In this document: positions 1 to 64,000 of the stretch, piece after piece | Layout of the letters: the number at the start of each line of letters is the position of its first letter | Numbering within the stretch: position 1 is the first letter of the stretch | Origin: Mugilogobius chulae | Taxonomy: Eukaryota | Assembly (NCBI GenBank): GCA_046056395.1 | Contig: CM100124.1 | Coordinates: forward strand, 574,968-638,967 | Reading direction: 5' to 3' | Length of the DNA: 64,000 nucleotides | Position numbers and translations under genes: made by a program | The notes under the pieces: generated by a model | Told to the model about the DNA's origin: nothing | Databases searched by the model: none | The model's input: the letters and a program-made list of their open reading frames with translations, nothing else

Positions 1-12129: not shown

Positions 12130-12870
12130 TACAATACTTGGCCAAAAAGATCAGAACAAATCTCAGCTGTTTTCGTTTTATACGTGGAGACTTGACTCTC
12201 CAAACTGCAAAAATGTTTCTGAATGCAATGATCTTCTCACATTTATCGTATTGTATCACCTCGTGGTCCCAGGCTTCTGCAACTACTTTGAAAACTCTCT
12301 GTTCATTATATAAGACTACCGGTTCTTGATAAAAAGCACAGACACTGGCATCACTGTGAAATTTTAAAGAAACACAAACTACTGAATTTTGATAATTTTG
12401 TAATTTTTAATCATCTTAAATTATTCTTTAAGTGTCTTAACTCTGATATGTCACTGAATTTTGAATTTATTAATGTCATAAATTGTACACAGAGAGTGAC
12501 TAGAGGTGCTGCTACTGGGAATTGTGTGTTCCCAGTTCAGAACATCTAGTGGTTTGTCTTCCTTTCTGCCAAAGGGCCAAGACTATGGAATAGCTTACCA
12601 ACTTATCTAAAACAGGAAACAAATAGTAATATCTTTAAGAGTAAACTAAAATGCTTGTATGTTTCCACCAAATATGTACACATGGATAAAAATGATTAAT
12701 ATATGCACACTTTCTATAAGAATGTATTTTATATGTTATTTAAATGTGACTGTTTTTGTAATGGTATTTCTACGGACAGGTGTTTAAAATTAGCACTTGT
12801 GCTAAAACACTCAAAGCAGTGCATCTGGCTGGTCCAATGTGATTGTGATGTCCATAATAAACCTAAATAA
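12130..12870 (+). mobile_element. L2-like LINE 3' fragment (ORF2 C-terminus plus 3' UTR)
   Basis: ORF 12138-12329 translates to ...MIFSHLSYCITSW (LINE ORF2 motif xHLEYC..W), followed in another frame by TRGAATGNCVFP...WNSLP...FKSKLK, a teleost L2-type tail signature. Confidence 0.5.
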
Positions 12871-13726
12871 AATAAAAATAACGTACTATATCAGCTAACA
12901 ACAGGTGGCTCTTAAAACAATTCAGTCTGAAGAAACAGCGGAGACTTCTGGATCCTGACCTGTGACTTCAAACCAGGACATTTGAAACACAGTGTTTTTG
13001 TTAGGCTCAGACGACTGCGGTCTTTCTTACATCTGGACAAATCAGGAAGTCACCAATGTTAATTGGTTGAAGCTCACAGTTGAACAAACTCTGAGGGATC
13101 AGTTCATACAGAAGTGTCACGGGGAATGCCAGAGTATGACATCATGTGACGTATACATAAGTTTTAAAAATGTCTTTAAGCTGGAAAAATATCTGTTATG
13201 TGAGAACAAAACAGTCAGGCAGTCTATTTGTAATCTAAGAACTGGAAATAACAGACTGTCAAAAATCACTGGCCGATACAAAGTCATAGACAGACATTTA
13301 TTTATTTATTAGTTTATTTGACAGGGACAATGTACATTAATAAACATTTCTGTAAATGTACCAGAATTAGCCCAAATGGCTATTTTTCATCTGCTGTCCC
13401 CGGACTATGGAGGATTCAGAGTGCCACAATTCAATATATAAATACACCATTAAATAATTTTATGCCAATAAATAAATATATTTTGAAATAAATAATTAAA
13501 TGCACAATATTTTTAAAATAATTATTTACATAATTAATTATATATTGAATTGTACAAATAAGAAATAAATAGATTTATAAATACTGAAATAATTTAATTA
13601 ATTAAATGTGGCAATGATTAAATACATACATTATTACATAATTAAATGTGTCAATATATGTTCAAATACATCTTTAAATAAATAAATGTTTCAATAAATC
13701 TTTAAAAAAAAATTAAAACTATTCGT

Positions 13727-13875
13727 GAGTTCGGGGTCTCGCGAGGTCGGCAGCAGAGCCTGTGGCTGCAGCAGGACTGTAGTTAACCAGAGCTAATGTG
13801 AGTCACCCACCGTAGCAAGACCGGTCCGGTGGCTGCACCGGAGTTAGACTGGAGGCAGTGTGAGCCCGGGGTGAG
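13727..13875 (+). repeat. interspersed repeat (family with core GGTGGCTGCACCGGAGTTGGACTGGAGGCAGTGTGAGCCCGGGGT) abutting the acceptor of the next exon
   Basis: copies at 13727-13875 (+), 22548-22700 (reverse complement) and 23175-23240 (+). Confidence 0.7.
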
Positions 13876-13903
13876 TCTGAAGCTGATGTTCTGTTGTGTT
13901 CAG

Positions 13904-14005
13904 GACCTGACGGCCATCGGAGTCACTAAACCTGGACATCGCAAGAAGATTTCTCTGGAGATCACTCAGCTCAACATCGCAGAGTGGCTCCCGGAGTTTA
14001 TCCCG
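13904..14005 (+). CDS. caskin1: Caskin exon, second half of SAM domain 1
   Basis: cag|GAC CTG...CCG|gtaaga; translates to [34 protein letters not shown] (Caskin1 reads [34 protein letters not shown]); phase 0/0. Confidence 0.85.
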
Positions 14006-15500
14006 GTAAGAAACGCAAACATACATGTAAACAACAACAAACAAACATCGCAGAGTGGCTCCCGGAGTTTATCCCGGTAAGAACGCAACGTACATGTAAA
14101 CAACAACAAACAAACATCGCAGAGTGGCTCCCGGAGTTTATCCCGGTAAGAAACGCAAACATACATGTAAACAACAACAAACAAACATCGCAGAGTGGCT
14201 CCCGGAGTTTATCCCGGTAAGAAACGCAAACATACATGTAAACAACAACAAACAAACATCGCAGAGTGGCTCCCGGAGTTTATCCCGGTAAGAAACGCAA
14301 CATACATGTAAACAACAACAAACAAACATCGCAGAGTGGCTCCCGGAGTTTATCCCGGTAAGAAACTCAAACATACATGTAAACAACAACAAACAAACAT
14401 CGCAGAGTGGCTCCCGGAGTTTATCCCGGTAAGAAACTCAAACATACATGTAAACAACAACAAACAAACATCGCAGAGTGGCTCCCGGAGTTTATCCCGG
14501 TAAGAAACGCAAACATACATGTAAACAACAACAAACAAACATCGCAGAGTGGCTCCCGGAGTTTATCCCGGTAAGAAACGCAACATACACGTAAACGACA
14601 ACAAACAAACATCGCAGAGTGGCTCCCGGAGTTTGTCCCGGTAAGAAACACAAATATCTACTGTAAACAACAACAAACAAACATCGCAGAGTGGCTCCCG
14701 GAGTTTATCCCGGTAAGAAACACAAACATACACGTAAACAACAACAAACAAACATCGCAGAGTGGCTCCCGGAGTTTATCCCGGTAAGAAACGCAAACGT
14801 ACATGTAAACAACAACAAACAAACATCGAGATGCTCCCGGAGTTATCCGGTAAGAAAAAACAACATGTAAACAAAACAAACAAACATCGAGAGTGGCTCC
14901 CGGAGTTTATCCCGGTAAGAAACGCAAACATACATGTAAACAACAACAAACAAACATCGCAGAGTGGCTCCCGGAGTTTATCCCGGTAAGAAACGCAAAC
15001 ATACATGTAAACAACAACAAACAAACATCGCAGAGTGGCTCCCGGAGTTTATCCCGGTAAGAAACGCAAACATACATGTAAACAACAACAAACAAACATC
15101 GCAGAGTGGCTCCCGGAGTTTATCCCGGTAAGAAACGCAAACATGATACACAGTCCGGAGTTTATCCGGTAAGAAACCAAATACATGTAAACAACAACAA
15201 ACAAACATCGCAGAGTGGCTCCCGGAGTTTATCCCGGTAAGAAACGCAAAACATGTAAACAACAACAAACAAACATCGCAGAGTGGCTCCGAGTTTATCC
15301 GGTAAGAAACGCAAAATACATGTAAACAACAACAAACAAACATCGCAGAGTGGCTCCCGGAGTTTATTCCGGTAAGAGAAACGCAAACATAACATGTAAA
15401 CAAAAAAAACAACACAACAAACATCGCAGAGTGGCTCCCGGAGTTTATTCCGGTAAGAGACGCAAATATGTACTGTAAACAACAACAAACAAACAAACAA
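13966..15500 (+). repeat. 71-bp minisatellite, about 21 copies, each unit = last 32 nt of the SAM1 exon + GT donor + ~39 nt of intron
   Basis: unit atcgcagagtggctcccggagtttatcccg|gtaagaaacgcaaacatacatgtaaacaacaacaaacaaac repeated head-to-tail from the genuine exon end. Confidence 0.9.
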
Positions 15501-15769
15501 ACACACAACAAACAAACATCACAGACCGGCTCTAGTCCGTAGTAGTATTTTATTAACTGAAAGAAGAATTAAAACCCCGTATCATTCCGGCGTCCCTTCG
15601 AAGAGACGTCCCACTTTTTCTTTATAAATTCCATTTTGTTGAGTGTCTGAAAAAAACTATGAAGCACCTGTAAAGGTTAAATATAAAAATCCCATTGTAT
15701 CCCTTTTATTTAGAGTAAAATCAGCCTCTGGGACGATCCAGACTCAGATTTCTACTGGAAACCTCCAAA

Positions 15770-16225
15770 TAAAAAAAAGTCCTCAAAAATTCAAACATTT
15801 TAACAGGACTTTTGTATTGGCTCCACCTAGATTCTTTTGAGTAATTTTAGGTCCTAAAACACATTTTTACCTCAATCACCCTCAGCTTTTACAGAGGAAT
15901 GGTCAAAACCCCAAATCTGCCAAATCTAGAGTCATTTATGTCTAAACAGCAGCTTTACCAATCCTTTTAATTACCAAAACATTTAGGTGGAATTTAGATT
16001 GTGATTTTCTTTTGTTTGGAGAAAGTTCTCACTTCTGATGAGCCTGTTGGACATCAGAAGAAAAAACTACAGATACAGCTTTAAAAAGACCCCAGACATT
16101 TGCCTGAGCTCCAAAGGATCAGGAACAGTTTTAGTTTGAATTTTTACAGATTTTAGTCAGACGTGTGAGGGGAAAAGGACGGAATGAGAAGCATGAAGAT
16201 AGAGTTTAAATCACATGTAATAGTT
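15770..16225. repeat. ~450-bp interspersed repeat, copy 1 (copy 2 at 51690-52140)
   Basis: long near-identical alignment including cacttctgatgagcctgttggacatcagaag (an internal palindrome). Confidence 0.8.
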
Positions 16226-17199
16226 TATGTTCTGTAAAAATTACAGCTGGGCTGCGATTTTTTTTGTAATCGTGATGAATCGCATGCTTGAGCTGCGATT
16301 CCGATTAATCGCATTTTACACAGAAAGTTCAATAAATTGCTTTTTTAACCCTTTTTTCTCCAAAATGTAATTTTTTAAAAAAAGTATATTTAAGGTTCTT
16401 CATTATGTAGAGTGTACAATTCTGCACATTCTGTGGTATTTTGGTTTGATGCATAATTTTAGCACCAAATTATACATTATACATAACTCAGTTTTACATA
16501 ATAATATGAGCAGTGTGAATCAGTTTGGATATTTTTAAGATCAGAATGTTATTTCATCTTGTTTAGGCTGAACAGAAATGTACAAATCCAAGCTAATGGT
16601 TCTACAACATTTTCAGTCCAGTTCAGGTAAAATTTGGGCGAAACTTTACAGAAATTTTAGAGACATGGACAGTTCCCACAGGAGTAGAAACTCAGACCAC
16701 GTCGTAATTATTACAATTTACATGAGGCCGTGCGAATAGTTCTTTTGTTTGACAGAAATGTAATATTTCTAACTTTTCAGTATTTTTTCTGGTGGGAAAA
16801 AAGTCCCTGGCCTGGTCCTCTCGGGTCAAAATAACTTGGGAAGACAACAGATTCTATAATTTTTCAAAAGTTGACATCTGGGACCAACCATGAAAGTTTC
16901 ATGTTGGATCAGAGAATTGTATTTTATTGACAAAACACCCCAAAGATAACACAATAATCCATTCTGACAATAAAATAAAAAATAAGCTTCAGTTGAATTG
17001 CTGTTGTATTTATTTCTCAAATGTTCATCGTCAGGTTTGAAGCCCGAGACATGTTGTAGATCTGCTTTTGTCGTTTGGGGTTTGATGCTGTGGAACCTTT
17101 GGCTGTTTCCTCCTGTTGACCTTTGTGTTCTGTAAATACATCCAAACAATCTTCACTGGACGCTGTTTTGAAAGCAAAGATTTGCTGCTAAACAAGCGC

Positions 17200-17960
17200 G
17201 ATTGCAACTTGTGTCACCACCAAACTTCTGCACAAATATAAGTATTCATGCCTGAGTTTGGTCACATATCTACATGTCCGTTTCTTTATAGACATGAGTC
17301 CAGTGGTTTATGGCTGAACATGTCTGGATATATGTCTCACCCGGGTGTTTAAGGGCGTATAGGAATCTGCTGCTGTCGTGTTCAAGCCTCTCTCTCTCTG
17401 CGTCTGCAGATAGAGTCGACAATCAAGGCTCACTGTCGGCGCTGCTTGCATCAGAAGCTCCTCTATGGTCTTTCTTAGCTCCTCTATAACTCAAAAGTTG
17501 TCGATGGCAGCTTGCGTCGCCCAAACTCCTGCACAAATATAAGTATTCATGCCTGAGTTTGGTCACACATCTATATGTCCGTATCTTTACAGACATGAGT
17601 CCAGCGGTTTAAGGCTGAACATGTCTGGATGTGTTTCTCACCCGGATGTTTAAGTCTGGCAGGTGTTGGAAGCCATGCCAGGAAACAAACGATGTCAATA
17701 CCGGTTCCTTAGCAAGCTTGTGTCGCCACCAAACTCTTGCACAAATATAAATATTCATGCCTGAGTTTGGTCACATATCTATATCTTTATAGACATGAGC
17801 TTGGGTTTCATCAGCGGTTTAAGGCTGAAGATGTTCGGATGTATTTCTTACCCGGTTGTTTAAGGGGCGTACAGGTCAGGCAGGTGTTGTTGCTAAAAAC
17901 ATTGGGGCCAAGCCAGGAAACAAACGATGTTAAAGCCGGTTCCTTAGCGATCTTGTGGAA
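17200..17960. repeat. ~250-300-bp tandem repeat, 3 copies, at the 3' flank of the nested antisense gene
   Basis: 'caccaaacttctgcacaaatataagtattcatgcctgagtttggtcacatatctacatgtccg...' recurs at ~17215, ~17520, ~17725; a sub-segment ctctctctctgcgtctgcagatagagtcgacaatc... reappears inside the coding region at ~18040. Confidence 0.8.
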
Positions 17961-17964
17961 CTCC

Positions 17965-20900
17965 TTAATAGAAAAATTGGATGTTGCTGTGGTGGTCCAG
18001 GCCAAGCTGAACCAGGCGGCTGTTTCCAATCTGTCTCTCTCTCTCTTGGCGTCTGCGGATGGAGTCGACGATCGGGTCCACGCTGACGGAGCTGTTTCCA
18101 TCAGAAGCTATAGCCGTCCGGTCCTCTACACGATCACCACCAGTCGGCTCAGGGATGACAGATCTCGAATACTTCTCCTGCAGCTGGGTCATCAACGCCT
18201 TGGCTGCGTCCCTCTCCTCGCCGATCCTCCGTATCTCTTCGTTGGCTTCGACACACTCCTCTGTCTTCTTCACCAGCTCATCCCTGACTCTCTCAAACGT
18301 CCGTCTGCTCTTCATAAGCTTGTCTTCGGCTTGGTCGCAGTTCTCTCTGTACCTCTTCATCTCTCCCAGGGCATTGTCGCGCTCCTCTATGGCTTCGACG
18401 CACTCCTGTCTCTTCTTTATCAGCTCATCCATGTTTTGGTCGAACTTCTTTATGAGCGAGTTTTTGGTTTGTCCCACTCTTCTTTCATTCTTCTTTGCTC
18501 GTGCTTAGCGTCTTCGCACTCCTTTCTGTACTTCCTCTTCTCAACCCAGACACTTTCGTAATCCTGTCTGCACTTTCTCAGCTCTTCTCTAGTTTAATCA
18601 CATTCCTCTCTACTCTCTCTCAGCTCCTCTCTGATTGTCCTCCTCTGCGGTGTTTTTGTCCGCTCTAAGCCTTCACCTTTCAGACAGCTCTTGTTGTCCT
18701 TTCGCTCCGTTTCTAGCTCTTCCTTAAGCCAGTCTCGCTCACGATTACAAGCGAAGACTTGTTACTTTCCGTTTCCTCAACTTCTGAACTTTTCTTCTGT
18801 CGACTCTTGATCTCGTCCATTTCCCTTTCGTGACCCTCCTTCAGCCGCTTCAAGTCGTTCTCCAGCTTCTTCTCCAGTCCCTGACGTACTTCCTTAAACT
18901 CGGCATATTTACCTTTCATGACGGCTTTCATCTCCTCTTCCATCTCTCGTTTGGTGGAGCTTAAGCGTTCTTCTTTGGCTTTCTGGAGCTGTTCTTTTTC
19001 CTCGTCGAGCTCAGCCTGGATTTGTTCCAATTGTTGCTTGTGCATTGCTTTTAGTTCTTTTGCATTTTCCTCCTGCTGCTTTTGAAGTTTAGCTTCGAGT
19101 CTGGTATTTTCTTTCCCGATTTCATCCTCCAGATTCTCGCGGAGCTGCTCTAGTTTAGCCTCAGAGTCCTCTTTAAGCTTTTCTTCTTCCTCTCTCAACT
19201 TTGCAGACAGCGACTGACGTAGAGTCTGGAGTTGCATATCATTCTCAGCCTTTAGAAGCTTCTCTTGAGCTTTGAGACTTTCTCCAAGTCGCTCTAATTG
19301 TAGCTCGGATTCCTGCTTAAGTCTTTCTTCTTCCTGCGCTCTTTTGCTAAAATCGATTCACGCAAACGTTCTAGTTTCTCTTCAGTCTCTGCCTTCAGAC
19401 GATCCTTCTCCTCTTTGATCAACCTCTCTCGCCTCAGCCGATCAGTTCTAAGCTCTTCTTCAAGTCGCTCTAATCTGTCTTCCTCCTCTTTTCTCTTTTC
19501 TCTCATTCTCTCGTCAGTCTCAGCCTTTAGACGCTCCCCCTCCTTCCAGACCATCTCCTCCTGCACAATCCGATCGATTTGGATGGCTTCCCGTAAGTCC
19601 CGTAGTTCTTTCTCAGATTCCCGCTTCAGTCTTTCTTCCTCCTCTTTTCTCTTTGACAAAAACGACTGACGCATAGTTTCCACTCTCTTGTCAGTCTCAG
19701 CCTTTAGACGTTCCTCCTCCTTCCAGATCATCTCCTCTTGCACAATCCGATCGATTTGGATGGCTTCCCGTAAGTCCTGCAGTTCTTTCTCAGATTCCCG
19801 CTTCAGTCTTTCTTCTTCCTCTCTTCTCTTCGCTGACAGTGACCGGCGCAGTTCGCTCAGTCGTTCTTCGCTTTCAGCCTTCAGCCTCTCTTCTTCGTCT
19901 CTCTTCAGTGTTAGTTCTTCTGTCACTTCCAAACTCAAATCAGGCTGGAGCTTTTGAGACGAGGGCTGGTCAAACTTGTCGACCTGGGTGATCTGGGAGA
20001 AAGATCTTTGTCTTCAGTCATGCTTACTGCTTCCTCGTTGAAGTCATTGTCATAATTTGATGGACTGTCATCACAGAAAGAGTCTAAGTCTACGTCTGTG
20101 TTGTCGTCATCTTCTTCAATCTCGGGCTTATCAGACAAGTCTGATGAAGCTCGGGAAAGACTGAGCGAACGAACGGAAGAATGGTCTATTTCCGCTTCTA
20201 AAACCTCACTCACCTGCCCTTCCTTTTCAAAAACGTCATTGTCGTAGCTTAACGGTGGTGTTGGATCATCAAAGACTGAATTTAGCGATTTTAAGTCCAG
20301 ATCTGTGTCTTCTTCCAGTGAACTACGATCTCCATTATCTGCAGGTAGTTTCAAATCATCCCCCCAAAAGTCATCTTCTGTAGCTTTTCCGTCTCCTCCC
20401 TCATCATCTTCTTTAAGAACCTCGAGTGAAGCTCGTCATAAAAGTCTGATAAATCTTCAGAAAAACTGGACGATCTGGGAGAAAGATCCTCATCCTCTTC
20501 ATTGCCTTCTTCAGAGAACTTCTCGTCTCTTGCCTTTAACCTGATCTGTTCCTCCTCATCCAGCTCCTCGTTGTAATCAAAGTCTGAATTTAGCGATTTA
20601 GGTCCAGATCTGTGGCTGCGTTATTAGGAGCCATGTCTTCTTCCAGCGAACCAAGATCTCCAATATCTAAGTTTATATTTTCTGCTGCTTTGAGAGAAGC
20701 AGCAGTGAGAAAGAGCGTGTCTTTCTTCGTCTTTGTTCTTGCGGTTGAACGTTGTTCCTGCGCTGCTTCACGCCTGGCCTTACACCTCTGCAGTAGACGG
20801 TCAATGGAGTCTTCTTCCTCGTCGTCTGTTTCTGTCTCTGAAGGCAGGGCTGTGTTATTCTCTTCGGTGTCTGAGTGCAAGTCGCGTTCGGTTGAATATT

Positions 20901-21406
20901 GTTCCTGCGCTGCTTCACGCCTGGCTTTAAACCTGGCTTTAAACCTCTGCATTAGAAGGTCAAGGGAGTCTTCTTCCTCGTCGTCCGTTTCTATGTCCGA
21001 AGGCAGGGCTGTGTTCATCTCTTCGGTGTCTGAGTGCAAGTCGCGTTCTGTCGTTTCCATTTTCGCTGCTCCTTGGTTTTTCACATTCAGCTCTTCGTCG
21101 CTCGAAAGCACATCCAGGAGCTTTCTTCTCGCTCGTCTCTGTGAAATCTGAATCATTACCGACCTCTGTGGGAAAGAACGTGTCTTTCTTCGTCTTTGTT
21201 CTCGCGGTTGTGAGTTGTTCCTGCGCTGCTCTGCGCCTGGCTTCACACCTCTGCACTAGACGTTCAAAGGAGTCTTCTTCCTCGTCGTCCGTTTCGATCT
21301 CCGAAGGCAGGGCTGTGTTCATCTCTTCGGTGTCTGAGTTCAAGTTCAGCTGCAGGTCTCGTTCTTGCGTTTCCATTTTCAGTGCTGTTTTGGTTTTCGT
21401 ATTCAT
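17965..21406 (-). CDS. intronless antisense gene nested in a caskin intron: acidic N-terminal repeats plus long E/K/R-rich coiled-coil; open frame broken in at least 5 places as assembled
   Basis: consecutive minus-strand ORFs 20960-21406, 20590-21246, 19935-20354, 19294-19938, 18713-19237 and 17965-18477 abut or overlap in different frames; three ~150-aa N-terminal repeats (METxERDLHSDTEEMNTALPSxIETDDEEEDS..RCKARREAAQEQ), then EERLKAE/REEEERLKRESEKEL heptad-like repeats. Confidence 0.6.
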
Positions 21407-21600
21407 CTCCTCGTCGCTCGAAGCACGTACGGGAGTTTGTTCTCGCTCATCTTTGTGAAATCTGATCTATCTGTGTCGTACAGCGTCAGATAAACTGTTT
21501 TTACGTGGGAGCTCTGTGTCTGTGTGGCGTTCGGTTCGCTTCTCGTCGAGTTGTGACAGAATCGCTGACGTCACAGCCTAGAAAAGCCTAGAAAGGTTGT
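21407..21600 (-). promoter_or_regulatory. putative promoter/5' UTR of the nested gene, containing a palindromic CRE TGACGTCA
   Basis: tgacgtca at ~21567-21574, ~160 bp upstream (on the minus strand) of the ATG at 21406; an upstream in-frame ATG is followed quickly by a stop. Confidence 0.3.
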
Positions 21601-22295
21601 TGCTATGGTAACGTATTAGTTTAGTTTAGTTTATTTAATGAAACAGGGACAATGCACAATATACATTAACCTAAAATAGGAGAGATGCTTTGTATCAGGT
21701 TATAGCACAAGTCGTCCCTGGCAGGTTGATTTAACAGCAGATAAAATAATAATAATTATAAATTTAATTTATACTATAGTGCTGTTCTAGACACTCAAGA
21801 CGCTTTACAGTCAAAGGCAGTTGGGTCATTCTACAGAAACGGTGCCTTTTGTGTCCTTTAGTGGAAAATGAAAATATACAAAAATCATCAAAGTGTGTGC
21901 TTTGAATTTTAAATGTTTATTTAGAGTGTTCAATTTCAAAATCCAGATATTTCAAAAACTGCTCCTTGTTTTAGAGACACAGCCGGGAGAGCTGTTGATG
22001 TTGTTGAGGAGCATGGTACTAAAATGGCCGGTACATCTTAAAACTTCTGCCACATCATTCACACTCCTACAGGTCATTCATTCTCTCAGCACTTCACACA
22101 GTCGCTTTAAAATACACACTCACATCAGTCCGTGTAAAGAAAACTTAGTATTTTATGTTTTGCCAGAATGTGACAGTGATGAAATGAACGGCCTTTCCTG
22201 TCATGAATCCATAAAGAACTTTTATACAATGATTCAAATGGTCTCAGGGCAGATTTACAGGCCTGGGACCAACTTGTGATGCACTAAAAGAAACG

Positions 22296-23800
22296 TGGGA
22301 TAGGGCTGCACGATATTGACAACAAATCTAATTGCGATTTTTTTGTTTGATATTGCGATTTCGATTCGATATTCGATATTTATTAACATGTGTACATGGT
22401 TTTTTTTCTGTTGAGCAGGCCATTTTGCAACAATATTAAAAATAAACTGCCCTACTAATGAAAAGTTACATACATACATTTTAGATTGATTGATTGGATG
22501 TTGTGCTTGATAATTCAGTTGGCCTGTATAAACAGTAACTAAAGTAACTTACCCCAGGCTCACACTGCCTCCAGTCCAACTCCGGTGCAGCCACCGGACC
22601 GGTCTGCTACGGTGGGTGACTCACATTAGCTACGGTGGTCTACAGTCCTGCTGCAGCCACAGGCTCTGCTGCCGACCTCGCCAGACCCCGAACTCACGGA
22701 GGTTCACGTTCAACGTCAGAGAATAATACATCCATGGGGAGAATACGCGATCGCTGAGCACTTTTTTCTCTCTCTCTCTTTCGCTGAGCACAAATGTAAA
22801 CAAAGAACACGCGCCGAGTTTTGAGCTTGTTTCACGTCAGTTGATTTTCTGTTTGATTTTTCGCCCACAATGGGTAAGTACGGAGGTTTATTTACATTCT
22901 ATGTGTTACATAATCGTGTAAATGTCCTATTTTTACGTATTTTGTATTATTAGTGGTAACGTAATGATTTTATTTTGAAAACTACCGGATTTACTTCACC
23001 CGCGCTCGCTTGGTTTCCTGTTATCGTGTTTTGTTTTCACAACTTCATCAAAAAGGGCTCCGGCGTCCGGCCAAAATTTGAAACAAACGAAACGGATTCG
23101 GAGCGCCGGATTGGCCGTACCGGAGACACCGGACTGGACTGTAGCTGTGTGAGCCACTCTCGGACTTTTCAAGTTAAGTAAAGACTCCGGTGGCTGCATC
23201 GGAGTTGGACTGGATGCAGTGTGAGCCCGGGGTTAGACTATTATTTAACCTGTGACAGAAATATACATCTACACCAGCAGATGGCGCCAACGTCCCCTGT
23301 AGAGCTCTGGCGTGTTATACTGGAAAAAAAACAAAAAAGATTGCTAAAACTCCAATAACAATGTTTATCTCTTAAGGACTGAGCAAACCTGCGTGACTCT
23401 GCGGTGTTTACGGACTTATATCAGTCATGCAGCTTTTATTCACTTGGATTTTATGTTTGTGAAGAAAACAAACTGGATTTGCCTCGGAAAATATTGATGC
23501 TTTGCCTGTTCAGGTAAGCGGCTAAAGCTAGCAGCATCTGCAAAATGTGACTCTTTATTTATGAGTGATTTTATTGAATACGCACTAGAACAGTCATGAA
23601 AGTCATTTTGTGCAGTTTAAAGGCCTGTTGCTGTGGTGCTGCCCTGTGTTCACTTTCGTGGTGCGCTGTGTCCAATAAAAATAAAAAAGGAGGCTAAAGC
23701 GTAAGAAAAGGAGGAATATCGAGGCTTTTGCAATTAGGTAATCACAGTTGTCAGTATTGATTCGATATCAATATATCGTGCAGCACTAATGTGGGACAAT
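22296..23800. mobile_element. DNA-transposon relic with TIR GGGCTGCACGATAT(A)TTGA
   Basis: 22298 gggctgcacgatattgacaa matches the reverse complement of 23765-23795 ttgattcgatatcaatatatcgtgcagcactaat; carries family-X repeat copies internally. Confidence 0.55.
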
Positions 23801-23939
23801 AATTTCATTCAGATACGTAAGTCCCGAAGTCAAAGATACTCAAAAGAGTTTCTACTGAAAAAGAATGTCCAGTTAGTCATGTTGTGCTAAAAATGTAAAT
23901 CTACGAAGCTTAAACCTGGTGTCCACAACACAAGTTTAT

Positions 23940-24345
23940 TCTACTGGCAGGAGGACTTGGGGCGTGGCTTAGCTCTCTTGTATTCTATTGGCAGGAGGAC
24001 TTGGGGCGTGGCTCAGCTCTCTTGTATTCTATTGGCAGGAGGACTGGGGGCGTGGCTTAGCTCTGTTTACTCTATTGGCAGGAGGACTTGGGGGCGTGGC
24101 TCAGCTCTGTTTATCTGTATTAACAGGAGGACTTGGGGGCGTGGCTCAGCTCTCTTGTATTCTATTAACAGGAGGACTTGGGGCGTGGCTCAGCTCTCTT
24201 GTTTTCTATTAACAGGAGGACTTGGGGCGTGGCTCAGCTCTCTTGTTTCTATTACAGGAGGACTTGGGGCGTGCTCAGCTCTCTTGTATTCTATTGGCAG
24301 GAGGACTTGGGGGCGTGGCTTAGCTCTCTTGTATTCTATTAACAG
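23940..24345 (+). repeat. 43-45-bp tandem repeat, about 10 copies, each unit = polypyrimidine tract + AG acceptor + first ~24 nt of the SAM2 exon
   Basis: unit ctcttgtattctattggcag|GAGGACTTGGGGCGTGGCTCAGCT; the final copy runs into the genuine exon (GAGGACTTGGGGGCGTGGCTCAGCTCCATAGGCCTGCTGCAG, translating to [14 protein letters not shown]). Confidence 0.85.
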
Positions 24346-24484
24346 GAGGACTTGGGGGCGTGGCTCAGCTCCATAGGCCTGCTGCAGTATCAGAGGAGAC
24401 TTTGTGAAAACGGATACGACTCGATGGAGATCGTCAAAGACCTGAGCTGGGAGGATCTGCAGGAGATCGGCATCACCAAACTGG
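24346..24484 (+). CDS. caskin1: Caskin exon, SAM domain 2 (major part)
   Basis: aacag|GAG GAC...AAA CTG G|gtcagg; translates to [47 protein letters not shown] (Caskin1 reads [47 protein letters not shown]); phase 0 start matches the 14005 donor. Confidence 0.85.
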
Positions 24485-24739
24485 GTCAGGACTAAATACT
24501 TTACTCTGTGTATTTGTATCGTCTTACTCTACTTTACTTTGTGTATTTGTACTGTGTTGTAGCTCTAGATCGGCAGTGGCGCTTCCATTGAATCTAATGG
24601 AAGAAGCCTAAAATGTAGTTTCTGTGGTTTAGCATGGCATTGAATTAGGCTGTGAAAAGTCATGAGGCCAAAAAGTTAAACTAATTAAAATCTTTATGTT
24701 GATGTAACTTAACAATGTGAGTCAAAGATTTAAATCCTA

Positions 24740-25262
24740 GATTTTTAAGTGAAATGAAAGAGAGAGAGAGAGGAGAGAAAGAGAGAGTGAGAGAGAGAGA
24801 GAAAGAATAGAGAGAGAGTGAAGAGAGATAAGAGAAAGTAGAGAAAGAGAGAGGGAGAAGTGAGAGAAAGAAAGAGTGAAGAGAGAGGAGAAGAAAGAAG
24901 AGAGAGTGAAGAGAGAGAAAGTGAAAAGAGAGAGAGAAAGAGTGAAAAGAGAGAAAGAGGAGAGAGAAAGGAGAAGAGAAAGAAAGAGAGAGAAAGAGGA
25001 AGAGAGAGAAGAGAAAGAAAGTGAAAAGAGAGAGAAAAAAGAGTGAAAAGAGAAGAGAGAGAAGAGGAAGAGAGAAAGAAGAGAGAAAGAGTGAAGAGAG
25101 AAGAAAGAAAGAGTGAAAAAGAGAGAGAGAAGAGAAAGAGAGAGAGAGAAAAAGAGTGAAAAGAGAGAGAAAGGAGAGAGAGAGAGAGAGAGAGAGAAAA
25201 GAAAAATGAGAGAGAGGAGAGTGAAGAGAGAAGAGAGAGAGAGAAAGGGGATGGAGAGGAAA
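24740..25262 (+). repeat. GA-rich purine tract (~520 bp)
   Basis: gagagagagaggagagaaagagagagtgagag... low complexity. Confidence 0.9.
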
Positions 25263-25808
25263 GAATAGACACACATGAGTTTAATTAACTTAAACCTTTA
25301 AGGCAGACATTGTACTTATATTTTTAGTTAAACTGCCTTAAAGTTTATATCGATTAAACTCATATATGTGAGTCTGTCTGATATCTTCTTTCCTCTCTCT
25401 TTCTTTCTTTCTTACGTTTCTCTCCTTGCTCTTTTTCACTCTCTCTCTGTAGTTGAACATCTTTGACTCACAAGTTATATCAACATAAAGATTTATGTTA
25501 GTTTTTGGCCTTTGGATTTTTTTTTACAGTGTAGTTGGTTTAGCTGCAGAAATCACTTTTTTTGGTCAAAATGTCGTCTGTCAGCCGGAGAAATGGCCCG
25601 ACTTTCTTCTGTCTTTTTTGAATCCTAGTGTGAAAAAGAATCCTGATTCAGTAAAACTCCCATAAAGTTTGCTAATGGTGCTCTCCGGCGTTGAAGTCAG
25701 TGGTATCGTCCCTGCGAGGTGCATGCTGGGATAGTGAGCTCTGTTCCTCTGCTCTTTCTCTCTCAGACCTTTACTCTTCACAGCTGATAGAACCCGTGTG
25801 TGTCTGCA

Positions 25809-25955
25809 GGTCACCAGAAGAAGCTGATGTTGGCGGTGAAGCGAGTGTGTGAGCTGCACAGAGCCGCCGCTCAGGGGGAACTCTGAGGAGACGAGCCCCT
25901 GGGCCCCCGGAGTGTGAGGGGCCCCGAGTCCTCACCTCAGCTCCAGCAACGCTCA
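25809..25955 (+). CDS. caskin1: Caskin exon, end of SAM2 plus linker; in-frame TGA at 25883 as assembled, needing two 1-bp corrections to reach the next exon
   Basis: G|GT CAC CAG AAG AAG CTG ATG translates to (G)HQKKLMLAVKRVCELHRAAAQGEL*; the -1 frame gives GGTLRRRAP (Caskin1 reads EGGPLRRKAP); donor CAG|gtaaga at 25955/25956. Confidence 0.7.
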
Positions 25956-27834
25956 GGTAAGAGACATATTAACCATCAGAAACAGTTTAAACAGCTCATA
26001 CTCCAGCAGCAGGTAACAAACGTATAAAACAGTTTAAACAGATACAGTCACTGTAGATTAGAACTGGGCACAGAAAAACGTTTCCTATTTGAAACCGACA
26101 GAAAACGTTAGAGAAATACTGGAGCTGAAAACATAATGTCGTTTCTGTGCCATTTTTTGGATCCTTGACTTTAAATCTCTGCGTCAATAAGCAGACACAG
26201 AAACACCACATTGCCACATGGCGCTCTATAGAGGGATTTTTTGTTTCTCAACACGGCCGTTGCACACACTCAACCTACAGAAAGAGCCGCCGCTCACAGA
26301 CACAAACAGTGAAACAAGTGTAAAAAGCTCTGTTGTCAGTAACTACAAGAGTTTATCTGTGAGAAAACTAAAGTTCTGCTGCTAAATCAACATTTGTGAA
26401 TGAAACTCCACCTTCGACCCTTAAAAGTGACATTCAGTCTGTCAGACCGGTTCAGACCTGATCCAAACAGCTGAGAGCAGACTGTGGCCTTGTTTTATTC
26501 AAACTAGTTTCCCCAGCTAAGCAGATGGACAGCGGCTCTTTCTGTATAACACATGCGCAGTAGAGGAAAGTGACGTCGACTGAAAATACGTGTGTTGTAA
26601 ATATAGTTTGACAAAAGTAACATTATTAAAGAGAAACTAAACTCAGAATCCACTTTTTTTCACTGTCAGACTGTGTATATGTGGTCAAAATTGAATTATC
26701 TACTGTTTCCAGGCCTTTTTTGGACATTTTTGTGCAAACTCGCTCATTTTGGAGTTATGTGTGCAAAACCACGACTGTACTGCCGATGGCAAACTCTGTC
26801 ACTGCATTTTCAGTACCCGCTGACGTCACAGTGTATTGACGAGGCAGACGAGCCGCCCAGATGATTTATCTAAACTCCTCCCTCTGACAACGCTGCGTAT
26901 TGACATCAGCCTCATGTGGCTCAGTTTGTTGAGCGAGTGGTGCGTTGTGCCACCACAAGTTCAAAGATGCGCTGGTTCGAAACTCGTGCCTGTGTTTTTT
27001 CATTTTTAGAAAATACTCACATAACAGGCTCATGTGCTTATGTAACGGCCTAAAGAAAAGGTTTCATACGTATGATTTGCAAAGCAAAAATAAAAAATCT
27101 TTACGTGTAAGCAAAGACTTGGTTCTGTTGCTGTACAGCTCTCTCAAATCTCACGTCAGGACCAGGACCACTGTTCATATTTGGTGCTGTCAATCAATGA
27201 CTGTTCACATCCACTGGGCGTCTCTTAAAAGTCCTCCGGGCATCTCCCACTTTTGCGAGTCTGTTTGAGGTTCAGTTGTGGGCGGAGTTAGTCTCTGAAA
27301 GCGTGTTTAGCCTCACTTTAAAGGCTGAAAAATTATTTTAGTCTTATATTTAACAGAACCGTTAAAGAACCAGTCTCGAAAACCTAGTACTGTTAAAGTA
27401 TCGGAAAAAAAATCTAAGGGTAACCAGCCCTAGTATTCTCCATATTCAGTTTTTGCAAATCTTCAAAATAATATTCACAACATGATCTATAAATTGATAA
27501 ATTGCATAGTTTCAGCTCAGAAGTAAATCCCTAAAAAAAACACAACTCATGACTCTTAAAGTTGTTGTAAGGAAGCAGAGTTTGCAGCTCTGATCACAAA
27601 CACTGGTGGTGGTTCCTCAAGGCTGCGTCTTGGAGCCACAGATGTTTTAAAGTAAATAACATGTTCCATATGTTAAAGCAGAAAATACTGTGGATTTTTT
27701 TATTAGACCTTAGAGATGAACCTGTGTTTCCAGACTCTGTAAATGTGGAGCTTTAGACCATGTTGTGTTTTATATTTAAATAACGAGACAGTTCTATAAC
27801 TCCAGTCACATGATTAAACCTTGTGTTTCTTCAG

Positions 27835-28547
27835 GACGGAGACTTGAGCGCTGAGATTCCCTGTGCTCTCTCTCGACCCGGAGAGTCTCTCAGTCTGAGT
27901 CTGTCCCACAGCGATGAGAGCCTGGCCGAGCGCTCCCGAGGGTCCGGACGCTCTCAGGACACGCCCCAGGACACGCCCCTGGACCCGCCCACAGACCTGC
28001 CCGAGTCCAGAGACCAGACCCGGACCAAACACGTCCCTCAAGGCACCGCCACGGTCTTCAAGTACCCGGCCATCCCAGCGAAGCCAAGAGTGTGTGGGTC
28101 TCCTCATGGCCCCGCCTCTTCTCCACGTGGTCCCGCCTCTTCTCCCCGTGGCCCCGCCTCCTCCCCCCGTGGCCCCGCCCTCCTGAAGCAGGCGCAGGTG
28201 TCCCGGGGCTCTCTGTCGGACGGAGAACAGGGCGAGGATGAGGAGGAGACGGTTCTTCCTCCATCCTACGCCACACTGAGCCGCCGCCGCTCGCAGAGAG
28301 GCGCTCCCGGAGGTGGCGAGGGGGAGCGCGTGGGGCGGAGCCAGTCCTTCGCCATCAGAGCGAGAAAGAAAGGCCCGCCCCTCCTCCACCCAAACGTCTC
28401 AGCTCCGTCAGCTCTCCGAGTGACGAGCAGAGCGACAGCAGTGTGTCCGACAGCCCGGGACGAGTACGGACCCTCGCCAAGGCCCTGGAGCCACGCCCAC
28501 AAGAGCCACGCCCTCAAGAGGCCTGTCCGCAAGAGCCACGCCCACAG
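27835..28547 (+). CDS. caskin1: Caskin exon, Pro/Ser-rich region (RSQSFAIRARKKGPP motif)
   Basis: cttcag|GAC GGA GAC; ORF 27823-28611 includes ...SPRGPASSPRGPASSPRGP...YATLSRRRSQRGAPGGGEGERVGRSQSFAIRARKKGPPLLHP (Caskin1 reads RVGRSHSVRAP...RSQSFAVRPRKKGPPPPPP); donor CACAG|gtacgc; the frame at the 3' end is inconsistent with the start, implying an indel. Confidence 0.75.
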
Positions 28548-28722
28548 GTACGCTCACACCTGCTTTAGCCACGCCCACAGGTACGCTCACACCTGCTTTA
28601 GTCCGGGTTAGATCTGGATTAGACCTGGTTTAGAACTTGTACTACGAAGCTAGATTGTGCTGTTGTTGTCTTTTCCGTTCAGTCTTTAATTCTGATTGGC
28701 TGTTCCTTGTGTCCAATCACAG

Positions 28723-29660
28723 GAGGGCTCTGCAGCTGGGAGGCGGGGCCAGAGCGCTGTGACGTCAGACTCGGAGTCGGAGGAGTTACGAGCTTTGGGC
28801 GGAGCTTCACAGAGCAGCTCCAGCGAGTGCATCCCATTCGCAGAGGAAGGAAATCTCACCATCAAACAGAGACCCAAAGCCCCGCCTCCTCCCGCGCCGA
28901 AGACGTCCTGGGACTGGACCAGGACCGGACCAGGGACCAGACCAAAGAGCAGCAGCAGACCACGCCGGAGTTTAACCTGAAGGAGTCGGACACGGTGAAG
29001 CGCAGGCACAAACCCAAAGACTCCGGCGACGGTTCTCCAGGCAGAAGTCCCCAGGAACCAGACAGCGCCACGTCCAGTCTGGAGGAGCTCAGGGCCTTTC
29101 CTCCGAGGCCGGCCCAGGACCTAGCGGCGTCCCCGGGGTCTGTGCTGAGAGCTGCTTCTCCGCTCAGGGCTGGTTCTCCGCTCAGGGCTGGCTCTCCGCT
29201 CCGGTTTGAGTCGTCCCTCAGACCTGGATCTCCGCTCAGACCTGCCCCGGATCGAGCCTCTTCTCCCGGTTCTCCGCTCCGGTTCGAGTCCTCCCTCAGA
29301 CCCGGTTCTCCGCTCAGACCTGCCCCGGACCGAGCCTCTTCTCCCGGTTCTCCGCTCCGGTTCGACTCCACCCTCAGACCTGGATCTCCGCTCAGAGTTG
29401 CCCAGGACAGAGCTGCGTCTCCAGGTTCTCCGCTCCGGTTCGACTCCACCCTCAGACCTGGTTCTCCGCTCAGAGCTGCCCAGGACAGAGCTGCGTCTCC
29501 GGGGTCTCTGCTGCGGCCGAGCCCCTCTTCAGACCCGGCTCTCCTGGTTCTCCCGGCTCTCTTGGTTCTCCCGGTTCTCCTGGTTCTCTGCACAGGCCTT
29601 GTCTCTCTCCCAAACCTGCCGTGGCGCCTAAACCTGTGCGCCAGAGTCTGCTCAGTCAAG
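28723..29660 (+). CDS. caskin1: Caskin exon, Pro-rich region with ESDTVKRR motif and a 20-aa SPLR coding tandem repeat; frame changes twice within the exon as assembled
   Basis: cacag|GAGGGCTCT; three successive frames read EGSAAGRRGQSAVTSDSESEELRALGG, then FNLKESDTVKRRHKPKD...(GSPLRFESSLRPGSPLRPAPDRASSP) x5, then SPKPAVAPKPVRQSLLSQ|gtcaga (Caskin1 reads ILTESDTVKRRPKAKE; PPVSPKPVLTQPVPK). Confidence 0.75.
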
Positions 29661-30844
29661 GTCAGAACCTCTGTCTCTTGTTTCATGTGGTATTTTTCTT
29701 TTAGATCTGATGCAAGTGCGTAAACACAGACAAGCCTTTGAACAGAAAAAGTACAAGAGCAAAGAATGAAACCCTGACCTGCAGAAACGTCCAGAGCTGA
29801 GGCTGCGTCAGCTCAGCTTCTGCAGGATTCAAGCTGCCTAAAGTTTTGTAATGGTGTTTGAAGTTGGTCGCGTGTGGTTGTCTGTTCTGAGAAGCGACCA
29901 ACCTCCAGCATTCAAGCGTGACTGCAGCGCATTCATGTCACTATAATATCTGTGACGCTGTCTGTTGCTGCTGAGTCGTTCGTTGTCAAATGGTCGAGTG
30001 AACAGCGCGCCTGATTTTAATATGGACAGACCACAGGTGCGCGTGTTCAAGTCCAACCACAAAGTAACGGTAGTAAAAACACACACGTTTTACTTTTATA
30101 ACCATTGCTTTCATTACAAATACACAATATAATTATTTGAAAACATAAAACTCTATGGGCCTTGTTCAGTTGTGGTAAGTCCTTTTTACGTTGCAGAGAT
30201 GCATTTATTTTGTCGTGTACATAAAGTTTATTTGTTGTATTTTATAGAAAAGGTCAAAAATCATAGAATTACATTTATTAAGGACACTGTCAGTGAAAAA
30301 GGACGTGAGGATTTCCTGGATTAAACTTTGTGGAGCCACAGGGTCACAGTCACATGTTCCAGGGTCTTTTATGCTTCTGAGGTTTAAAGGAAAGCTGCAG
30401 CACTGGTCGTTCTGTTCACTCTCTCTCTTCTTTAACACTGGTCGCGCTGAGACGCTCGTTTGCACCTTTTGCTGTTTCACGCTGCACCGCTTTACCCGCG
30501 CGTTAATGCACCTCCTCCGAGGTTTAGCTAGGGCTGTGCAATTAACCGAATTTCAATTTCAATTCTGATTTTTGCTGTAACCGTTTACAAAAATAGTGTA
30601 ATCGAGTAATCAGGATTATTAACCATGACTCATAAGTAAGTTTGTAAGCACTCAGCTATTTTCTTGAGTTGTAAAAGTTGGACCTAGACTGTTTCTTACA
30701 ATTGTAGAATATATTTACAAAGATATCTCACCCCTTTCTTTGATTTCTTCACTCTCTGCACGGAGCGCTAATGCTCTGGATTTCTAAGCAAAAATAAGCT
30801 CTTCTTTAAATAACCATGATTACTATTTTTATCATAATCGAGCA

Positions 30845-31212
30845 GCTAAGGTTAAGGTTAAGGTTAAGGTTAAGGTACACTTTATTGTCCCCATAGGGAA
30901 ATTTGTCCTCTGCATTTGACCCATCCTTCAATGCCTCTGGGGCATCTCCTCAGGAGCAGTGATCGCCGCAGTGCAGCGCTCGGGGACCCATCTCCAGGTG
31001 TTGTTGCTAGGCTTGGTCAGGACTACCGTAGCTGGAGGATATTACCCTAACATGCATGTTATTGGTTGATGAGGGAAACCGGAGTGCCCGGAGGAAACCC
31101 ACCTAGACACGGGGAGAAACATGCAAACTCCACACAGAAAGGCCCGGGCCTGTGCGGGAATCGAACCCGCGACCTTCTTGCTGTGAGGCAAGAGCGCTAA
31201 CCACTCTGCCAC
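30845..31212 (-). mobile_element. tRNA-derived SINE, copy 1
   Basis: reverse complement reads gtggcagagtggttagcgctcttgcctcacagcaagaaggtcgcgggttcgattcccgcacaggcccgg (A box TGGCAGAGTGG, B box GGTTCGATTCC), then ...gtgtggagtttgcatgtttctccccgtgtctaggtgggtttcctccgggcactccggtttcc..., with an (AAGGTT)n tail at 30843-30878. Confidence 0.8.
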
Positions 31213-32665
31213 TGTGCAGCTCTAGGTTTAGTTTGCGCGGTGGCGTTATGTGTGAACGCACCGTCAGACTCTGGTGATGTGACCTGGTCCCAAACAGAGA
31301 CTTTAGGGCAAAGCAAACACTCAAGGCCAAGACTAGGACCAAGATTAGGACCAGTGAGTTTAGGAAATGATCACATGACCTCTGACAGAACTGATGCTCG
31401 GTCTAAACGTCTGATACTTTACTGATTTTTTACATCTATGATCGTCTCATTTGTGTTGCTTTGTAGCAATTGAGAAAAACAAAATGATGTCACGTGATTG
31501 ATCTTAAATAACATATTTATATTTTATTTATTTATTTATTTAGGAAAAAGGGGGAACAATGCATATTAATGAACATTCAAACAAATGTAAATATGCTAGA
31601 TTGTAGCAGAGGCTAATTCCATCTGCAGTCCCCTTTGGCAGGTTGATGTTAAAAGAATAAAACACAGACTATTTACAGTTGGACAAACACAAACAAGCAA
31701 GACCGGGGCAATGGAAACAGTAGACAAAAAGTTAACTTAGAGGGATAAGAAAGACAGTTTAACAGTATTGCACATGCTCCTCCTGCCCAGACCTCCAAGT
31801 CACACAAAACTATCCATATTGCACAAACGCCCATTGCACAGATCCCCATTACTCATTGCACCAGTTTCTATTGCACTATCCAACATTGCACAAAACCCTA
31901 TTGCACTACGTCATATTGCACTACGTCATATTGCACTACGTCATATTGCACAAACTCATATTGCACAACCATATTACACTGATCTTTTCAATCCAGGTTC
32001 TAGGGAGAAATAAAACACTTAAAGGGGCACTGTGTAAGAAAAACAAACAAACAAAGTGATTTCCACTTTTGAACACTAGAGGGAGCCTTTCACATGCATT
32101 TTGCCTATTAAGCATGATGCCATCTAGCGTCAATAATCCACATTCCTGCCGTAATAAAACATTTCAAATACGTATAAATGTATCACAGTTGATGTGGATT
32201 GGTTAACAGTGTCTCTGAAGTATTCATGTTGTAAAGAATAAATATGATTTAAATGTTTGTGGACTATATGTGATCATTAAAATTCCTCTCAATCTTACAC
32301 AGTACAGCCCCTTTAATGATCACATGCTTGTGTGTTTCTCAGCCATAGTTTCAGATGCTTCTTAAAGGCAGTGAAGCTTGTACTTTCCCTCACAGAAAGT
32401 GGGAGACTGTTCCAGAAGGTGACCCCCTGATATGACAGGACATTTTGAGTTCACATTATGAGTTCACAGTCGCCTCTGACAGTGGCTCGAGTAACTCGGG
32501 ATCCAGCTTCACTGACAGACTTTTGTTTAATAAAATCATTCAGTGGTGGAGGTGCCAAACCGTGTACCATTTTATAGATCAAACATGCAGCTTTAAATAA
32601 AATATTCACGGAACAGTCCAAAGAAAACACATTCTGACGTATAAAACTGTTGTTCTGCTCCTCAG

Positions 32666-32900
32666 GCTCCGGCCGCTCGTCTCCAGGTCTGTCTGTGTCC
32701 GTGCTCCAGAGCGTGGCCTTCTCCTCGCCCCCCCGCTGCCTAAGCCCCGCCCTCAGCCCCGCCCGCTCCCCCTCCCGCAGTCACATGACCTCTCCGGGGT
32801 CACATGACTCTGAGGTGCAGCTGCGACTGGATCAGACCAGTGTGAGTCTGGAGGCGGCTCTGCAGGACGTGGAGCGCAGCCTGGAGCGGCAAACGGACTG
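32666..32900 (+). CDS. caskin1: Caskin exon (penultimate)
   Basis: ctcag|GC TCC GGC translates to (G)SGRSSPGLSVSVLQSVAFSSPPRCLSPALSPARSPSRSHMTSPGSHDSEVQLRLDQTSVSLEAALQDVERSLERQTD; phase 1 start matches the 29660 donor (G|GC); donor GGACTG|gtaata; the end phase mismatches the last exon by 1 nt. Confidence 0.7.
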
Positions 32901-33300
32901 GTAATAACCGGTTATTCATGTTTATTAAGCTCTTATTCATGTGTAACAAGCCTGGAGCGGCAAACGGACTGGTAAGAACTGGTTATTCATGTTTATTAAG
33001 GTTTATTCATGTGTTACAAGCCTGGAGCGGCAAACGGACTGGTAAGAGCCTGTTATTCATGTTTATTAAGGTCTTATTCATGTGTAACAAGCCTGGAGCG
33101 ACAGACCGACAGGTAATAACCGGTTATTCATGTTTATTAAGCTCTTATTCATGTGTAACAAGCCTGGAGCGACAAACGGACTGGTAATAATCTGTTATTC
33201 ATGTTTATTAAGCTCTTATTCATGTGTAACAAGCCTGGAGCGGCAAACCGACTGGTAAGAGACCCTTATTCATGTGTTATTAAGGTCTTATTCATGTGTA
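32878..33300 (+). repeat. ~70-bp tandem repeat, 6 copies, unit = last 21 nt of the exon + GT donor + ~45 nt of intron
   Basis: cctggagcggcaaacggactg|gtaa(t/g)a(a/g)c.ggttattcatgtttattaag(c/g)tcttattcatgtgtaacaag recurs at ~32878, 32951, 33021, 33092, 33163, 33229. Confidence 0.9.
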
Positions 33301-33775
33301 AAAGTACTGGCACTATTTTATTTATTGAACCTTTATTTTACCAGGAGGTCCCTTGAGATAAAACTTGGACAGAACAATTCAGTGAAACATTTAAACCATG
33401 ATAAACATATATATAAAGAAAAGTAAAGTATCCAGCTCAAGAATGACATTTAAAAGTTTCAATGAAGACATTTTTAAGAAGAAACTTCAAAATAGTCAGT
33501 ACCAGAAGTTTTAAAGGTTTCTGAATGTTGTTTCAAACCCAGGGAGCTGCCGTTCAGCCCAGTTCAGTGTTAATCAACTTAAACAGAAGCTACTGTGAAG
33601 AACGAGAGTTATATCCAGTGTTCGCTGGAGTCAGGAGCTGCACATGTCTGAGGCAGTTTATCCATTATGGCTTTATATATAAAAATAAGCCAGTGCTGTT
33701 GTGTTCTGAGGCTCTAAGGCAGGAGACCAGAGCAGCTCACAGGGGTGGGTCCTGAACAGTGCGTTTGTAATAAAT

Positions 33776-34800
33776 AGGGATGTCAAGATTAGGTTTTTCA
33801 ATAATCGTGAATATTTTCCCCCACGGTAGGTTATTCGTGGAATTTTTACAACTCACAGTAAACCGCAAACACGTCTTTTACGTCTTCTGTGACGTGTGTG
33901 GGCAGCGCCAGCGGAGAACAGCGTGTGTGTCGTCAACTCACCGCTAAGGCTGCTGAAGTTAGTGCTTCAGGAGTTGTATCCATCCAAATAATCAAGTCAG
34001 AAGATGTTTAAAGATGACCAGGGCTTTGTGCGGCTGAAGAGTGTCCAATATGTAAAACGTGTCATTGAAAAGCTGCCGCTAAAAGTGCTAACACATCCAA
34101 CATGATCCAGCATCTTCGATACGATCGTCCCTCGCTGTTGGTCTAAGTAAAGGTAAAGAAACAACGTAAATCCTTTAAACGAAGCGCTCCAGAGAGAATC
34201 ACACAGCTCACGGCAAAAATAAACAGTATTTATGCTTCATTTGACATAAACTCTGATCTGAAAGTAAAACTAAAGCAGAGACGCTGCAGACGTCATGACG
34301 ACGCTGGAAAACAAAACGTGTGGATGACGTCACCTTCATGAGTCACGTGACAGATATCACACATAATATATTATTAGTTATTAGGGATGGGACGAGATCT
34401 CGCGGCACGAGATCTCGTCCCATCCCTATTAGTTATTAATGAATCTCTACTTGTAAGTATATTGAGAATATCAAAGCAATCATTAAAGAGACAATAATGT
34501 AAGAAAAAAAAAAATAGCTGATTAAAATTTTGTTTAAAACATAAAATTATTATATATTTTTTTCAAAGGGTAATTATTTAAATAATTGTATTTATTATTT
34601 TTATTCTAGGCTACATTATATTTATGAAATACAATCAGTGTATTGTCACTGTCAGCAAATCAAATACCAATAATTTAGATTTTAAAAATATATATGTGTT
34701 TATATTTTCTTTATGCCGATAACTGTGAATAATCTCAAAATCGTGATTTTTCCTTTTGCTATAATCGTGATTCTAAATTTGATATCGTGGCATCCCATAA
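33776..34800. mobile_element. DNA-transposon relic with TIR AGGGATG...; contains a perfect 45-nt palindrome at 34369-34413
   Basis: 33776 agggatgtcaagatta matches the reverse complement of 34783-34800 atcgtggcatcccat; internal agggatgggacgagatctcg-cggca-cgagatctcgtcccatccct. Confidence 0.5.
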
Positions 34801-35324
34801 GTCACTGTGATAAACTGTGTCCATGTTCAGGACTGAGGAAGCTGCGTTCAGATAAATAATGTGACTAATGTGGTATAAATGTGTAATAGTCTTGGAGGAA
34901 GAAAAACACAATGAGTTTGTTCTCTGGTTTATTTAGGTTTGCACTTCTGCAGAGCTGAACTTTACTCATGCGCACATGCAGCGCATGAATGTGCACGCTG
35001 AGTTAAAGCCGGCCGACTGTAGAGTCCAAATGTTTGTCGACTCAATTCTGAGATGAGTTCACGAGCGCTGAGTCGTGTAAATCAAGTAAGAATGTGGACA
35101 GTAGTTGTTTAAGTTAGAGAGTTTTTCTTTGGCCGATGTCGATGTGATTTTCCTATATTACTGTTAAAAGTGTCGCTGTGGTGAGATGGTAAAACCTAAA
35201 CTCTTCTTCCCCCAGGGACGTGTCTCTTTCACACAATGTAATGACGCTCAATTATGTTTTGGTCAAAGAAACATTTCATTTCCTAATTTTGACAAAAAAC
35301 AAACACGTAACGCAACAAAGTCAC

Positions 35325-36185
35325 AGAATAATGGTGCGTTCCAGGCAACTGGGAACTGGTATATGTCCCACCTCCCACTTGTAAAAATGCGCTGTAACGC
35401 CACTCGAACTGGTTAATCCCACTTGTGAACTGGGACCTGGTCGAGGAAGCCCCACTTCACATACGAGCTCAACAATAACCACAATACATTTATTTGAGGG
35501 GTTTAACTGATGCAAAAACAATGTAAACATTGATTACAGGTTATTTACCGTTACTTTTGTTTAGCCTAAGGGTTAGCATTAACCATAATGTTTACATACG
35601 AGTTGATTACGTTGGAACGCTCTGAAGTGGGAACTGGTATTTTTCAAGTGAGAAATGTCCCAGTTCCCAGTTGCCTGGAACACAGCGTAAGAATAAAACT
35701 TAAAGGTTGTCTGGAGGATTTTTCAAATCCAACAGCTGTTTGCTGTTTTTCAAATGATGCACATGTGTTTCTCCTCTTCACTGTAACTGGACCAATGAGT
35801 TACTTATGCTGCGTTCCAGGCAACTGGGAACTGGGACATTTCTCACTTGAAAAATACCAGTTCCCACTTCAGAGCGTTCCAACGTAATCAACTCATATGT
35901 AAACATTATGGCTAATGCTAACCTTTAGGCTAAACAAAAGTAACGGCAAATAACCTGTAATCAATGTTTACATTGTTTTTGCGTCAGTTAAACCCCTCAA
36001 ATAAATGTATTGTGGTTATTGTTGAACTCGTATGTGAAGTGGGGCTTCCTCGACCAGGTTCCCAGTTCACAAGTGGGATTAACCAGTTCGAGTGGCGTTA
36101 CAGCGCATTTTTACAAGTGGGAGGTGGACATATACCAGTTCCCAGTTGCCTGGAACGCACCATTAGGAACACTGAGGGTTTGCTT
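35325..36185. mobile_element. foldback element: two ~380-bp arms in inverted orientation around a ~100-bp spacer
   Basis: 35330-35700 is the reverse complement of 35805-36180 (for example gcgttccaggcaactgggaactggtatatgtcccacctcccacttgtaaaaatgcgctgtaacgccactcgaactgg matches the reverse complement of ccagttcgagtggcgttacagcgcatttttacaagtgggaggtggacatataccagttcccagttgcctggaacgc). Confidence 0.85.
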
Positions 36186-36436
36186 GACAGGTTAACAGGT
36201 CAACGTTTTACTGGCCTCATCATGTCCACAGTTTATATATTTTTATAATGTTGTTTTTTATTTAGCATCAGTACAAGACTGTTACAAATCTATGCAACTG
36301 TTTTTGACCAAGACTGACAACAAACTATTTTTGAATATCCTCCATACAACCTTTAAAGAAATGTTCATGATAAGATCAAAACTGCAGAACTCTGACAACT
36401 GTCCAATCCTAAACTGTCTGTGTTTGTGTTTATCAG

Positions 36437-36532
36437 CTCGGCCTGCGCCGTGAAGTCCGCCGGACCATCCTGGACGACATCGGGACCATGTTCGACGACC
36501 TCGCCGACCAGCTGGACGCCATGTTGGAGTGA
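36437..36532 (+). CDS. caskin1: Caskin terminal exon, conserved C-terminal tail, TGA stop at 36530-36532
   Basis: tatcag|CTC GGC CTG CGC CGT GAA GTC CGC CGG ACC ATC CTG GAC GAC ATC GGG ACC ATG TTC GAC GAC CTC GCC GAC CAG CTG GAC GCC ATG TTG GAG TGA translates to [31 protein letters not shown] (Caskin1 ends [22 protein letters not shown]). Confidence 0.85.
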   Translation, partial: [31 protein letters not shown]

Positions 36533-37619
36533 CCTCTGACCTCTGAGGACAAACTGAAGACAATCTGAAGGGAAACGGACAAAAGACAAACTCTGACTGA
36601 AAACACACACTGACCTTTAGATAAAACAGATTATAATCCACAGACACAAGCCACAGTTCAGGTTTAAACTTTATAAACTCGTTTTGTTGTGACTGAAAGT
36701 TAAACTCGACTGAAGCAGCTCCGTCACAGTGTTTTATATTAAGACTTTAAAGGACACATATTATGCAGAATAAACTTTATTCTAAATGTTCTTGTTCATC
36801 ATTGACACGGCTGAAGTTTTGTCTGTGTCTCTGATCTGAACTGTTTTAACTCGATGAATCGTGCAGACTCAGTTTGAGCATTTCTGCCGCTTTAGCATAT
36901 CAGGACAGATCGATTTGTTATGTTCCCTGTGTCATTTCCTTTGCAAGTCTGTAGAGTTTTAATCAGGTTGAAAAATCCAGCTCGATCCGACCCGAGCCTG
37001 TGCACCTACGACCAGAACCCGGCTCGTTCTCTGTGTGTCTGAGCAGCGCCAACTCACTGAACTGTGGTAGTTTAATGCAGTGGCGTGCTGGGATCATTTT
37101 TCAGCCCGGAAAAATTAGATCTTAGATCGGCCCATTTGTTCATGGAGTAACGTAACTTTGTGGGTAGTTGAGTGGTTAAGAACTGCGCATTTAAACTTTT
37201 GACTTTCAGCACCCACGTTCGAGTCCCCGCTCAGGAAACCTCGGTCTTAATTTTTTATTTATTTTTTAATCTAACCAATATCTACTCCAACTCTCATACA
37301 TTCTCGTCTCCAGTAGTAAAGTGCTTACCCCAGGGACACACTGCAAACGTATTTCACGCTACGCCAGCCCAACGCGCGTTAAAAATAGCACAGCGATGCA
37401 CGCGTATCGTTTAGAAAACATGCAACGTCAATGAGACCGGCCACACACCCGGCGCTTGATGCGCGTAGCGAGCGTGACGTCGTGCGAGCGTTGGGCGCGC
37501 GAGAATCGGGAGCAAAAGAATCCAACCTTTTTTTTTGTCGCTTGACGCTGGCGTAGAAGCGTAGAATACAGAGAATACAGAGAAATCAGGCTTCTACTGT
37601 TGTATGTGTGTACCTGCCA

Positions 37620-37835
37620 TCAGCACCACACGTCCTGGGACAGACCTGGGACAGACCTGAGACAGACCTGAGACAGACCTGAGACAGACCTGAGACAGAC
37701 CTGAGACAGACCTGGGACAGACCTGGGACAGACTGGGACAGACCTGGGACAGACCTGGGACAGACCTGAGACAGTCCTGGGACAGACCTGGGACAGACCT
37801 GGGACAGACCTGGGACAGACCTGGACTGTGTGACG
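37620..37835. repeat. 11-bp satellite (GGGACAGACCT)n, about 19 copies
   Basis: gggacagacctgggacagacctgagacagacct... Confidence 0.9.
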
Positions 37836-40800
37836 GAGCCCTGCTTCAATAGAACTGCCTGCTTGAGTTTTCATATTTACTATTGAATCAGCCGGTCCAG
37901 AGGGGAAATAGAAGCCTGTTCATGTGGTTATTTTTACTATAGACGGGATACAAGAGCAGAAACACAGACAGACAAACTTGAACAGTTTTCCCAGAGAGAA
38001 ACTGAGAGCTTATGGGGTGTGGAGTGTGTTTTGGGGCTCCAAAACTTGTCAAGAGTCTTTGATTAAGCGCTATGTCGCTGTGAATCACATCATAAACCTG
38101 AGGCAGCAGCTGGCTCCGCCCCTCCTATCACTGTGCGCACTTTGCCTGCTGCAGCTGTATGAGCCGGGCTTCTCTCTCCCGAAAACGTCCCGACTCTCCC
38201 GATTAGCCAGCACGCTCTTGGTTTAATGACAGAAAAAAGTACATTATGAAGTGTTTGAAGTGTTTACATACTTACAGTGTCTCTCTCCATCAGAAGCACT
38301 TCTTCCACCGCACATCTCTCTCTCTTCTTCCTTCTTTTCTCACCGCACACTTAAGTACGCTTCTCTCTCACTCCACGACGCTCTTCAAACACACCTGTTT
38401 TTTTTTTATTTCTGTTGTGGGAAACACATGACAGTCACTCTTCATTTACAGCAGTGTTTTTGTTTATTCTGATGTGTGAGTGGAGGTTCTCAGGAGCAGG
38501 TTTGATTGACAGGAACAACAGAAAAAATGCTGAATATTTGTCCTTTAAAATGTCACATCTGAAGGATTCTCACGCGACTCCTTCAGTAAAACTCCTGAAG
38601 TAGTTTTATGTGAGAGTCTCACCTGTTTCAGTCGTCTAAGTTTTTCGATCCTCTTTATGCTGATTCTTGTGAAGTTCCTCCAGAGCCGGACCTTCCTATA
38701 CGCAGACTACGCAAGTTGCAGAGGGCCCCGCATCTGTGGAGGGCCCCGCCTCCTCTGCTTGCTGATAGTTTTTCGAGTTTGTCAGTCCAGTCCTCAGGCC
38801 TGTTGGCTTCACCCTTTGGTTTGCGCTGTACATAAACTTGACCAATCGTACAAGCTTAAACGTGAGAGACCCTCCCTCTTCTGTTCTAAAGACACGGCAG
38901 AGACACTTCCCCCGTGATGCGCTCAAGACAGGCAGAAGTAGAAACAGGTGTCTGATCATTCTCATCTCAGAGCGCAAAATCAAAGGCTCTGGGAACAGTC
39001 TGGGCAGCAAATGCATGTTCTGCGTCTCTTAAGCTCTCAGCCAATCATTATTTGCGTCAATAGGACAAGTATTGACTGAACTAGGAACACAAATAGCTGA
39101 TGAAATTAAACGTTTGCAGATCGCGAAAACGGCCGCGGCGAGAATTATCGCGGCGAAATACGGCAAATTTCTGCACAAAAGCCACTTAAAACATGAGGCT
39201 GTTTGTCCTGAAAAAGCTTCAGATTTCAGAATTTGTGTCCAAAAAGTCCAGCGCAATAATGCAGCTTGTCAGCTGTGCGTGAGCACATGAAGAGGGAACA
39301 GAGGCGGAGCTCACAGGGAGAGGGACAAGGCTGGGGCCCACTGGGAAACACACCAAGTAAAACTTGTGGAGAAGTGCAATGATATTAATGAGAAAATCAT
39401 GCATAAATTAAAGATTTGTTGGTCTAAAATAGCTCACCCCAAATTTAGGGAAAATGCATCTGTTTTAAAAGTTCTGGGGCTGGATCTTACATTATCTCTT
39501 TATTGTGAGAAATTTTATTTAGTCTACACTTATTTTTGTATCTGTCGCTTTGTGTATAGATAAAAATTATAAAAAAGTCCATTTATACGCTGCTTTGGCT
39601 CGGCTGATTAAGGTTCGTAGAAAGGATTGGATATTAATGAGAAAATCAGATTTTTGCTTAGGGCCCCCAAAAGGTTAGCTCCGGCTCTGAGTTCCTCTTT
39701 TATTAAACTGACTGAACACAGGAACAAAACTCAAACTTCTACAAACTTTTGCTCTTTCTCCGCTCAGATCTCGTTCTGTCTCTTTTCTGAAACATTGGAG
39801 ACACAAAGTGGAGGATTTTCTGATCGAGCTGCTCATGTGGAGTCGTGTCGTTAAAACAGGACGTTTCCATGTAAAAACACAAACTTCTAACGTTAAAACA
39901 GATTATTTTGTTCAGATGAATGCAATACGTCGCTGTGAAACTCTTTTAGAACCAGTTAAAACTTTAAACCAGTGAAACATTCTTTGTCGCAGAAGCAAAT
40001 TCGCTCTAATCCAGTTACAACAGCTACATAATCACACTTTCTGCGTTTTTCCAGACTCGTTTTAAACTCATCTCAGTGTAAAAGACAAACGTATTTTATT
40101 ATGAACTTTCTATAATTCCTTAAACATGAGTCGTGTATTTGTGTGACTGAGTTTGATCCGTCCGTGTTTATAAATCTAAATGTAAAAGTGCATGTTCATT
40201 CCTCTAAACACTTTATATCAGAAGAAAAGGTCTGTATTTTATTGTATTTAAGTCGATTTTATTCTTGTAATCTTGAATTCTCCTGAAGAAGCTGTTTTTT
40301 TTTATGCTGTTCCTGTTTGTTTTGTATAAATGTAAACCAAACCAGAGACAAAACACAATATTAAAATGTAAATATTTAAGTCCAGAGTCTTTAATGAGTT
40401 TGTTCTTTTAAACAGATCAGATCCTCCTGGTCTGGTTCTTCTCTTTACTGAAAAAAGAAGAAAATGTTGCTTATTTTGAGGTCATGTTTTATTTTAAGTA
40501 ATAAATCATCTCCAGTGCAGTAGAACATGTGACTAACCTTGTTGTTTTGAACAGAAAATGTTAAAAGTAAATCTTTTGTTGATTTAAGCAATTATGGCTA
40601 AAAACAGAAGCACATTTACTTCAAATAAGTTTTTATCTCTAGAGAAGTTAAATCAGGAGAAAATCTCTTAAAACAAATCAAATAATCTGAGTCAGACTCG
40701 GTCTTACTAAGAGAAAACATCTGAAAATGACTTTTAGGAATAATGTGCATTCACAGCATTCTAAATGTTCATGCTGAGTGGCAAAGATGCATTAGAGTCA

Positions 40801-40954
40801 ATGGAGAGAAAGGACATTTTCTCTTGTAAGAGTTCAATAAACAGCTAAAACAGGAAAAATAAACTACAGTTTGATAACAAATTCAACCCACAACAAGTCT
40901 ACTGAGCACTGGGTTGTAACTGACATGTAAAAAGAGAAAATCAAGTCAACAGTT

Positions 40955-41400
40955 GTTAATCTGTCCAGCCAGATGGTTTATCTCGTGATATTTGTGAATT
41001 CACAAACACGAGATAAACCATCTGGCTTCCAGCCGCCCGATTGGTTTGGGAGTCGAACCAGCGGTGTTTCGGAGGTGTTAAGATGGCTGTTAGCGCCTCG
41101 GTGCTAACCCTACCCTACATTCAAGCTGAACAAAGATGGCTGCTCTCGTGGATGTTTGTGTTTCTCCTGCTTTTGATGCGGTTTAGCAGAAATACGGAGT
41201 AATTTCTTTTTGAAAGAAGAGCCGTATGTGTAATGCGTACTTGTAAGGTAGACCCCACACCCAATCAGCTCCAAGTATTTCACTAAACGCCCCGCCTTTT
41301 CTCGAACGCTTTCAGCGAGTCAAGTCCAGATGGATATAGTGAGAACTCAGATAGGAGTTCAACACAGATCCATCTGGAGAGAGACAGGTTAGTTGTAGCA
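40955..41400. repeat. ~440-bp interspersed repeat, copy 1, with a 54-nt perfect hairpin at its 5' end
   Basis: aligns to 54236-54650 and 55134-55175; 40969 ccagatggtttatctcgtgatatttgtgaattcacaaacacgagataaaccatctgg is a perfect palindrome. Confidence 0.8.
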
Positions 41401-43214
41401 AAGCAGATAAACTTTAGCTTCTCACATTTATCAACATTAAAATACACACAATTAAACTTATGACCTTTTTCTTCTTAAAAAATAAGTTTTTGAGTCCATT
41501 TGTTGCAGTCAAAATTCCTTGTGTTTTTAGCAGACAAGTTTGTAGCAGACAAGCGTTGCCACGACAACAAAGAAATACATTGAAGAAATGCCACTCATTC
41601 TAAAGTTGCTAAGCAAAATTATGTCAGTGCATAACCTCTATATTCAAATTGAGAATTCAATGTACAGTTTAGAATTGCAATTTTTAAAATGAGAATTCTT
41701 TAGGCAATAACTGTGTAATCTTCATTTCTAATCTGCTTGTTAAATTGCAGTTGGCAAATTGTATTTTAAATAACAAACTGACAATCCATTTGTGAATTAA
41801 ATTCTCACTTTGACAGTTGCATTTGCCACTTTTAACCTAAGTTTCAAATTAAACCACATATCAATCGTTTATTCGAGCTTGACTGTCATATTACACAATA
41901 CATTTATAACAACAGCAGAAGAAACAGACAGATGTAGGCTCGAAAGGGAGTGGGAAAACTTATTTACCCCTTTACATTGACTTTTATTGGTGCACATCAT
42001 TAATTATACTTATGATTTGAAGTGCTGTTTTTCTAGAAAGCATTTACTTGAGGAAATACTGTATTGTAAGTATTTCAATATTATCAATAACATAAATGCT
42101 CACAAAGATAACAGTAATCAACTTCTTTCCATCAAACTGTATCGTAAAAAAACAGTTTCTTTGTATTCACATTAAACTGATGTATTGTTGTACATTTTTC
42201 TAGTTGCATTAGATTGCATTGCACATTTATCTGGTGTTTTAGAGACAATATTCAATTTGAAATGTCAATGTTCAATTTAGATTTGCATTTTTAAAATGAC
42301 TATGTAATTTGCAATTTTAATATGTATTTTTTAAAAAAGCATTTGGCAATTATAACTTTAATTTAAAATCTGACAATCCATTTTGCAAATTAACATCTCA
42401 TTTGACAAGTGGTTTTGTCCGTTTAAAGACGAGTTTGTATTGCATTGCATGTTGTGAAACAGCTCCACCTGTGGACTGCAATTGCATTTCAACGTGGTGT
42501 ATCTTTGTCAATATTCAAAGTTTACTTGCAAACTGACAAACCACTTGTCAAAGTTTGTATTACAATATTACTGTCTCTAAATGAGTTACTTTGGGTTAAT
42601 CACACATTGTTAAGACATAGTACAACACTGATCCTGTTACATTCACACTTGATTATCGGTTAATTTATGGAAATGTAACGTCACAACACATTTTCCTCAC
42701 AATATTTTATTCTCCTTTAAAGTGCGTATGACAGGTTTGAAAGTTTTCATAATTTTGATTTAGTTTGGTAGATTAATACCTGTTGTAATTATAAATGATA
42801 GTTTTACGTTAATCAAGAACAAGTTTGTGGAGAAAAATGTGAAAATCTGTTTAAAATACCAGGAAGTAGAGCAGAGTTCTAAACTGATGACATCACACTG
42901 GGGAGACAAAGACATTTTACATTTTATCACAAGAAACATTTTTATAACTGTAAACACATGTTTAAACAAAAAAGTGATTTCTAGTGTATTTTTATGGCCC
43001 AAGTTTAAAAAAAAAGTTAATTTGAAGAGTTTGGGCCTATTTATTAAATGGTTGCTAGGTAACTACCTAGTGTGATGTCATCATTGATAACAGAAAGTAA
43101 ATTTTAATGCAAAAAAATGGCCGAACTGGAATGAAATTTGAAAAATGTTGAGTAAAACCTTGAATATAATGATCTTAACTACGTCTGTGTGAAATGAGGA
43201 GTTCGACCTGTCAG

Positions 43215-43590
43215 AGGCACTTTAAGCCAGGAAGTCAAACTCGGGCCCGGGGCCAAATTCGGCCCTCAAGATGATATCATGTGGCCCCTGAGCATGATTT
43301 CAGATTATATTGATAGTGGCCCCTTTATCGCTGAGATGTGACTATTAAATGTAATATGCACTGGAATGCAGGAAAAAGCAACAATCTGTCCAAAGTTTTC
43401 TTGCAATGAAATTATGTGAATATAATGTAATGTGACACAATATCATTCTGGATATACAGTAAATGTGTTATATTAGCGCCTATTGCCATATTTGAATTTA
43501 ACTCAGAGGGACCTAGATTTAAAAATGTGGCCCTCGACCAACTCTGACTCTGATCCATTTGGCCCACCACCATTTGAGTTTGACATCTTG
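43215..43590. mobile_element. MITE (GGCCC/GGGCC-rich family) with TIR AAGTCAAACTCGGGCC
   Basis: 43228 aagtcaaactcgggcccggggcc matches the reverse complement of 43552-43590 ggcccaccaccatttgagtttgacatcttgc; related elements at 53287-53885 and 58917-60180. Confidence 0.5.
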
Positions 43591-44182
43591 CTTTAACCAC
43601 AGACAGTATTTTAGTGTTTTGATCCTGAAGTGTCGTTTTCAATAGAAAATAAAGCAGTTCATTTATCTGTAAGTAACTTGACTCAGATTGTAACAGTAAT
43701 ATATGATCAACATTTGTATAAGTAATGAGTTATACTGATTACTGAAAAGAGGAATATTACAGGAACTAGTGACTTTAGTAATGAGTTACAACACTGATTC
43801 TTAAGGATCTGGTGACTCACTTCAGTTTGTCCAAAATTCTTCCTTTTTATCCACAGTTTGATGTTTATGTGACAGTTGGGTTTTTGCTCTCTGCGTTGTG
43901 TTGTGTCTGAGCGGAGTTGAACCCGGTTCCCGGGGCAGTCGACGAAAACTCATTGAGCTAAAGGGAACGCTCCCTTAGCTCAGATTGTTTGTGGCTTCTT
44001 ATACTGAGGGAGTGATTTATCCATACCATCACACACTTCTCCATACTGGTCCTCGTGTGGCCTACACCGGTTACATTTATTTCGCTCCTAAAACACGTAA
44101 AAATAAAACGATTCACAAACACATGAATGGAACAGACGGAGAGATGGTTTCAGAAATAAATAAATAAATACATAGAGGGAGA

Positions 44183-44706
44183 GCTGGGTTGGTTGTCACA
44201 CTTTTTACTTTGATTTGAATTTCTCAAAAACAGTAAATCTCACATGAACCATTTTAACAACAGAGAAAAGCTCAAAGTCTGTGTAACTAATGAATCCAGC
44301 TGCTGTTCTCTGTCTGATTCAAAAGTTATTGATCATTTAATGTTAACTGTTCAGGTCTGGGTTGGTTGTCACACCCCATGGGGAGACAGAGACAAATGTG
44401 TCTTTGGTTTGATTTCTTATGTTGGATTCATTTTGATTCAAGAATGTTTTACTTTTTCTGAATCAGGAAACGTTCAATTACAAGAAAAAGGTAAAGATGC
44501 ATTTTGTCAAGATTCTAATGATAACGTAAAACTATATTTTTAATGTGAATTAGTGATCAATAACTTAAACAGAACAAGCTCCATGACAAGAATTAGATTT
44601 ATTTTTAGTTGAAACTTTACACTGATTTCCTGCTTTGAACTGGAATATTTAAAATACAGTATTTTTGAGAAAATCTGTCTTTTGTAAAAGTGTGACAACC
44701 AACCCA
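44183..44706. mobile_element. MITE with TIR GGGTTGGTTGTCACAC
   Basis: 44183 ctgggttggttgtcacac matches the reverse complement of 44689 gtgtgacaaccaaccca. Confidence 0.5.
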
Positions 44707-45097
44707 CAACCAACCCCGCTCTGACTGTGCTGCTGTTCTAGATAGAATCACGTGACAACCAACCCGACTGGACTGTTTTACTCTCACCTCAGACTTCTAC
44801 ATTTGTAAACCAGCTCAGATAAAAACAGTCCTAATCGTCACTCTGTCTCTCCTCTTTGTAAAGTCACAGTTTTAAGCTTTCAACTTAATTTCTGGAAAAA
44901 ATGGAAAATGTTTTCTGAACATCTGAAAATGTACTTTTTGCTATACATTTTTTTTGTTTCGTCGTATCACAATCTTGAACAAATGTTATAAAAATGTTTT
45001 AGTGAGTGCATTTTGGTTCATTTTAATCTGACTATTTTTCAAATGCACCAATCACAAGCTGAGATACAGAGACTGTGACAACCTACCCGTGTGACAA

Positions 45098-45425
45098 CCT
45101 ACCCGCGGCACGGTGGCAGAGCGGATAGCGCTCTGGCCTCACAGCAAGAAGGTCGCGGGTTTGCATGTTTCTCCCCGTGTCTGGGTGGTTTCCTACGGGC
45201 ACTCCGGTTTCCCCACCAACTGATAACATGCATGTTAGGGAACACTTGGTGGTGGTCGGAGGTTGAGGCGCCAGGTGTTAGGTGAATCGCCTCTGCTGAG
45301 CTGCTCCAGGGCAGTTTACTGTCACTGAGTGGGGAGGGGAGGGGTTCATCTCACTGTGAAGCGCTTTGTGACTCTGTGTCTGTGAAATGTGCTGTACAAA
45401 TAAAGATTACTTACTTACTTACTAC
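45098..45425 (+). mobile_element. tRNA-derived SINE, copy 2 (different 3' domain, (TTAC)n tail), inserted into a 16-bp minisatellite
   Basis: cacggtggcagagcggatagcgctctggcctcacagcaagaaggtcgcgggtttgcatgtttctccccgtgtctgggtggtttcctacgggcactccggtttcccc...caaataaagattacttacttacttac; flanked by gtgacaacctaccc on both sides (candidate target-site duplication, TSD). Confidence 0.8.
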
Positions 45426-45600
45426 CCATGTGACAACCAACCCGCGTGACAACCAACCCGCGTGACAACCAACCCGCGTGACAACCAACCCGCGTGACAA
45501 CAACCCGCGTGACAACCAACCCGCGTGACAACCAACCCGCGTGACAACCTACCCATGTGACAACCTACCCATGTGACAACCAGCTCGTGTGACAACCAGC
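45420..45600. repeat. (GTGACAACCAACCCGC)n 16-bp minisatellite
   Basis: about 10 units, direct reading. Confidence 0.9.
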
Positions 45601-47799
45601 CCCACTCTGCCCGATGTGATTTTACTAAAGTACTGCAGTGATTCTGATTAAATTAAGTCTCTCGTTCATCTCGCTTCGATTCTGATCTAAACAATTTCAT
45701 TTGTTTTCTGTTTGAACCTTAAAGGGACTGTACTCGATTTTTTTGCAACAAGATAACTTAAAAGCAGTTTCCCTCTAGCACTGATGCCTTGTTAATGTAT
45801 CTAATCAGGTGGAAATTAGTCCCAAAGTCCTGTCTATGAAAGTGGCTTAACAAGTCTAGGCTTATCCTAAAATCCTGAGCTGAAACTAGCTTCATCTCCA
45901 ACTTAAGCCTCAAGTGGTTCCATGAAAGAAATAAGCCTGGGTCTGAACAACGCTAATTCAAGCTTGAAGATTAATCTGGGCTGTGAGCTTTGCTCTGCTG
46001 AATGTGACGAGACCAGATCAATGGAGCGAAGACATCACTGAGAATGAGACAGAAAAACACTTATTTTACATGATCTGACTGAAACACGTGAGGAGCCAAA
46101 GTGCACACGGACTACAGTTTGATTTGCATCGCAAAAGTTTTCAGTTATAGTGGTTTATTTTGATGCAGCCCCTCCCCTCCTGTTCACTGCTGGAGAAAGA
46201 CGAGGCGGAGATCCACAGGATTTATCATCGTATTTGTGAGTAGTAGACTCATCGTTTTTAATGCAATGCACAGTTTTCCACTCCGCATGTGGGACTAGTC
46301 CCGCAGCGTAAAGTTGTCACAAAGTTGTAGCGTAACCTGAGCGTAACGCTTCACAACCATAAGTGACCAATCAGAGCAGAGGATGTGTGTCCGTGGTGTG
46401 AGGAGAGACGAGGGAAGGAGATGCGATGAAGAGCTTTTGAGCGTAAAAGCAGCAGCACCACTCCACGGCTGCTCTCACACTTTAGTCATGCTTTCATTGC
46501 TTCATCCTTTAGAGAAATATCTGCATGTCTGTGGTGAATCTTACGTAGGTTAGATGCACGTAGGAGTAGTCTACAAGTTAATTTTCCAGTTAAATATGTG
46601 GCTCTTTGTGCTGCCAATGTGACGTTTGCTCTTACAAACGCGTCTCTCCACAGCGAGAGCGGCTCAAAAAAGGATGAAAAGAAACGGTCAGAGCGGTTCT
46701 CTGGTGCCAATGCCAAGTAAATAAAAGTGAATACAAGGTGACTTTATAAGTTGTGTTGGGACAGACAGAGAGATTTCACACAGTTGTGGAAGTGTGTGAG
46801 GATAAACATGTGATTTAAGTGTTTTTTAGACGTTTTTTGAGACAAAGATAAAATAATCTTGACAGTTAGCCTGGTCCAGACCAGGTTTATGTCTGTGTAC
46901 TTGTTACTGCGGCAACTCAGCGTCATCTCTGGTTAGCCGCGTTAGTGGAACGGAAATGGAGATTTCATAAGCCTAGATTGGCCAAATAAGCCGGGCTTTG
47001 GCTTTAGCTGCTTCATGGAATACCCCTATGTCTAATAAAATCCCGTTTGTGTGCAGCTTTTTCTGTTTTTGTTTTTAGCATTGTGGCTAACTGTTGTTAG
47101 CATAGTGACTCACCTTGCTGTTAAAAGCTGTGAAAAAAACATTAAAACTCATCATGATGAACAATTCTGAAGCTCAGAATGCATTAGCTACGAGAGGAAA
47201 TCATGTAGCCTGAAGGGAAAAGGTTAAAATTAATTATTTCTGTTTGTTTACATTTTTAGGATGCAAAAATCAGGTACAGTTCCTTTAAAACAAAGTTATT
47301 GTTGTTGTTGTTGTTTTTTACGTTTTATTATTTTCGAGTAAAAGTTAACAAAGTAGAGGAAGAAAGTAAAATGTGCAGTATTTCAAAATACAGTGAAGTT
47401 GTACAAAGAGAAAAAAGAAATTAAGGAATAAGAAAGAAGGAAAAAGAAGAGGATAGGATAGATCAGAAAAGAATGATATATATGTAAACAGCAGATTTTA
47501 CAGAACATATGTAAACAGAGGTTGTACAAGAAACTTATGCAAATACATTAAATACATCACAGAGTTCAACAGGTTTCAGTGATTTCTTATTTTCAGATAA
47601 TTTAATGGACAGAATGTAGTTTGAAAATATTACAAAAAGCAATGAAGCACAGATTCTTCCCTGAGAATGTAAAAATTGGACATTAAAATCAAAAGAATAA
47701 AGTAAATCAACTTATTATATAAAGTATTTAGATAAACACCAGAGTTCATTTTTACAAAATTAAATCAAAGCTTTGATTGAGAAGAATCTGTAAAACAAA

Positions 47800-48100
47800 G
47801 GTTTAGCTGCACAAATATGTCCGAGCACGTCAGAGCTGGGAAACCACGTGACTTTCCACTGCGGGGGTTTCCGGGACGGCAGCTGCGCCACGCCCCCTCA
47901 CGCACGCACGCACAGAGGCACGTACAGACTCACGCACAGACGCACAGTCCGTCCCAAACCTGCAGCTCAAGGTTTTCTCCTGAACCAGAGCAGGACCAGC
48001 CTCAGTCCAGGTCTAAACCCGGTCCAGACCCAGTCCAGAACCAGCCCGGATCCACGAGCCTGCACGAGCCTCCGCGCACGAGCCCAGGTGAGCCCGGAAA
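47800..48100 (+). promoter_or_regulatory. CpG-rich island in an AT-rich region; candidate promoter or non-coding first exon (CACGTGAC E-box; CAG|gtgagc donor-like site at ~48088)
   Basis: local CG density (acgtcagagctgggaaaccacgtgactttccactgcgggggtttccgggacggcagctgcgccacgcc...); no conserved protein in any frame. Confidence 0.25.
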
Positions 48101-50334
48101 CAGCGCGTGCGTCCGCTTTTTATCAAGTTTTGAATGAAATGTTGTAGTTTTAACGTCGCAGTTTAAAGTCCAGCCGCTCCTTGTCTTTGCTTCCGCGTTA
48201 TCACGTCTTTATCTGTGATTTCCGCATCGCTTTGACTGGCAAATGTCACTTTTATTTGTTATTTAAAGCGGAAAAGTGCGTTTGTGTGAGTGACATCTGT
48301 ATTTACTTCAGTTTTACCGCCGCTGTTTGGAGTTTTTTAGGTTTAAATGTGAATAATCTGGTTTTAAACGTGTCTGTCTTTGATTTAAACTGCATTTTTA
48401 TTTTTCTAACCGACACGTTCATTCAATAAATCCACGTAAATCTGATATAAAACAGTTAATACTATAAGTTTGTACAAGTTTTGAGAAAATAAACTACTCA
48501 TTCAACTCTTTTTCTTTATAAATCCTGTTTGTAGTTCACTTTTAAGACTCAGAAACTGTATTTTCTTCTGCTATTTGATCTTATATTCTCCTGATAAAGC
48601 TGTAATATATATACTAAATCCGTGCACTGCGCATGCGCCGTGGGAACAGTGATGATGATGATGCAGGATCTTTTCCTCGTTTGAACCTGAAATGTGATTA
48701 AAGTGGATCCACTTCTGCAGCTTCTGATGATCAAACAAATGAATAATTACAACAGAGGAAGCATCAGAACATTACTTTATAAAGAAGAAAGTTAACTATA
48801 GTGACGCTTTTGTTAAATCATGAGGCAGTTAATGTCTTGTGTAGAAGTCGTATCAGTCTAGTTTAATGACTTTAGTTGTTTTGTAAAAAAGAACCTTAAG
48901 AAAGAACACACTTTAACTCTCTCTTAAATTTCTAAACTAAAAGATAAAACTGTTTTACAAACATTGTTAATAATGTACAAAGTAGAGAGAGACTGATATA
49001 GAGCTCAACAGTGACCGCCCACTTTCAATTCAATTCAATTCAATTTATTTGTATAGCCCAAAATCACAACAGCAGTTCTCTCAGCGGACTTTACAAGATG
49101 TTGATTTAGCAAACAAGATTTGTCAGAAAATCAAACAGTGAAACATTTGGTCAATGTCACAGAAACAATGTAAAATTAGAAACAATCATTATTAGGAAAT
49201 GCAGGCAGATTGTTACAACAACAAAGTGGCAAATAAAATTTGTCCCAGAGCATCCCCTGTCCTTAGACCCTCCTTCTGTCCTTAGACCCTCCTTCTGTCC
49301 TTAGACCCTCCTTCTGTCCTTAGACCCTCCTTCTGTCCTTAGACCCTCCTTCTCGGCAAGGAAAAACTCAAAAAAACCCATTGGGGGAAAAAGAGAAACC
49401 TGGAGGAGAACCACAGTGAAAGAGGGATCCACTCCCATGGACGGACAGGCTGTAGATGTGACCAGGACTGACGTATGTCCAGATGTAATTAGAAGTTTAA
49501 GTCTGTGGAGTCAGTAATCAGATAGACAATTTTTCTAGCAGGACGAAGACAGCCAGTCAAAGAGAGGCTGGAGTGGAACCATGAGCGAGGTCCAGGATCT
49601 CAAGATTCGGTGGAATCCGAAGTCAAGATTCGGTGGGATCCGAGGTCCAGGCATCGACACTGGAGCAGGAGCATCTGGAACAGATACACTCCCCAGAGGG
49701 GAGTGGGACAAGGGACAACATGTGAATAGCAAAGAACAGATTATGGATAAACTAAGTAATGAGATGTTCTTTACAGGGAATTAGGAGAAATAACGAAAAC
49801 AGGCAAGGGAAGGGAAGTTTATATGTTTATATAGAGCACAATTTGTACACAGAGAAGAGCGTGAAAATTACAAAGCAGGAGGACAAACTCACACAAAAAT
49901 ACAAGAACAATAGTGCAGAAAGTGCATACAGTCAAATGCACGTATAAACAAAGATTGCACAAATAATCAAAGATGACTGAGTATGAGTTTTGTAAGGACA
50001 CTCATGGACACTCAGGCCCCGCCCACGCAGGCTCTAAGTGCAGTAGTGTTTTATTATGCACAATTGTTGTGCTTACACTGATTTTAAGTTTAGATTTTCG
50101 ATAGAGATGATATGGACTCAGGTTGTTATATTGCAATAAATAAATTTGGTCTCATGGCAGCCAAATTTTGGCCTGTGGGTTATATTCCGCGTCTTTATTT
50201 TTCCTAACGCAGTTTTGCCGCTAGCTGGTTAGCATACCTTTCCCAAATTCTTAAACTTAACCAAATTAATTTAACCTAAACCTAACCCTAACCTTACCCA
50301 AATCCCTAAAGTAAATAATTTAAAATATAAACTT

Positions 50335-51013
50335 TTGCTAGCATAGCCACTAGGGATGCACGTTTTCAAAAATTTCTTTAACCGGTTAGTTGGAGCTCTT
50401 CGCGGTCAATAATCGGTTAACCGAACACGTTAACGCGGTACTTTTTTTATTGTTGTTATTTTCACTGGACGTGTTATAATTAGACACAGCAGCGCTACGA
50501 GAGTGAATTTAGAGCAGAGAGACAGACACAGGCCTTTAAACTGGGCACAACACGGCTGAATAGAAGCCTCTATAAACACTGTTTTAATGCACTTTTGCAC
50601 TATGTATTATATAAAACTACTCTCAAATAAGGAGTCATGTTTTAAAGTTGCTGCTAACGTTAGCTGCTAACCTTAGCTTGTCTTGAACAAGTAAAAACAT
50701 CGATAGTTTCCCAGGCAAGCCCAGTCTGTTTTCTTCACCAACATAAAATCCAAGTTAATTAATCCATGCATGGTTGATATTAGTTCATAAACACTGCAGT
50801 GTCACAGGTTTGCTCAGTCCTTCTGAGATAAACAGTGTTTTTGTAGTTTTAGCGATCTTTTTTCCTTCTCTGACAAACGCCAGAGCTGTTCAGGGGCAGT
50901 TGGCGCCATCTGCTGGAGCAACTGTCAGTTAACCGGTGAAAGACGTCTCACTCGAACAAGGCATTAGTCACAGTTAACCGGTTAATCGGTTAACCATGAA
51001 CATCCCTAATAGC
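50335..51013. mobile_element. DNA-transposon relic with TIR TAGGGATG...AACCGGTTA
   Basis: 50335 ctagggatgcacgttttc...aaccggttag matches the reverse complement of 50975-51013 cggttaatcggttaaccatgaacatccctaatag. Confidence 0.55.
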
Positions 51014-51689
51014 CACTAATGCAAAGTGATGGTGTCTGGCATAACTGGGTTGGAGAAAAAAATCAGGCCCCACTTCCTGGTTCCACTTCCTGGTTCCACT
51101 TCCTGGTTCCACTTCCTGGTTCCACAGTCTCAGATCCCATGTTAAAGAGGAGATTAGATACAAAATGATATTAGAAGTTTGTAAACGTGCTCGGGGCTAA
51201 GCAGCTCTGTGTGAGTCAGGAGCATATAAACTACATTTTTGTTTAAAACCGTTTCTTCAGCTTCATAAACTATGAAGTTATTACGACATGTCTCTCAATA
51301 ATCGTAACACTAACATTTGATACCGTGACGTCCCCAGTGGAAGTCACAACTTAACTTAATCTGAATAAAATGTCCAATAATATGAGATCAACAGCAGCCA
51401 ATAAATCAGTCTCATTATGTTCAATTAAAACTAGCACAACTATGATATCGGCTAAATCAATATCATGGAGCCGATACTCGATCCAGCAACATTTCCTGGA
51501 TCGGCACCGATATTCGATCCCAGTATCGGATCTGTGCATCTCTAGTTTAGACTGAAAACAACCGCGCTGTGGATCTGAGTTAGCACATATATATACAGCC
51601 GATATTTTGAGGCTGATATTTGGCTGTTTAGTTTTGCATATCGGCCTTATTTTGGCCGATATTTGAGCTGACAGTTGTTTGAACCTAAG

Positions 51690-52140
51690 CCTTCAAATAA
51701 AAAAAGTCCTCCAAAATTCAAAAACTTTAATAGGACTTTTGTATTGGCTCCGCCTACATTTGTTTGAGTAATTTTAGGTCCTAAAACACATTTCTCCCTC
51801 AGTGACCTTCAGCTTTTACAGAGGAATGATCAAAACACAAAATATTCCAAATCTAGAGTCATTTATGTCTCAGCTGTAACACCAGCTTTACCTGTCCTTA
51901 TATCTACCAAAAAACATGTAGGCTGAATTTAGATTGTGATTGTCTTTTGTTTGGAGAAAGTTCTCACTTCTGATGAGCCTCTTGGACATCAGAAGTAAAA
52001 ACTACAGACACAGCTTTAAAAAGACTCCAGACATTTGCCTGAGCTCCAAAGGATCAGTTTTACATTTAGATCATTTTTGTCAGACGTGTGAGGGGAAATA
52101 GGTCTGAATGAGAAGGAGTTAAAGTCACGTGAAGTAAAAA
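51690..52140. repeat. ~450-bp interspersed repeat, copy 2 (see 15770-16225)
   Basis: alignment to copy 1. Confidence 0.8.
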
Positions 52141-52643
52141 CTGGCACATCTCACCCACTTTCCCTGTTTATATAAAAATAAGACATTTATAAAGACTAAG
52201 TATTGACTGTACAATGTTCAAACTACCAAACAAAACTAGACTGAAAAGAGAGAGTTTGATTCTTTAACATGTCGCTGTCGTCCACCCATGTTTCTTTCAG
52301 TCTGGTGATCTAGTATATTAATGACTTTTGTATCTCTTTATCCTCTGTGTCTGAAGTAAAGTCGTGTGGTGACGTCATGTGAACAGAGATTATTGATCTT
52401 TGGAGAGACAGATAATACTTGACAGCGCTGCACTTTTCAGACGTTTGGACTCGGGACAAAAAAACTCTTATTGATCCTGCGCATTTTTCTCTCTCGTCAC
52501 AAACGATCACAAAGTCTTTCCATCTTCAACAGCAGCAGCAGCAGAAAACGTCTGACGGAAAACAAGGACTGCAATAAGTAGAAGTGGACGATTAATCACA
52601 ACTAATCATTATAGTAATCAAATAATTTACTGTGGAAACAAAA

Positions 52644-53262
52644 GTTTTTAGGGCTGGGCGATATGGTGAAAAATTAATATCACGATTTTCTTGGAGCCAG
52701 ATCACGATTTCGATTTTATCACGATTCTTGTAAGCTGTCTAGTTTCAAATACAATCGTCTGCTTGTTTTAGAAAGTTCCTTCTTCACCGTCAAAGTCTAG
52801 ATCCAGTCATTACAGGCTGATCGGTGTTGCCAGATTTTCAGAGAAAAACAAGCGACCAATTCCAAAAAAAGTGCCCTCAAACTTAAGAAAATAATTATAA
52901 AAAAATCATATAATTAGAACGTTGTGTTTCTCCACAAAACAAGTTTCTGTCATAACCACTTCTAGACATGAATATACTGTATGCTAAAAGTCCATTCTTA
53001 TTTTTAAGTCGGACCTGAAAAATGATTAAAATTCATCTCTTTTATGACTTGAAAGTGCAGCCCCCAAAAACACAACCTTCCACATTCATAAGAGACTTTG
53101 AAAAAAAAAAAAAAAACAGAAGAAGAAAACTCTGAGGCTGAAAAAAGTAGGTTGAAAATAATTGTCTGTATTTTAACAAACAAATTAATTAAATAGAGAA
53201 CTGGGAAATCACAATTTGACTATTTCACGATTTGATTTTTATCACGATACTGCCCAGACCTA
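52644..53262. mobile_element. MITE with TIR GGGCTGGGCGATATGGTGA / ATCACGAT repeats
   Basis: 52644 agggctgggcgatatggtgaaaaattaatatcacgatt matches the reverse complement of 53236-53262 atcacgatactgcccagacct. Confidence 0.55.
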
Positions 53263-53286
53263 AGTCAGACAAAAGGTAATTACTTT

Positions 53287-53885
53287 AAAACAGGGCTATT
53301 CAAATAGCGGCCCGCGGGCCAAATGCGGCCCACTAAGCAATATAATGTGGCCCACCATGGTAAAATGGGCCATAAACTGGACCACATTGTAAAGAAGCCT
53401 GGGAAACACTCTGTATCTGATTTACAGTGAACAGTGGTAAATACAGCAAGATAATGCTAAGCAATAAAGACTGGCCCATCATAGTAAAGTGGACCATGGA
53501 CTGGGCCACATTTCTTGGTTAGATCTGCTCTTAAGTAGCCTGCAGTAGTTTTAAATCAACTTAATCAGCTAAAATGCCACTGATATTTGTTTTGTTCAGT
53601 TCATAATATGTGCTCTAGGCCTGTTCCAAATTATGGTTCACCCTTGAAGTAGCAAAAATATGGACCTAGAGACATAGAGTTGGATTAACTCTAGGTTTCT
53701 GATTTGCTCACGTTCTAGCTTTAATTTATCTCTGCTAGTGTAAGCCTGTTATTGGACAGAGCATTTTCGATTAATTTTCAATTTACTAAACATAAGTTCT
53801 TGGAGCAGTTTTGTTGTGCGGCCCACAGACCATAGTCCTTTGAAAAATCTGGCCCCCTGGAAAATATAATTGAATAGCCCTGCTT
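53287..53885. mobile_element. MITE with TIR CAGGGCTATTCAA(A/T)TA
   Basis: 53287 cagggctattcaaatagcggccc matches the reverse complement of 53850-53883 ggccccctggaaaatataattgaatagccctgc. Confidence 0.6.
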
Positions 53886-54235
53886 TAAAACGACACCAGA
53901 CATGAGACCAAATTGACTGAAAAATAAAAATCTACTGTAATTTCTAGGTTGTGTGTGTATGTCGGTGTAGGCTTTTAGACCGCAGACACGAGGCTTTTAT
54001 TACAACACACGCGTCAGAGTAAACAGGCTAAATAAGCTCTGAAGAGACTCTGAAACATCTGTAATAATCACTGCTCTTCTGACGTCCAACAGTGAGACTG
54101 AAGCTGAAGTTCAGATCTTAAATCTCTAAGTTTATTTTGTTTAAACGTCAAGTGTGCACATTATTTATCTCTGTGCATTTACCTCTGTGGAAGTTTTCTT
54201 CTGCTGTTACTGACGTGAGAGCTCATAAACTGGCC

Positions 54236-55175
54236 AACGGATTTATCTCGTGATATTTGTGAATTCACAAACACGAGACAAACCATCTGACCTTCCAGCC
54301 GCCCGATTGGTTTGAGAGTCCGAAACAGCGGTGTTTCGGGAGTGTTAAGACGGCTGTTAGCATCCCGGCGCCGCCACCGAGTCTGATTCAAGCGAAACAA
54401 AGATGGCTGCTCTGTGGATGTTTGTGTTTCTGCTGCTTTTGATGGTTTTAGCAGAAATACAGAGTCATTTCTTTTTGAAAGAAGAGCAGTATGTGTAACA
54501 CGTACTTGTTCAGTCCCACGTGGACATTAGATACACCATTACGAGTTGTTGCTGTGATTGGTTAAGCACAAATAAGGTCGGCCCCACACCCAATCAGCTC
54601 CAAGTATTTCACTAAACGCCCCGCCTTTTCCCAAACGCTTTCAACCCAGATGGATATAGTCTATTATAATTTGCACTCTTTATTATTGTGACCAAAATAA
54701 TCGTGATCAATGATATTATCACGATAATTTACTAAACGTAAAAGTGCACAGATTCAAAATCACTGAAATATTTATAAGAGCACAGTATGTATGTGTTTGA
54801 ACAACTAGGTATTGTATTTTGGTCTAAATACAATTAATAATGATTCAAAGTGAACAAATGTTTACAATGTTGAGCAAAAATCTACTAACTTTGTCTCAGA
54901 GTCATTAATTAACTTTAACACATGAAGCTTTTCTGTGTTTAACCATAAAACAGCTTTTACTGGGTTCACAGCGTCAGATTTTAGATGTTTTTATGAAGCC
55001 ACAGGTGTCTGCTGCTTTAATTGAGATTCATTGCGATTACGATTATCACGATAATGAAAAAACGCCACGATTCTTTAATCGTGGCCCTTAATTATCGTGA
55101 TTAGCGATAATATCGTATATCGTCCCATGAAGATAGGAGTTCAACACAGATCCATCTGGAGTGAGCCAGAGTCCT
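54236..55175. repeat. ~440-bp interspersed repeat, copy 2, interrupted by a ~480-bp TIR element (54652-55133) rich in ATCACGAT/ATCGTGAT
   Basis: 54236-54650 aligns to 40960-41345; after the insertion, 55134-55175 (gaagataggagttcaacacagatccatctggag) aligns to 41355-41395. Confidence 0.75.
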
Positions 55176-57489
55176 GTACTACGAAGCTAGATTTGGGGTT
55201 TAGCGAGGTAAGTTCTGGGTTAAACCTGGTCTAGCGGTCCTACGAAACTGGATCACGTCCTATTGTGGCAACATGCGGCAAACTCATAACCTGCTTCGGA
55301 CCAGGATAAGTTCCCGAATAAGTTAAAGGGACTGTACCTGATTTTTGCATCCTAAAAATGTAAACAAACAGATATAATTAATTTTAACCTTTTTCCTTCA
55401 GGCTGCATGATTTCCTCACGTAGCTAATGCATTCTGAGCTTCAGAATTGTTCATCATGATGAGTTTTAATGTTTTTTCACAGCTTTTAACAGCGAGGTGA
55501 GTCACTATGCTAACAACAGTTAGCCACAATGCTAAAAACAAAAACAGAAAAAGCTGCACACAAACGGGATTTTATTAGACATAGACAGGACTTTGGGGAC
55601 TAATTTCCACCTGAATAGATACATTAACAAGGCATCAGTGCTAGGGGGGAAACTGCTTTTAAGTTATCTTGTTGCAAAAAAATCGAGTACAGTCCCTTTA
55701 AAAAGACAAGACGCTGGCCAATCAGAGACGAGAATTTAGGCGTTTGTGAAGAGAGAGGGCAGACAGAGAGAGAGGGCAGTGGAGAAATGAGGAAATGCAA
55801 AAGTCACGGCGTATTCTTTTATATCAATTTGATGCGCACGTAGCGTTATAAAGAGGAGCCACGAGATCTAACCCTATCTGTAGCCTAACACTGAAGAATG
55901 TTTAATCTGTGTGATGATTAATAAACGCTTTCACTGTCAAGAAATGATTGAATGCACTTTGTGCACATTTGACTGTGGAACTTTACGCATCACTTTGACT
56001 CAGACAAAAGACACAGCTCATTCAGTCTAAGCGGCCGATCTATTAAATGCGTTATGTCTACGCATTTGTGCTTTAGTCTGTTGTATCCATGCAGGACATT
56101 TAAATGAACTCTTTAGCGTAACGTCTGTGTCTGTGATTGGCCTCGTAAGCGCAGACTCCACTTGAAACTGCAGCGAGTTTACTTCTCTTAGATTTTAAAA
56201 CTCATATATTTCGCTTGATGATTGACGTTTCCTCACGTTTGAAGTCCGCAGCTCGATTGTTCTGATTGGTCAGTTTGCGTTAACCCCGCCTCTGCTCTGT
56301 GAACGCGCACGACTTCATTAAGAAAATCCAGGGTTAACAGATCCAGATGTGAACTGGTTTCATAGACAGTTTATCCAGAGGCTCAGGTCTGGGTTAGTCA
56401 ACCCGGGTTAGAGACACTTCTCCAGGATCAGTTCAGCCACGTTCAGAGTACAGGCCTCTGGTTAGAGAGTTCAGGGTTAATCAGGAAGTGCAGCAGCAGC
56501 AGCAGAGATGGTCAAATAAATCAGAGAAAACATCAGTGTTTGTCTGACTCTTTTTAGTGATCAGGGTCAAGAGAACGAATCATCTCTAAATCAGACCAAA
56601 CCTTTGTCAAATTAAATGGACACAAAATACAAGTTTATGATCAAACATTTTAGTTTCAAATCAGTTTTAATGAAACTCAAGATTATTTTAAGATTATTTT
56701 GCTGAAAATATCAGATTTTGTTCAAATGTTTGTCCTGTTAATGTTTCTGTATTTGTTCAAATGAGGATCTAATTTTAACAACAGTTTTAACATTGATTTG
56801 TAAGATTTTCGACAACTCTACTTTCAGCCTCAGAGCCTTTGCCACGCCCCCTTTTTAGTCGATTAATCGGTCGATGGGACATGTTTTTAGTCGACCAAGA
56901 GTTTCTTTGGTCAACTACAGCCCTACCTGGAAAGCTACAGTAACTGAGTAATCACAACTAATCGATGAACAAAGTGATCATTAGTTGCAGCTCTTTGGCC
57001 AATGTAAAACACAAAACGTGATAAAATTTAAATTGTGATGTTAACTTTTGTTTAACTCCTTCATGGGACATTGTTTTGTCCTTAGGAGCCGGTTGCCGTG
57101 GAGACAGGCTGCGTGCGTTACCGCGGAGACCATCTCTATAGGCGTAGTGTGCATTGTTACCTGTACGGAGCGGTGCATTGTGGGAGCTCGGGCGTGTCTT
57201 AAATACCTCAGACTTATCAGAGTTTACCTGGAGCTTAGTCCCGCCCTGTTTCCACGGCGACGCTGTCAATCACCACACACACATGATTGAGTGTTTCTGA
57301 GTAAAAGGACTTTTCAGATTTATAAAGGTTTTTCTCACAGGTTCAGGGGAAATACACGAGTAGAGAGAGAAAAACAAACATTTACAAGTCTAATTCAGTC
57401 TGAACAACTTTTGTGCAACAATTACAGAAATAATTAAAGGAATAATTAAATATGTTTATGCAGCTTAACGAAAGAGATTAGAATAATAC

Positions 57490-57950
57490 ATGTGCACTGA
57501 CTTCAACCTGGTTTAGACCTGGTTTAGGCCTGGTTTAGGCCTGGTTTAGTCCTGGTTTAGACCTGGTTTAGACCTGGTTTAGTCCTGTTATAGTCCTGGT
57601 TTAGTCCTGGTTTAGACCTGGTTTAGTCCTGGTTATAGTCCTGGTTTAGACCTGGTTTAGTCCTGGTTTAGACCTGATTATAGTCCTGGTTTAGACCTGG
57701 TTTAGTCCTGGTTTAGACCTGGTTTAGTCCTGGTTTAGACCTGGTTTAGTCCTGGTTTAGTCCTGGTTTAGTCCTGGTTTAGTCCTGGTTTAGACCTGGT
57801 TTAGACCTGGTTTAGTCCTGGTTTAGTCCTGGTTTAGTCCTGGTTTAGTCCTGGTTTAGTCCTGGTTTAGACCTGGTTTAGTCCTGGTTTAGACCTGGTT
57901 TAGACCTGATTATAGTCCTGGTTTAGACCTGGTTTTAGTCCTGATTTTAG
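57490..57950. repeat. 11-bp satellite (CCTGGTTTAGA/CCTGGTTTAGT)n, about 40 copies
   Basis: direct reading; the same monomer is dispersed at 28598-28640, in mvp intron 1 (60760-61620, 62290-62480) and at 63360-63410. Confidence 0.9.
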
Positions 57951-58916
57951 TCCCTACAACCTTTAAAAAATCGTGAAATTAAAATCTCTCTAAACCCGAC
58001 TCGTCCTCCAGGCTCCTGCAGAGTCTCAAAAGTCTTAAAGGTCCCGTGTTAAACTGAATGAACTTCAGTCGTGTTATTCTGCTGTTCTTTTACCACATTT
58101 TTTTAAACTATTCTGCTTTTTAGGCTCTCTTATATTTTGTGGATATTTGTGGAAACTCCATCGTGTTTTTTCCACGCACTGAGAAGCTGTGGATTCAAAT
58201 GTAGGCAAATACAAGACTGGAAACACTGGAACGACATAAAAACATTTTCTGTTTGGACACTTCCTGAAAAATGCTAAACTTGTATGAATGAAGCAGAACA
58301 CAGCAGCAGCTTTGTTTCTGATGAATAATTATGTTAAAACAAGTATTAAAAAGGTGCGTAATTTAGCATCTTTGAATTTAAAATGGGAAATGTAAAGTTT
58401 TAAATGTTTTTTCTGAACATGAAGCAGCATTTTTAGACTTAAGACATGACCGACTGTAGATGGGTTTTTGGTGCGTTGGCCTGCGACATGTTTGTGTATA
58501 AAGCAGAGCTGTGGAATATATCGAATTTTAGATAATATCATGAATGTAGTTTTCAAGATATCCAAAAATGGAATATGGAGTATATCGTTCATAGTTAAAA
58601 TTGCCACAAAAAGAACCTAGTGTAAGAATAGAAAATAGAGAAAATGATGCAGTAACTTTCAATTTAGGACATAAATATAACATGTCTGCACTTCTGTGAT
58701 TCTTTTACAACATTTTACTTTGTTCACGTGACATCCCAGTATTCTCCAGACCGATAATACTTCACACAGATGTTTGTAGCTCAAATAAATCTTCAAAGTT
58801 GTAATACAAAAGTGATCAGGTCTAGTCATTTAAGGAAATCACCAGATTGAAACAGTTGAAATGATTTTTTAGATATTTAATGACAAAGTACAAAAATCAG
58901 AAATCTTCTTCACCGT

Positions 58917-60180
58917 CTACATCAGACCTGGGCAAACTGCGGCCCGGGGGCCAGTTGCAGTCCTTGGACTGTTTTAATTTGGCCCCCAGCACTCTTTTGA
59001 AAATAAGTGTTACCAGTGTCGGGCCGTGCATTTCCTGCCTAGGCCTTCAGTGGAGCTCCTTTTAAATATATTCACTTGTCAATAACCAGCTGATGGATAT
59101 TAAACTATTCTATTACGCAGACACGTGATAAAGAGCAAAGCACCATTACTTCTATAGTCAGAATAAACACATTTACACACACACCCAAAAATATTTACTC
59201 ACCAATAGTCTGAATTACTTGTACACCAAAAACACAAATGGTCCTGAATCTGGAGCTGGTGGTAGTGGGCGCGCGGATCTTGCGCTGGACCCCGTCTTGT
59301 CCCTGAGGCACCCGGCGACGCTTCCAGTGCCTCGTAGATTTCCTCATATTGGCTCCTCTCTCGTGCAGTTATGTTTCCCTCTGCACTTGCTCGTTTAGCT
59401 GTAAATCCACTCTGGGTACGCTAGGTTTTGGAAAGCACCTTGTAAGTGTTCAGAGTTGGCCGGTCTTTCTGAACAATGTCCAGCTTTTCTTGAAAAGTCC
59501 GTCTTGAAAAAGGCTTTACCAACAGACAGCCATTTGATTGGCTGTCTGTGCTTAACAACATTAAGCACAGACAGCCAATCAAATGTCGTAGTTATCGTGA
59601 CGTTGCCGGTGGCCTGCTAGAAGGCCTTGGCGTCGTCAACGTAAAATCTGATTGGTTGAAGCAACAGTTTGATACACACTTATGTTAAGAGACGGAGCCT
59701 TCAAAACTGATTGTGAAGACCTCGGGCAGATTTCACTGACCCTGACAACAACTGATGGCTGAAATATGATTGGTTAAAACAATATATTATGAAACACACG
59801 CCTGAAAGCTGCAAAACGATGGAAATGCTACGAAGAAGCCGATGAATAATTATTGAATTATTATTATTATGCATGCGTGCACTAAATATTAGTTATATCA
59901 GTTTGTTATTTAGATATTTTTAGGCCACAGAGAAGGCCTTGCAGGCCCTGACGGTCCGCCACTGCGTGTTACTCTTTACTTCTTTTATTGGATTGATTTT
60001 GCTATGGAGCATGTGTCTTTGCTTGTTTTCCTAATATTTATCATCAAAAATGGTCAAAATACTGTAGTGGATTAAAAAGCCTGTTTGCACATAATAATGA
60101 TAATTTGTTACACCAATGACCACGGACCGGCCCTCCATCAGTTCTCCGGGTTTGAATCTGGCCCTTAGTGGAAAAGAATT
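58917..60180. mobile_element. DNA-transposon relic (GGCCC-family) with an internal nested palindrome at 59503-59580
   Basis: 58917 cagacctgggcaaactgcggcccgggggcc matches the reverse complement of 60140-60180 ggcccttagtggaaaagaattacccacctctggtctag; internal acagacagccatttgattggctgtctgtgcttaacaacattaagcacagacagccaatcaaatg. Confidence 0.45.
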
Positions 60181-60594
60181 ACCCACCTCTGGTCTAGATT
60201 CATGACAACGTTGTATTCTTCAACTTGAACACAGCCTATTGACGTAATAATCGTCTGAAGATCGTTATCGAGATGTGCCCAAAAAATATCAAGATATTCA
60301 TTTTTGTCAATATCACCAGCACAAGTATCAAGGTTTTATTTCATTAAAAAGAAGGATTTTGACAAGGCAAGAGATAACTGAGGGCTTAAAAAGTCTTACA
60401 TTTCTTACTTAAAGTTGTGCAGGAGCCATGTATCTCCTCTGTCTACAGTTCTAGAGAGTCATGTCTAAGAAGTCAGATCCTCTCGTTCTCCTCTTGTTCT
60501 TCTAACGTTCTCCTCTTGTTCTTCTAACGTTCTCCTCTTGTTCTTCTAACATTCTCCTCTCTTTCTTGTGTCTCCAGTTCTTTATTAAAGAGTG

Positions 60595-60758
60595 ATGTCT
60601 AAGAAGTCAGGTCCTCGAGTCGTGGACATGGATCTCCCTGTGGACGCCTCCATCATCAGGATTCCTCCTCATCACTACATCCACGTCTGGACCAGAACAC
60701 CAACATCGCCCGCGTGGAGACCGGACCCGCTGACCTACATCAGACAGGACAATGAGAG
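60595..60758 (+). CDS. mvp: major vault protein exon 1 (start codon at 60595)
   Basis: ATG TCT AAG AAG... translates to [54 protein letters not shown](R); human MVP reads [39 protein letters not shown], so the middle ([17 protein letters not shown]) is in the wrong frame as assembled; exons 2-3 confirm the gene; donor GAG AG|gtgagt. Confidence 0.8.
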
Positions 60759-61620
60759 GTGAGTTAGACCCAGTTTAGACCTGACTTAGACCTGACTTAG
60801 ACCCACGTTCTGGACCAGAACACCAACATCGCCCGCGTGGAGACCGGCCCGCTGACTTATATCAGACAAGACAATGAGAGGTGAGAAAGACCGGACCTAG
60901 ACCTGACTTAGACCTGGTTTAGACCCACCTACATCAGACAGGACAATGAGAGGTGAGAGAGACCGGACTTAGACCTGGTTTAGACCTGACTCAGACCTAC
61001 GTCCTCGACCAGAACACCAACATCGCCCGCGTGGAGACCGGCCCGCTGACTTATATCAGACAGGACAATGAGAGGTGAGAGAGACCGGACTTAGACCTGA
61101 CTTTAGACCTGGTTTAGACCCACCTACATCAGACAGGACAATGAGAGGTGAGAAAGACCGTACTTAGACCTGACTTAGACCTGGTTTAAACCCACCCACA
61201 TCAGACTGGACAATGAGAGGTGAGAGAGACCGTACTTAGACCTGATTAGACCTGGTTTAGACCCACCTACATCAGACAGGACAATGAGAGGTGAGAGAGA
61301 CCGACTTAGACCTGGTTTAGACCTGGTTTAAACCCACATCAGACAGGACAACGAGAGGTGAGAGAGACCCAGTTTAGACCTGACTTAGACCGCTAGACCT
61401 GGTTTAGACCCACTACATGGACATGAGAGTGAGAAGACCTGACTTAGACCTGGTTGACGGTTTAGACCGGTTTAGACCCACCTACATCGCAGGACAATGA
61501 GAGGTGAGAAAGACCTGACTTAGACCTGGTTTAGACCGAGTTTAAACCCACCTACATCAGACAGGACAATGAGAGGTGAGAAGACTCGACGTAGACCTGG
61601 TTTAGACCTGGTTTGCTATG
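60700..61620 (+). repeat. ~70-180-bp tandem repeat, about 12 copies, each unit = 3' end of mvp exon 1 + GT donor + intron start (which is the 11-bp CTGGTTTAGACC satellite)
   Basis: units such as acctacatcagacaggacaatgagag|gtgagagagaccggacttagacctggtttagaccc; longer units (60800-60880, 60985-61090) repeat ~60 nt of the exon (ccagaacaccaacatcgcccgcgtggagaccggcccgctgacttatatcagacaggacaatgagag|gtgaga); further copies at 62290-62480. Confidence 0.9.
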
Positions 61621-62559
61621 ATAAAACTTTATTGTCCATATGAAAACGGAAATTTGCCTTACATATCTGCAACTGCTGCAAGTCCCACATACAACAGACT
61701 TCATTCATCAACATAAAAGATAAAAATACATGAATACATGCGGTAAGATCATGTGTTCTTCCTTTGGTTTAAAAATGTGATGGAACATGACACAAAAGAA
61801 TGTTTAGATTTATTCCTCCTGCTGCAGGGAAATCGAAAACGCCGTCCAGAGAGTAAGAACTCAAACTCATTGTTTAAAACATGATCTGTGTCTGGAGATC
61901 CTGTAGACCAGCCGTTCCCAAACTTTTTGGAGCCGTGCCCCCCCTATTGGCCCATAGATTGCCTGAGGCCCCTCAGTATTATTTCACACTCCATTCAAAG
62001 TTAGTTAGAATGTATATATTTCATATTAGCATTGGGAATCACTGCTGTACCAATGCCACTGTTTTCTTTGTTTGCAAATGAGTGAATGTGCTCTCAAGGG
62101 GAGGTCCTATTTTGGAGCAGATGTTCAGAAGCCTCTGAATCCTGTTCTTTTGTTTAACCGAAAGGCCACAGAACCAAGCCTTACTGCACTAAAGCAGCAG
62201 ACTTTGGATAGTGACTATATAGAACTGCTCCAAGATGTTTCTGTTGACTCCAAAAGAGCTGAGCCTCATCAGAAACACGATTCGTTGTTGCACAAATCTA
62301 CTTTCTTAGACCTGGTTTAGACCCACCTCACTCGACAGGACAAGGAGAGATGAGAAAGACCGGGTTTAGGCCTGGTTTAGACCTGGTTTAGACTTGACAT
62401 AGACACACCTTCATCAGACAGAACCACAAGAGGTGAAAAAACAGACTTAGACTTGGTTTAATCCTGGTTCAAGCCTGGTTTACACCTGGAGATGCATTTT
62501 TCTGTCTTCAGAGCCCGTTTCCTCCCGTGGCAAATTAGATTCATGTTTTGTAGTGCTAT

Positions 62560-62941
62560 ATTCATATTTTCATCTCTCGTGTCAGAGTCCTGTTTCCTCC
62601 CCTGTGGTCTTGTAGTGTTACATTTATATTTTCTCTCGTGTCAGAGTCCTGTTTCCTCCCCTGTGGTCTTGTTGTGTTATATTCAGTATTTCTCTCTTGT
62701 CAGAGTCCTGTTTTCTCCTCTGTGGTCTTGTAGTGTTACATTTATATTTTCTCTCGTGTCAGAGTCCTGTTTCCTCCTCTGTGGCCTTGTAGTGTTACAT
62801 TTATATTTTCTCTCGTGTCAGAGTCCTGTTTCCTCCTCTGTGGCCTTGTAGTGTTATATTTATATTTTCTCTCGTGTCAGAGGCCTGTTTCCTCCTCTGT
62901 AGTCTTGTAGTGTTACATTTATATTTTCTCTCTCGTGTCAG
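62560..62941 (+). repeat. ~60-bp tandem repeat, 7 copies, each unit = polypyrimidine tract + AG acceptor + first ~25 nt of mvp exon 2
   Basis: unit ttttctctcgtgtcag|AGTCCTGTTTCCTCC(T/C)CTGTGG(T/C)CTTGTAGTGTTACATTTATA repeated; the final copy is the genuine exon-2 start. Confidence 0.9.
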
Positions 62942-63137
62942 AGTCCTGTTTCCTCCGCTGCGGATGCTGATGGTGCCTCCGCGTCACTACTGCGTCATCC
63001 TCAATCCCGTTGCCCGCGACGACAACGACCAGGTCCAGTTCGACCAATCAGGGCAGGCCAAGCTGAGACACGCCGACCAGGAGATCCGCCTCACCCAGGA
63101 CCCGTTCCCCCTGTACCCCGGGGAGGAGGTCCAGCAG
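62942..63137 (+). CDS. mvp: major vault protein exon 2
   Basis: gtgtcag|A GTC CTG TTT translates to (R)[65 protein letters not shown] (human reads [67 protein letters not shown]); phase 2 start matches exon 1; donor CAG|gtatga. Confidence 0.9.
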
Positions 63138-63235
63138 GTATGAACCCTCTGTAACCCTCTGTACCCCGCTGTGACCCGGGGAGGTACTGAACCCTCCTGT
63201 ACGTGTCTGAACCCTCCTGTACGTGTGTTTTTCAG

Positions 63236-63358
63236 GACGTGACGCCGCTGCAGATCGTCTTTCCCGACACGGCTCTGAGGCTCCAGGCTCTGCTCGAGTT
63301 CACCGACTCCAAAGGAACCAGAGGACGGCCGGAGACGAGTGGCTCTTCGAGGGACCAG
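63236..63358 (+). CDS. mvp: major vault protein exon 3 (1-bp deletion frameshift near aaaggaacc as assembled)
   Basis: tttttcag|GAC GTG ACG CCG CTG CAG translates to DVTPLQIVFPDTALRLQALLEFTDSKG; the -1 frame then gives [15 protein letters not shown] (human reads [41 protein letters not shown]); donor CAG|gtctga. Confidence 0.85.
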
Positions 63359-64000
63359 GTCTGACTGAGTCCTGCTTTAGTCTGGTTTTAGTCTTGTTTT
63401 AGGGCGTATTCAGACCTATAAAATTTGGTCCGATTTAAACGATCCAGAATTCGTTTTTTCTGACAGTTCAGACTTTTTTTTAGGTCTGAATAAAGACAAG
63501 CGAACTCTGATCCGAATCAAACGATCGGACCGAGACCACCTCTTCAGGTCGGTCTCGGGCTGATTGCAAACGGATTCTGGTGCGGATCACTTATGATCTG
63601 AATACAAACGGCCTCGATCCGAAACGAACACGAAACACATGCTCTTTTTGGACCTGACAAGCCACCGTCACAACGCACAGTCACTAAGCACAATTCTAAG
63701 CACAATTTCCTATCTACACGGTTTATTCTGTTGTCTAGATTTGTCTGAAAACATAAAGATATTTTCTCGCGTTTGTTTCCATCAAATAAAGCACTTTCAT
63801 TTTCAGTCTTAACCCTTCGTGTTTGCACAATGAAACCAAAACAGTAACACTTGGACAGTCTTCTTACCGTGATGGAGTAGAGACGAGGATCCTTACAAAC
63901 CAGATTATCAAATTGCCTCCTTTCCTTACTCGTTTAAATCTATATGTCCAGAAAAATAAGAAAGCAAAGACAGGCTACTGTTCCATTGTGAGCACTGATG

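Follow-up and report, generated by a model that had tools for sequence, protein, structure and literature searches.

Boundary-spanning minisatellites at both ends of a caskin-2 intron in Mugilogobius chulae, and further junction repeats nearby

The caskin-2 locus

The window, that is, the whole 64,000-nt stretch of Mugilogobius chulae DNA that was analysed, carries exons of caskin-2 and, further downstream, the first exons of the gene for major vault protein (MVP). The caskin-2 exons and the intron under study were placed as follows.

Exon ending at 2482, plus strand: upstream caskin-2 exon (homology to positions 236-358 of the Dissostichus mawsoni locus, which ends CAG/gtacat; here and below a slash within a sequence marks a boundary)
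11857-11967, plus strand: SAM1a exon (homology to fish loci)
13904-14005, plus strand: exon encoding the C-terminal half of SAM1 together with the SAM1-SAM2 linker, 102 nt, ending in phase 0 (match to PDB 4is7/5l1m; conserved in the comparison loci L001-L007)
14006-24345, plus strand: intron between the SAM1b and SAM2a exons, 10,340 nt, GT-AG, phase 0 (exon ends by homology)
24346-24484, plus strand: exon for the start of SAM2 (SAM2a; tblastn against L001-L007, sequence)
From 25810, plus strand: HQKK exon (homology to fish loci)
About 27.8-29.7 kb, plus strand: large Pro-rich exon (homology to fish loci)
Exon ending at 32900, plus strand: C-terminal exon (homology to fish loci)
36431-36529, plus strand: last exon, ending in ILDDIGTMFDDLADQLDAMLE and the stop (homology to fish loci)

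The translation of the exon at 13904-14005 matches the human Caskin-2 SAM tandem (PDB 4is7, E = 8e-18; 4is7 and 5l1m at about 1e-17) more closely than Caskin-1 (PDB 3sen, E = 4e-16). The assignment of the host gene to caskin in an earlier note, made from the sequence alone, thus stands, with Caskin-2 as the closest relative and the exon ending exactly where that note had placed it. The Pro-rich and tail exons have homologs in loci with called products that contain the Pfam domains Caskin-Pro-rich and Caskin-tail, and the SAM1-SAM2, Pro-rich and C-terminal tail parts that mark the family were all found, the N-terminal ankyrin and SH3 exons lying outside the window or being unmapped. The peptide of the upstream exon that ends at 2482 had no match in PDB, and its identity is taken from the D. 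mawsoni locus. The SAM exons flanking the intron have dN/dS ratios of 0.07-0.18 against other fish, compared with 0.08-0.26 among those fish (D. mawsoni, which was misaligned by one codon, being left out), and are under purifying selection; at synonymous sites, all comparison species are far diverged (dS 0.7-1.3). The authentic caskin-2 splice sites are all intact.

Several reading frames in the window are interrupted. In caskin-2 there is an in-frame TGA at 25884-25886, the loss of one nucleotide in a C-run breaks the conserved KKGPPPPPPKRLSS motif, and the large Pro-rich exon contains at least three frame changes, with a frameshift noted at about 28372 and conservation persisting in the shifted frame through ILDDIGTMFDDLADQLDAMLE and the stop; in MVP exon 1, -1 and +1 changes occur in C runs at about 60687 and 60725. 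Since the shifted frames remain conserved and the breaks occur in two genes that are unrelated, we read them as errors of a noisy long-read assembly rather than as signs of pseudogenes. Because of such homopolymer indel errors, the exact copy numbers of the arrays described below and the single-base indels between their units are uncertain.

Structure of the arrays in the caskin-2 intron

Three features were mapped in the intron and at its ends, of which the first is the array that the earlier note had reported at 13966-15500.

13976-15493, plus strand: donor-side junction minisatellite, 22 units of about 71 bp (TRF, unit parsing and alignment, sequence read)
17965-21466, minus strand: nested antisense protein-coding gene in mid-intron, encoding an E/K-rich coiled coil (open frames, homologs, tblastn collinearity)
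23932-24371, plus strand: acceptor-side junction minisatellite, 10 units of 42-45 bp (TRF 23937-24371, period 44, 9.9 copies; sequence; unit alignment)

TRF and unit parsing both recovered the donor-side array, TRF reporting 13973-15144 (16.7 copies, 95% matches) with a degenerate continuation to 15495. Each unit consists of 30 nt of exon tail, which are the last 30 nt of the exon at 13904-14005, followed by GTAAGA and about 35 nt of A/C-rich intron. The period of 71 bp is therefore as previously proposed, and its division into 32 nt of exon and some 39 nt of intron is revised to 30 nt, plus a 3-nt AAC microhomology, and 41 nt including GTAAGA. Parsed on the donor motif, the array has GGTAAGA in 22 of 22 units, namely the authentic donor and 21 copies of it, in agreement with the roughly 21 cryptic donors suggested earlier. 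The final exon-like bases of the units lie at 14005, 14076, 14145 and so on to 15452, with spacings mostly of 69-72 nt and ranging from 65 to 81 nt. Parsing and alignment identify unit 1 with the authentic junction, where it runs on from the upstream coding sequence of a conserved Caskin-2 exon, and the array is accordingly seeded at the exon-intron boundary, as had been claimed.

Six further units are 100% identical to unit 1, and the 30-nt exon tail ATCGCAGAGTGGCTCCCGGAGTTTATCCCG is unchanged in 17 of the 22 units. Units 13, 17, 18 and 21 are truncated or decayed, the last degenerate remnant beyond unit 22 lies at about 15515-15545, and an (AAAC)n tract is reached at the distal end. Some variants are common to adjacent units, such as AACTC in units 6 and 7 and ATTCCG in units 21 and 22. 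At the unit boundary, AAC alone is common to the exon (CTCAAC/ATCG) and the unit end (CAAAC/ATCG). A 33-nt probe taken from the intronic portion of the repeat gave 11 matches in the 64-kb window, all of them within the array, against an expectation of 0 from 100 shuffles. An exact search of metagenome contigs with a 57-nt unit gave no match, and a search of public protein sets with the exon and junction read-through frame gave none above 86% identity. With its head-to-tail units of minisatellite size, an authentic boundary in the outermost position and a reiterated splice consensus, the 71-bp array genuinely represents a known type of repeat, the amphioxus 'mirage' or the minisatellite of human F7 intron 7.

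The two parts of the 71-bp unit differ in variability. Pairwise difference among units is 0.024 per site in the 30 exon-derived nucleotides and 0.138 in the 42 intron-derived alignment columns, so that the exon part is about six times less variable, which plain neutrality does not predict. The difference might stem from conversion by the constrained exon sequence, from slippage or from read errors in the A-rich part, or from selection acting on the pseudo-sites. The contrast has the same direction in the other arrays of the window but is weaker there, being slight in the array at 32877 (0.086 in the exon part against 0.108 in the intron part) and confounded by alignment in the MVP donor array. 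A general rule that exon parts are better conserved than intron parts was considered and dropped, the contrast being clear only in the 71-bp array and weak at 32877.

The other end of the same intron carries the second array, in which each unit combines about 19 nt of intron tail, including the YAG, with some 26 nt from the head of the SAM2a exon (GAGGACTTGGGG(G)CGTGGCTCAGCTC), and in which the authentic acceptor (24345/24346) is the last of the 10 units. This array, like the other junction repeats in the window, is absent from the earlier note. The nested antisense gene between the two arrays has its terminus at LVQLGLDHHSNIQFFY and a stop at 17965-17967. Its homologs are the adjacent predicted M. 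chulae proteins WMY93_008110 and WMY93_008111 (66% and 48% identity), with collinear tblastn homology from 20679 to 17968 and related open frames on to 21466; Pfam searches of its open frames gave nothing above threshold, and the gene is absent from the notothenioid loci. Transposon-like repeats flank it, including a 50-nt element found at 22548-22598, 23186-23236 and 13818-13872.

Junction repeats elsewhere in the window

Five more tandem repeats in the window span an exon-intron boundary, three in caskin-2 and two in MVP.

2417-2865, plus strand: donor-side junction repeat in caskin-2, three units of 164-165 bp (TRF, sequence, D. mawsoni homology, unit alignment)
28534-28601, plus strand: putative recent two-copy duplication of a caskin-2 junction, with a 33-bp unit in 2.1 copies that are 100% identical (TRF)
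32877-33301, plus strand: donor-side junction minisatellite of the C-terminal caskin-2 exon, six units of 71 bp (TRF, sequence, unit alignment)
60735-61623, plus strand: donor-side junction minisatellite after the first coding exon of MVP (TRF, sequence, unit alignment)
62551-62965, plus strand: acceptor-side junction minisatellite before MVP exon 2, seven units of 59-61 bp (TRF 62548-62960, sequence, unit alignment)

The unit at 2417 contains about 66 nt of exon tail (ending in PQTDDGYTLYGHVAFPNAG), the donor and about 95 nt of intron, with the authentic donor at 2482/2483. The duplication at 28534 reads AGCCACGCCCACAG/gtacgctcacacctgcttt, with CAG/GTACGC at the junction, and its intron is putative, a switch of frame being consistent with a phase-0 GT..AG intron. 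In the array at 32877, 24 nt of exon tail (ending in LEAALQDVERSLERQTD) are followed by GTAAKA and about 41 nt of intron, and the authentic donor lies at 32900/32901.

MVP was identified by a match to PDB 3gf5 (E = 4e-54), its first coding exon running from the ATG at 60595 to 60758. The donor array that follows has 10 perfect GAGAG/GTGAG donors in units of 72 or 122 bp, with decayed units at about 62300-62480, and the acceptor array at the other end is built from about 35 nt of intron tail with CAG and 24 nt of exon head, the authentic acceptor being at 62941/62942. MVP intron 1 (60759-62941; 2,183 nt) thus consists to about 70%, as estimated from the array coordinates, of junction copies, and it is the second intron in the window, besides that of caskin-2 at 14006-24345, with arrays at both ends.

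Altogether, seven junction repeats occur in 64 kb and two genes, whereas the homologous loci of other fish, about 56 kb in total, have none; the seven affect five of the nine donors and two of the six acceptors that were checked in the window. Seven of the 10 long-period arrays overlap a junction, where random placement predicts 1.19 and none of 20,000 permutations reached seven, although this figure is inflated, since it was the arrays that drew attention to some of the junctions. Of the three other long-period arrays, two (78 and 177 bp) repeat coding sequence in frame. The excess may indicate a bias for which plain slippage does not account. It is possible, though we propose it only tentatively, that this teleost lineage forms junction-anchored tandem duplications at a rate for which amphioxus is so far the only described precedent; in the open-access literature, no account of such repeats in a teleost, and none of a comparable density, was found. 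If this were so, short ancestral introns would have become 20- to 100-fold longer through copies of their own junctions, in a lineage-specific form of intron growth to which mutation biased towards junctions or conversion from the exon under constraint might contribute, and the genome would offer a natural set of identical competing sites for testing the choice of 5' and 3' splice sites.

Comparison with other fish

The intron was compared with those of seven caskin-2 loci from six samples, Champsocephalus esox (L001), D. mawsoni (L002) and four Logan fish samples (L003-L007), L006 and L007 being the same sequence. These loci are candidate orthologs that may instead be paralogs, since downstream synteny differs and the gene that follows caskin-2 in D. 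mawsoni was not recovered in the window. In all seven the exon ends at the same codon and is followed by a GT-AG intron in phase 0 that measures only 69, 82, 83, about 101-102 or 130 nt, compared with 10,340 nt here. TRF found no junction-spanning repeat anywhere in the seven loci (about 56 kb). Another 15 read-through frames were retrieved from other samples, and each of them passes at ...IP/V, ...KP/V or ...TP/V from the exon into unrelated intron sequence. As neither the introns of the relatives nor these read-through frames contain the repeat, the 71-bp array was derived from the exon in this lineage and, by the same comparison, which the earlier note had proposed, is not an ancient satellite resembling the exon by chance.

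The intron parts of the units share no similarity with the short introns of the relatives beyond the splice signals. The idea that a donor unit and an acceptor unit together would rebuild the ancestral intron is drawn from lengths only (41 + 19 nt versus 69-130 nt). As the intron lies at the same position and in the same phase in all seven loci, it is old, and its present size therefore reflects growth rather than gain. The intron gain by tandem duplication that Rogers proposed is accordingly not what is seen here, the intron being present at the same codon and phase in L001-L007.

Consequences for reading frame and splicing

The earlier note had described the additional donors as in-frame-extendable, and this description fails: 71 is not a multiple of three, and all 21 downstream donors lead to a premature stop. 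As computed from the sequence, use of the second donor lengthens the exon by 71 nt and puts translation out of frame, with a stop 10 codons into the following exon, and with any of donors 3-22 translation ends at the TAA that arises at ..CGG/TAA of donor 2. The nine upstream acceptors all give premature stops as well, and an open frame results only from the outermost donor-acceptor pair. The donors do not have the form of in-frame tandem alternative 5' splice sites, with spacings of 65-81 nt and a stop in every extension.

We infer that only the outermost sites, the first donor and the last acceptor, would be used, since human F7 and the amphioxus mirages behave in this way. Use of any of the other 21 donors or nine acceptors would probably lead to decay of the transcript. 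Some leakage to the pseudo-sites is plausible here, as IFI6 and CBS use their first two. Judged by these parallels, the 71-bp array most likely does nothing useful for the transcript and would be silent.

Origin of the arrays and alternative explanations

The explanation that we consider likely is that the array is a minisatellite of the mirage or F7-IVS7 type, in which a 71-bp segment spanning the boundary of a short caskin-2 intron was duplicated, amplified and homogenised, with neutral or slightly harmful effects. The starting point would have been an intron of about 70-130 nt, as in the relatives. The first duplication was probably caused by slippage or microhomology between the exon sequence ...CTCAAC and (AAAC)n in the head of the intron, and replication slippage, unequal exchange and gene conversion may then have amplified and homogenised the units. 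An independent or linked process at the acceptor end would have produced the 44-bp unit and its 10 copies. The stretch from one array to the other now contains the entire antisense gene and fragments of transposons, and the intron has therefore reached 10.3 kb; splicing would choose the first donor and the last acceptor throughout.

It is scarcely probable that the array instead supplies alternative donors that are used, extending the exon by multiples of 71 nt and giving rise to new isoforms. All 22 donors do keep a good consensus, CCG/GTAAGA, complementary to U1 at seven of nine positions, in an identical exon context, and IFI6 and CBS are cases in which the first two pseudo-sites are used (PMC1557585). 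However, no extension is in frame, the product would be cut short in the SAM1-SAM2 linker and be a likely target of nonsense-mediated decay, and in F7 only the first site is used (PMC1557585). An adaptive role, in which the donor and acceptor blocks would help to process an intron that has grown 100-fold and contains an antisense gene, is likewise highly improbable. Such a role might consist in suppressing premature cleavage and polyadenylation or in nested inside-out splicing, and it would be in keeping with the much better conservation of exon tail and donor than of the rest among the units, with the two-ended arrays on one intron in each of two different genes, and with the nested gene itself. 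Against it, the donor arrays at 2417, 28534 and 32877 have no matching acceptor array, the conservation contrast at 32877 is weak (the 0.086 and 0.108 given above), the copy numbers of the caskin-2 intron are mismatched at 22 donors to 10 acceptors, and the known cases behave as silent repeats (PMC1557585, PMC3087553).

Two further explanations concern the quality of the sequence and of the gene. The array, or its copy number, may have been made or inflated by the assembler, with a true junction that is single-copy. The assembly has indel errors in C runs of caskin-2 and MVP and the in-frame TGA at 25884-25886, and searches of sequence collections recovered neither the frame that reads through the junction nor the 57-nt unit, yet assemblers do not invent substitutions shared by neighbouring units or a decayed distal end, and seven separate junction repeats with different units are present in two genes. 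Assemblers usually collapse tandem arrays rather than expand them. We thus regard an artefact as very unlikely. It is also very unlikely that the junction repeats are tolerated because this copy of caskin-2 is a decaying pseudogene or a redundant paralog, as the in-frame TGA, the frame changes (at least three) in the large Pro-rich exon and the four junction repeats counted in this one gene might suggest. Breaks of the homopolymer type also occur in the unrelated MVP gene, where they point to sequencing error, and in caskin-2 conservation continues downstream of each break to the terminal ILDDIGTMFDDLADQLDAMLE, the SAM exons have the low dN/dS ratios given above and no authentic splice site is damaged.

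Relation to known boundary-spanning minisatellites

The earlier note had implied that the arrangement is novel, but boundary-spanning minisatellites were already described in human genes (PMC1557585) and in amphioxus (PMC3087553, PMC3902484). The caskin-2 array taken by itself is one more case of a known curiosity, ordinary in kind, and the main interest lies in the two-ended arrays, the growth of an intron by about 100-fold and the local density of such repeats. With 22 identical donors, 10 near-identical acceptors and one working pairing, the intron constitutes a large natural test of splice-site choice. If the density in the window holds genome-wide, it would suggest a route by which introns grow from their own ends, and it would pose a practical hazard to gene prediction and assembly in this species, as annotation could settle on a false copy of a splice site.

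The closest human counterpart is the 37-bp minisatellite (VNTR) of F7 intron 7, the first monomer of which spans the exon 7/IVS7 boundary (Borensztajn et al. 2006, PMC1557585). There it was shown experimentally that the most upstream site alone is used and that the second is activated when the first is mutated (PMC1557585). As in F7, the authentic exon end and donor of caskin-2 form the first unit and are followed by identical pseudo-sites; however, F7 has five to nine units of 37 bp with 4 exon nucleotides each and no matching array on the acceptor side, whereas caskin-2 has 22 units of 71 bp with 30 exon nucleotides and an acceptor-side array in the same intron. Similar minisatellites listed in PMC1557585 are those of IFI6 (6-16) intron 2 with 25 pseudo-sites, CBS IVS13 with 15-20 repeats, LMNB2 with 10-15 repeats of 100 bp and PDGFA intron 4 with 16-18 repeats of 81 bp, all of a scale similar to the caskin-2 array and with the donor reiterated at the start of the intron. 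By the same source, IFI6 and CBS use the first two pseudo-sites besides the real one, whereas such use in caskin-2 would truncate the protein.

Outside vertebrates, the mirages of amphioxus are boundary-spanning tandem repeats in Adh3, TnC, the globin genes BflGb6 and BflGb9, and PGBD5, which occur at both 5' and 3' boundaries with units of 10-160 bp and for which normal splicing was reported (PMC3087553, PMC3902484). The repeats of M. chulae resemble them in affecting both types of boundary, in having homogenised units with escaping array edges and in being present in several genes of one genome, but the mirages belong to a cephalochordate and the present repeats to a teleost, in which two introns carry two-ended arrays and one of them is inflated by about 100-fold. 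Finally, in the model of Rogers, as cited in PMC3087553, introns are gained by tandem duplication of an exon segment containing AGGT. The caskin-2 array shares with this model duplicated exon sequence that carries splice signals, lies within an intron and would leave the mRNA unchanged; in contrast to the model, the caskin-2 intron is an old one that has grown.

Junction copies at other splice sites

Tandem units that span an exon-intron boundary (exon part, splice site and intron part) were identified at several junctions of caskin-2 and of the major vault protein gene (MVP), on both the donor and the acceptor sides of introns.

Junction repeats and the associated 11-bp satellite
2417-2865: caskin-2 exon tail plus donor, 3 x 164 bp
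23932-24371: acceptor-side array at the end of the caskin-2 intron between the SAM1b and SAM2a exons, 10 tandem copies of 42-45 bp
28534-28601: caskin-2 exon tail plus donor, 2 x 33 bp, putative intron
32877-33301: caskin-2 exon tail plus donor, 6 x 71 bp
60735-61623, also 62300-62480: donor-side array of MVP intron 1, 10 perfect donors
62551-62965: acceptor-side array of MVP intron 1, 7 acceptors
57507-57953, 60775-61334 and 62357-62404: 11-bp satellite, TTAGACCTGGT and variants

Each unit of the caskin-2 acceptor array consists of the acceptor and approximately the first 26 nt of the next exon, and all 9 upstream acceptor copies are predicted to yield premature stops if spliced. The intron adjoining the 33-bp repeat is predicted solely from a frame switch in the sequence. 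In MVP, junction copies make up about 70% of the 2.2-kb intron 1, as estimated from the array coordinates. The intron part of the MVP donor units is built from the 11-bp satellite, which is also present 3 kb upstream of the gene as an array of 40 copies. Short internal repeats are likewise present within the intron parts of the donor units in the other arrays.

In the 22-unit array that opens the caskin-2 intron (13976-15493), variability among units is about six times lower in exon-derived than in intron-derived sequence (0.024 versus 0.138); the other arrays exhibit the same trend, but more weakly. This difference may stem from conversion from the constrained exon, from slippage or read errors affecting the A-rich part, or from selection.

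Coding sequence and the nested gene

The conserved coding sequence of caskin-2 and MVP is interrupted by homopolymer-type single-base indels, and a caskin-2 exon contains an in-frame TGA (coding disruptions at ~28372, 25884-25886, ~60687 and ~60725); these most likely stem from errors in noisy long-read assembly. Coding minisatellites with periods divisible by three occur within exons.

Coding minisatellites and nested gene
28099-28179: Pro-rich exon of caskin-2, 21 bp x 3.9
29193-29516: Pro-rich exon of caskin-2, 78 bp x 4.2
19507-19830: nested gene, 177 bp x 1.8
17965-21466, minus strand: nested antisense gene inside the caskin-2 intron, rich in E/K coiled coil

The nested gene shows collinearity with a pair of adjacent hypothetical proteins from the goby Mugilogobius chulae and matched no Pfam family; its overlapping reading frames suggest further indel errors.

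Simple tracts, transposon-like sequence and comparison with notothenioids

An imperfect (TC)n tract of 2.1 kb (7795-9915) lies within an upstream caskin-2 intron, and an (AG)n-rich tract of 0.5 kb (24758-25247) lies shortly downstream of the SAM2a exon. A transposon-like element of ~50 nt occurs at 13818-13872, 22548-22598 and 23186-23236; one copy precedes the SAM1b exon by 30 nt. Near the acceptor array the element forms an inverted pair, 587 nt apart and 92% complementary. The nested antisense gene is missing from the notothenioid caskin-2 loci. A reverse transcriptase-like fragment at 939-1157 (VQCGVPQGSCLGPLLFSIFTNDLP), presumably a LINE remnant, is shared with elements of these notothenioid loci.

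Follow-up and report, generated by a model that had tools for sequence, protein, structure and literature searches.

An intron of the caskin gene in Mugilogobius chulae contains a purine-rich, coding-like block on the opposite strand, raising the question of whether this block is a gene and from which protein it descends. We addressed this question within the 64-kb window, which is the whole stretch of DNA analyzed and to which all positions refer.

A coding-like block inside a caskin intron

The block extends from 17965 to 21450 on the minus strand, ends in a stop codon at 17965-17967, and shows a strong purine bias on its coding strand (Table 1). Its host is caskin, encoded on the plus strand: tandem SAM, Caskin-Pro-rich, and Caskin-tail domains identified with Pfam flank the block. 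Two stretches of the spliced caskin exons match SAM_1/SAM_2 (E=5e-39), and an exon at ~36.5 kb matches Caskin-tail (E=8e-14). The block sits between the SAM1 and SAM2 exons and antisense to them, in agreement with the preliminary description of this DNA. An Rfam scan of the caskin intron detected no noncoding RNA family.

Table 1. Features of the nested block, its flanks, and the neighboring caskin exons
Feature	Position	Strand	Basis or remark
Caskin exon, end of SAM1	13904..14005	+	Followed by donor GTAAGA; Pfam SAM_1/SAM_2
Two AATAAA hexamers	16923..17014 (starts 17014, 16928)	-	First candidate poly(A) signals past the stop codon
Tandem repeat, 3' flank, probably 3' UTR	17199..17957	-	3 copies, periods ~301 and 210 bp
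C-terminal tail, …NSRLVQLGLDHHSNIQFFY	17968..18199	-	Last 16 aa = 17968-18015; CEP164-type extreme C-terminus
E/K/R-rich helical region, ~590 aa (coiled coil or single alpha-helix)	18200..19982	-	Sequence; repeats
In-frame TAA	18594..18596	-	Paralogue P0003 has Gln there (…KECDQTRD…)
Acidic, Ser-rich 'DLDLKSLNS…' region	19983..20598	-	Repeat families D10, D11; alignment to P0001, P0002
Acidic N-terminal repeat region	20599..21447	-	Repeat families D1, D7, D12; self-BLAST; sequence
Start codon, family-conserved N-terminus MSENKL…	21448..21450	-	P0001, P0002 begin MSENKLLDELSSDEELN, MSENKLPDWLLSDEELN; alignment begins here
Eight 1-nt frame breaks	~21432, 21121, 20597, 20393, 19983, 19345, 18744-18751, 18469	-	Frameshift-aware protein-to-DNA alignment, segment junctions, sequence contexts
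Palindromic CRE TGACGTCA	21566..21573	.	116 bp upstream of ATG
X-box (RFX-type) GTTACCATAGCAAC	21599..21612	-	~150 bp upstream of ATG; pattern GTHNYYATRRNAAC
Caskin exon, start of SAM2	24346..24484	+	Pfam SAM_1/SAM_2 on spliced exons

The conceptual product, read through its frame breaks, spans ~1155 codons. That an acidic N-terminus precedes an E/K/R-rich stretch had been described before, and this order is borne out; the E/K/R-rich stretch looks helical. The N-terminal part had been said to consist of three ~150-aa acidic repeats; we find instead three acidic cores of ~53-59 aa each (DSDTEEMNTALPSEIETDDEEEDS…RC.ARR.AAQEQ; 21345-21168, 21041-20864, and 20882-20705) together with a tandem duplication of ~105 codons. 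This duplication takes in the start codon and ~17 nt of the 5' leader, and the duplicated start codon at ~21133 has changed from ATG to ACG. The Ser-rich region carries two copies of NLDIGDLGSLEED-type motifs, 328 bp apart. The helical region includes a 177-bp in-frame internal duplication (19504-19850) and is 100% identical to the M. chulae protein P0001 over ~90 aa.

Both candidate regulatory motifs lie upstream of the ATG and within 165 bp of it. The palindromic CRE is present as previously reported, but the window contains five TGACGTCA sites against 0.79 expected, and the motif is therefore not specific to the nested gene. The X-box is the sole match in the 64-kb window to GTHNYYATRRNAAC, which we take to be the RFX X-box consensus, against 0.43 expected for a motif that was noticed post hoc and, because it is palindromic, counted on both strands. 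Of the two motifs, the X-box is the more specific regulatory clue. It falls just past the upper coordinate of the preliminary description, which missed it. Downstream of the stop codon, we recovered the three-copy tandem repeat noted earlier, as well as the segment that it was said to share with the coding region: one copy carries the last coding segment (17388-17459 versus 18035-18109, 80% identity).

A multicopy family with a CEP164-type C-terminus

Close relatives of the block were found only among at least seven “hypothetical protein” models on at least four chromosomes of the goby M. chulae (WMY93_000385/000384, 023486, 008111, 008584, 017524, 017526, and 016719; GenBank KAK79…). The full-length query matched only P0001 (E=9e-187) and P0002, and the C-terminal query matched P0003 and P0004, with homology at E=3e-72. 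The C-terminal ORF, searched exhaustively with HMMER against 1.84 billion representatives, returned only family members, P0007 being new, and two spurious TPR proteins. A profile search brought in P0008-P0010. No Logan/ENA-derived protein resembling the family appeared among the database search matches. The homology of the block to the annotated proteins is collinear along 1150 aa and includes the nonrepetitive N- and C-terminal parts. The paralogues share with the block the start codon, the N-terminal motif, the acidic repeats, the ~90-aa identical coiled-coil unit, and the C-terminus. The window copy nevertheless matches none of them exactly (its pieces are 48-72% identical), carries internal duplications of its own, and has no protein model in the database. 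Among the paralogues themselves, the protein sequence differs by 30-50%. The lineage restriction proposed earlier agrees with close relatives being found in M. chulae only, and this goby-lineage family is so far known from the annotation of that species only.

The family C-terminus, …LVQLGLDHHSNIQFFY, shares homology with the C-terminal end of a “centrosomal protein of 164 kDa-like” from a mudskipper (P0011), which is the sole match outside M. chulae in the family profile search. BLASTP aligned P0011 with P0010 (E=2e-10 over 110 aa) and with P0008 (E=1e-9), and hhalign of P0011 against the family alignment A1 gave 92.7% (E=4e-7, 44 columns). The QLGLD..NI columns of A1 are invariant; the family ends in …[LI][VI]QLGLD..[NS]NI…Y and the mudskipper protein in …LIQLGLDDNNEIRVFHY. 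In P0008 and P0010, which are intermediate paralogues, the similarity continues for ~60-110 aa before the motif. The homology to CEP164 covers the last 45-110 residues, by way of intermediates and one partial “CEP164-like” model. A database-scale phmmer search returned no CEP164 at E<=1e-3, the similarity outside the tail being too low. We had foreseen a CEP164 identity before the profile search from the human C-terminus, which we take to read …LLQLGLDEHNRVKVYRF, and the human sequence may also resemble the block in its N-terminal part and in the repeat pattern of its coiled coil. The block, which had been assigned to no known family and for which an orphan gene had been considered, instead belongs to a dispersed multicopy family tied to CEP164-like proteins through its C-terminus.

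CEP164 (NPHP15) is a component of the distal appendages on the mother centriole. It is normally single-copy and is essential for ciliogenesis, which it supports through C-terminal anchoring and through recruitment of TTBK2, whose proline-rich motif is bound by an N-terminal WW domain. The layout of the block appears to be alike, with an acidic Ser-rich linker, a long E-rich helical region, and a short C-terminal tail in that order. The differences are nonetheless considerable: the family is multicopy, its C-terminal tail is far shorter, and its N-terminus is a new MSENKL… sequence with lineage-specific acidic repeats. The block also lacks the WW domain, and no TTBK2 recruitment is predicted for it. 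With Pfam, no WW domain was detected in P0001, P0002, or the conceptual protein, and a pattern scan of all six frames across the 64-kb window found no WW-like exon.

The block further differs from the mudskipper CEP164-like gene in being intronless. The mudskipper locus (L001) adjoins a DeoC-family gene and encodes 338 aa in seven coding exons. A 610-bp intron precedes its last coding exon, within the shared C-terminal region, and the window DNA is continuous at that point; the comparison of intron absence rests on this one intron position. No X-box was found in the mudskipper locus. Alignment of the block to the family proteins is collinear and free of intron-sized gaps, and the gaps at the junctions between the ORF pieces measure -1 to 11 nt, in line with the earlier claim that the block has no introns. 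Introns linking the ORF pieces were considered and rejected given these junctions, the GT…AG candidates spanning just 13-46 nt. What the caskin intron contains is a contiguous coding sequence and not a multi-exon gene at the cep164 locus.

Frame breaks and competing explanations

As assembled, the block falls into nine ORF pieces that occupy three frames, and the interruptions are eight 1-nt frameshifts and a single TAA in frame. The preliminary description had reported a continuous minus-strand signal of ~3.4 kb, of which the coding-like character stands and the continuity does not; nor can the ~1100-aa protein claimed for it be encoded as assembled, owing to the eight frameshifts and the stop codon. 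Among the eight indels, a 1-nt gain occurs once (~21121), and the other seven are apparent losses of 1 nt. For at least five breaks, the alignment to the paralogues is restored once a base is added to a short run of one letter (TT, AAA, AAAA, AAA, or G); there is no obvious same-base run at the gain or at the breaks at ~19983 and ~18745. The TAA is a substitution, unlike the base-run indels.

A similar break affects the host gene. In the raw frame, one caskin exon matches the Caskin-Pro-rich profile at positions 7-77 (63.1 bits), and adding one C to a CCCC run extends the match to positions 12-89 (75.8 bits, E=3.6e-21). A second frame shift in caskin lies between IPFAEEGNLTIKQRPK and FNLKESDTVKRR. 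Breaks are denser in the nested block, with 8 in 3.5 kb, than in the caskin coding sequence, with 2-3 in ~2.2 kb. Several paralogue models are imperfect as well: one is split into P0001 and P0004, P0003 represents a fragment of 363 aa, and P0002 ends in a tail that reads the family frame out of frame. According to its publication, the M. chulae assembly is a 29x PacBio RSII/DBG2OLC hybrid (PMC7782490), and this 2021 description was the only one found in the literature when we looked for the method of the newer assembly. Because at least five breaks are single-base losses in runs, a like break occurs in a caskin domain, and the paralogue gene models likewise finish in out-of-frame reads, many of the frame breaks in the nested block are probably base-run errors of long-read assembly.

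The substitutions provide a further measure. In the internal repeat of the helical region, synonymous changes are in excess in a frame-specific manner, with a dN/dS of 0.31 (p=0.02) compared with 0.9-1.06 in shifted frames. The dN/dS between acidic repeats A and C is 0.53, which is not significant. We think that the nested locus is an intact gene or one that has been disabled only recently.

The opposite reading, in which the frameshifts and the TAA are real, the block is a decaying duplicate or retrocopy of a CEP164-like gene, and the X-box and CRE are mere leftovers or arose by chance, strikes us as quite possible, if short of probable. It draws on nine disabling lesions as assembled, among them the nonsense substitution and the non-run indels, and on the fragmentary or out-of-frame ends of the paralogue models described above; the start codon copied into the ORF body by duplication and the 3' end rearranged through tandem duplication point the same way. 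However, the host caskin has like 1-nt breaks while keeping its SAM, Pro-rich, and tail domains, and the predominance of single-base losses, many of them in runs, is the signature of long-read consensus errors, unlike the mixed-size indels of pseudogenes. The internal repeat, with its dN/dS below 1, also argues against decay. Each ORF piece remains open in its own frame, which does not discriminate statistically: 3.9% of substitutions would create stop codons, 1.6-3.1 stops are expected, one was observed in ~1155 codons, and the probability of at most one is 0.19-0.54.

That the block was dispersed as transposon cargo, a fragment carried by a Helitron-like, Pack-type, or retroelement ORF1/gag-like element, seems very unlikely to us. 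The spread of the family over several chromosomes and the tandem repeats at the 3' end of the block are compatible with such cargo, as are interspersed-repeat fragments nearby (16000-16191 versus 51935-52115 and 16640-16727 versus 6458-6544). Yet Pfam gag, RT, integrase, transposase, and zinc knuckle domains are absent from the conceptual protein, the paralogues, and the flanking ORFs, neither LTR-like direct repeats nor inverted terminal repeats (TIR) occur around 15.5-23.9 kb, and no second copy of the block was found within the 64-kb window. A recent transposon burst does not fit the protein divergence among the paralogues, and the earlier view that the block is not a retroelement ORF1 or gag gene accords with these absences. 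We give even less credence to an orphan or de novo gene, or to a spurious ORF arising from purine-rich low-complexity DNA. Such an origin would suit the purine bias of the strand and the result of the Pfam search, which gave only weak coiled-coil noise on the conceptual protein, six family proteins, and flanking ORFs; GA-rich blocks at 7700-10100 and 24759-25247 also yield long multiframe ORFs with weak tblastn matches. Against it stand the specific collinear homology along the length of the block, the significant C-terminal homology to CEP164-like proteins, and the frame-specific synonymous excess.

Origin and proposed role at the mother centriole

We lean toward the view that the block is a copy, intact or recently disabled, of a CEP164-descended, goby-lineage multicopy family that arose from a duplicated retrocopy. 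Because both the WW domain and the introns are missing, an ancestral CEP164 retrocopy that lost them and was later duplicated would be the best account. The block resembles processed retrogenes and retropseudogenes lying antisense in introns, as it is intronless where its relatives have many exons, lies on the opposite strand, and is lineage-specific with a frame that may have decayed. It differs from them in that the searches revealed no close parent gene, the AATAAA hexamers are not followed by an A-tract as a poly(A) tail remnant, and no target-site duplication or direct repeats were found flanking the block. A missing poly(A) tail and target-site duplication would be expected of a copy that is old or secondarily duplicated. 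The family seemingly spread after gaining its own start codon, and perhaps a promoter, which indicates later duplication at the DNA level.

The product would comprise the MSENKL… start, the acidic repeats, the ~590-aa E/K/R helix, and a CEP164-type end, …LVQLGLDxxxNIxxxY. The nested copy may have its own promoter-like region, formed by the X-box and the CRE, and AATAAA signals downstream. The CEP164-type C-terminal motif is present in the block, and a centriole-targeting role is predicted for this region. In human cells, CEP164 residues 1200-1460 (260 residues) are necessary and sufficient for mother-centriole targeting, and this fragment, when overexpressed, displaces endogenous CEP164 and blocks ciliogenesis (PMC3529528). 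The WW domain of CEP164 recruits TTBK2 (PMC8752127). We infer that the product is likely a centriole-docking CEP164 paralogue, one that would use its CEP164-like C-terminus to attach to the mother centriole or basal body and, having no WW domain, would be unable to recruit TTBK2. In ciliated or spermatogenic cells under RFX control, it may modulate canonical CEP164 or compete with it.

A more specific proposal, which we consider improbable but worth stating, is that the intronless, WW-less CEP164 derivatives of the Mugilogobius lineage, driven by X-box and CRE, are distal-appendage decoys or accessories that limit ciliogenesis. In spermatids or multiciliated cells, they would fill CEP164 docking sites without bringing in TTBK2 and would act as a brake on ciliogenesis or a modifier of it, much like Cep164-C, the dominant-negative construct described in Schmidt et al. 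2012.

If the breaks in the reading frame are real, the block is simply another dead gene copy in an intron. The locus also illustrates how a real gene, and its conserved host with it, can come to resemble pseudogenes through 1-nt base-run errors of long-read assembly, and it explains the pile-up of “hypothetical protein” fragments in the annotation of one species. If our preferred reading is true, an amplified, WW-less, and intronless CEP164 derivative with a cilia-type promoter would constitute a natural experiment that separates anchoring from recruitment, and it could mark a lineage-specific change in the basal bodies of sperm or multiciliated cells.

Coding signal and host intron

Between 17.9 and 21.5 kb, the plus strand has a strong pyrimidine bias (GC skew to -0.43, AT skew to -0.49), and the minus strand is purine-rich. 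Minus-strand ORFs of 139 to 218 amino acids fall in all three frames, and thus this coding-like signal of about 3.5 kb comprises more than one ORF. Spliced together, the caskin SAM exons match SAM_1/SAM_2 twice (E=5e-39), and the final caskin exon matches Caskin-tail (E=8e-14), which places the block antisense within the 10.3-kb SAM1-SAM2 intron of the plus-strand gene. The preliminary description was therefore right about the host gene, its SAM1 and SAM2 flanks, and the nested, antisense arrangement; the CRE and the three-copy 3' tandem repeat that it reported are also present.

Tandem arrays made from the splice junctions occupy both ends of the same intron. The 5' array (window 13973-15520) repeats a 71-bp unit about 22 times, with a period of 68-71 bp; the unit combines 33 nt from the end of the SAM1 exon with the donor GTAAGA and 38 intronic nt. 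In the 3' array (23937-24371), a 44-bp unit, present in about 10 copies, contains the polypyrimidine tract and the AACAG acceptor together with ~22 nt from the start of the SAM2 exon. Neither unit length is divisible by 3, and the arrays give the intron many potential cryptic donors and acceptors. Downstream of the nested gene, the AT-rich part of the intron contains short interspersed-repeat fragments (16000-16191 versus 51935-52115 and 16640-16727 versus 6458-6544; 86% identity), and an Rfam scan of the intron found no family. GA/AG-rich low-complexity blocks at 7700-10100 and 24759-25247 contain ORFs of up to ~800 amino acids in several frames on both strands; they also match the E/K/R-rich part of family members weakly in tblastn, through composition rather than homology.

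Coordinates (window positions) of the nested block, its flanks, and the caskin exons and frame corrections
Feature	Position	Strand	Remark
Nested-block ORF	17965-18477	-	ORF listing
Nested-block ORF	18713-19237	-	ORF listing
Nested-block ORF	19294-19938	-	ORF listing
Nested-block ORF	19935-20354	-	ORF listing
Nested-block ORF	20590-21246	-	ORF listing
Nested-block ORF	20960-21406	-	ORF listing
Frame break	~21432		observed TT, expected TTT
Frame break	21121-21130
Frame break	~20595		at 20597, observed AAA, expected AAAA; restored DLDLKSLNS
Frame break	20393-20407		at 20393, observed G, expected GG
Frame break	19983-20006
Frame break	19345		observed AAAA, expected AAAAA; restored SILAKRAQEEE
Frame break	18649-18751
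Frame break	18469		observed AAA, expected AAAA; restored EEWDKTKNSLIKKF
CRE palindrome	21566-21573		upstream of the nested block's ATG
Other CRE palindromes	26821, 28760, 34325, 52370
X-box-type perfect palindrome GTTACCATAGCAAC	21599-21612		26 bp upstream of the CRE, ~150 bp from the ATG
Three-copy tandem repeat	17199-17957		3' flank, downstream of stop; contains a copy of the last coding segment
First AATAAA hexamers	17014 and 16928	-	downstream of stop
Caskin SAM1 exons	~11.85-11.97 kb and 13904-14005	+	host gene
Caskin SAM2 exons	24346-24484 and ~25.8 kb	+	host gene
Caskin long Pro-rich exon	from 27.8 kb	+	host gene
Caskin tail exon ILDDIGTMFDDLADQLDAMLE*	~36.5 kb	+	host gene
Caskin frame correction 1	28376-28384	+	within conserved motif KKGPPPPPPPKRLSSVSS
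Caskin frame correction 2	~28880-28950	+	~500 bp downstream of the first, between IPFAEEGNLTIKQRPK and FNLKESDTVKRR

Relatives in Mugilogobius chulae and the link to CEP164

The frame-joined conceptual protein (1151 amino acids) has no match in a Pfam scan and, used as a query, returned just two matches among 5.8 billion proteins, P0001 (E=9e-187) and P0002 (E=2e-103), both annotated as "hypothetical protein" in the goby Mugilogobius chulae. Its C-terminal 259 amino acids returned two further M. chulae models, P0003 and P0004; the latter is the locus-tag neighbor of P0001, indicating a single locus split into two models. An exhaustive HMMER search with the last ORF (1.84 billion representatives) added only P0007, also from M. 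chulae, and two spurious TPR proteins, while a profile search with the family's C-terminal region (A1) added P0008, P0009, and P0010. The family occupies at least seven loci on four chromosome-sized records (44.3, 42.5, 39.3, and 38.7 Mb). P0001, P0002, and the window copy share the start MSENKL…SSDEE(L/M)N, which places the nested block's ATG at 21448-21450. Several of the models resemble annotation artifacts (P0009, WMY93_017526; P0001/P0004, WMY93_000385/000384; P0002, WMY93_023486), and in P0009 a C-type lectin domain is joined to the CEP164-like C-terminal portion.

A lead preceding the profile search was the C terminus of human CEP164, which we take to be …LLQLGLDEHNRVKVYRF and which resembles the window's …LVQLGLDHHSNIQFFY. 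The sole profile match outside M. chulae was P0011, a "centrosomal protein of 164 kDa-like" protein of the mudskipper Boleophthalmus pectinirostris that ends in …LIQLGLDDNNEIRVFHY (E=1.3 at database scale). Compared pairwise, P0011 matches P0010 (E=2e-10 over 110 amino acids) and P0008 (E=1e-9), and hhalign scores it at 92.7% (E=4e-7) against the family profile. P0008 and P0010 (profile E=2e-30 and 2e-12) thus bridge the window-type members to CEP164-like sequence. Judged by these comparisons, the C-terminal tail of the nested block is homologous to that of CEP164, the tail being the only part for which homology is shown, and the earlier notion of an orphan outside any known family is not supported. 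In contrast to the standard CEP164 gene, the family lacks a WW domain, none being found in the conceptual protein, in the paralogs, or anywhere in the window.

We aligned a composite paralog (P0001 plus P0003) to the minus-strand DNA by a frameshift-aware dynamic program. From 21450 to 17968 the two sequences are collinear, without an intron-sized insertion, and the ORF pieces, each in its own frame, sum to 1155 codons and are separated at their junctions by gaps of just -1 to 11 nt. Such gaps rule out introns as the cause of the frame shifts, and the nested copy is intronless, as first described. The mudskipper CEP164-like gene, in contrast, is multi-exon (7 coding blocks for 338 amino acids), with a 610-bp intron in a stretch that is uninterrupted in the window copy. 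This difference suggests intron loss, most simply via retroposition of an ancestor. A lineage-specific, possibly retro-derived gene, as previously proposed, is a reasonable reading, but no poly(A) remnant or target-site duplication proving retroposition was found. At the mudskipper locus (L001), the end of the last coding exon (17 amino acids, …LIQLGLDDNNEIRVFHY) occurs twice, at 23736-23816 and 26175-26225, 2.4 kb apart and with 100% amino acid identity; the 3' end of the CEP164-like family seems prone to tandem duplication (compare window 17388-17459 and 18035-18109).

Frame breaks, probable assembly error, and possible pseudogenization

The continuous ORF and the three N-terminal repeats of ~150 amino acids of the preliminary description were not confirmed. 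The alignment requires eight 1-nt frameshifts and contains one clear in-frame stop (TAA, 18594-18596) at a position that is Gln in P0003. Of the eight shifts, seven look like the loss of a single base, and in at least five, one base added to a short same-base run gives back the exact paralog alignment. The host caskin served as a control for the reality of these breaks. In the raw caskin frame, Caskin-Pro-rich (Pfam) covers only profile positions 7-77, ending at …IRARKKGPPL (63.1 bits); with one C added to the CCCC run at ~28380, caskin reads …RARKKGPPPPPPPKRLSSVSS… and the match extends to position 89 (75.8 bits). A second shift separates …CIPFAEEGNLTIKQRPKAPPPP from …TPEFNLKESDTVKRR, presumably both caskin motifs as in human CASKIN1 and CASKIN2, which lie ~100 nt apart in different frames. 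A possible third lies near 29.55 kb. With its SAM, Pro-rich, and tail domains all retained, caskin is probably not a dead gene, yet it is frame-broken, likely through base-run under-calls; the assembly therefore probably carries 1-nt base-run deletions. Consistent with such deletions, the P0002 model ends in 23 residues that read the family sequence out of frame, and the published M. chulae assembly, which may not be the window's source, is a 29x PacBio RSII/DBG2OLC hybrid (PMC7782490).

We therefore lean slightly toward a gene that is intact or nearly so, with assembly errors behind most of its breaks. That the breaks are real and the block is a true pseudogene is a less probable but serious alternative: the TAA reflects a substitution, one shift adds 1 nt outside any same-base run, and two others have no obvious same-base-run context, all of which argue against assembly error. 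A 177-bp internal duplication has a coding-frame dN/dS of 0.31 (9 synonymous and 12 nonsynonymous changes, p=0.02), against 0.9-1.06 in the shifted frames; the acidic repeats give a nonsignificant 0.53. Constraint thus acted after those duplications. Transposon cargo and a compositional artifact each have a small probability, and no transposon domains or terminal repeats were found.

Upstream motifs and a possible role at cilia

The 64 kb contain five perfect CRE palindromes (TGACGTCA), one of them within a caskin coding exon; 0.79 would be expected, and five were never reached in 100 shuffles. The X-box-type palindrome upstream of the block is the only match in the 64 kb to GTHNYYATRRNAAC, which we take from the RFX literature to be the X-box consensus. 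X-boxes mark cilium and basal-body genes under RFX regulation, so this motif, though spotted post hoc, fits a CEP164 relative and is a more specific clue than the CRE.

The nested locus belongs to a known protein family, of which it is a new form with an altered architecture. In human CEP164, residues 1200-1460 bind Rabin8 and are both required and sufficient for targeting to the mother centriole, their overexpression displaces endogenous CEP164 and blocks ciliogenesis, and an intact extreme C terminus is critical (PMC3529528). The key function of the N-terminal region is recruitment of TTBK2 by the WW domain (PMC8752127). By analogy with these roles, a protein that has a CEP164-type C terminus and a long helical spacer yet lacks the WW domain would be predicted to attach to distal appendages or basal bodies but not to recruit TTBK2. 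It would then serve as a competitor or accessory component, probably in RFX/CREB-driven cells such as spermatids or multiciliated cells.

Follow-up and report, generated by a model that had tools for sequence, protein, structure and literature searches.

In the fish Mugilogobius chulae, the 3' splice junction in front of the exon that opens the second SAM domain of a Caskin gene is reiterated in tandem, and the genuine exon start is the last of the copies. With a probability of roughly three in four, we regard this array as a minisatellite that arose, in this lineage only, from the 3' splice junction of the gene itself. The stretch of DNA that was analysed, hereafter the window, covers 64,000 nt (assembly GCA_046056395.1, contig CM100124.1, positions 574,968-638,967, forward strand), and all coordinates given below refer to it. 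In the sequences, a slash marks an exon-intron boundary.

23937-24371, forward strand: acceptor-side junction minisatellite, 10 units of 42-45 bp (Tandem Repeats Finder and unit table)
24344-24345, forward strand: AG of the authentic 3' splice site, ttaacag/GAG GAC TTG GGG GCG TGG
24346-24484, forward strand: first exon of the Caskin SAM2 domain (SAM2a), 139 nt, 47 residues (Pfam SAM_1/SAM_2, PDB Caskin-1/Caskin-2, tblastx to L001-L003)

Homology identifies the gene as a fish Caskin gene and the exon bearing the array as the first exon of its second SAM domain, in agreement with an earlier note on this DNA, which had recognised a SAM2 exon here. SAM2a, which ends at the donor CTGG/gtcagg (24485), matched Pfam SAM_1 at 2.3e-12. 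Its best structure match was the SAM2 domain of Caskin-1 (PDB 8z8w/3sei, E 3e-20 to 5e-19), Caskin-2 being also matched, and a stretch of 14 of its residues aligned with NLAVWLSMIGLAQY of Caskin-1. Four matched fish contigs (L001, L002, L003 and L004) were used as relatives. The order of the SAM domains fits a Caskin gene, with the SAM1 exons before and GHQKKLMLAV, a Pro-rich region and the Caskin tail after (tblastx, L001-L004), and the Pfam Caskin-tail and Caskin-Pro-rich families match the contigs of the relatives. The other Caskin exons and the intron that carries the array were placed as follows, the exons by tblastx, against the relatives.

11851-11968, forward strand: SAM1a
13904-14005, forward strand: second SAM1 exon (SAM1b), the upstream partner exon, 34 residues followed by gtaag
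14006-24345, forward strand: intron with the arrays, 10,340 nt, phase 0
from 25809, forward strand: SAM2b
27.9-29.7 kb, forward strand: Caskin Pro-rich exons
ending at 32901, forward strand: Caskin tail exon
36461-36499, forward strand: Caskin exon RTILDDIGTMFDD

The position of the exon start decides whether the repeated sequence is coding, and the earlier note had itself raised the alternative of a true exon start elsewhere, with the shared nucleotides being intronic. The comparisons argue for the coding nature of these nucleotides. Homology to the four relatives and to human Caskin-1 starts at 24346, the DNA alignment of the window with three of the fish contigs shows similarity starting exactly past the AG, and all of the 24 homologous exon ORFs of other animals, short ORFs obtained as matches from a search of 5.8 billion proteins, read (c)ag/xDLGEWLS, where x is S or A. 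Since the similarity starts exactly at the AG, the 25-26 nt repeated in the array are ancestral coding sequence rather than intron, and the exon extends over 24346-24484. A Glu-to-Ala change (GAG to GCG) in this exon is specific to M. chulae.

Tandem Repeats Finder delimited a head-to-tail array with a period of 44, 9.9 copies, 91% matches, 3% indels and a score of 657, and the exact motif CAG/GAGGAC occurs 10 times in it, as expected from the ten tandem copies initially reported. The acceptor AGs stand at 23949/50, 23993/4, 24037/8, 24080/1, 24125/6, 24170/1, 24214/5, 24256/7, 24299/300 and 24344/5, with successive spacings of 44, 44, 43, 45, 45, 44, 42, 43 and 45 nt. Each unit is made of about 19 nt of pyrimidine-rich intron ending in CAG (tcttgtattctattRRcag) followed by the first 25-26 nt of the exon, in the form GAGGACTTGGGG(G)CGTGGCT(C/T)AGCTC. 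The last unit runs on into CATAGGCCTGCTGCAG and is the only one contiguous with the rest of SAM2a. The description of the unit as a polypyrimidine tract, an AG and the exon start, with the genuine exon as the last unit, is therefore upheld by the start of homology at 24346, with some corrections to its dimensions: the array ends at 24371 and not at 24345, the shared exon part, put at 24 nt, measures 25-26 nt, and the unit length, previously given as 43-45 bp, has a lower limit of 42 bp.

The units fall into sub-types, with GGC or AAC before the AG and with four or five Gs in the exon part. The 26-nt exon part with five Gs (GAGGACTTGGGGGCGTGGCTCAGCTC) is common to the authentic copy and to units 4 and 5, and unit 9 is one base off this version (CTTAG for CTCAG). 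The mean pairwise identity among units is 87%, and their identity with the authentic unit ranges from 78% to 96%. Units 4-5 recur as units 9-10, forming an 85-nt two-unit block with 91% identity, which indicates that the array grew partly by multi-unit steps. The residues EDLGAWLS, which had been attributed to every unit, are encoded by units 4, 5, 9 and 10 only. The four-G units encode EDLGRGSA, as does the four-G 24-mer that had been quoted as the shared exon start; this 24-mer has 5 matches at no more than 3 mismatches, against 0.00 expected from 100 shuffles, and the 44-mer quoted for the whole unit has exactly one occurrence, at 23975. Given a possible assembly indel error or a pseudogene, neither the copy number of the array nor its unit lengths and 4G/5G heterogeneity can be taken as final.

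A long ORF through the array (23957-24376) had also been pointed out. It exists, but its frame is that of the first pseudo-acceptor and not that of SAM2, and it stops 31 nt inside the exon. As stop codons are confined to a single one of the three frames of the array unit, a long ORF through the array is without meaning. The 139-aa array ORF, used as a query, matched nothing at E <= 0.001 in a collection without this species or its near relatives, and exact look-up of the SAM2 ORF, the array ORF and the nested-gene ORF found nothing on record. The composition of the collection was deduced from a control query joining the SAM1b exon and the first donor unit of the same intron: it gave 76 matches, of which the best 12 by query coverage stop before the donor-array sequence, indicating that M. 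chulae and its near relatives are absent from it. Translation of the array was considered and rejected, given the TAA in frame 0 of the AAC-type units and the inability of the two open frames to link the phase-0 upstream exon to the SAM2 frame.

Elsewhere in the window the array unit was not found, the only similarities being matches of 11-17 nt to the GGGCGTGGC core. Since it occurs at no other place in the window, the unit is not a dispersed element, and a dispersed or transposon-borne minisatellite was rejected on this ground. An Rfam scan of the whole window gave no match at or above the gathering score of any family.

Upstream of the authentic acceptor, the array presents nine complete pseudo-sites, and a stop codon lies just before the last CAG.

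23949-24300, forward strand: nine pseudo-3' splice sites, the first nine AGs listed above (from 23949 to 24299), with C at -3 in all
24340-24342, forward strand: TAA in the exon frame inside the last polypyrimidine tract (TAT TAA CAG/GAG), from reading of the sequence

By simple measures the decoy acceptors are as strong as the authentic one, with 11-15 pyrimidines in the 19 upstream nt versus 14 for the authentic site. Over positions -19 to +26, units 6 and 9 are each one position off the authentic unit: the G run of unit 6 has another length, and unit 9 has a T where the authentic CTCAG has a C. Folding of the array and its exon as RNA (z of -2.0, with 6 of 100 shuffles being as stable) does not point convincingly to a structure that masks the decoy acceptors. 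When joined in phase 0 to the exon at 13904-14005, every decoy leads to a premature stop; eight of them reach it after 13-57 codons, and site 1 after 141. The TAA at 24340-24342 ends any read-in from the upstream acceptors that keeps the exon frame, and the other paths are out of frame in SAM2. Because every decoy gives a premature stop, only the last copy would be productive, and the alternative acceptors in the array could give only non-productive mRNAs. We infer the acceptor in use only from the conservation of the protein.

Compared with the four relatives, the array is specific to the lineage of M. chulae. Their orthologous intron is 97 nt long in L001, 141 nt in L002, 79 nt in L003 and 89 nt in L004, with a single acceptor in each, and the preceding exon ends in EWLP(D/E)YIP/gt in all four. 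None of these four introns contains the array, and L004 is without any tandem repeat there. An origin of the intron itself from a tandemly duplicated exon segment containing AGGT was discarded, the intron being present at the identical phase-0 position in the four relatives. The exons that flank the intron are under purifying selection: over SAM1b and SAM2a (240 nt), dN/dS of M. chulae is 0.13 versus L003, 0.06 versus L001 and 0.07 versus L002, values no higher than those among the relatives themselves.

The same intron carries a second array at its other end, of donor type.

13973-15495, forward strand: donor-side junction minisatellite of the same Caskin intron, 71-bp unit, 22 copies of CCG/GTAAG, the authentic donor being the first

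Its unit comprises the last 33 nt of the SAM1b exon (11 residues) and 38 nt of intron (gtaag and 33 nt). Between the two arrays, the intron harbours E/K-rich coiled-coil ORFs on the minus strand (17200-21460), nested antisense in the Caskin gene and themselves repetitive, with periods of 177 bp and about 300 bp; a Pfam search with six of the minus-strand ORFs of the intron gave only a sub-threshold CCDC93_CC coiled-coil match. Two 51-nt inverted repeats (22548-23236), 92% complementary and separated by 587 nt, resemble the termini of a small transposable element, and a sequence similar to them is found shortly before the SAM1b exon (13820-13875). Outside the intron, a 33-bp duplication with 86% identity (24497-24558) is located 12 nt past the SAM2a donor; it is intronic and does not include the junction. 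Further upstream in the gene, a (TC)n-rich tract of 2.1 kb (7795-9915) ends about 45 nt upstream of the Caskin exon GTPRRQTVTVQ (about 9961-10060) and amounts to a hugely expanded acceptor pyrimidine tract.

For the origin of the acceptor-side array, we propose a tandem duplication of about 45 bp across the junction, taking in 19 nt of intron end and 26 nt of Caskin SAM2 exon start; slippage or unequal exchange would then have raised the number of copies to 10, with at least one multi-unit step. Each unit is probably a self-sufficient 3' splice site, because the CTCAG or CTTAG derived from the exon supplies an A resembling a branch point (with U at -2), 24 nt before the next AG. The authentic acceptor probably wins over the decoys, since it alone precedes the purine-rich 139-nt exon and its donor and the decoys precede the next pyrimidine tract. 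For a productive mRNA, the first of the 22 identical donors at the 5' end of this intron would have to be joined to the most distal AG, and nonsense-mediated decay would clear the mis-spliced transcripts. Against this explanation count the duplicated-site experiments cited in PMC1557585, in which the proximal copy was used, that is, possibly the wrong, upstream acceptor in the present case. The array itself is most likely without function, as a tolerated by-product of a genome where short ancestral introns grow by junction-overlapping duplications.

Junction arrays are not limited to this intron. Others were found in the Caskin gene and, over 60420-63240, in the neighbouring gene, identified as the major vault protein (MVP) gene by the conceptual splice RQDNER/VLFPPLRM compared with rat MVP (E 1e-53).

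28534-28601, forward strand: perfect donor duplication in Caskin, 33 bp, 2.1 copies, AGCCACGCCCACAG/GTACGCTCACACCTGCTTT
32878-33301, forward strand: donor-side array at the end of the Caskin tail exon, 71 bp, six copies, after SLERQTDW/gtaa
60681-61614: donor-side array in the MVP intron that follows RQDNER, 10 copies of GAG/GTGAG, periods 71, 122 and 194
62548-62960: acceptor-side array in the same MVP intron, 59-bp unit, 7 copies

The SAM1/SAM2 intron of Caskin and one intron of MVP thus share the presence of arrays at both ends, donor-type at one and acceptor-type at the other, and the MVP intron consists nearly entirely of its two arrays, apart from a 0.7-kb insert. Degenerate donor-type units (62300-62490) adjoin the MVP acceptor array. 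MVP exon 2 has its acceptor and ATG region in two copies (60449 and 60578), which are separated by a 22-bp pyrimidine minisatellite, and the MVP intron following the array-bearing one has only about 96 nt. In the whole window, Tandem Repeats Finder reported about 12 loci with a period of at least 30 bp. At least five of these long-period arrays, and probably seven, sit on splice junctions, the junction inside the unit being confirmed by protein homology in 5 and predicted in two more. For a randomly placed 60-bp unit and an assumed 20 to 100 junctions, chance would put 5 or more of the 12 on junctions with a binomial probability of 1.6e-6 to 3.3e-3. Two arrays lie within coding exons, with periods of 177 and 78 bp, both multiples of 3.

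These junction arrays might be the footprint of a systematic, junction-preferring duplication process lengthening ancestral introns of 80-140 nt from both ends, a generalisation that we hold to be doubtful; candidate drivers would be transcription- or splicing-coupled, pyrimidine-tract-driven or motif-driven instability. An ordinary account is equally allowed: in compact genes with introns of 80-140 nt, most of the 40-70-bp duplications touching an intron would span a junction, and selection would remove the exonic ones that break the frame. A single sequence motif behind all the junction arrays was rejected, GGGCGTGGC being present in three arrays only.

Two further repeats of the window were recorded. 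A 164-bp unit is present in 2.8 copies at 2412-2865, with copies 2 and 3 degenerate; it looks like a whole mini-exon of 48 nt with both splice sites (cctcag/ACCGACGACGG...AACGCAG/gtaa) and its flanking intron. An 11-bp satellite motif, AGACCTGGTTT, forms a 40-copy array (57507-57953) and occurs also in the intron past the Caskin donor 28546 (28619-28634), in the MVP donor-side unit (60760-61614) and at 62305-62460.

Two readings competing with a minisatellite born from the splice junction start from the same irregularities of the conserved exons. Downstream of the array, the reading frame of the Caskin exons shifts at least four times (near 25875, near 28375, within 28893-28950 and near 29600), with the amino-acid similarity persisting in the new frame past the breaks, and in the first copy of the MVP exon 2 repeat two compensating 1-nt indels (60690-60745) alter a stretch of 13 residues. 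Both could reflect a recent pseudogene or relaxed constraint, the decoys being tolerated because correct splicing no longer matters. We find this explanation unlikely: the breaks that could be located to the base (around 25875 and 28375) fall in G or C runs and are followed by continued conservation, a pattern typical of indel errors in a consensus; the breaks occur in both of two neighbouring genes that are unrelated; and relaxed constraint would leave the junction position of the arrays unexplained. The dN/dS values of 0.06-0.13 in the flanking exons also speak against it, although a very recent decay is compatible with such values. The simplest reading of the frame breaks is that they are consensus indel errors in the assembly, and these 1-nt breaks in conserved exons of two genes then lend some weight to the idea that the array itself is an assembly artefact, either nonexistent or with an inflated or wrong copy number. 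Such an artefact is very unlikely in our opinion, as the units differ at about 13% of positions, form sub-types and include the 85-nt block recurring at 91% identity, unlike the collapse or expansion of identical copies, and as five other junction arrays with different units are found within the same 64 kb.

The retention of the decoys invites a regulatory interpretation, in which the array would be a functional ladder of alternative acceptors lowering Caskin output through unproductive splicing coupled to nonsense-mediated decay, with an effect that copy number could tune. The CAG and pyrimidine tract are intact in 9 of 9 decoys, with no decay, and every alternative leads to a premature stop, as such a ladder would require. 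Youth or homogenisation of the array explains this retention equally, however, the array is present in no relative, and the similar arrays on unrelated nearby junctions indicate a mutational rather than a regulatory origin; we consequently give this interpretation slightly less credit still than an artefact. An action at the DNA level, through a cluster of GGGGCGTGGC, which we take to be a GC-box or KLF-like site, or through a recombination hotspot motif, seems barely credible. The 9-mer GGGCGTGGC (reverse complement GCCACGCCC) does occur 22 times versus 0.1 expected, with 20 of the 22 in three separate tandem arrays, and it was created in the exon by the species-specific Glu-to-Ala change, but the junction arrays at 13973, 32878, 60681 and 62548 are without it. 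Its occurrences are located at 2413-2891, 23960-24364 and 28490-28576, and also at 47887 and 56841.

A splice site reiterated by a minisatellite is one of the few situations in which nature itself tests how the spliceosome chooses among identical sites, and the human donor-side cases, F7 above all, have served to argue for 5'-to-3' scanning. The Caskin array poses the mirror question, as the last-transcribed of ten equally good acceptors would have to win for the protein to be made, and one pre-mRNA offers 22 x 10 donor-acceptor pairings of which one would be productive. If the density of junction arrays in these 64 kb holds genome-wide, they would point to a specific route by which short teleost introns grow. 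They also constitute traps for gene predictors and for short-read spliced alignment.

Competition between several AGs at one intron end is also known from NAGNAG and other short-range tandem acceptors, which have a 3-nt spacing and give in-frame variants. The Caskin array resembles them in this competition, but its sites are 42-45 nt apart, each has its own pyrimidine tract, and the alternatives would all be non-productive. It is closer to junction minisatellites, from the head-to-tail units of 42-45 bp, the terminal monomer containing the genuine boundary and the near-identical pseudo-sites, and departs from the donor-side pattern with an authentic first monomer by its acceptor-side location and its authentic last monomer. 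In the full-text literature, no natural acceptor-side junction minisatellite was found, which is weak evidence of absence given that most subscription journals are outside the coverage, and no description of junction arrays in fish was found either, with the same incomplete coverage.

Human minisatellites with a first monomer spanning the exon-intron boundary include, according to PMC1557585, those of IFI6 (6-16) intron 2, CBS intron 13, LMNB2, PDGF intron 4 and F7 intron 7. The best comparison is with the 37-bp VNTR of F7, in which, as in Caskin, a terminal monomer spans the boundary and the authentic site is reiterated as pseudo-sites (PMC1557585). The most upstream of 5-9 identical donors is the only one used in F7 (PMC1557585); that only the exon-contiguous copy gives normal mRNA is experimentally established there and predicted from sequence here. 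The F7 array lies on the donor side; its 5-9 units combine 4 nt of exon with 33 nt of intron, and the authentic site opens the series. The Caskin array lies on the acceptor side; its 10 units combine 19 nt of intron with 26 nt of exon, and the authentic site closes the series. IFI6, CBS, LMNB2 and PDGF have the same architecture as the Caskin array, with copy numbers in the range of 10-26 and units of up to 100 bp; all are donor-side, and for none of them is a counterpart array reported at the opposite intron end.

On the acceptor side, the engineered duplications of gamma-globin IVS2, cited in PMC1557585, likewise place identical 3' splice sites in tandem competition. These constructs are artificial, have two copies and reportedly use the proximal one, whereas the Caskin array is natural, has 10 copies and would need the distal one for the protein. 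Tandem repeats at exon-intron boundaries also reshape introns in young human segmental-duplication paralogs (PMC2812944). They overlap the boundaries and alter intron structure as the Caskin array does, but they create novel introns or alternative transcripts in young paralogs, whereas the position of the Caskin intron is ancestral and its length alone has changed. By these comparisons, the Caskin array would be the mirror-image, acceptor-side variant of a class known on the donor side in human genes.

Follow-up and report, generated by a model that had tools for sequence, protein, structure and literature searches.

A probable lineage-specific minisatellite reiterates the 5' splice site of the last caskin intron in Mugilogobius chulae

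The last intron of the caskin gene in the stretch of Mugilogobius chulae DNA analysed here (64 kb, hereafter the window) opens with six head-to-tail copies of a 71-bp unit, in which the tail of the preceding coding exon, a GT splice donor and the start of the intron are reiterated together. The array displays every sequence-level hallmark of an exon-intron-boundary minisatellite, and it appears, as judged from sequence, to be a lineage-specific minisatellite of the F7-IVS7 or "mirage" kind, with a first monomer spanning the 5' splice site. As a complete explanation, we consider it highly probable that a junction-spanning minisatellite of slippage or unequal-exchange origin is at hand, with copies 2-6 being spliced out and the whole tolerated as a near-neutral by-product. 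The splice-donor-repeat architecture has already been described, and the caskin array is a further case; unusual is instead the density of junction-containing arrays in the window, along with a weak authentic donor that faces stronger decoys.

Results

The proposal that the gene encodes caskin, put forward in the initial annotation, is corroborated by Pfam matches to Caskin1-CID, SAM, Caskin-Pro-rich and Caskin-tail on the + strand (Table 1). The exons were mapped via Pfam and two teleost contigs, Ameca splendens JAHRIP010038082.1 (loci L001 and L003) and a teleost genomic Logan contig (L002); protein searches gave only a 275-aa caskin fragment, and recovered no near-identical proteins for the caskin queries. 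The Caskin-tail match comprises profile positions 1-25 only, ending …ERSLERQT, and the rest of the domain (…AVKSAG·TILDDIGTMFDDLADQLDAMLE, followed by the stop) is encoded by the last exon. Homologs P0001-P0012 align across the penultimate exon, which is also recovered by tblastn to Ameca (L001 788-1048) and to L002 (2044-2337).

Several other aspects of the locus were recorded. The order and orientation of caskin and the neighbouring MVP gene are conserved with A. splendens (36533-60570 vs L003 1247-7560), with ~24 kb between caskin stop and MVP start codon here vs ~6.3 kb in Ameca, and no long ORFs with Pfam matches were detected in the part of the caskin-MVP interval that was tested. A coiled-coil, Glu/Lys-rich gene on the - strand (17965-21406), for which no significant Pfam match was obtained, is nested in the 10.3-kb caskin intron and harbors an in-frame tandem repeat of 177 nt (59 codons) at 19507-19830. 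Impure low-complexity tracts of TC/AG type are present in caskin introns at 7795-9915 (2.1 kb) and 24758-25247 (0.5 kb).

Table 1. Positions in the window of caskin features, of the copies of the target array and of the long-period tandem arrays
Feature	Positions	Strand	Remarks
Caskin1-CID	4231-4428	+	Pfam
SAM	11824-11973, 13802-13999, 24343-24492	+	Pfam
Caskin-Pro-rich	within 27823-28611	+	Pfam
Caskin-tail	within 32641-32901	+	Pfam
Penultimate caskin coding exon	32666-32900	+	…GSGRSSPGLSVSVLQSVAF…QLRLDQTSVSLEAALQDVERSLERQTD; phase 2 end; acceptor ctcctcag/GCTCC
Last caskin intron	32901-36436	+	3536 nt
Last caskin coding exon	36437-36532	+	…AVKSAG·TILDDIGTMFDDLADQLDAMLE; stop 36530-36532
Copy 1	32878-32948	+	exon tail 32878-32900, donor CTG/GTAATA (GT at 32901), first 48 nt of intron
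Copy 2	32949-33018	+	70 nt; pseudo-donor CTG/GTAAGA at 32972; exon-derived part same as copy 1
Copy 3	33019-33089	+	pseudo-donor CTG/GTAAGA at 33042; exon-derived part same as copy 1
Copy 4	33090-33160	+	pseudo-donor CAG/GTAATA at 33113; 4 exon-derived substitutions, intron-derived part as copy 1
Copy 5	33161-33231	+	pseudo-donor CTG/GTAATA at 33184
Copy 6	33232-33310	+	most diverged; pseudo-donor CTG/GTAAGA at 33255, then degenerate seventh-unit start
Array, 164-bp unit, 2.8 copies	2412-2865		whole putative 49-nt exon with its two splice sites; degenerate in copies 2 and 3
Array, 71 bp, ~21 copies	13973-15495		caskin SAM1 exon tail, GTAAGA and 38 nt of intron
Array, 44 bp, 10 copies	23937-24371		intron tail, AG, first ~24 nt of caskin SAM2 exon; last copy authentic
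Array, 33 bp, 2 copies	28534-28601		CACAG/GTACGC
Array, 71 bp, 6 copies	32878-33301		target caskin array
Array, nested 122/194/71 bp	60681-61614		tail of first MVP coding exon, …YIRQDNER/GTGAGA; at least 10 GTGAGA donors
Array, 59 bp, 7 copies	62548-62960		intron tail, AG, first ~24 nt of next MVP exon; last copy authentic
Remaining long-period array, 78 nt	29193		in-frame coding repeat
Remaining long-period array, 177 nt	19507		in-frame coding repeat

The initial annotation had proposed six copies of exon tail, GT donor and intron, and these are borne out by TRF, which reports a period of 71, 6.0 copies, 90% matches, 1% indels and a score of 683 at 32878-33301, as well as by shuffling. A 27-mer over the exon tail and donor, AGCCTGGAGCGGCAAACGGACTGGTAA, occurs five times at up to three mismatches against zero expected (100 shuffles), copy 4, with four changes in its exon-derived part, being the one outside this count, and an intron-derived 37-mer occurs four times, likewise against zero expected. 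Neither oligomer has an occurrence outside the array within the 64-kb window. The array occupies the first 401 nt of the intron, and each unit joins the 23 nt that end the penultimate coding exon to a GTAAKA donor and ~48 nt (47-49 nt) of intron, reading AGCCTGGAGCGGCAAACGGACTG/GTAAKA and then ~42 further, TTATTCATGT-rich bases. Thus, the unit make-up first suggested holds in kind, with the lengths adjusted: the tail is 23 nt (AG and the 21 nt quoted) rather than 21 nt, and the intronic part 47-49 nt rather than 45 nt. The unit indeed starts within the coding sequence (…SLERQTD), as anticipated, and the exon end at 32900 equals the orthologous intron position of two teleosts. Similarly, the gtaata and gtaaga donors noted at the outset are recovered, with the GT kept in all six copies, as GTAATA in copies 1, 4 and 5 and as GTAAGA in copies 2, 3 and 6.

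Pairs of units are 83-96% identical, and the divergence of 4-17% consists chiefly of substitutions, although single-nucleotide indels of the assembly (see below) mean that exact unit lengths and some differences between copies may be noise; such noise affects neither the pattern of substitutions nor the reality of the arrays. Two subtypes can be discerned, GTAATA…AAGCTC (copies 1, 4 and 5) vs GTAAGA…AAGGT(C) (copies 2, 3 and 6), which are interspersed along the array in the order A-B-B-A-A-B. Within the intron-derived part a 21-nt sub-repeat (GTAATAAccggTTATTCATGT / TTATTAAgctcTTATTCATGT) is found, which is older than the 71-bp array. The sole inverted repeat of the array is a perfect 14-nt palindrome, AATAACCGGTTATT, at 32903-32916 and 33115-33128, corresponding to donor positions +3 to +16 and present in copies 1 and 4 only; in the remaining copies, no part of the unit varies more than this segment. 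Near 33310 the array closes on its right with the first ~9 nt of a seventh unit in degenerate form (AAGTACTGG), with the repeat member at 33277-33310 being 88% in register. The microhomology previously suggested at the unit boundaries, ACTGGTAA, sits mid-unit instead, and the identity that keeps the register at the true array edges amounts to no more than 2-4 nt (AG / CTGG), blurred by the degenerate last unit.

The intron itself is located at the same place in Ameca and L002, likewise in phase 2 in Ameca (GAGGG/GTGAAT…cag/CAGG), and the orthologous last introns, ~85 nt in A. splendens and ~110 nt in L002, contain no repeat. As the position is common to two teleosts, in which the intron is short and repeat-free, the array is derived, the intron old and copy 1 the authentic one. 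The start of the Ameca intron (GTGAATATTCATCG) retains a similarity to the unit's TTATTCATGT core. The Rogers model, in which tandem duplication of an exon segment creates an intron, was considered and rejected, because the intron position is shared with the two teleosts and the phase with Ameca.

Only copy 1 adjoins the unique exon body, and hence only the GT at 32901 can yield the conserved C-terminus. Indeed, splicing in silico from this GT to 36437 gives …ERQTD-C-SACAVKSAG, matching the homologs (…TVKSAGTILDDIG), while donors 2-6 in silico place TGG-TAA-TAA, a tryptophan and two stops, in frame right after the true exon end. The donor of copy 1, CTG/GTAATA, matches U1 at 6/9 positions vs 7/9 for the CTG/GTAAGA pseudo-donors of copies 2, 3 and 6, and since these better-consensus sites are situated 71-354 nt 3' of the weaker donor, some mis-splicing is plausible. 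From the sequence we infer that the donor of copy 1 is the one chosen, and the most upstream of like donors would likely win, by analogy with F7. Under the 50-55-nt rule, a stop that far upstream of the last exon junction triggers nonsense-mediated decay; the pseudo-donor stops lie 71-354 nt upstream of it, and decay should therefore remove such transcripts.

Other functional readings of the reiterated junction were discarded. Alternative 5' splice sites that give protein isoforms are contradicted by the in-frame stops behind all downstream donors, and an in-frame cassette exon could keep the frame only as a hypothetical 21-nt AG…GT micro-exon with a poor acceptor. For a structured RNA element there is no Rfam match in the window, and the folding (z = 0.24) is no better than that of shuffles. 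A dispersed repeat, transposon or introner does not agree with a unit that is confined to the array and of which 23 nt are host coding sequence. Most likely, the array has no protein-coding role. As an independent check on the arrays, ORFs translated across four of them were compared with a collection of 5.8 billion proteins, with zero matches; a Pfam search of ORFs in the surrounding introns was empty.

We then surveyed the other arrays of the window (Table 1), counting TRF rows with a primary period of at least 30 and excluding those at 24758, 31885 and 45430 (primary periods of 2, 15 and 16 nt). All nine long-period arrays are exon-linked, and seven of them, five in caskin and two in MVP, have a unit that includes a splice junction. 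With arrays placed at random, 0.36-1.44 junction-containing ones are expected for 30-120 junctions (P = 5e-9 to 7e-5, thus at most 7e-5 even at 120 junctions). The array originally placed at 13966-15500 had been likened to the target, and the likeness stands: at 13973-15495 it too combines exon tail, donor and intron start at a period of 71. In all seven arrays the authentic copy adjoins the exon body, being the last one in the two acceptor arrays, and in the nested MVP donor array, the short unit of which measures 71-72 bp, copy 1 alone is joined to the ATG. Two introns, caskin 14007-24353 and MVP 60759-62941, carry arrays at both ends. The orthologous MVP intron of Ameca is 81 nt and without repeat, and 11 kb of the Ameca locus contain one trivial tandem repeat.

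Further observations concern individual arrays. At 2412-2865, the putative exon (cag/ACCGACGACGGCTAC…AACGCAG/gtaac) has two deletions in copy 2, and an in-frame TAG as well as a GC donor in copy 3; no Pfam match was found for it. The periods of five of the seven junction-containing arrays (164, 71, 44, 71 and 59) are not divisible by three, and the coding repeats of the caskin Pro-rich region (28099-28179, 28488-28546 and 29193-29588) have periods that all are (21, 15, 78, 18 and 9 nt). Two GT…AG intervals, 25958-27834 (1877 nt) and 28548-28722 (175 nt, phase 0), split what in L002 is one continuous exon of 564 codons, and are on sequence grounds candidate lineage-specific intron gains; the latter has a perfectly duplicated donor (33 bp twice, 28534-28601) after coding 15-nt repeats (EPRPQ four times). 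An 11-mer family, TTAGACCTGGT / AGACCTGACTT, is nearly all on the + strand, with 35 matches to TTAGACCTG there, of which just one has a counterpart on the other strand. It is found at 28619 in the shorter candidate intron, in a 40-copy array upstream of MVP (57507-57953) and at 60775-62382, occurring throughout MVP intron 1, where it makes up the intron-derived part of the MVP donor units.

The excess of junction-containing arrays is not predicted by purely random slippage, and may reflect mutational bias or selection. The array may have been made by a process that targets splice junctions or exon edges, in place of random slippage simply tolerated by selection, a reading that we hold as possible yet somewhat doubtful. 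Such a process could involve hotspots of recombination or repair, located at the GC-rich exons of an AT-rich genome, or DNA damage linked to transcription or splicing, and would also be the engine that expands the ancestrally tiny introns of the species. Congruent with this are the exon linkage of all nine arrays and the junctions in seven, the introns with arrays at both ends, the repeat-free orthologous Ameca introns of 81-85 nt, and the period of 71-72 in three donor arrays that lack sequence homology. A shared mobile element as the source of these three 71-bp units was dismissed, with no homology beyond GTRAGA detected by eye. Against targeting, the count comes from one 64-kb window with exons assigned from homology in this analysis, and two circumstances by themselves raise the expected proportion: with ancestral introns of ~80 nt, duplications of 50-70 bp in or near an intron often include a junction, from which part of the excess may follow, and duplications within exons survive only in frame. 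Taken further, the teleost genome may form splice-junction "mirages" far above chance, at about one quarter of the caskin and MVP junctions of the window, donors and acceptors alike, implying exon-edge-targeted duplication that would have expanded introns of ~80 nt to kilobases and may create introns, such as the two that split the L002 exon, one of them with its duplicated donor; we advance this tentatively, and with more doubt than belief.

It is improbable that selection maintains the array as a cis-regulatory element, in which repeated U1 sites tune the weak donor or shield the long intron from premature cleavage, or in which the units serve as in-frame 21-nt cassette micro-exons (AG/CCTGGAGCGGCAAACGGACTG/GT, encoding C-L-E-R-Q-T-D). 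The authentic donor is indeed weak, the AG-to-GT interval of each unit is 21 nt, stop-free and phase 2-keeping, and the splice consensus and exon-derived parts are less variable among pseudo-copies than the intron-derived parts. However, the difference in the target array is non-significant (6/115 exon-derived vs 20/245 intron-derived, Fisher P = 0.39), and the lower variation of splice motifs on pooling the other arrays is confounded by indel noise. Moreover, two teleosts with an intact caskin tail do without the array, so that caskin function does not depend on it. A micro-exon would have to use a poor acceptor, an AAG whose pyrimidine tract is weak, and the 50 nt from donor to next AG would be very short as a vertebrate intron. 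The F7 repeat, as far as described in its source, is also without an autonomous regulatory element (PMC1557585).

Finally, conserved exons of the window contain frame-breaking single-nucleotide indels. The last caskin exon is without 1 nt at ~36461 relative to two teleosts (gc-cgg here, gcaggg there; site 36455-36470), just before the conserved ILDDIG…LDAMLE C-terminus, and the large Pro-rich exon changes frame near 25870, 28300 (~28290-28380) and 28900 (~28880-28960). Compared with its pseudo-copies and with Ameca, copy 1 of the first MVP coding exon shows indels of -1 and +1 (60688/60730), garbling 16 conserved residues that are intact in pseudo-copies 2 and 3 and in Ameca. These indels look like long-read assembly noise rather than pseudogenisation, although they could be real. 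Together with clusters of 1-nt deletions in some copies of the 13973-15495 array, they speak for an assembly artefact, one junction over-expanded into six copies by a noisy long-read assembler, an option we judge highly improbable: such duplication would give identical or randomly noisy copies, while the divergence, mostly by substitution and with two interspersed subtypes, is the pattern of a real minisatellite, and seven independent arrays follow one logic, with the authentic copy always beside the exon body, at exon-intron junctions that are meaningless to an assembler.

Discussion

Human minisatellites with a first monomer across an exon-intron boundary are known from F7, IFI6, CBS, LMNB2 and PDGF (PMC1557585). 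In F7 IVS7, a 37-bp unit is present in 5-9 copies (Borensztajn et al. 2006, PMC1557585), a copy number similar to the six of the caskin array, and the most upstream donor is used exclusively, even against downstream consensus values of up to 91 (PMC1557585). The F7 unit, however, includes only 4 exonic nt, whereas the 71-bp caskin unit includes 23. In F7, moreover, pseudo-sites and authentic site do not differ in sequence, while three caskin pseudo-sites are closer to the consensus than their authentic counterpart. For F7, experiments have shown both which donor is chosen and that the length is polymorphic, while the caskin array is known from the sequence of one assembled haplotype. The remaining human cases, IFI6 (6-16) intron 2 with 25 pseudo-sites, CBS IVS13 with 15-20 repeats, LMNB2 with 10-15 copies of 100 bp and PDGF intron 4 with 16-18 copies of 81 bp (PMC1557585), resemble caskin in repeating the donor within the intron that follows it; with units of up to 81-100 bp and 10-25 copies, they are comparable with the 13973-15495 array. 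Splicing at the first two pseudo-sites is constitutive in IFI6 and CBS, while use of a caskin pseudo-site would lead to an immediate in-frame stop.

The amphioxus "mirages" are repeats at 5' and 3' boundaries that leave splicing undisturbed, with units of 10-160 bp (81-100% identical in BflGb6), and have been put forward as a route of intron gain (PMC3087553, PMC3902484). Genes named in these sources are Adh3, the globins BflGb6/9, TnC and PGBD5 (PMC3087553, PMC3902484, citing Canestro et al. 2002). Several mirages occur per genome with normal splicing, and all seven arrays of the window fit the mirage description. In the searchable literature mirages are described only in cephalochordates, whereas the caskin array is of a teleost, and differences in length between haplotypes as well as somatic instability are documented for them, while a single assembled haplotype represents the caskin array. 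In the full-text literature searched there was no report of teleost junction arrays, only the human single-gene cases and the amphioxus mirages. The Rogers model, in which an intron is gained when an AGGT-containing exon segment is duplicated in tandem (PMC3265369, PMC4974935), similarly involves tandem duplication that takes in splice-site sequence; there, however, the new intron forms between duplicated exonic copies, while the caskin intron pre-exists and is only lengthened.

In our preferred explanation, a junction-spanning minisatellite tolerated by the gene, the process would have started with tandem duplication of a 71-bp segment comprising 23 nt of exon, the donor and ~48 nt of an ancestrally short intron. 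The array would next have grown to six copies through replication slippage and/or unequal exchange, and the copies would later have diverged by 4-17% into two interspersed variants, with copies 2-6 presumably leaving with the intron as pseudo-donors. The array is most likely near-neutral, a by-product of the very active formation of minisatellites around the exons of this genome.

On its own, the array is one more splice donor reiterated within its own intron, a known curiosity, with the caskin case being special for an authentic site weaker than its decoys. Six near-identical donors nevertheless invite wrong gene models and false RNA-seq junctions. If the density of the window holds genome-wide, this species would offer natural experiments by the hundred on the spliceosome's choice among identical neighbours, as well as a view of the growth of short introns, and possibly of intron birth, in a vertebrate. 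Should exon-edge-targeted duplication prove true, vertebrates would have their first equivalent of the amphioxus mirages, and reiterated splice sites from across the genome would form a natural library.

Follow-up and report, generated by a model that had tools for sequence, protein, structure and literature searches.

A probable junction-spanning minisatellite with arrays at both ends of mvp intron 1 in Mugilogobius chulae

Minisatellites whose first monomer spans an exon-intron boundary have been described in the human genes F7 (IVS7), CBS, IFI6, LMNB2 and PDGFA, among them the 37-bp VNTR of F7 intron 7, the 31-bp repeat of CBS IVS13, the repeat of IFI6 (6-16) intron 2, the 100-bp repeat of LMNB2 and the 81-bp repeat of PDGFA intron 4 (PMC1557585). 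In F7, the most upstream donor is the sole donor used (PMC1557585). In notothenioid fish, according to the summary in PMC6410882, a trypsinogen-like protease gene gave rise to the antifreeze glycoprotein (AFGP) gene (Chen, DeVries and Cheng 1997).

Here we analyse a 64-kb stretch of Mugilogobius chulae DNA (contig CM100124.1; hereafter the window), in which exon 1 of mvp ends in GAGAG|GTGAGT and is followed by 12 further head-to-tail copies of the exon tail, the donor and about four 11-nt monomers (Table 1). By its sequence, this donor array belongs to the known F7 IVS7 type of junction-spanning minisatellite: the first monomer is continuous with the live exon and the donor is reiterated head-to-tail. 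As in the human examples, the first monomer spans the boundary, the repeated donors are intronic and head-to-tail, and the authentic site is the most upstream one; the human units (31-100 bp, 5-26 copies) are comparable to those of mvp. The mvp array differs in the exon-derived part of its unit (26-78 nt against 4 nt in F7), in its embedded 11-nt satellite, in having two unit size classes with a higher-order repeat, in pseudo-donors that deviate from the authentic donor at +6, and in a mirror array on the acceptor of the same intron, with junction copies nearly filling that intron. The mvp array resembles satellite higher-order repeats and ordinary intronic minisatellites in that its units run head-to-tail, its periodicities (11, 72, 122 and 194 bp) are nested, the young copies are homogenised and older ones lie at one edge; unlike these, its unit holds functional gene sequence, an exon tail and a splice site, and a live exon anchors the array at one end. 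With AFGP, as that summary presents it, mvp has in common the setting in a fish gene and the tandem amplification of a short intron-exon-junction element on the acceptor side. However, the 9-nt AFGP unit is there said to have become a new coding region under selection, whereas the mvp copies are intronic and contain stops. Recruitment as coding sequence of the AFGP kind was discarded for mvp, as read-through meets a stop immediately and the units hold stops in the exon frame. Introner-like elements (transposon-borne splice sites) were likewise set aside, the unit being found at one locus in the window and the intron position being shared with Scomber. We consider it likely that mvp intron 1 is a paired junction-spanning intronic minisatellite, with one array at each intron end and decoy sites that would normally be silent.

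Table 1. Positions of the mvp features and of the related repeat arrays in the window.
Feature	Positions	Strand	Description and basis
caskin-2 donor array	13973-15495		21 copies; verified junction
caskin-2 acceptor array	23937-24371		10 copies; verified junction
caskin-2 donor array	28534-28601		2 copies; verified junction
caskin-2 donor array	32878-33301		6 copies; verified junction
Pure 11-nt satellite array	57507-57953	+	CCTGGTTTAGA/TC, ~40 copies; 2.6 kb 5' of the mvp ATG
Start-codon segment duplication	60440-60616	+	ATG at 60461 and 60595; sequence inspection and TRF
mvp exon 1, coding part	60595-60758	+	ATG 60595; ends GAGAG; phase-2 intron
Main donor-junction array	60682-61614	+	Authentic unit and 10 copies; TRF, 25-mer recurrence, unit alignment
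Authentic 5' splice site	60759-60764	+	GTGAGT, inside first satellite-like monomer GTGAGTTAGACC
Unique 691-bp segment	61615-62305	.	Splits the donor array
Two old diverged donor-junction units	62306-62492	+	79-81% identity to unit consensus
Acceptor-junction array	62497-62941	+	~7.5 copies, 59-bp unit; TRF, 26-mer recurrence, alignment
mvp exon 2	62942-63137	+	tblastn against human MVP, 69% identity
mvp intron 2	63138-63235	+	10- and 20-nt repeats (TRF)

The product of mvp exon 1 was assigned to the Pfam family Vault_2, and its best match is Pampus MVP (85% identity). Its translation begins MSKKSGPRVVDMDLPVDASIIRIPPHHYIHV, and the coding sequence most likely starts at the downstream of the two ATG codons in Table 1 (MSKKSGPRVVDMDLPVDAS..., compared with MSKKGGTRGMEVEGPVEAS... 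in Pampus). The two copies of the start-codon segment are separated by a 22-bp minisatellite (3.8 copies; TRF).

On the donor side, 13 junction copies were counted when degenerate ones are included, namely the authentic copy and 12 others, in line with a preliminary description of this DNA that had reported about 12 tandem copies of the exon-1 tail and its donor. From 60739 to 61580 there are nine occurrences, each with no more than one mismatch, of the 25-mer ATCAGACAGGACAATGAGAGGTGAG, which joins exon tail and donor (search tolerance, three mismatches; none expected from shuffles). Over 60681-61614, TRF detects repeats of period 72, 122 and 194 bp that score 613-776. Donors of the main array lie at 60759, 60881, 60953, 61075, 61148, 61220, 61291, 61358, ~61429, 61504 and 61576, and those past the 691-bp interruption at 62350 (ATGAGA, dead) and ~62432 (GTGAAA). 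Ten of the 12 extra donors read GTGAGA, one GTGAAA and one ATGAGA, with GT kept in 11 of 12; only the authentic donor carries T at +6. Two units of the main array are long (122 bp with 78 nt of exon; donors 60881 and 61075), the remainder measure about 72 bp with about 26 nt of exon, and a 194-bp higher-order repeat is present 2.3 times. The exon-derived part, earlier given as 26-60 nt, is accordingly either about 26 or 78 nt; the duplicated block begins at 60682, within exon 1, instead of at 60700; and the array, placed earlier at 60700-62480, is divided by the unique segment.

The authentic unit (60682-60803) runs from the H codon of …HYIHV… through GAGAG|GTGAGT into the intron, and subsequent units align with it. 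Its identity to the array consensus is 86%, and that of units u1-u10 is 87-97%, except for the deletion-ridden u8 (75%). Satellite monomers follow every donor. Variants are shared between neighbouring units, ACTTATATC and GGCCCG by both long units and CCGTAC by u4 and u5, and adjacent caskin-2 units have AAACTC or AAACAC in common; we read such sharing as the signature of real stepwise duplication. Within the window, the composite unit is confined to the mvp locus and the 11-mer satellite alone is dispersed. The RNA structure of the mvp array is not unusual (z = -0.54). As initially proposed, the units consist of the tail of the live mvp exon 1, its donor and intron sequence, the GT donor and the intronic satellite being retained. 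A processed pseudogene or retrocopy of mvp was rejected as their source, since the donor and the intronic satellite come directly after the exon tail in every unit; no exon-2 sequence was found after any exon-1 copy in the array.

The donor array may have originated as follows. The ancestral intron 1 would have been short, about 100-150 nt, opening directly with a few hairpin-prone 11-nt monomers. A single tandem duplication of 122 bp would have taken in the final 78 nt of exon 1, its donor and about 44 nt of satellite; we infer the mechanism of this founding event, while its breakpoints can be read directly, one in exon 1 (…ATC|CACGT) and the other within a satellite monomer (…TTAGACC|), and they share 1-2 nt of microhomology. 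Microhomology of this length does not separate repair pathways. The sequence shows that the 72-bp unit arose from a long one through loss of 50 bp between two AC dinucleotides (CCAC|GTTCTGG…GCTGAC|CTACATC). Independent capture of each short unit was rejected, given that this one deletion yields the exact CCAC|CTACATC junction, and the derivation of short units from the long one points to one capture event, not many. Amplification would then have proceeded by unequal exchange or replication slippage, including that of one 194-bp long-plus-short block. The 691-bp segment is probably an insertion that entered the array afterwards; it has no second copy in the window, and it showed no tRNA-like part, no terminal inverted repeats and no Rfam match.

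At the other end of the intron, a 59-bp segment spanning the acceptor would have been amplified independently, upstream of exon 2. This unit joins a 37-nt intron tail, which has CAG at its end, to 22 nt of exon-2 head (AGTCCTGTTTCCTCCxCTGxGG). TRF reports 6.9 copies of 59 bp at 91% identity, a 26-mer spanning the acceptor occurs seven times against none expected, and the copy most distant from exon 2 is the most diverged. The preliminary description did not include this acceptor-end array. Apart from the 691-bp segment, the intron (about 2,180 bases) consists almost wholly of copies of its own junctions, with the older, more diverged copies in its middle and the youngest adjoining the exons. 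It would have grown from about 100-150 to 2,180 nt mainly by tandem copying of both its splice junctions. A Scomber MVP-like gene shares the intron position after …DNER, and its intron 1 measures 530 nt, 395 nt of which are an unrelated 29-bp minisatellite; in Oryzias melastigma, the orthologue of the caskin-2 intron is 73 nt long and has no array. These introns support short ancestral introns and lineage-specific growth, the basis for the ancestral length being a paralogous or distant Scomber locus and an Oryzias intron of the other gene. Two MVP loci from ENA (L002 and L003), nearly intronless and from a distant organism, were left out of the comparison.

Computed splicing from any extra donor gives GAG AGG TGA, a stop at once, and the resulting mRNA would be expected to go to nonsense-mediated decay. 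Of the six extra acceptors, which lie at 62586-62881, five likewise lead to a premature stop, and the sixth (62822, -120 nt) would add 40 in-frame residues. The extra donors are probably silent, because the authentic donor comes first, matches U1 best and is the sole GTGAGT, and because the others bring an immediate TGA. Lying on the intron side of the outermost splice sites, the arrays would be tolerated, and their net effect would be intron growth. We think it very unlikely that the arrays are instead selected functional elements, whether as promoter-near donors that recruit U1 snRNP for more transcription or splicing or less premature polyadenylation, or as sites of regulated alternative splicing coupled to nonsense-mediated decay. 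The retention of GT in nearly all extra donors and the open, in-frame upstream acceptor are compatible with a function, and human IFI6 and CBS do use the first one or two minisatellite pseudo-donors (PMC1557585). However, the identity of the proximal units (bar the deletion-ridden one) indicates youth, so that intact GTs need no selection; the donor is lost or weakened in the two oldest units, no array of this kind is present at the related fish loci examined, and every pseudo-donor is met by a stop. For the paired, normally silent minisatellite that we favour, the prediction is that the outermost splice-site pair is used exclusively, and with 13 donors and 8 acceptors in one 2.2-kb intron, mvp intron 1 offers a test case for splice-site choice.

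It had been proposed that the 11-nt satellite is what expands, dragging the exon tail with it. The pure array reported near 57490-57950 was recovered as CTGGTTTAGAC/TC, and several observations are in keeping with a part for this sequence in the duplications. As single-stranded DNA it folds into a long hairpin (MFE -12.8 kcal/mol, z = -5.45; no equally stable fold in 200 shuffles), and of the four clusters that it forms in the window, three begin at most 15 nt downstream of a donor. The founding mvp duplication has its 3' breakpoint inside a monomer (TTAGACC|CACGT), and so has the caskin-2 duplication at 28534. Support for the dragging itself is only partial. The repeat unit is the whole 72-, 122- or 194-bp composite, and each unit keeps close to four 11-mers, so the satellite does not expand by itself inside the mvp array. 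Moreover, a single capture accounts for the exon tail, and three of the four caskin-2 arrays (13973, 23937 and 32878) and the mvp acceptor array are without any 11-mer satellite. Neither the 5' end of U1 snRNA nor branch-point and 3' splice-site motifs were judged similar enough to the 11-mer to claim a resemblance.

Exon 1 carries two mutually compensating 1-nt indels, a loss at ~60685-60688 and a gain at ~60723-60728, both within the 78-nt segment that is copied in the array. In the 13-residue stretch between them, the alternative frame is the reading of both long array copies; the indels in the ATG-bearing copy are probably assembly errors. A further indel lies in mvp exon 3, at ~63320. We did not accept the frameshifts as grounds for calling mvp a pseudogene: caskin-2 and a minus-strand gene have similar 1-nt indels at short homopolymers, and these, together with the duplicated 78 nt and deletion-only patches in the arrays, make assembly error the likelier cause. 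In similarity searches, the best matches to caskin-2 were only partial and the minus-strand ORF in the window had no match. Such errors raise the question of whether the arrays themselves are spurious products of assembly or consensus calling from noisy long reads, the true locus having one or far fewer junction copies. Short-homopolymer frameshifts do affect conserved exons of all three genes, and one caskin-2 unit has eight deletions and no substitutions, in an array with 27 indel events against 15 substitutions. Consensus errors, however, insert or lose single bases and do not yield head-to-tail units of 44-194 bp whose substitutions are nested and shared by neighbours and whose divergence is graded, and each of seven such arrays, with different loci and units, would need an independent artefact; we hold this explanation to be highly improbable. 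Array copy numbers and fine indels rest on one noisy assembly and may be wrong. The duplicated exon segment coincides exactly with the compensating indels, which marks such arrays as trouble spots for polishing and gene annotation.

Taken alone, the mvp array is a further example of a known curiosity; as a lead, the wider pattern is worth more. The same junction capture had been noted in caskin, and we find caskin-2 arrays at four junctions; two neighbouring genes have junction arrays. The window contains 23 arrays, and six of them span verified junctions where 0.3 would be expected, or 0.9 with three times as many junctions (P <= 1.5e-4). Two introns have arrays at both ends (caskin-2 14005/24346 and mvp 60758/62942), the exon-derived parts of the junction arrays are alike in size (14, 22, 23, 25, 26 and 33 nt), and the window holds no non-coding array with a true unit of at least 33 bp away from a verified or candidate splice junction, the 81- and 79-bp TRF rows in such places being (AG)n and 16-mer repeats. 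All of these observations would suit a lineage-specific mutational process that targets splice junctions and inflates introns from both ends genome-wide, for example through breaks where co-transcriptional R-loops or spliceosome-protected segments end, repaired as short tandem duplications. Nevertheless, they come from a single window analysed post hoc, and simpler geometry may suffice, as a 44-122 bp duplication that touches an intron of ~73 nt must span a junction; ancestrally tiny introns probably explain part of the excess. Selection, in addition, removes duplications that lie wholly within exons, and duplication has also affected the start-codon segment and coding repeats inside exons, so that instability is not specific to junctions. 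We therefore regard a junction-targeted process as unlikely. Equally doubtful is its form as a process of this fish lineage that acts at both intron ends and turns introns of ~70-130 nt into kilobase introns of junction copies; its trigger might be hairpin-forming satellites at intron starts or breaks linked to transcription or splicing. If it did operate genome-wide, introns would be able to grow from their own ends, which would constitute a general route of intron growth and a supply of junction amplification of the kind that once made a new gene (AFGP). Our literature search found no genome-wide description of junction-spanning repeats in fish.

Simple random duplication leaves unexplained both the share of arrays that lie on junctions (6 of 23) and the position of the 11-mer satellite just after three donors. 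Intron 2 of mvp also includes a degenerate extra copy of the exon-2 tail and donor, with a local alignment score of 30 where shuffles score 12.8 ± 2.4 and none of 500 reaches 30.

The window derives from a percomorph fish. The first intron of mvp (major vault protein gene; Pfam family Vault_2; best match Pampus punctatissimus MVP, 85%) contains an array of copies of the gene's own exon 1 donor junction. Exon 1 ends …TAC ATC AGA CAG GAC AAT GAG AG|GTGAGT, and a 25-mer over this exon tail and donor has nine occurrences in 60739-61580 with no more than one mismatch (0 expected). TRF reported nested periods of 11, 72, 122 and 194 bp in 60681-61614. [quoted passage not shown] Two of the units are long (122 bp) and carry 78 nt of exon, which encode 26 residues, then GTGAGA and about four monomers of an 11-nt satellite; the remaining units are about 72 bp each, of which about 26 nt are exon-derived. 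The preliminary description of some 12 tandem copies of exon tail and donor therefore stands, with exon lengths and coordinates corrected. The two distal units, beyond a 691-bp segment that splits the array, have decayed donors (ATGAGA, GTGAAA). Within the window, no TIRs, tRNA-like part, Rfam match or second copy of the 691-bp segment were found.

Comparison of the units shows a single origin for all of them. The long copies are homologous to the authentic exon from …CCACGT onwards, so the array was founded by one 122-bp tandem duplication, with one breakpoint inside exon 1 and the other inside a satellite monomer (…TTAGACC|CACGT…). In the short units the sequence is …TTAGACCCAC|CTACATCAG…, which corresponds to the long unit minus exactly 50 nt (GTTCTGG…GCTGAC), with AC flanking the deletion on both sides. 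The short units therefore derive from a long one by this deletion, not from separate captures. Both long units have ACTTATATC and GGCCCG where the authentic copy has ACCTACATC and GGACCCG, and both belong to a higher-order duplication, in which TRF counts 2.3 copies of a 194-bp block made of one long and one short unit. Adjacent units likewise have variants in common, such as CCGTAC in u4 and u5 (the fourth and fifth copies after the authentic one), and we interpret this nested pattern as the trace of stepwise duplication, not sequencing error. Amplification may have proceeded by unequal exchange or replication slippage.

An acceptor-junction array, overlooked in the preliminary description, sits in the same intron. 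Its 59-bp unit joins an intron tail of 37 nt, with …TCTCGTGTCAG (CAG) at its end, to the 22-nt head of exon 2, and the copy most distant from exon 2 is the most divergent. Donor-type units run up to 62492 and acceptor-type units start at 62497, so that the intron (2,183 bp), the 691-bp segment aside, is built almost entirely from duplicates of its two junctions. Divergence is graded along the intron, with the oldest copies in the middle. The ancestral intron was probably short, and the 691-bp segment would have entered the array by insertion.

Junction arrays, mvp exons, satellite clusters and associated features (window positions)
Feature	Position	Strand	Unit and copies	Remarks
mvp exon 1	60595-60758	+		matches human MVP
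mvp exon 2	62942-63137	+		matches human MVP
mvp exon 3	63236-63358	+		matches human MVP
mvp single-copy segment	61615-62305		691 bp	splits donor array
mvp distal donor units	62306-62492		n=2	beyond 691-bp segment; ~80% identity to consensus
mvp intron 1 acceptor-junction array	62497-62941		59 bp x ~7.5	
caskin-2 donor array	13973-15495		71 bp x ~21	33 nt exon + GTAAGA + intron sequence
caskin-2 acceptor array	23937-24371		44 bp x ~10	19 nt intron tail + ~25 nt exon head (EDLGAWLS…)
caskin-2 donor array	28534-28601		33 bp x 2	11-nt satellite directly after
caskin-2 donor array	32878-33301		71 bp x 6	exon tail …SLERQTDW, Caskin-tail exon
Satellite, pure array	57507-57953	+		
Satellite after caskin-2 28547	28560-28635	+		
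Satellite after mvp 60758	60765-60803	+		
Satellite after mvp 63358	63361-63402	+		
Coding region in caskin-2 intron	17968-21466	-		large, acidic coiled-coil

Minisatellites that reiterate a donor, with the first monomer across the exon-intron boundary, are known from human F7, CBS, IFI6, LMNB2 and PDGFA (PMC1557585), and the notothenioid AFGP arose via an amplified element straddling an intron-exon junction (PMC6410882). The mvp array has both structural features of the F7-type class, and as a single locus it is ordinary in kind, belonging to this already-known class. Unusual for this class are the long exon parts, the embedded satellite, the two unit sizes, the mirror array at the acceptor and the fact that junction copies make up nearly all of the intron. 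Readings of the array as a processed pseudogene, as AFGP-like coding recruitment or as a transposon-borne intron were each considered and rejected.

According to our computation, splicing from any non-authentic mvp donor would read GAG AGG TGA, an immediate stop, and five of the six extra acceptors would lead to premature termination. The sixth, at 62822 (-120 nt), keeps the reading frame open, and its use would add 40 residues. GTGAGT is confined to the authentic donor, and the GTGAGA of the copies has one fewer U1 match. Experiments on F7 IVS7 established a first-site rule (PMC1557585); from this rule, from the closer fit of the authentic donor to U1 and from the stop codons met at once, we infer that the extra splice sites are silent decoys.

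The same junction phenomenon had been claimed for caskin, and four such arrays were indeed found in caskin-2, a gene identified by its Pfam domains (SAM, Caskin-Pro-rich, Caskin-tail) and by tblastn searches using caskin-2 proteins of fish. In Oryzias caskin-2 the residues …EWLPEFIP|EDLGAWLS… follow one another without a break, so the 71 bp x ~21 donor array and the acceptor array lie at opposite ends of a single intron. Together with mvp intron 1, this makes two introns of the window that have arrays at both ends.

The 11-mer family (CTGGTTTAGAC / CTGACTTAGAC / CTGCTTTAGTC) forms four multi-monomer clusters in the window, three of which begin at most 15 nt downstream of verified donors and always lie on the transcribed strand; a 12-mer, CCTGCTTTAGTC, is identical at two of these three. 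The satellite had been proposed as the expanding entity that drags the exon tail along, a reading that the sequence supports in part. As single-stranded DNA, the pure satellite is predicted to form a long imperfect hairpin (-12.8 kcal/mol, z = -5.45), and the 3' breakpoints of the founding mvp duplication and of the caskin-2 duplication at 28534 each fall within a monomer; on these grounds a slippage-prone satellite at the intron start is a plausible trigger of both events. However, the satellite is absent from three of the four caskin-2 arrays and from the mvp acceptor array, and the mvp units hardly differ in how many 11-mers they hold; the satellite is thus neither necessary nor itself the expanding unit.

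The assembly consensus is locally noisy. The ATG-bearing copy of mvp exon 1 has a 1-nt deletion near 60687 (60685-60688) and a 1-nt insertion near 60726 (60723-60728), which compensate each other and swap a nearly invariant 13-residue stretch for another of 13 residues; both long copies retain the conserved frame. Both indels fall within the 78 nt that are duplicated, a stretch to which reads cannot be assigned unambiguously. Exon 3 has also lost one nucleotide near 63320, with no compensating indel. Elsewhere in the window, coding sequence is disrupted by comparable single-base frameshifts at short homopolymers: the Pro-rich exon of caskin-2 is hit, its Pfam match being split at a C-run, and the minus-strand coding region now falls into overlapping ORFs of different frames. 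Consensus error of this type is the most likely cause of the mvp frameshifts. In one caskin-2 array, a unit shows eight deletions and no substitutions (27 indel events versus 15 substitutions across the array), and mvp unit u8 resembles it. Accordingly, array copy numbers and small indels are not to be relied on. That the arrays as such are artefacts is unlikely, because variants that are nested and common to neighbours reflect stepwise duplication.

In a post hoc test on this one window, its 23 arrays were seeded randomly with their own unit lengths against 19 verified junctions; six of the 23 span a junction, compared with 0.31 expected, and none of 20,000 trials reached six. With the junction number tripled, the expectation was 0.91 (P = 1.5e-4 for six observed). 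If the introns were ancestrally small, part of this excess has a simple explanation: any 44-122 bp duplication touching a tiny intron would necessarily include a junction, selection would remove wholly exonic duplications, and those whose extra copies stay intronic, inward of the outermost splice sites, would be harmless. Tiny introns and selection together would yield a within-gene junction bias affecting both ends of one intron. The orthologous caskin-2 intron of Oryzias melastigma is 73 nt and repeat-free (caskin-2 locus L004, 12896-12968). Intron 1 of the Scomber japonicus MVP-like gene measures 530 nt, of which 395 nt (locus L001, 6191-6585) are a 29-bp x13.6 minisatellite unrelated to the junction; a second MVP-like copy begins about 9 kb downstream in this locus. 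Small-intron geometry fails to explain why large-unit non-coding arrays are absent outside genes within the window. Our literature search found no genome-wide description of junction-spanning arrays in fish, and we regard their local density and the donor-adjacent satellite as real leads.

Other repeats and duplications occur in the window. The minus-strand coding region contains an in-frame 177-bp coding repeat (19507-19830); a homologue search with one 239-aa ORF of this region (19297-20013) found none. At 2412-2865, a 164-bp unit is repeated 2.8 times; every copy has a 49-nt open segment (TDDGYTLYGHVAFPNA) as well as acceptor-like and donor-like sites, and the repeat may represent a triplicated micro-exon. 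A TC-rich array of 2.1 kb (7795-9915) reaches the polypyrimidine tract/acceptor region of the caskin-2 exon at ~9912-10053. Intron 2 of mvp (63138-63235, 98 nt) is made of 10- and 20-nt repeats and holds a degenerate second copy of the exon 2 tail and donor (alignment score 30 versus 12.8 +/- 2.4 for shuffles). Finally, the mvp start-codon segment (60440-60616) is duplicated, with ATGs at 60461 and 60595 and a 22-bp x3.8 minisatellite between them; the upstream copy, if transcribed, would provide a 14-codon uORF.

Follow-up and report, generated by a model that had tools for sequence, protein, structure and literature searches.

Splice-junction minisatellites at both ends of an mvp intron and at neighbouring exon boundaries in a teleost

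The first coding intron of a major vault protein (mvp) gene in Mugilogobius chulae ends in seven tandem copies of its own 3' splice site, and it begins with a longer series of copies of its own 5' splice site. The locus was analysed within a window of 64,000 nucleotides, meaning the whole stretch of DNA under study. It raises the questions of how a splice junction comes to be amplified in this way and of how the right pair of sites is then chosen. The cell must join the first donor of some 11 to the last acceptor of seven or eight, and the site sequences barely differ. Near-identical arrays of splice sites are thus natural experiments in splice-site choice, and the value of the finding lies there and in what the recurrence of the arrays implies about their origin.

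The reading preferred here, with a probability of about 0.68, is that these are lineage-specific junction minisatellites of the mirage type, a tolerated mutational by-product with the outermost sites spliced and with no dedicated function. The acceptor array is a vertebrate member of that type, which has been described so far mainly in amphioxus, and it probably has no individual function.

The mvp gene and its first coding intron

The identity of the host gene rests on three exons which, when joined, match the Pfam families Vault_2 (8e-26) and Vault (9.6e-15). Its best relatives in the databases are teleost major vault proteins, the closest named one being from Pampus punctatissimus (84%), and amino-acid identity reaches 89-91% with two Logan contigs (L002 and L003). 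The same three exons occur in two teleost contigs, followed by Vault exons in L002 and by Vault_3, Vault_4 and MVP_shoulder exons in L004, so that both the N-terminal Vault domains and the exon structure are shared. The sequence thus identifies it as mvp or as a paralogue very near to mvp. Because the window ends in intron 3, a short mvp-like paralogue is also conceivable, and short mvp-like + Ifi-6-16 paralogues do exist in Scomber (Scomber japonicus). The features of the locus are as follows (a slash marks an exon-intron or intron-exon junction, real or decoy).

60437 to 60482, + strand: decoy copy of the first coding exon's acceptor and 5' portion, ctgtctacag/TTCTAGAGAGTCATGTCTAAGAAGTCAGATCCTC (alignment to the authentic exon start)
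60484 to 60567, + strand: 22-bp repeat rich in pyrimidines, 3.8 copies, separating the decoy from the real acceptor (TRF)
60578 to 60758, + strand: first coding exon, ATG at 60595, MSKKSGPRVVDMDLPVDASIIRIPPHHYIHV...TYIRQDNE-R, donor GAGAG/GTGAGT (tblastn; alignment with its own copies and with three relatives)
60759 to 61614, + strand: donor-junction minisatellite, 10 decoys, each made of the exon-1 end, GTGAGA and an intron start of 11-mer repeats (TRF, motif positions)
61615 to 62300, + strand: non-repeated intron core, 686 nt, with no further copy in the window and no Rfam match
62300 to 62490, + strand: two old, degenerate donor-type units (fuzzy motif search, direct reading)
62491 to 62941, + strand: acceptor-junction minisatellite, one degenerate unit, six decoy units and the authentic 3' splice site (AG 62941)
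62942 to 63137, + strand: exon 2, about 198 nt, ending in GEEVQQ, intact (tblastn 100%; Pfam Vault_2)
63161 to 63202, + strand: degenerate decoy of the exon-2 end and its donor, inside the 98-nt intron 2 (local alignment)
63236 to 63358, + strand: exon 3 with an apparent frameshift, 1 nt shorter than in three relatives (tblastn; alignment with the relatives)

An acceptor, tctccag/TTCT at 60577, precedes even the ATG exon, and the intron that carries the arrays is therefore the first coding intron but probably not intron 1 of the transcript. The initial annotation had called it intron 1, which is right for the coding count and probably off by one for the transcript.

TRF applied to the window finds the acceptor minisatellite at 62548-62960, with a period of 59, 6.9 copies, 91% matches, 2% indels and a score of 653, and a second, independent repeat finder likewise places the copy starts 59 nt apart throughout. 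Seven GTCAG/AG motifs are present, the AG of which ends at 62585, 62644, 62703, 62762, 62821, 62880 and 62941, giving AG-to-AG spacings of 59, 59, 59, 59, 59 and 61. A degenerate eighth copy, cttcag/AGCCCGTTTCCTCCCGTGG, lies upstream, its AG ending at 62511. The array is thus a head-to-tail series of units of minisatellite size. The seven copies originally placed at 62560-62945 are borne out by the TRF array and the seven motif sites, and the description of their 3' splice sites as about 60 nt apart is close to the actual 59 nt; calling these sites alternative is correct for their potential only.

Each unit, tcttgtagtgttacatttatattttctctcgtgtcag/AGTCCTGTTTCCTCCNCTGNGG, consists of 37 nt of intron end and the first 22 nt of exon 2, the latter being the start of the mvp exon that encodes RVLFPPLRM. 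A branch-point candidate of the yUnAy type, TTTAT, has its A 21 nt upstream of the junction, the tract is 73-77% pyrimidine, and the CAG is the first AG past the branch-point candidate. On sequence criteria, then, every unit is a complete and self-contained 3' splice-site module, which agrees with the unit of polypyrimidine tract, AG and exon-2 start recognized at the outset. The exon part of the unit is coding, conserved and present as a single copy in relatives, and the intron part is not conserved between species.

From -37 to +22 the decoys are almost identical to the real acceptor. Only the last unit (AG 62941) continues into exon 2, and the authentic junction thus stands at the edge of the array. 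The last unit alone keeps CCG CTG CGG, and all decoys read CC(C/T) CTG TGG. The TGG is the common C-to-T change at the CpG of an Arg codon, and the Arg is conserved in relatives. Because all decoys share TGG, the array must have grown by copying an already mutated decoy, and the real junction was not its repeated template. Interior units (2, 4 and 5) are 97-98% identical, and divergence is greatest in the first, the degenerate and the authentic unit, a pattern of concerted evolution among interior units that excludes those at the boundaries.

An ORF at 62492-62851 had been ascribed purely to repeated exon-2 starts. The ORF exists (119 aa), but that description is imprecise. It arises mechanically because the 59-nt unit has no stop in two frames and the reading frame rotates from one unit to the next, so that the exon starts are not translated in their own frame. 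Exact look-ups of two window ORFs crossing the acceptor array gave no match. A homology search with an ORF made of two units and exon 2 left the repeat part uncovered, the best match (90% identity) being to the exon only. These look-ups and this search brought up no independent sequence from the same species.

The other end of the intron is built in the same manner. The donor units have a period of 71-73 nt, except that two long units of 122 nt include 78 nt of exon 1. GTGAGT stands at the authentic donor and GTGAGA at all decoys, and every donor copy in the window matches the single exon-1 end of the relatives. In the two degenerate units further downstream, one has GT changed to AT (GAGAGATGAGA at 62339-62355) and the other reads AAGAGGTGAAAA. 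The earlier count of 12 donor copies comes close to what was found (11 copies at 60748-61565 and the two degenerate ones near 62339 and 62425), and the claim that both ends of one intron carry junction minisatellites is upheld by TRF and by the positions of the donor motif.

The whole intron (60759-62941) measures 2183 nt, of which about 69% is junction-derived. The core was considered as a dispersed repeat, but it has no second copy within the window. A search of the intron against Rfam found no known RNA family. Pairing between donor and acceptor RNA, as in intron bridging or template switching, was also tried and rejected, because the duplex energies are no better than those of shuffled sequences (102/1000 and 45/1000).

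Two further mvp junctions have also been copied. The decoy at 60437-60482 lies 129 nt upstream of the real ATG-exon acceptor and includes a decoy ATG at 60461; the junction probe there scores 30 against 18.6±2.3 for shuffles (z 4.8), and the match spans the junction. The decoy of the exon-2 donor lacks 12 nt that the real junction has and scores 30, a value that none of 500 shuffles reaches (maximum 21).

Recurrence in the window and comparison with relatives and known systems

The array had been treated as peculiar to a single intron, a view that does not hold, because the same architecture is found at further mvp junctions and in a neighbouring gene. This recurrence changes what needs explaining. 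The neighbour is a caskin-like gene on the + strand at about 2-36 kb, recognized by a SAM_1 match (3.9e-19), by matches to Caskin-1 and SAM proteins, and by conserved exons. A Caskin-tail match in the same gene falls below the Pfam threshold. The gene contains the following arrays.

2412 to 2865, + strand: 164-bp array, 2.8 copies, each with a whole 49-nt mini-exon-like segment between cag/ and /gtaa
11955 to 12110, + strand: 78-bp two-copy duplication of the SAM1a donor
13973 to 15495, + strand: 71-bp array, 22 copies, each joining the final 33 nt of the SAM1b exon (...AEWLPEFIP) to GTAAGAAAC...
23937 to 24371, + strand: 44-bp array, 10 copies, of ctcttgtattctattaacag followed by the first 24 nt of the SAM2a exon
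32878 to 33301, + strand: 71-bp array, 6 copies, spanning the donor of the exon that ends in ...SLERQTDW

As in mvp, one caskin intron, that between SAM1b and SAM2a, has arrays at both ends (the 71-bp SAM1b and the 44-bp SAM2a arrays), and the last copy of the SAM2a array continues into the exon. This intron is about 10.3 kb long in the window, whereas in two notothenioid caskin loci, which are possibly a paralogue, it is free of repeats and measures about 100 bp.

The frequency of such arrays was assessed with 55-nt junction-spanning probes at 16 homology-supported junctions of caskin and mvp, which represent a partial exon map of one 64-kb window. Strong junction-spanning tandem copies were found at 6 of the 16 and weak ones at 2 more. 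Random probes were positive in 35 of 400 cases, mostly inside the same arrays (Fisher p 0.0024), and in 12 of 360 cases outside arrays (3e-5). All TRF arrays with a period of at least 40 and at least 2.8 copies touch an exon, with the exception of an AG-rich low-complexity tract, and in the two confined to coding sequence the period (177 and 78) is divisible by 3. The periods of the junction arrays (44, 59, 71, 71, 71 and 164) are all 2 mod 3, a regularity that is given no weight because 1-nt indels vary the individual spacings. Three unrelated donor arrays share the period of about 71 bp.

Apart from the splice consensus, the five main arrays have unrelated unit sequences, and their exon parts are locus-specific. 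Unit sequences that are unrelated across loci argue against a mobile element, and the dispersed copies of one sequence at unrelated loci that would mark a mobile element or introner were not seen among these arrays.

Comparison with related teleosts, proposed when the array was first noticed, shows single junction copies and no repeat. The intron measures 750 bp in L002 and L003, where donor and acceptor are each present once and TRF, applied to the full contig, reports no tandem repeat; in L004 it is 244 bp and each junction is again single. The intron occupies the same position in L001, L002 and L004. One donor, one acceptor and no repeat in the relatives make the arrays lineage-specific. 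Two mvp-like genes of Scomber contain an unrelated 29-bp repeat that is wholly intronic, and a 41-bp repeat of three copies near caskin in Champsocephalus esox was likewise set aside as purely intronic and not a junction array.

The closest known counterparts are the mirages of amphioxus, of which the original report is said to be that of Canestro et al. (2002, NAR). In amphioxus the arrays occur at 5' as well as 3' boundaries, and AG or GT is kept in many units; splicing is normal by RT-PCR and array lengths vary (PMC3087553, PMC3902484). Interior units are homogenised and edge units diverged (PMC3087553), and the mechanism is called unclear (PMC3087553, PMC3902484). The arrays described here share with mirages the tandem units of intron end and exon part, the authentic copy at the edge, the homogenised interior with diverged edge units, the AG or GT kept in many units, and the involvement of either boundary. 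Unit sizes also overlap, being 10-72 bp in amphioxus Adh3 and 44-78 bp, plus one of 164 bp, in the window. They differ in that the host is a teleost and not a cephalochordate, that two introns are hit at both ends, and that 8 of the 16 tested junctions are affected. Normal splicing and length instability have been demonstrated in amphioxus, whereas the window arrays are known from the sequence of one assembly.

A human example is the 37-bp VNTR in intron 7 of F7, in which the first element spans the exon 7 donor and the identical pseudo-sites are silent because the most upstream donor is selected (PMC1557585). The mvp donor array at 60759-61614 resembles it, with the authentic donor followed by pseudo-sites. 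This likeness does not extend to the acceptor array, since F7 is a donor array at a single locus and the mvp acceptor array needs the most downstream site.

Tandem duplication of an AGGT-containing exon segment can give rise to a new intron (PMC3265369, PMC4974935), and in that process, as here, the duplication brings in additional splice sites and what was duplicated is spliced out. However, the mvp intron was present beforehand and has been lengthened, not newly created; intron gain by this route was rejected because the same intron position is occupied in the three relatives named above. Tandem acceptors of the NAGNAG kind also place several candidate AGs upstream of one exon, but their spacing is 3 nt and not 59 nt, and in mvp a branch-point-like motif and a pyrimidine tract accompany every AG. 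A teleost parallel reportedly comes from the work of Chen, DeVries and Cheng (1997) on the origin of the notothenioid antifreeze glycoprotein from trypsinogen, in which a 9-nt element straddling intron 1 and exon 2 was amplified. In both teleosts a short segment of an acceptor junction has been amplified in tandem, but the antifreeze repeats are 9 nt long, in-frame and coding, whereas the mvp units are 59 nt long, frame-shifting and intronic.

Amplified exon-intron segments have been noted in vertebrates as 'overlapping megasatellites' (bioRxiv 10.1101/2021.07.19.452908). A full-text literature search for junction minisatellites in teleosts returned no report of them.

Splice-site choice and the coding outcome of decoy use

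Use of the decoy acceptors would extend exon 2 by 61, 120, 179, 238, 297 or 356 nt. Because the 59-nt spacing is not a multiple of 3, decoy use mostly shifts the reading frame. Only the extension of 120 nt (acceptor 62821) stays open in frame, adding 40 mostly hydrophobic residues; that of 297 nt is in frame but contains a stop, and the remaining decoy acceptors frameshift into early stops. On the donor side, reading through the authentic junction gives AGG TGA, and any downstream donor would thus produce a premature stop. These coding consequences mean that a functional MVP needs the first donor (60758) joined to the last acceptor (62941). Solely from this requirement for a functional MVP, we infer that the outermost sites are the ones spliced.

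With 60758 joined to 62941, all decoys would stay inside the intron. The choice of the most downstream acceptor cannot be explained by 5'-to-3' scanning, and the discriminator is likely to be exon definition. The last acceptor would be favoured because it alone has the body of exon 2 and a downstream donor after it, whereas a decoy would present 22 exon bases and then the next intron end. Occasional decoy use would, apart from acceptor 62821, yield transcripts with premature stops, which nonsense-mediated decay would be expected to remove. Decoy junctions and frame-rotating ORFs also carry a warning for gene predictors, since they invite wrong models.

Origin of the arrays and competing explanations

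The origin proposed here begins with the tandem duplication of a 59-bp segment, composed of the 37 nt of intron end and 22 nt of exon start. A decoy copy would then have expanded to six or seven copies by slippage or unequal exchange, and the same process presumably acted at the donor end of the same intron and at several nearby junctions. In this way the arrays would have lengthened the intron from both ends. Two observations are left unexplained by such a neutral account, namely the concentration of duplications at junctions and exons and the period of about 71 bp common to three unrelated donor arrays.

The strongest competitor, at just under an even chance, is that the arrays come from a genome-wide mutational process targeted to junctions or exons, with selection leaving the in-frame coding arrays and the junction-spanning ones. 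Possible routes include tandem duplication during repair of transcription- or splicing-associated damage, and a hotspot on GC-rich exons. Such targeting is suggested by the excess of positive junctions over random probes reported above (six strong and two weak among 16, with p values of 0.0024 and 3e-5), and it accords with the exon-touching arrays, the in-frame periods of the coding ones, the two double-ended introns and the shared period of about 71 bp. The data nevertheless come from one 64-kb window with a partial exon map, and the mechanism is called unclear for amphioxus too (PMC3087553). In addition, true junction targeting is inseparable here from an exon-centred origin combined with selection: because exons are short, most exon-overlapping duplications of about 60 bp span a junction, so that an exon-centred origin followed by selection reproduces the observed set. 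A targeted origin is compatible with silent decoys.

The boldest form of this idea falls somewhat further short of an even chance. It holds that in this teleost lineage tandem duplication is targeted to exons or junctions across the genome, leaving decoy arrays at a large share of boundaries, with a preferred donor unit of about 71 bp and with introns growing from both ends. If true, it would provide the vertebrate equivalent of amphioxus mirages and possibly the mechanistic key to them. A vertebrate genome in which about half of the junctions of two neighbouring genes are affected would allow genome-wide statistics on array origin, and would let intron growth by junction duplication be tested. 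If the window alone is affected, it is an oddity of modest importance.

The decoys may instead be functional, either by recruiting factors of the U1, U2AF or PTB type that tune the rate of splicing or by regulated unproductive splicing that sets MVP levels. This is unlikely. The units do resemble complete 3' splice-site modules, AG is kept in all decoy acceptors and GT in nearly all decoy donors, and all decoy acceptors but one lead to premature stops, as unproductive splicing would require. Competing 5' splice sites have also been reported to speed splicing, which counts in favour of functional decoys. However, in a pooled test the GT and AG dinucleotides of the decoys are only slightly, and not significantly, better kept than random column pairs (P = 0.053), and relatives with a conserved MVP lack the arrays. 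The 97-98% similarity of interior units points to recent turnover and not to long-term conservation, and comparable decoys are silent in amphioxus and in F7 (PMC3087553, PMC1557585).

Equally unlikely is the proposal that this mvp copy is a decaying duplicate in which arrays build up without splicing constraint. It draws on three frame-disrupting indels in about 480 nt of mvp coding sequence (a -1 near 63322 that shortens exon 3, and an apparent -1/+1 pair in exon 1 near 60687 and 60726, judged against the gene's own decoy copies and three relatives), versus none in about 750 nt of caskin exons, and on the extra mvp-like paralogues of Scombriform fishes. The indels imply either assembly indel errors, which would make copy numbers and unit lengths approximate, or decay of the mvp copy, in which case tolerance by correct splicing becomes superfluous. 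Against decay, the exon-1 indels compensate for each other, and one of them falls within a run of C. Exon 2 remains intact; most of its amino-acid changes are conservative, and its nucleotide identity to relatives is 72%. The real junction keeps the CpG-containing Arg codon that is lost in every decoy, the authentic donor keeps GTGAGT where the decoys have GTGAGA, and the intact-looking caskin gene has the same arrays.

Least likely of all is that noisy long-read assembly made the arrays or their copy numbers: the single-base indels in mvp exons and the 1-nt differences in unit length do suggest residual indel errors, but we know of no assembler error mode that targets exon-intron boundaries, long reads easily span an array of 450 bp, neighbouring units share structured substitutions (with TGG in all decoys versus CGG in the exon), and the same architecture occurs at eight separate junctions with unrelated sequences.

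Junction repeats of the caskin-like gene

The caskin-like gene, on the plus strand, contains the following repeats at or near its splice junctions (coordinates in the window):

11955-12110, tandem duplication of the SAM1a donor junction, ~78 bp x 2 copies
13973-15495, donor-junction minisatellite of the SAM1b exon, 71 bp x 22 copies
23937-24371, acceptor-junction minisatellite of the SAM2a exon, 44 bp x 10 copies
32878-33301, donor-junction minisatellite of the exon ending ...SLERQTDW|gtaata, 71 bp x 6 copies
2412-2865, repeat with an exon-like segment in each unit, 164 bp x 2.8 copies

The SAM1b and SAM2a arrays occupy opposite ends of one intron, which measures ~10.3 kb in the window; its length is ~100 bp at L005 and L006, two caskin loci of notothenioids that are possibly paralogues, not orthologs, of the window gene. 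Each SAM1b unit comprises the final 33 nt of the exon, GTAAGAAAC and 38 nt of intron, and the GT is kept in all 22 copies; at the other end, the unit joins the intron end ctcttgtattctattaacag to the initial 24 nt of SAM2a. Within this enlarged intron, at 17900-21400, lie E/K/R-rich, coiled-coil-like ORFs with internal repeats, on the minus strand and thus opposite to the caskin-like gene; they include an in-frame 177-bp tandem repeat (19507-19830). Because neighboring ORFs abut and differ in frame, frameshifts or very short introns are suggested between them.

In the 32878-33301 array, some decoys (extra intronic copies of the splice junction) carry GTAAGA, a better donor than the authentic gtaata. 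The duplicated SAM1a junction reads CATGACTCCAGAG|GTA...AACTACTCTGCTAACGT, and the 2412-2865 unit holds a complete 49-nt exon-like segment, a candidate caskin exon, between tcctcag| and |gtaa(c/t). The coding sequence has a minisatellite of its own, an in-frame repeat of 78 bp (26 residues) x 4.2 copies in a Ser/Pro-rich exon at 29193-29516.

Donor-array period and the 11-mer family around mvp

A modal period of ~71 bp is common to three unrelated donor-junction arrays, those at 13973-15495 and 32878-33301 and that of the first coding intron of mvp (60759-61614); their sequences differ, and the exon contributes 33, 23 and 25 nt per unit, respectively. The intron portion of the mvp donor units is made of 11-mers of a satellite family, TTTAG[A/T]CCTGG, found at 57507-57953 (40 copies, upstream of mvp), 60770-61614, 62300-62490 and, within intron 3, 63376-63402. 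Read as its reverse complement, ACCAGGTCTAA, the 11-mer agrees in 10 of 11 positions with ACCAG|GTCTGA, the donor junction of mvp exon 3. At 59520-59598 the sequence forms a near-perfect hairpin, gacagccatttgattggctgtctgtgcttaac...gcacagacagccaatcaaatgtc; its miRNA-like Rfam matches are weak, fall on both strands and score far under the gathering scores.

Coding indels in mvp and the Scomber mvp-like genes

Compared with the window's own decoy copies and three other teleosts, mvp shows apparent -1 and +1 indels in exon 1 (60687 and 60726) and an apparent -1 in exon 3 (~63322). Either the assembly contains indel errors at these sites or the gene is decaying.

Scomber japonicus (locus L001, CM050020.1) has a tandem pair of short mvp-like genes:

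10001-13084, first mvp-like gene
18990-23084, second mvp-like gene, encoding N-terminal Vault repeats and an Ifi-6-16 domain

Intron 1 of both genes contains an unrelated 29-bp x13 minisatellite, and microsatellites fill their remaining introns.
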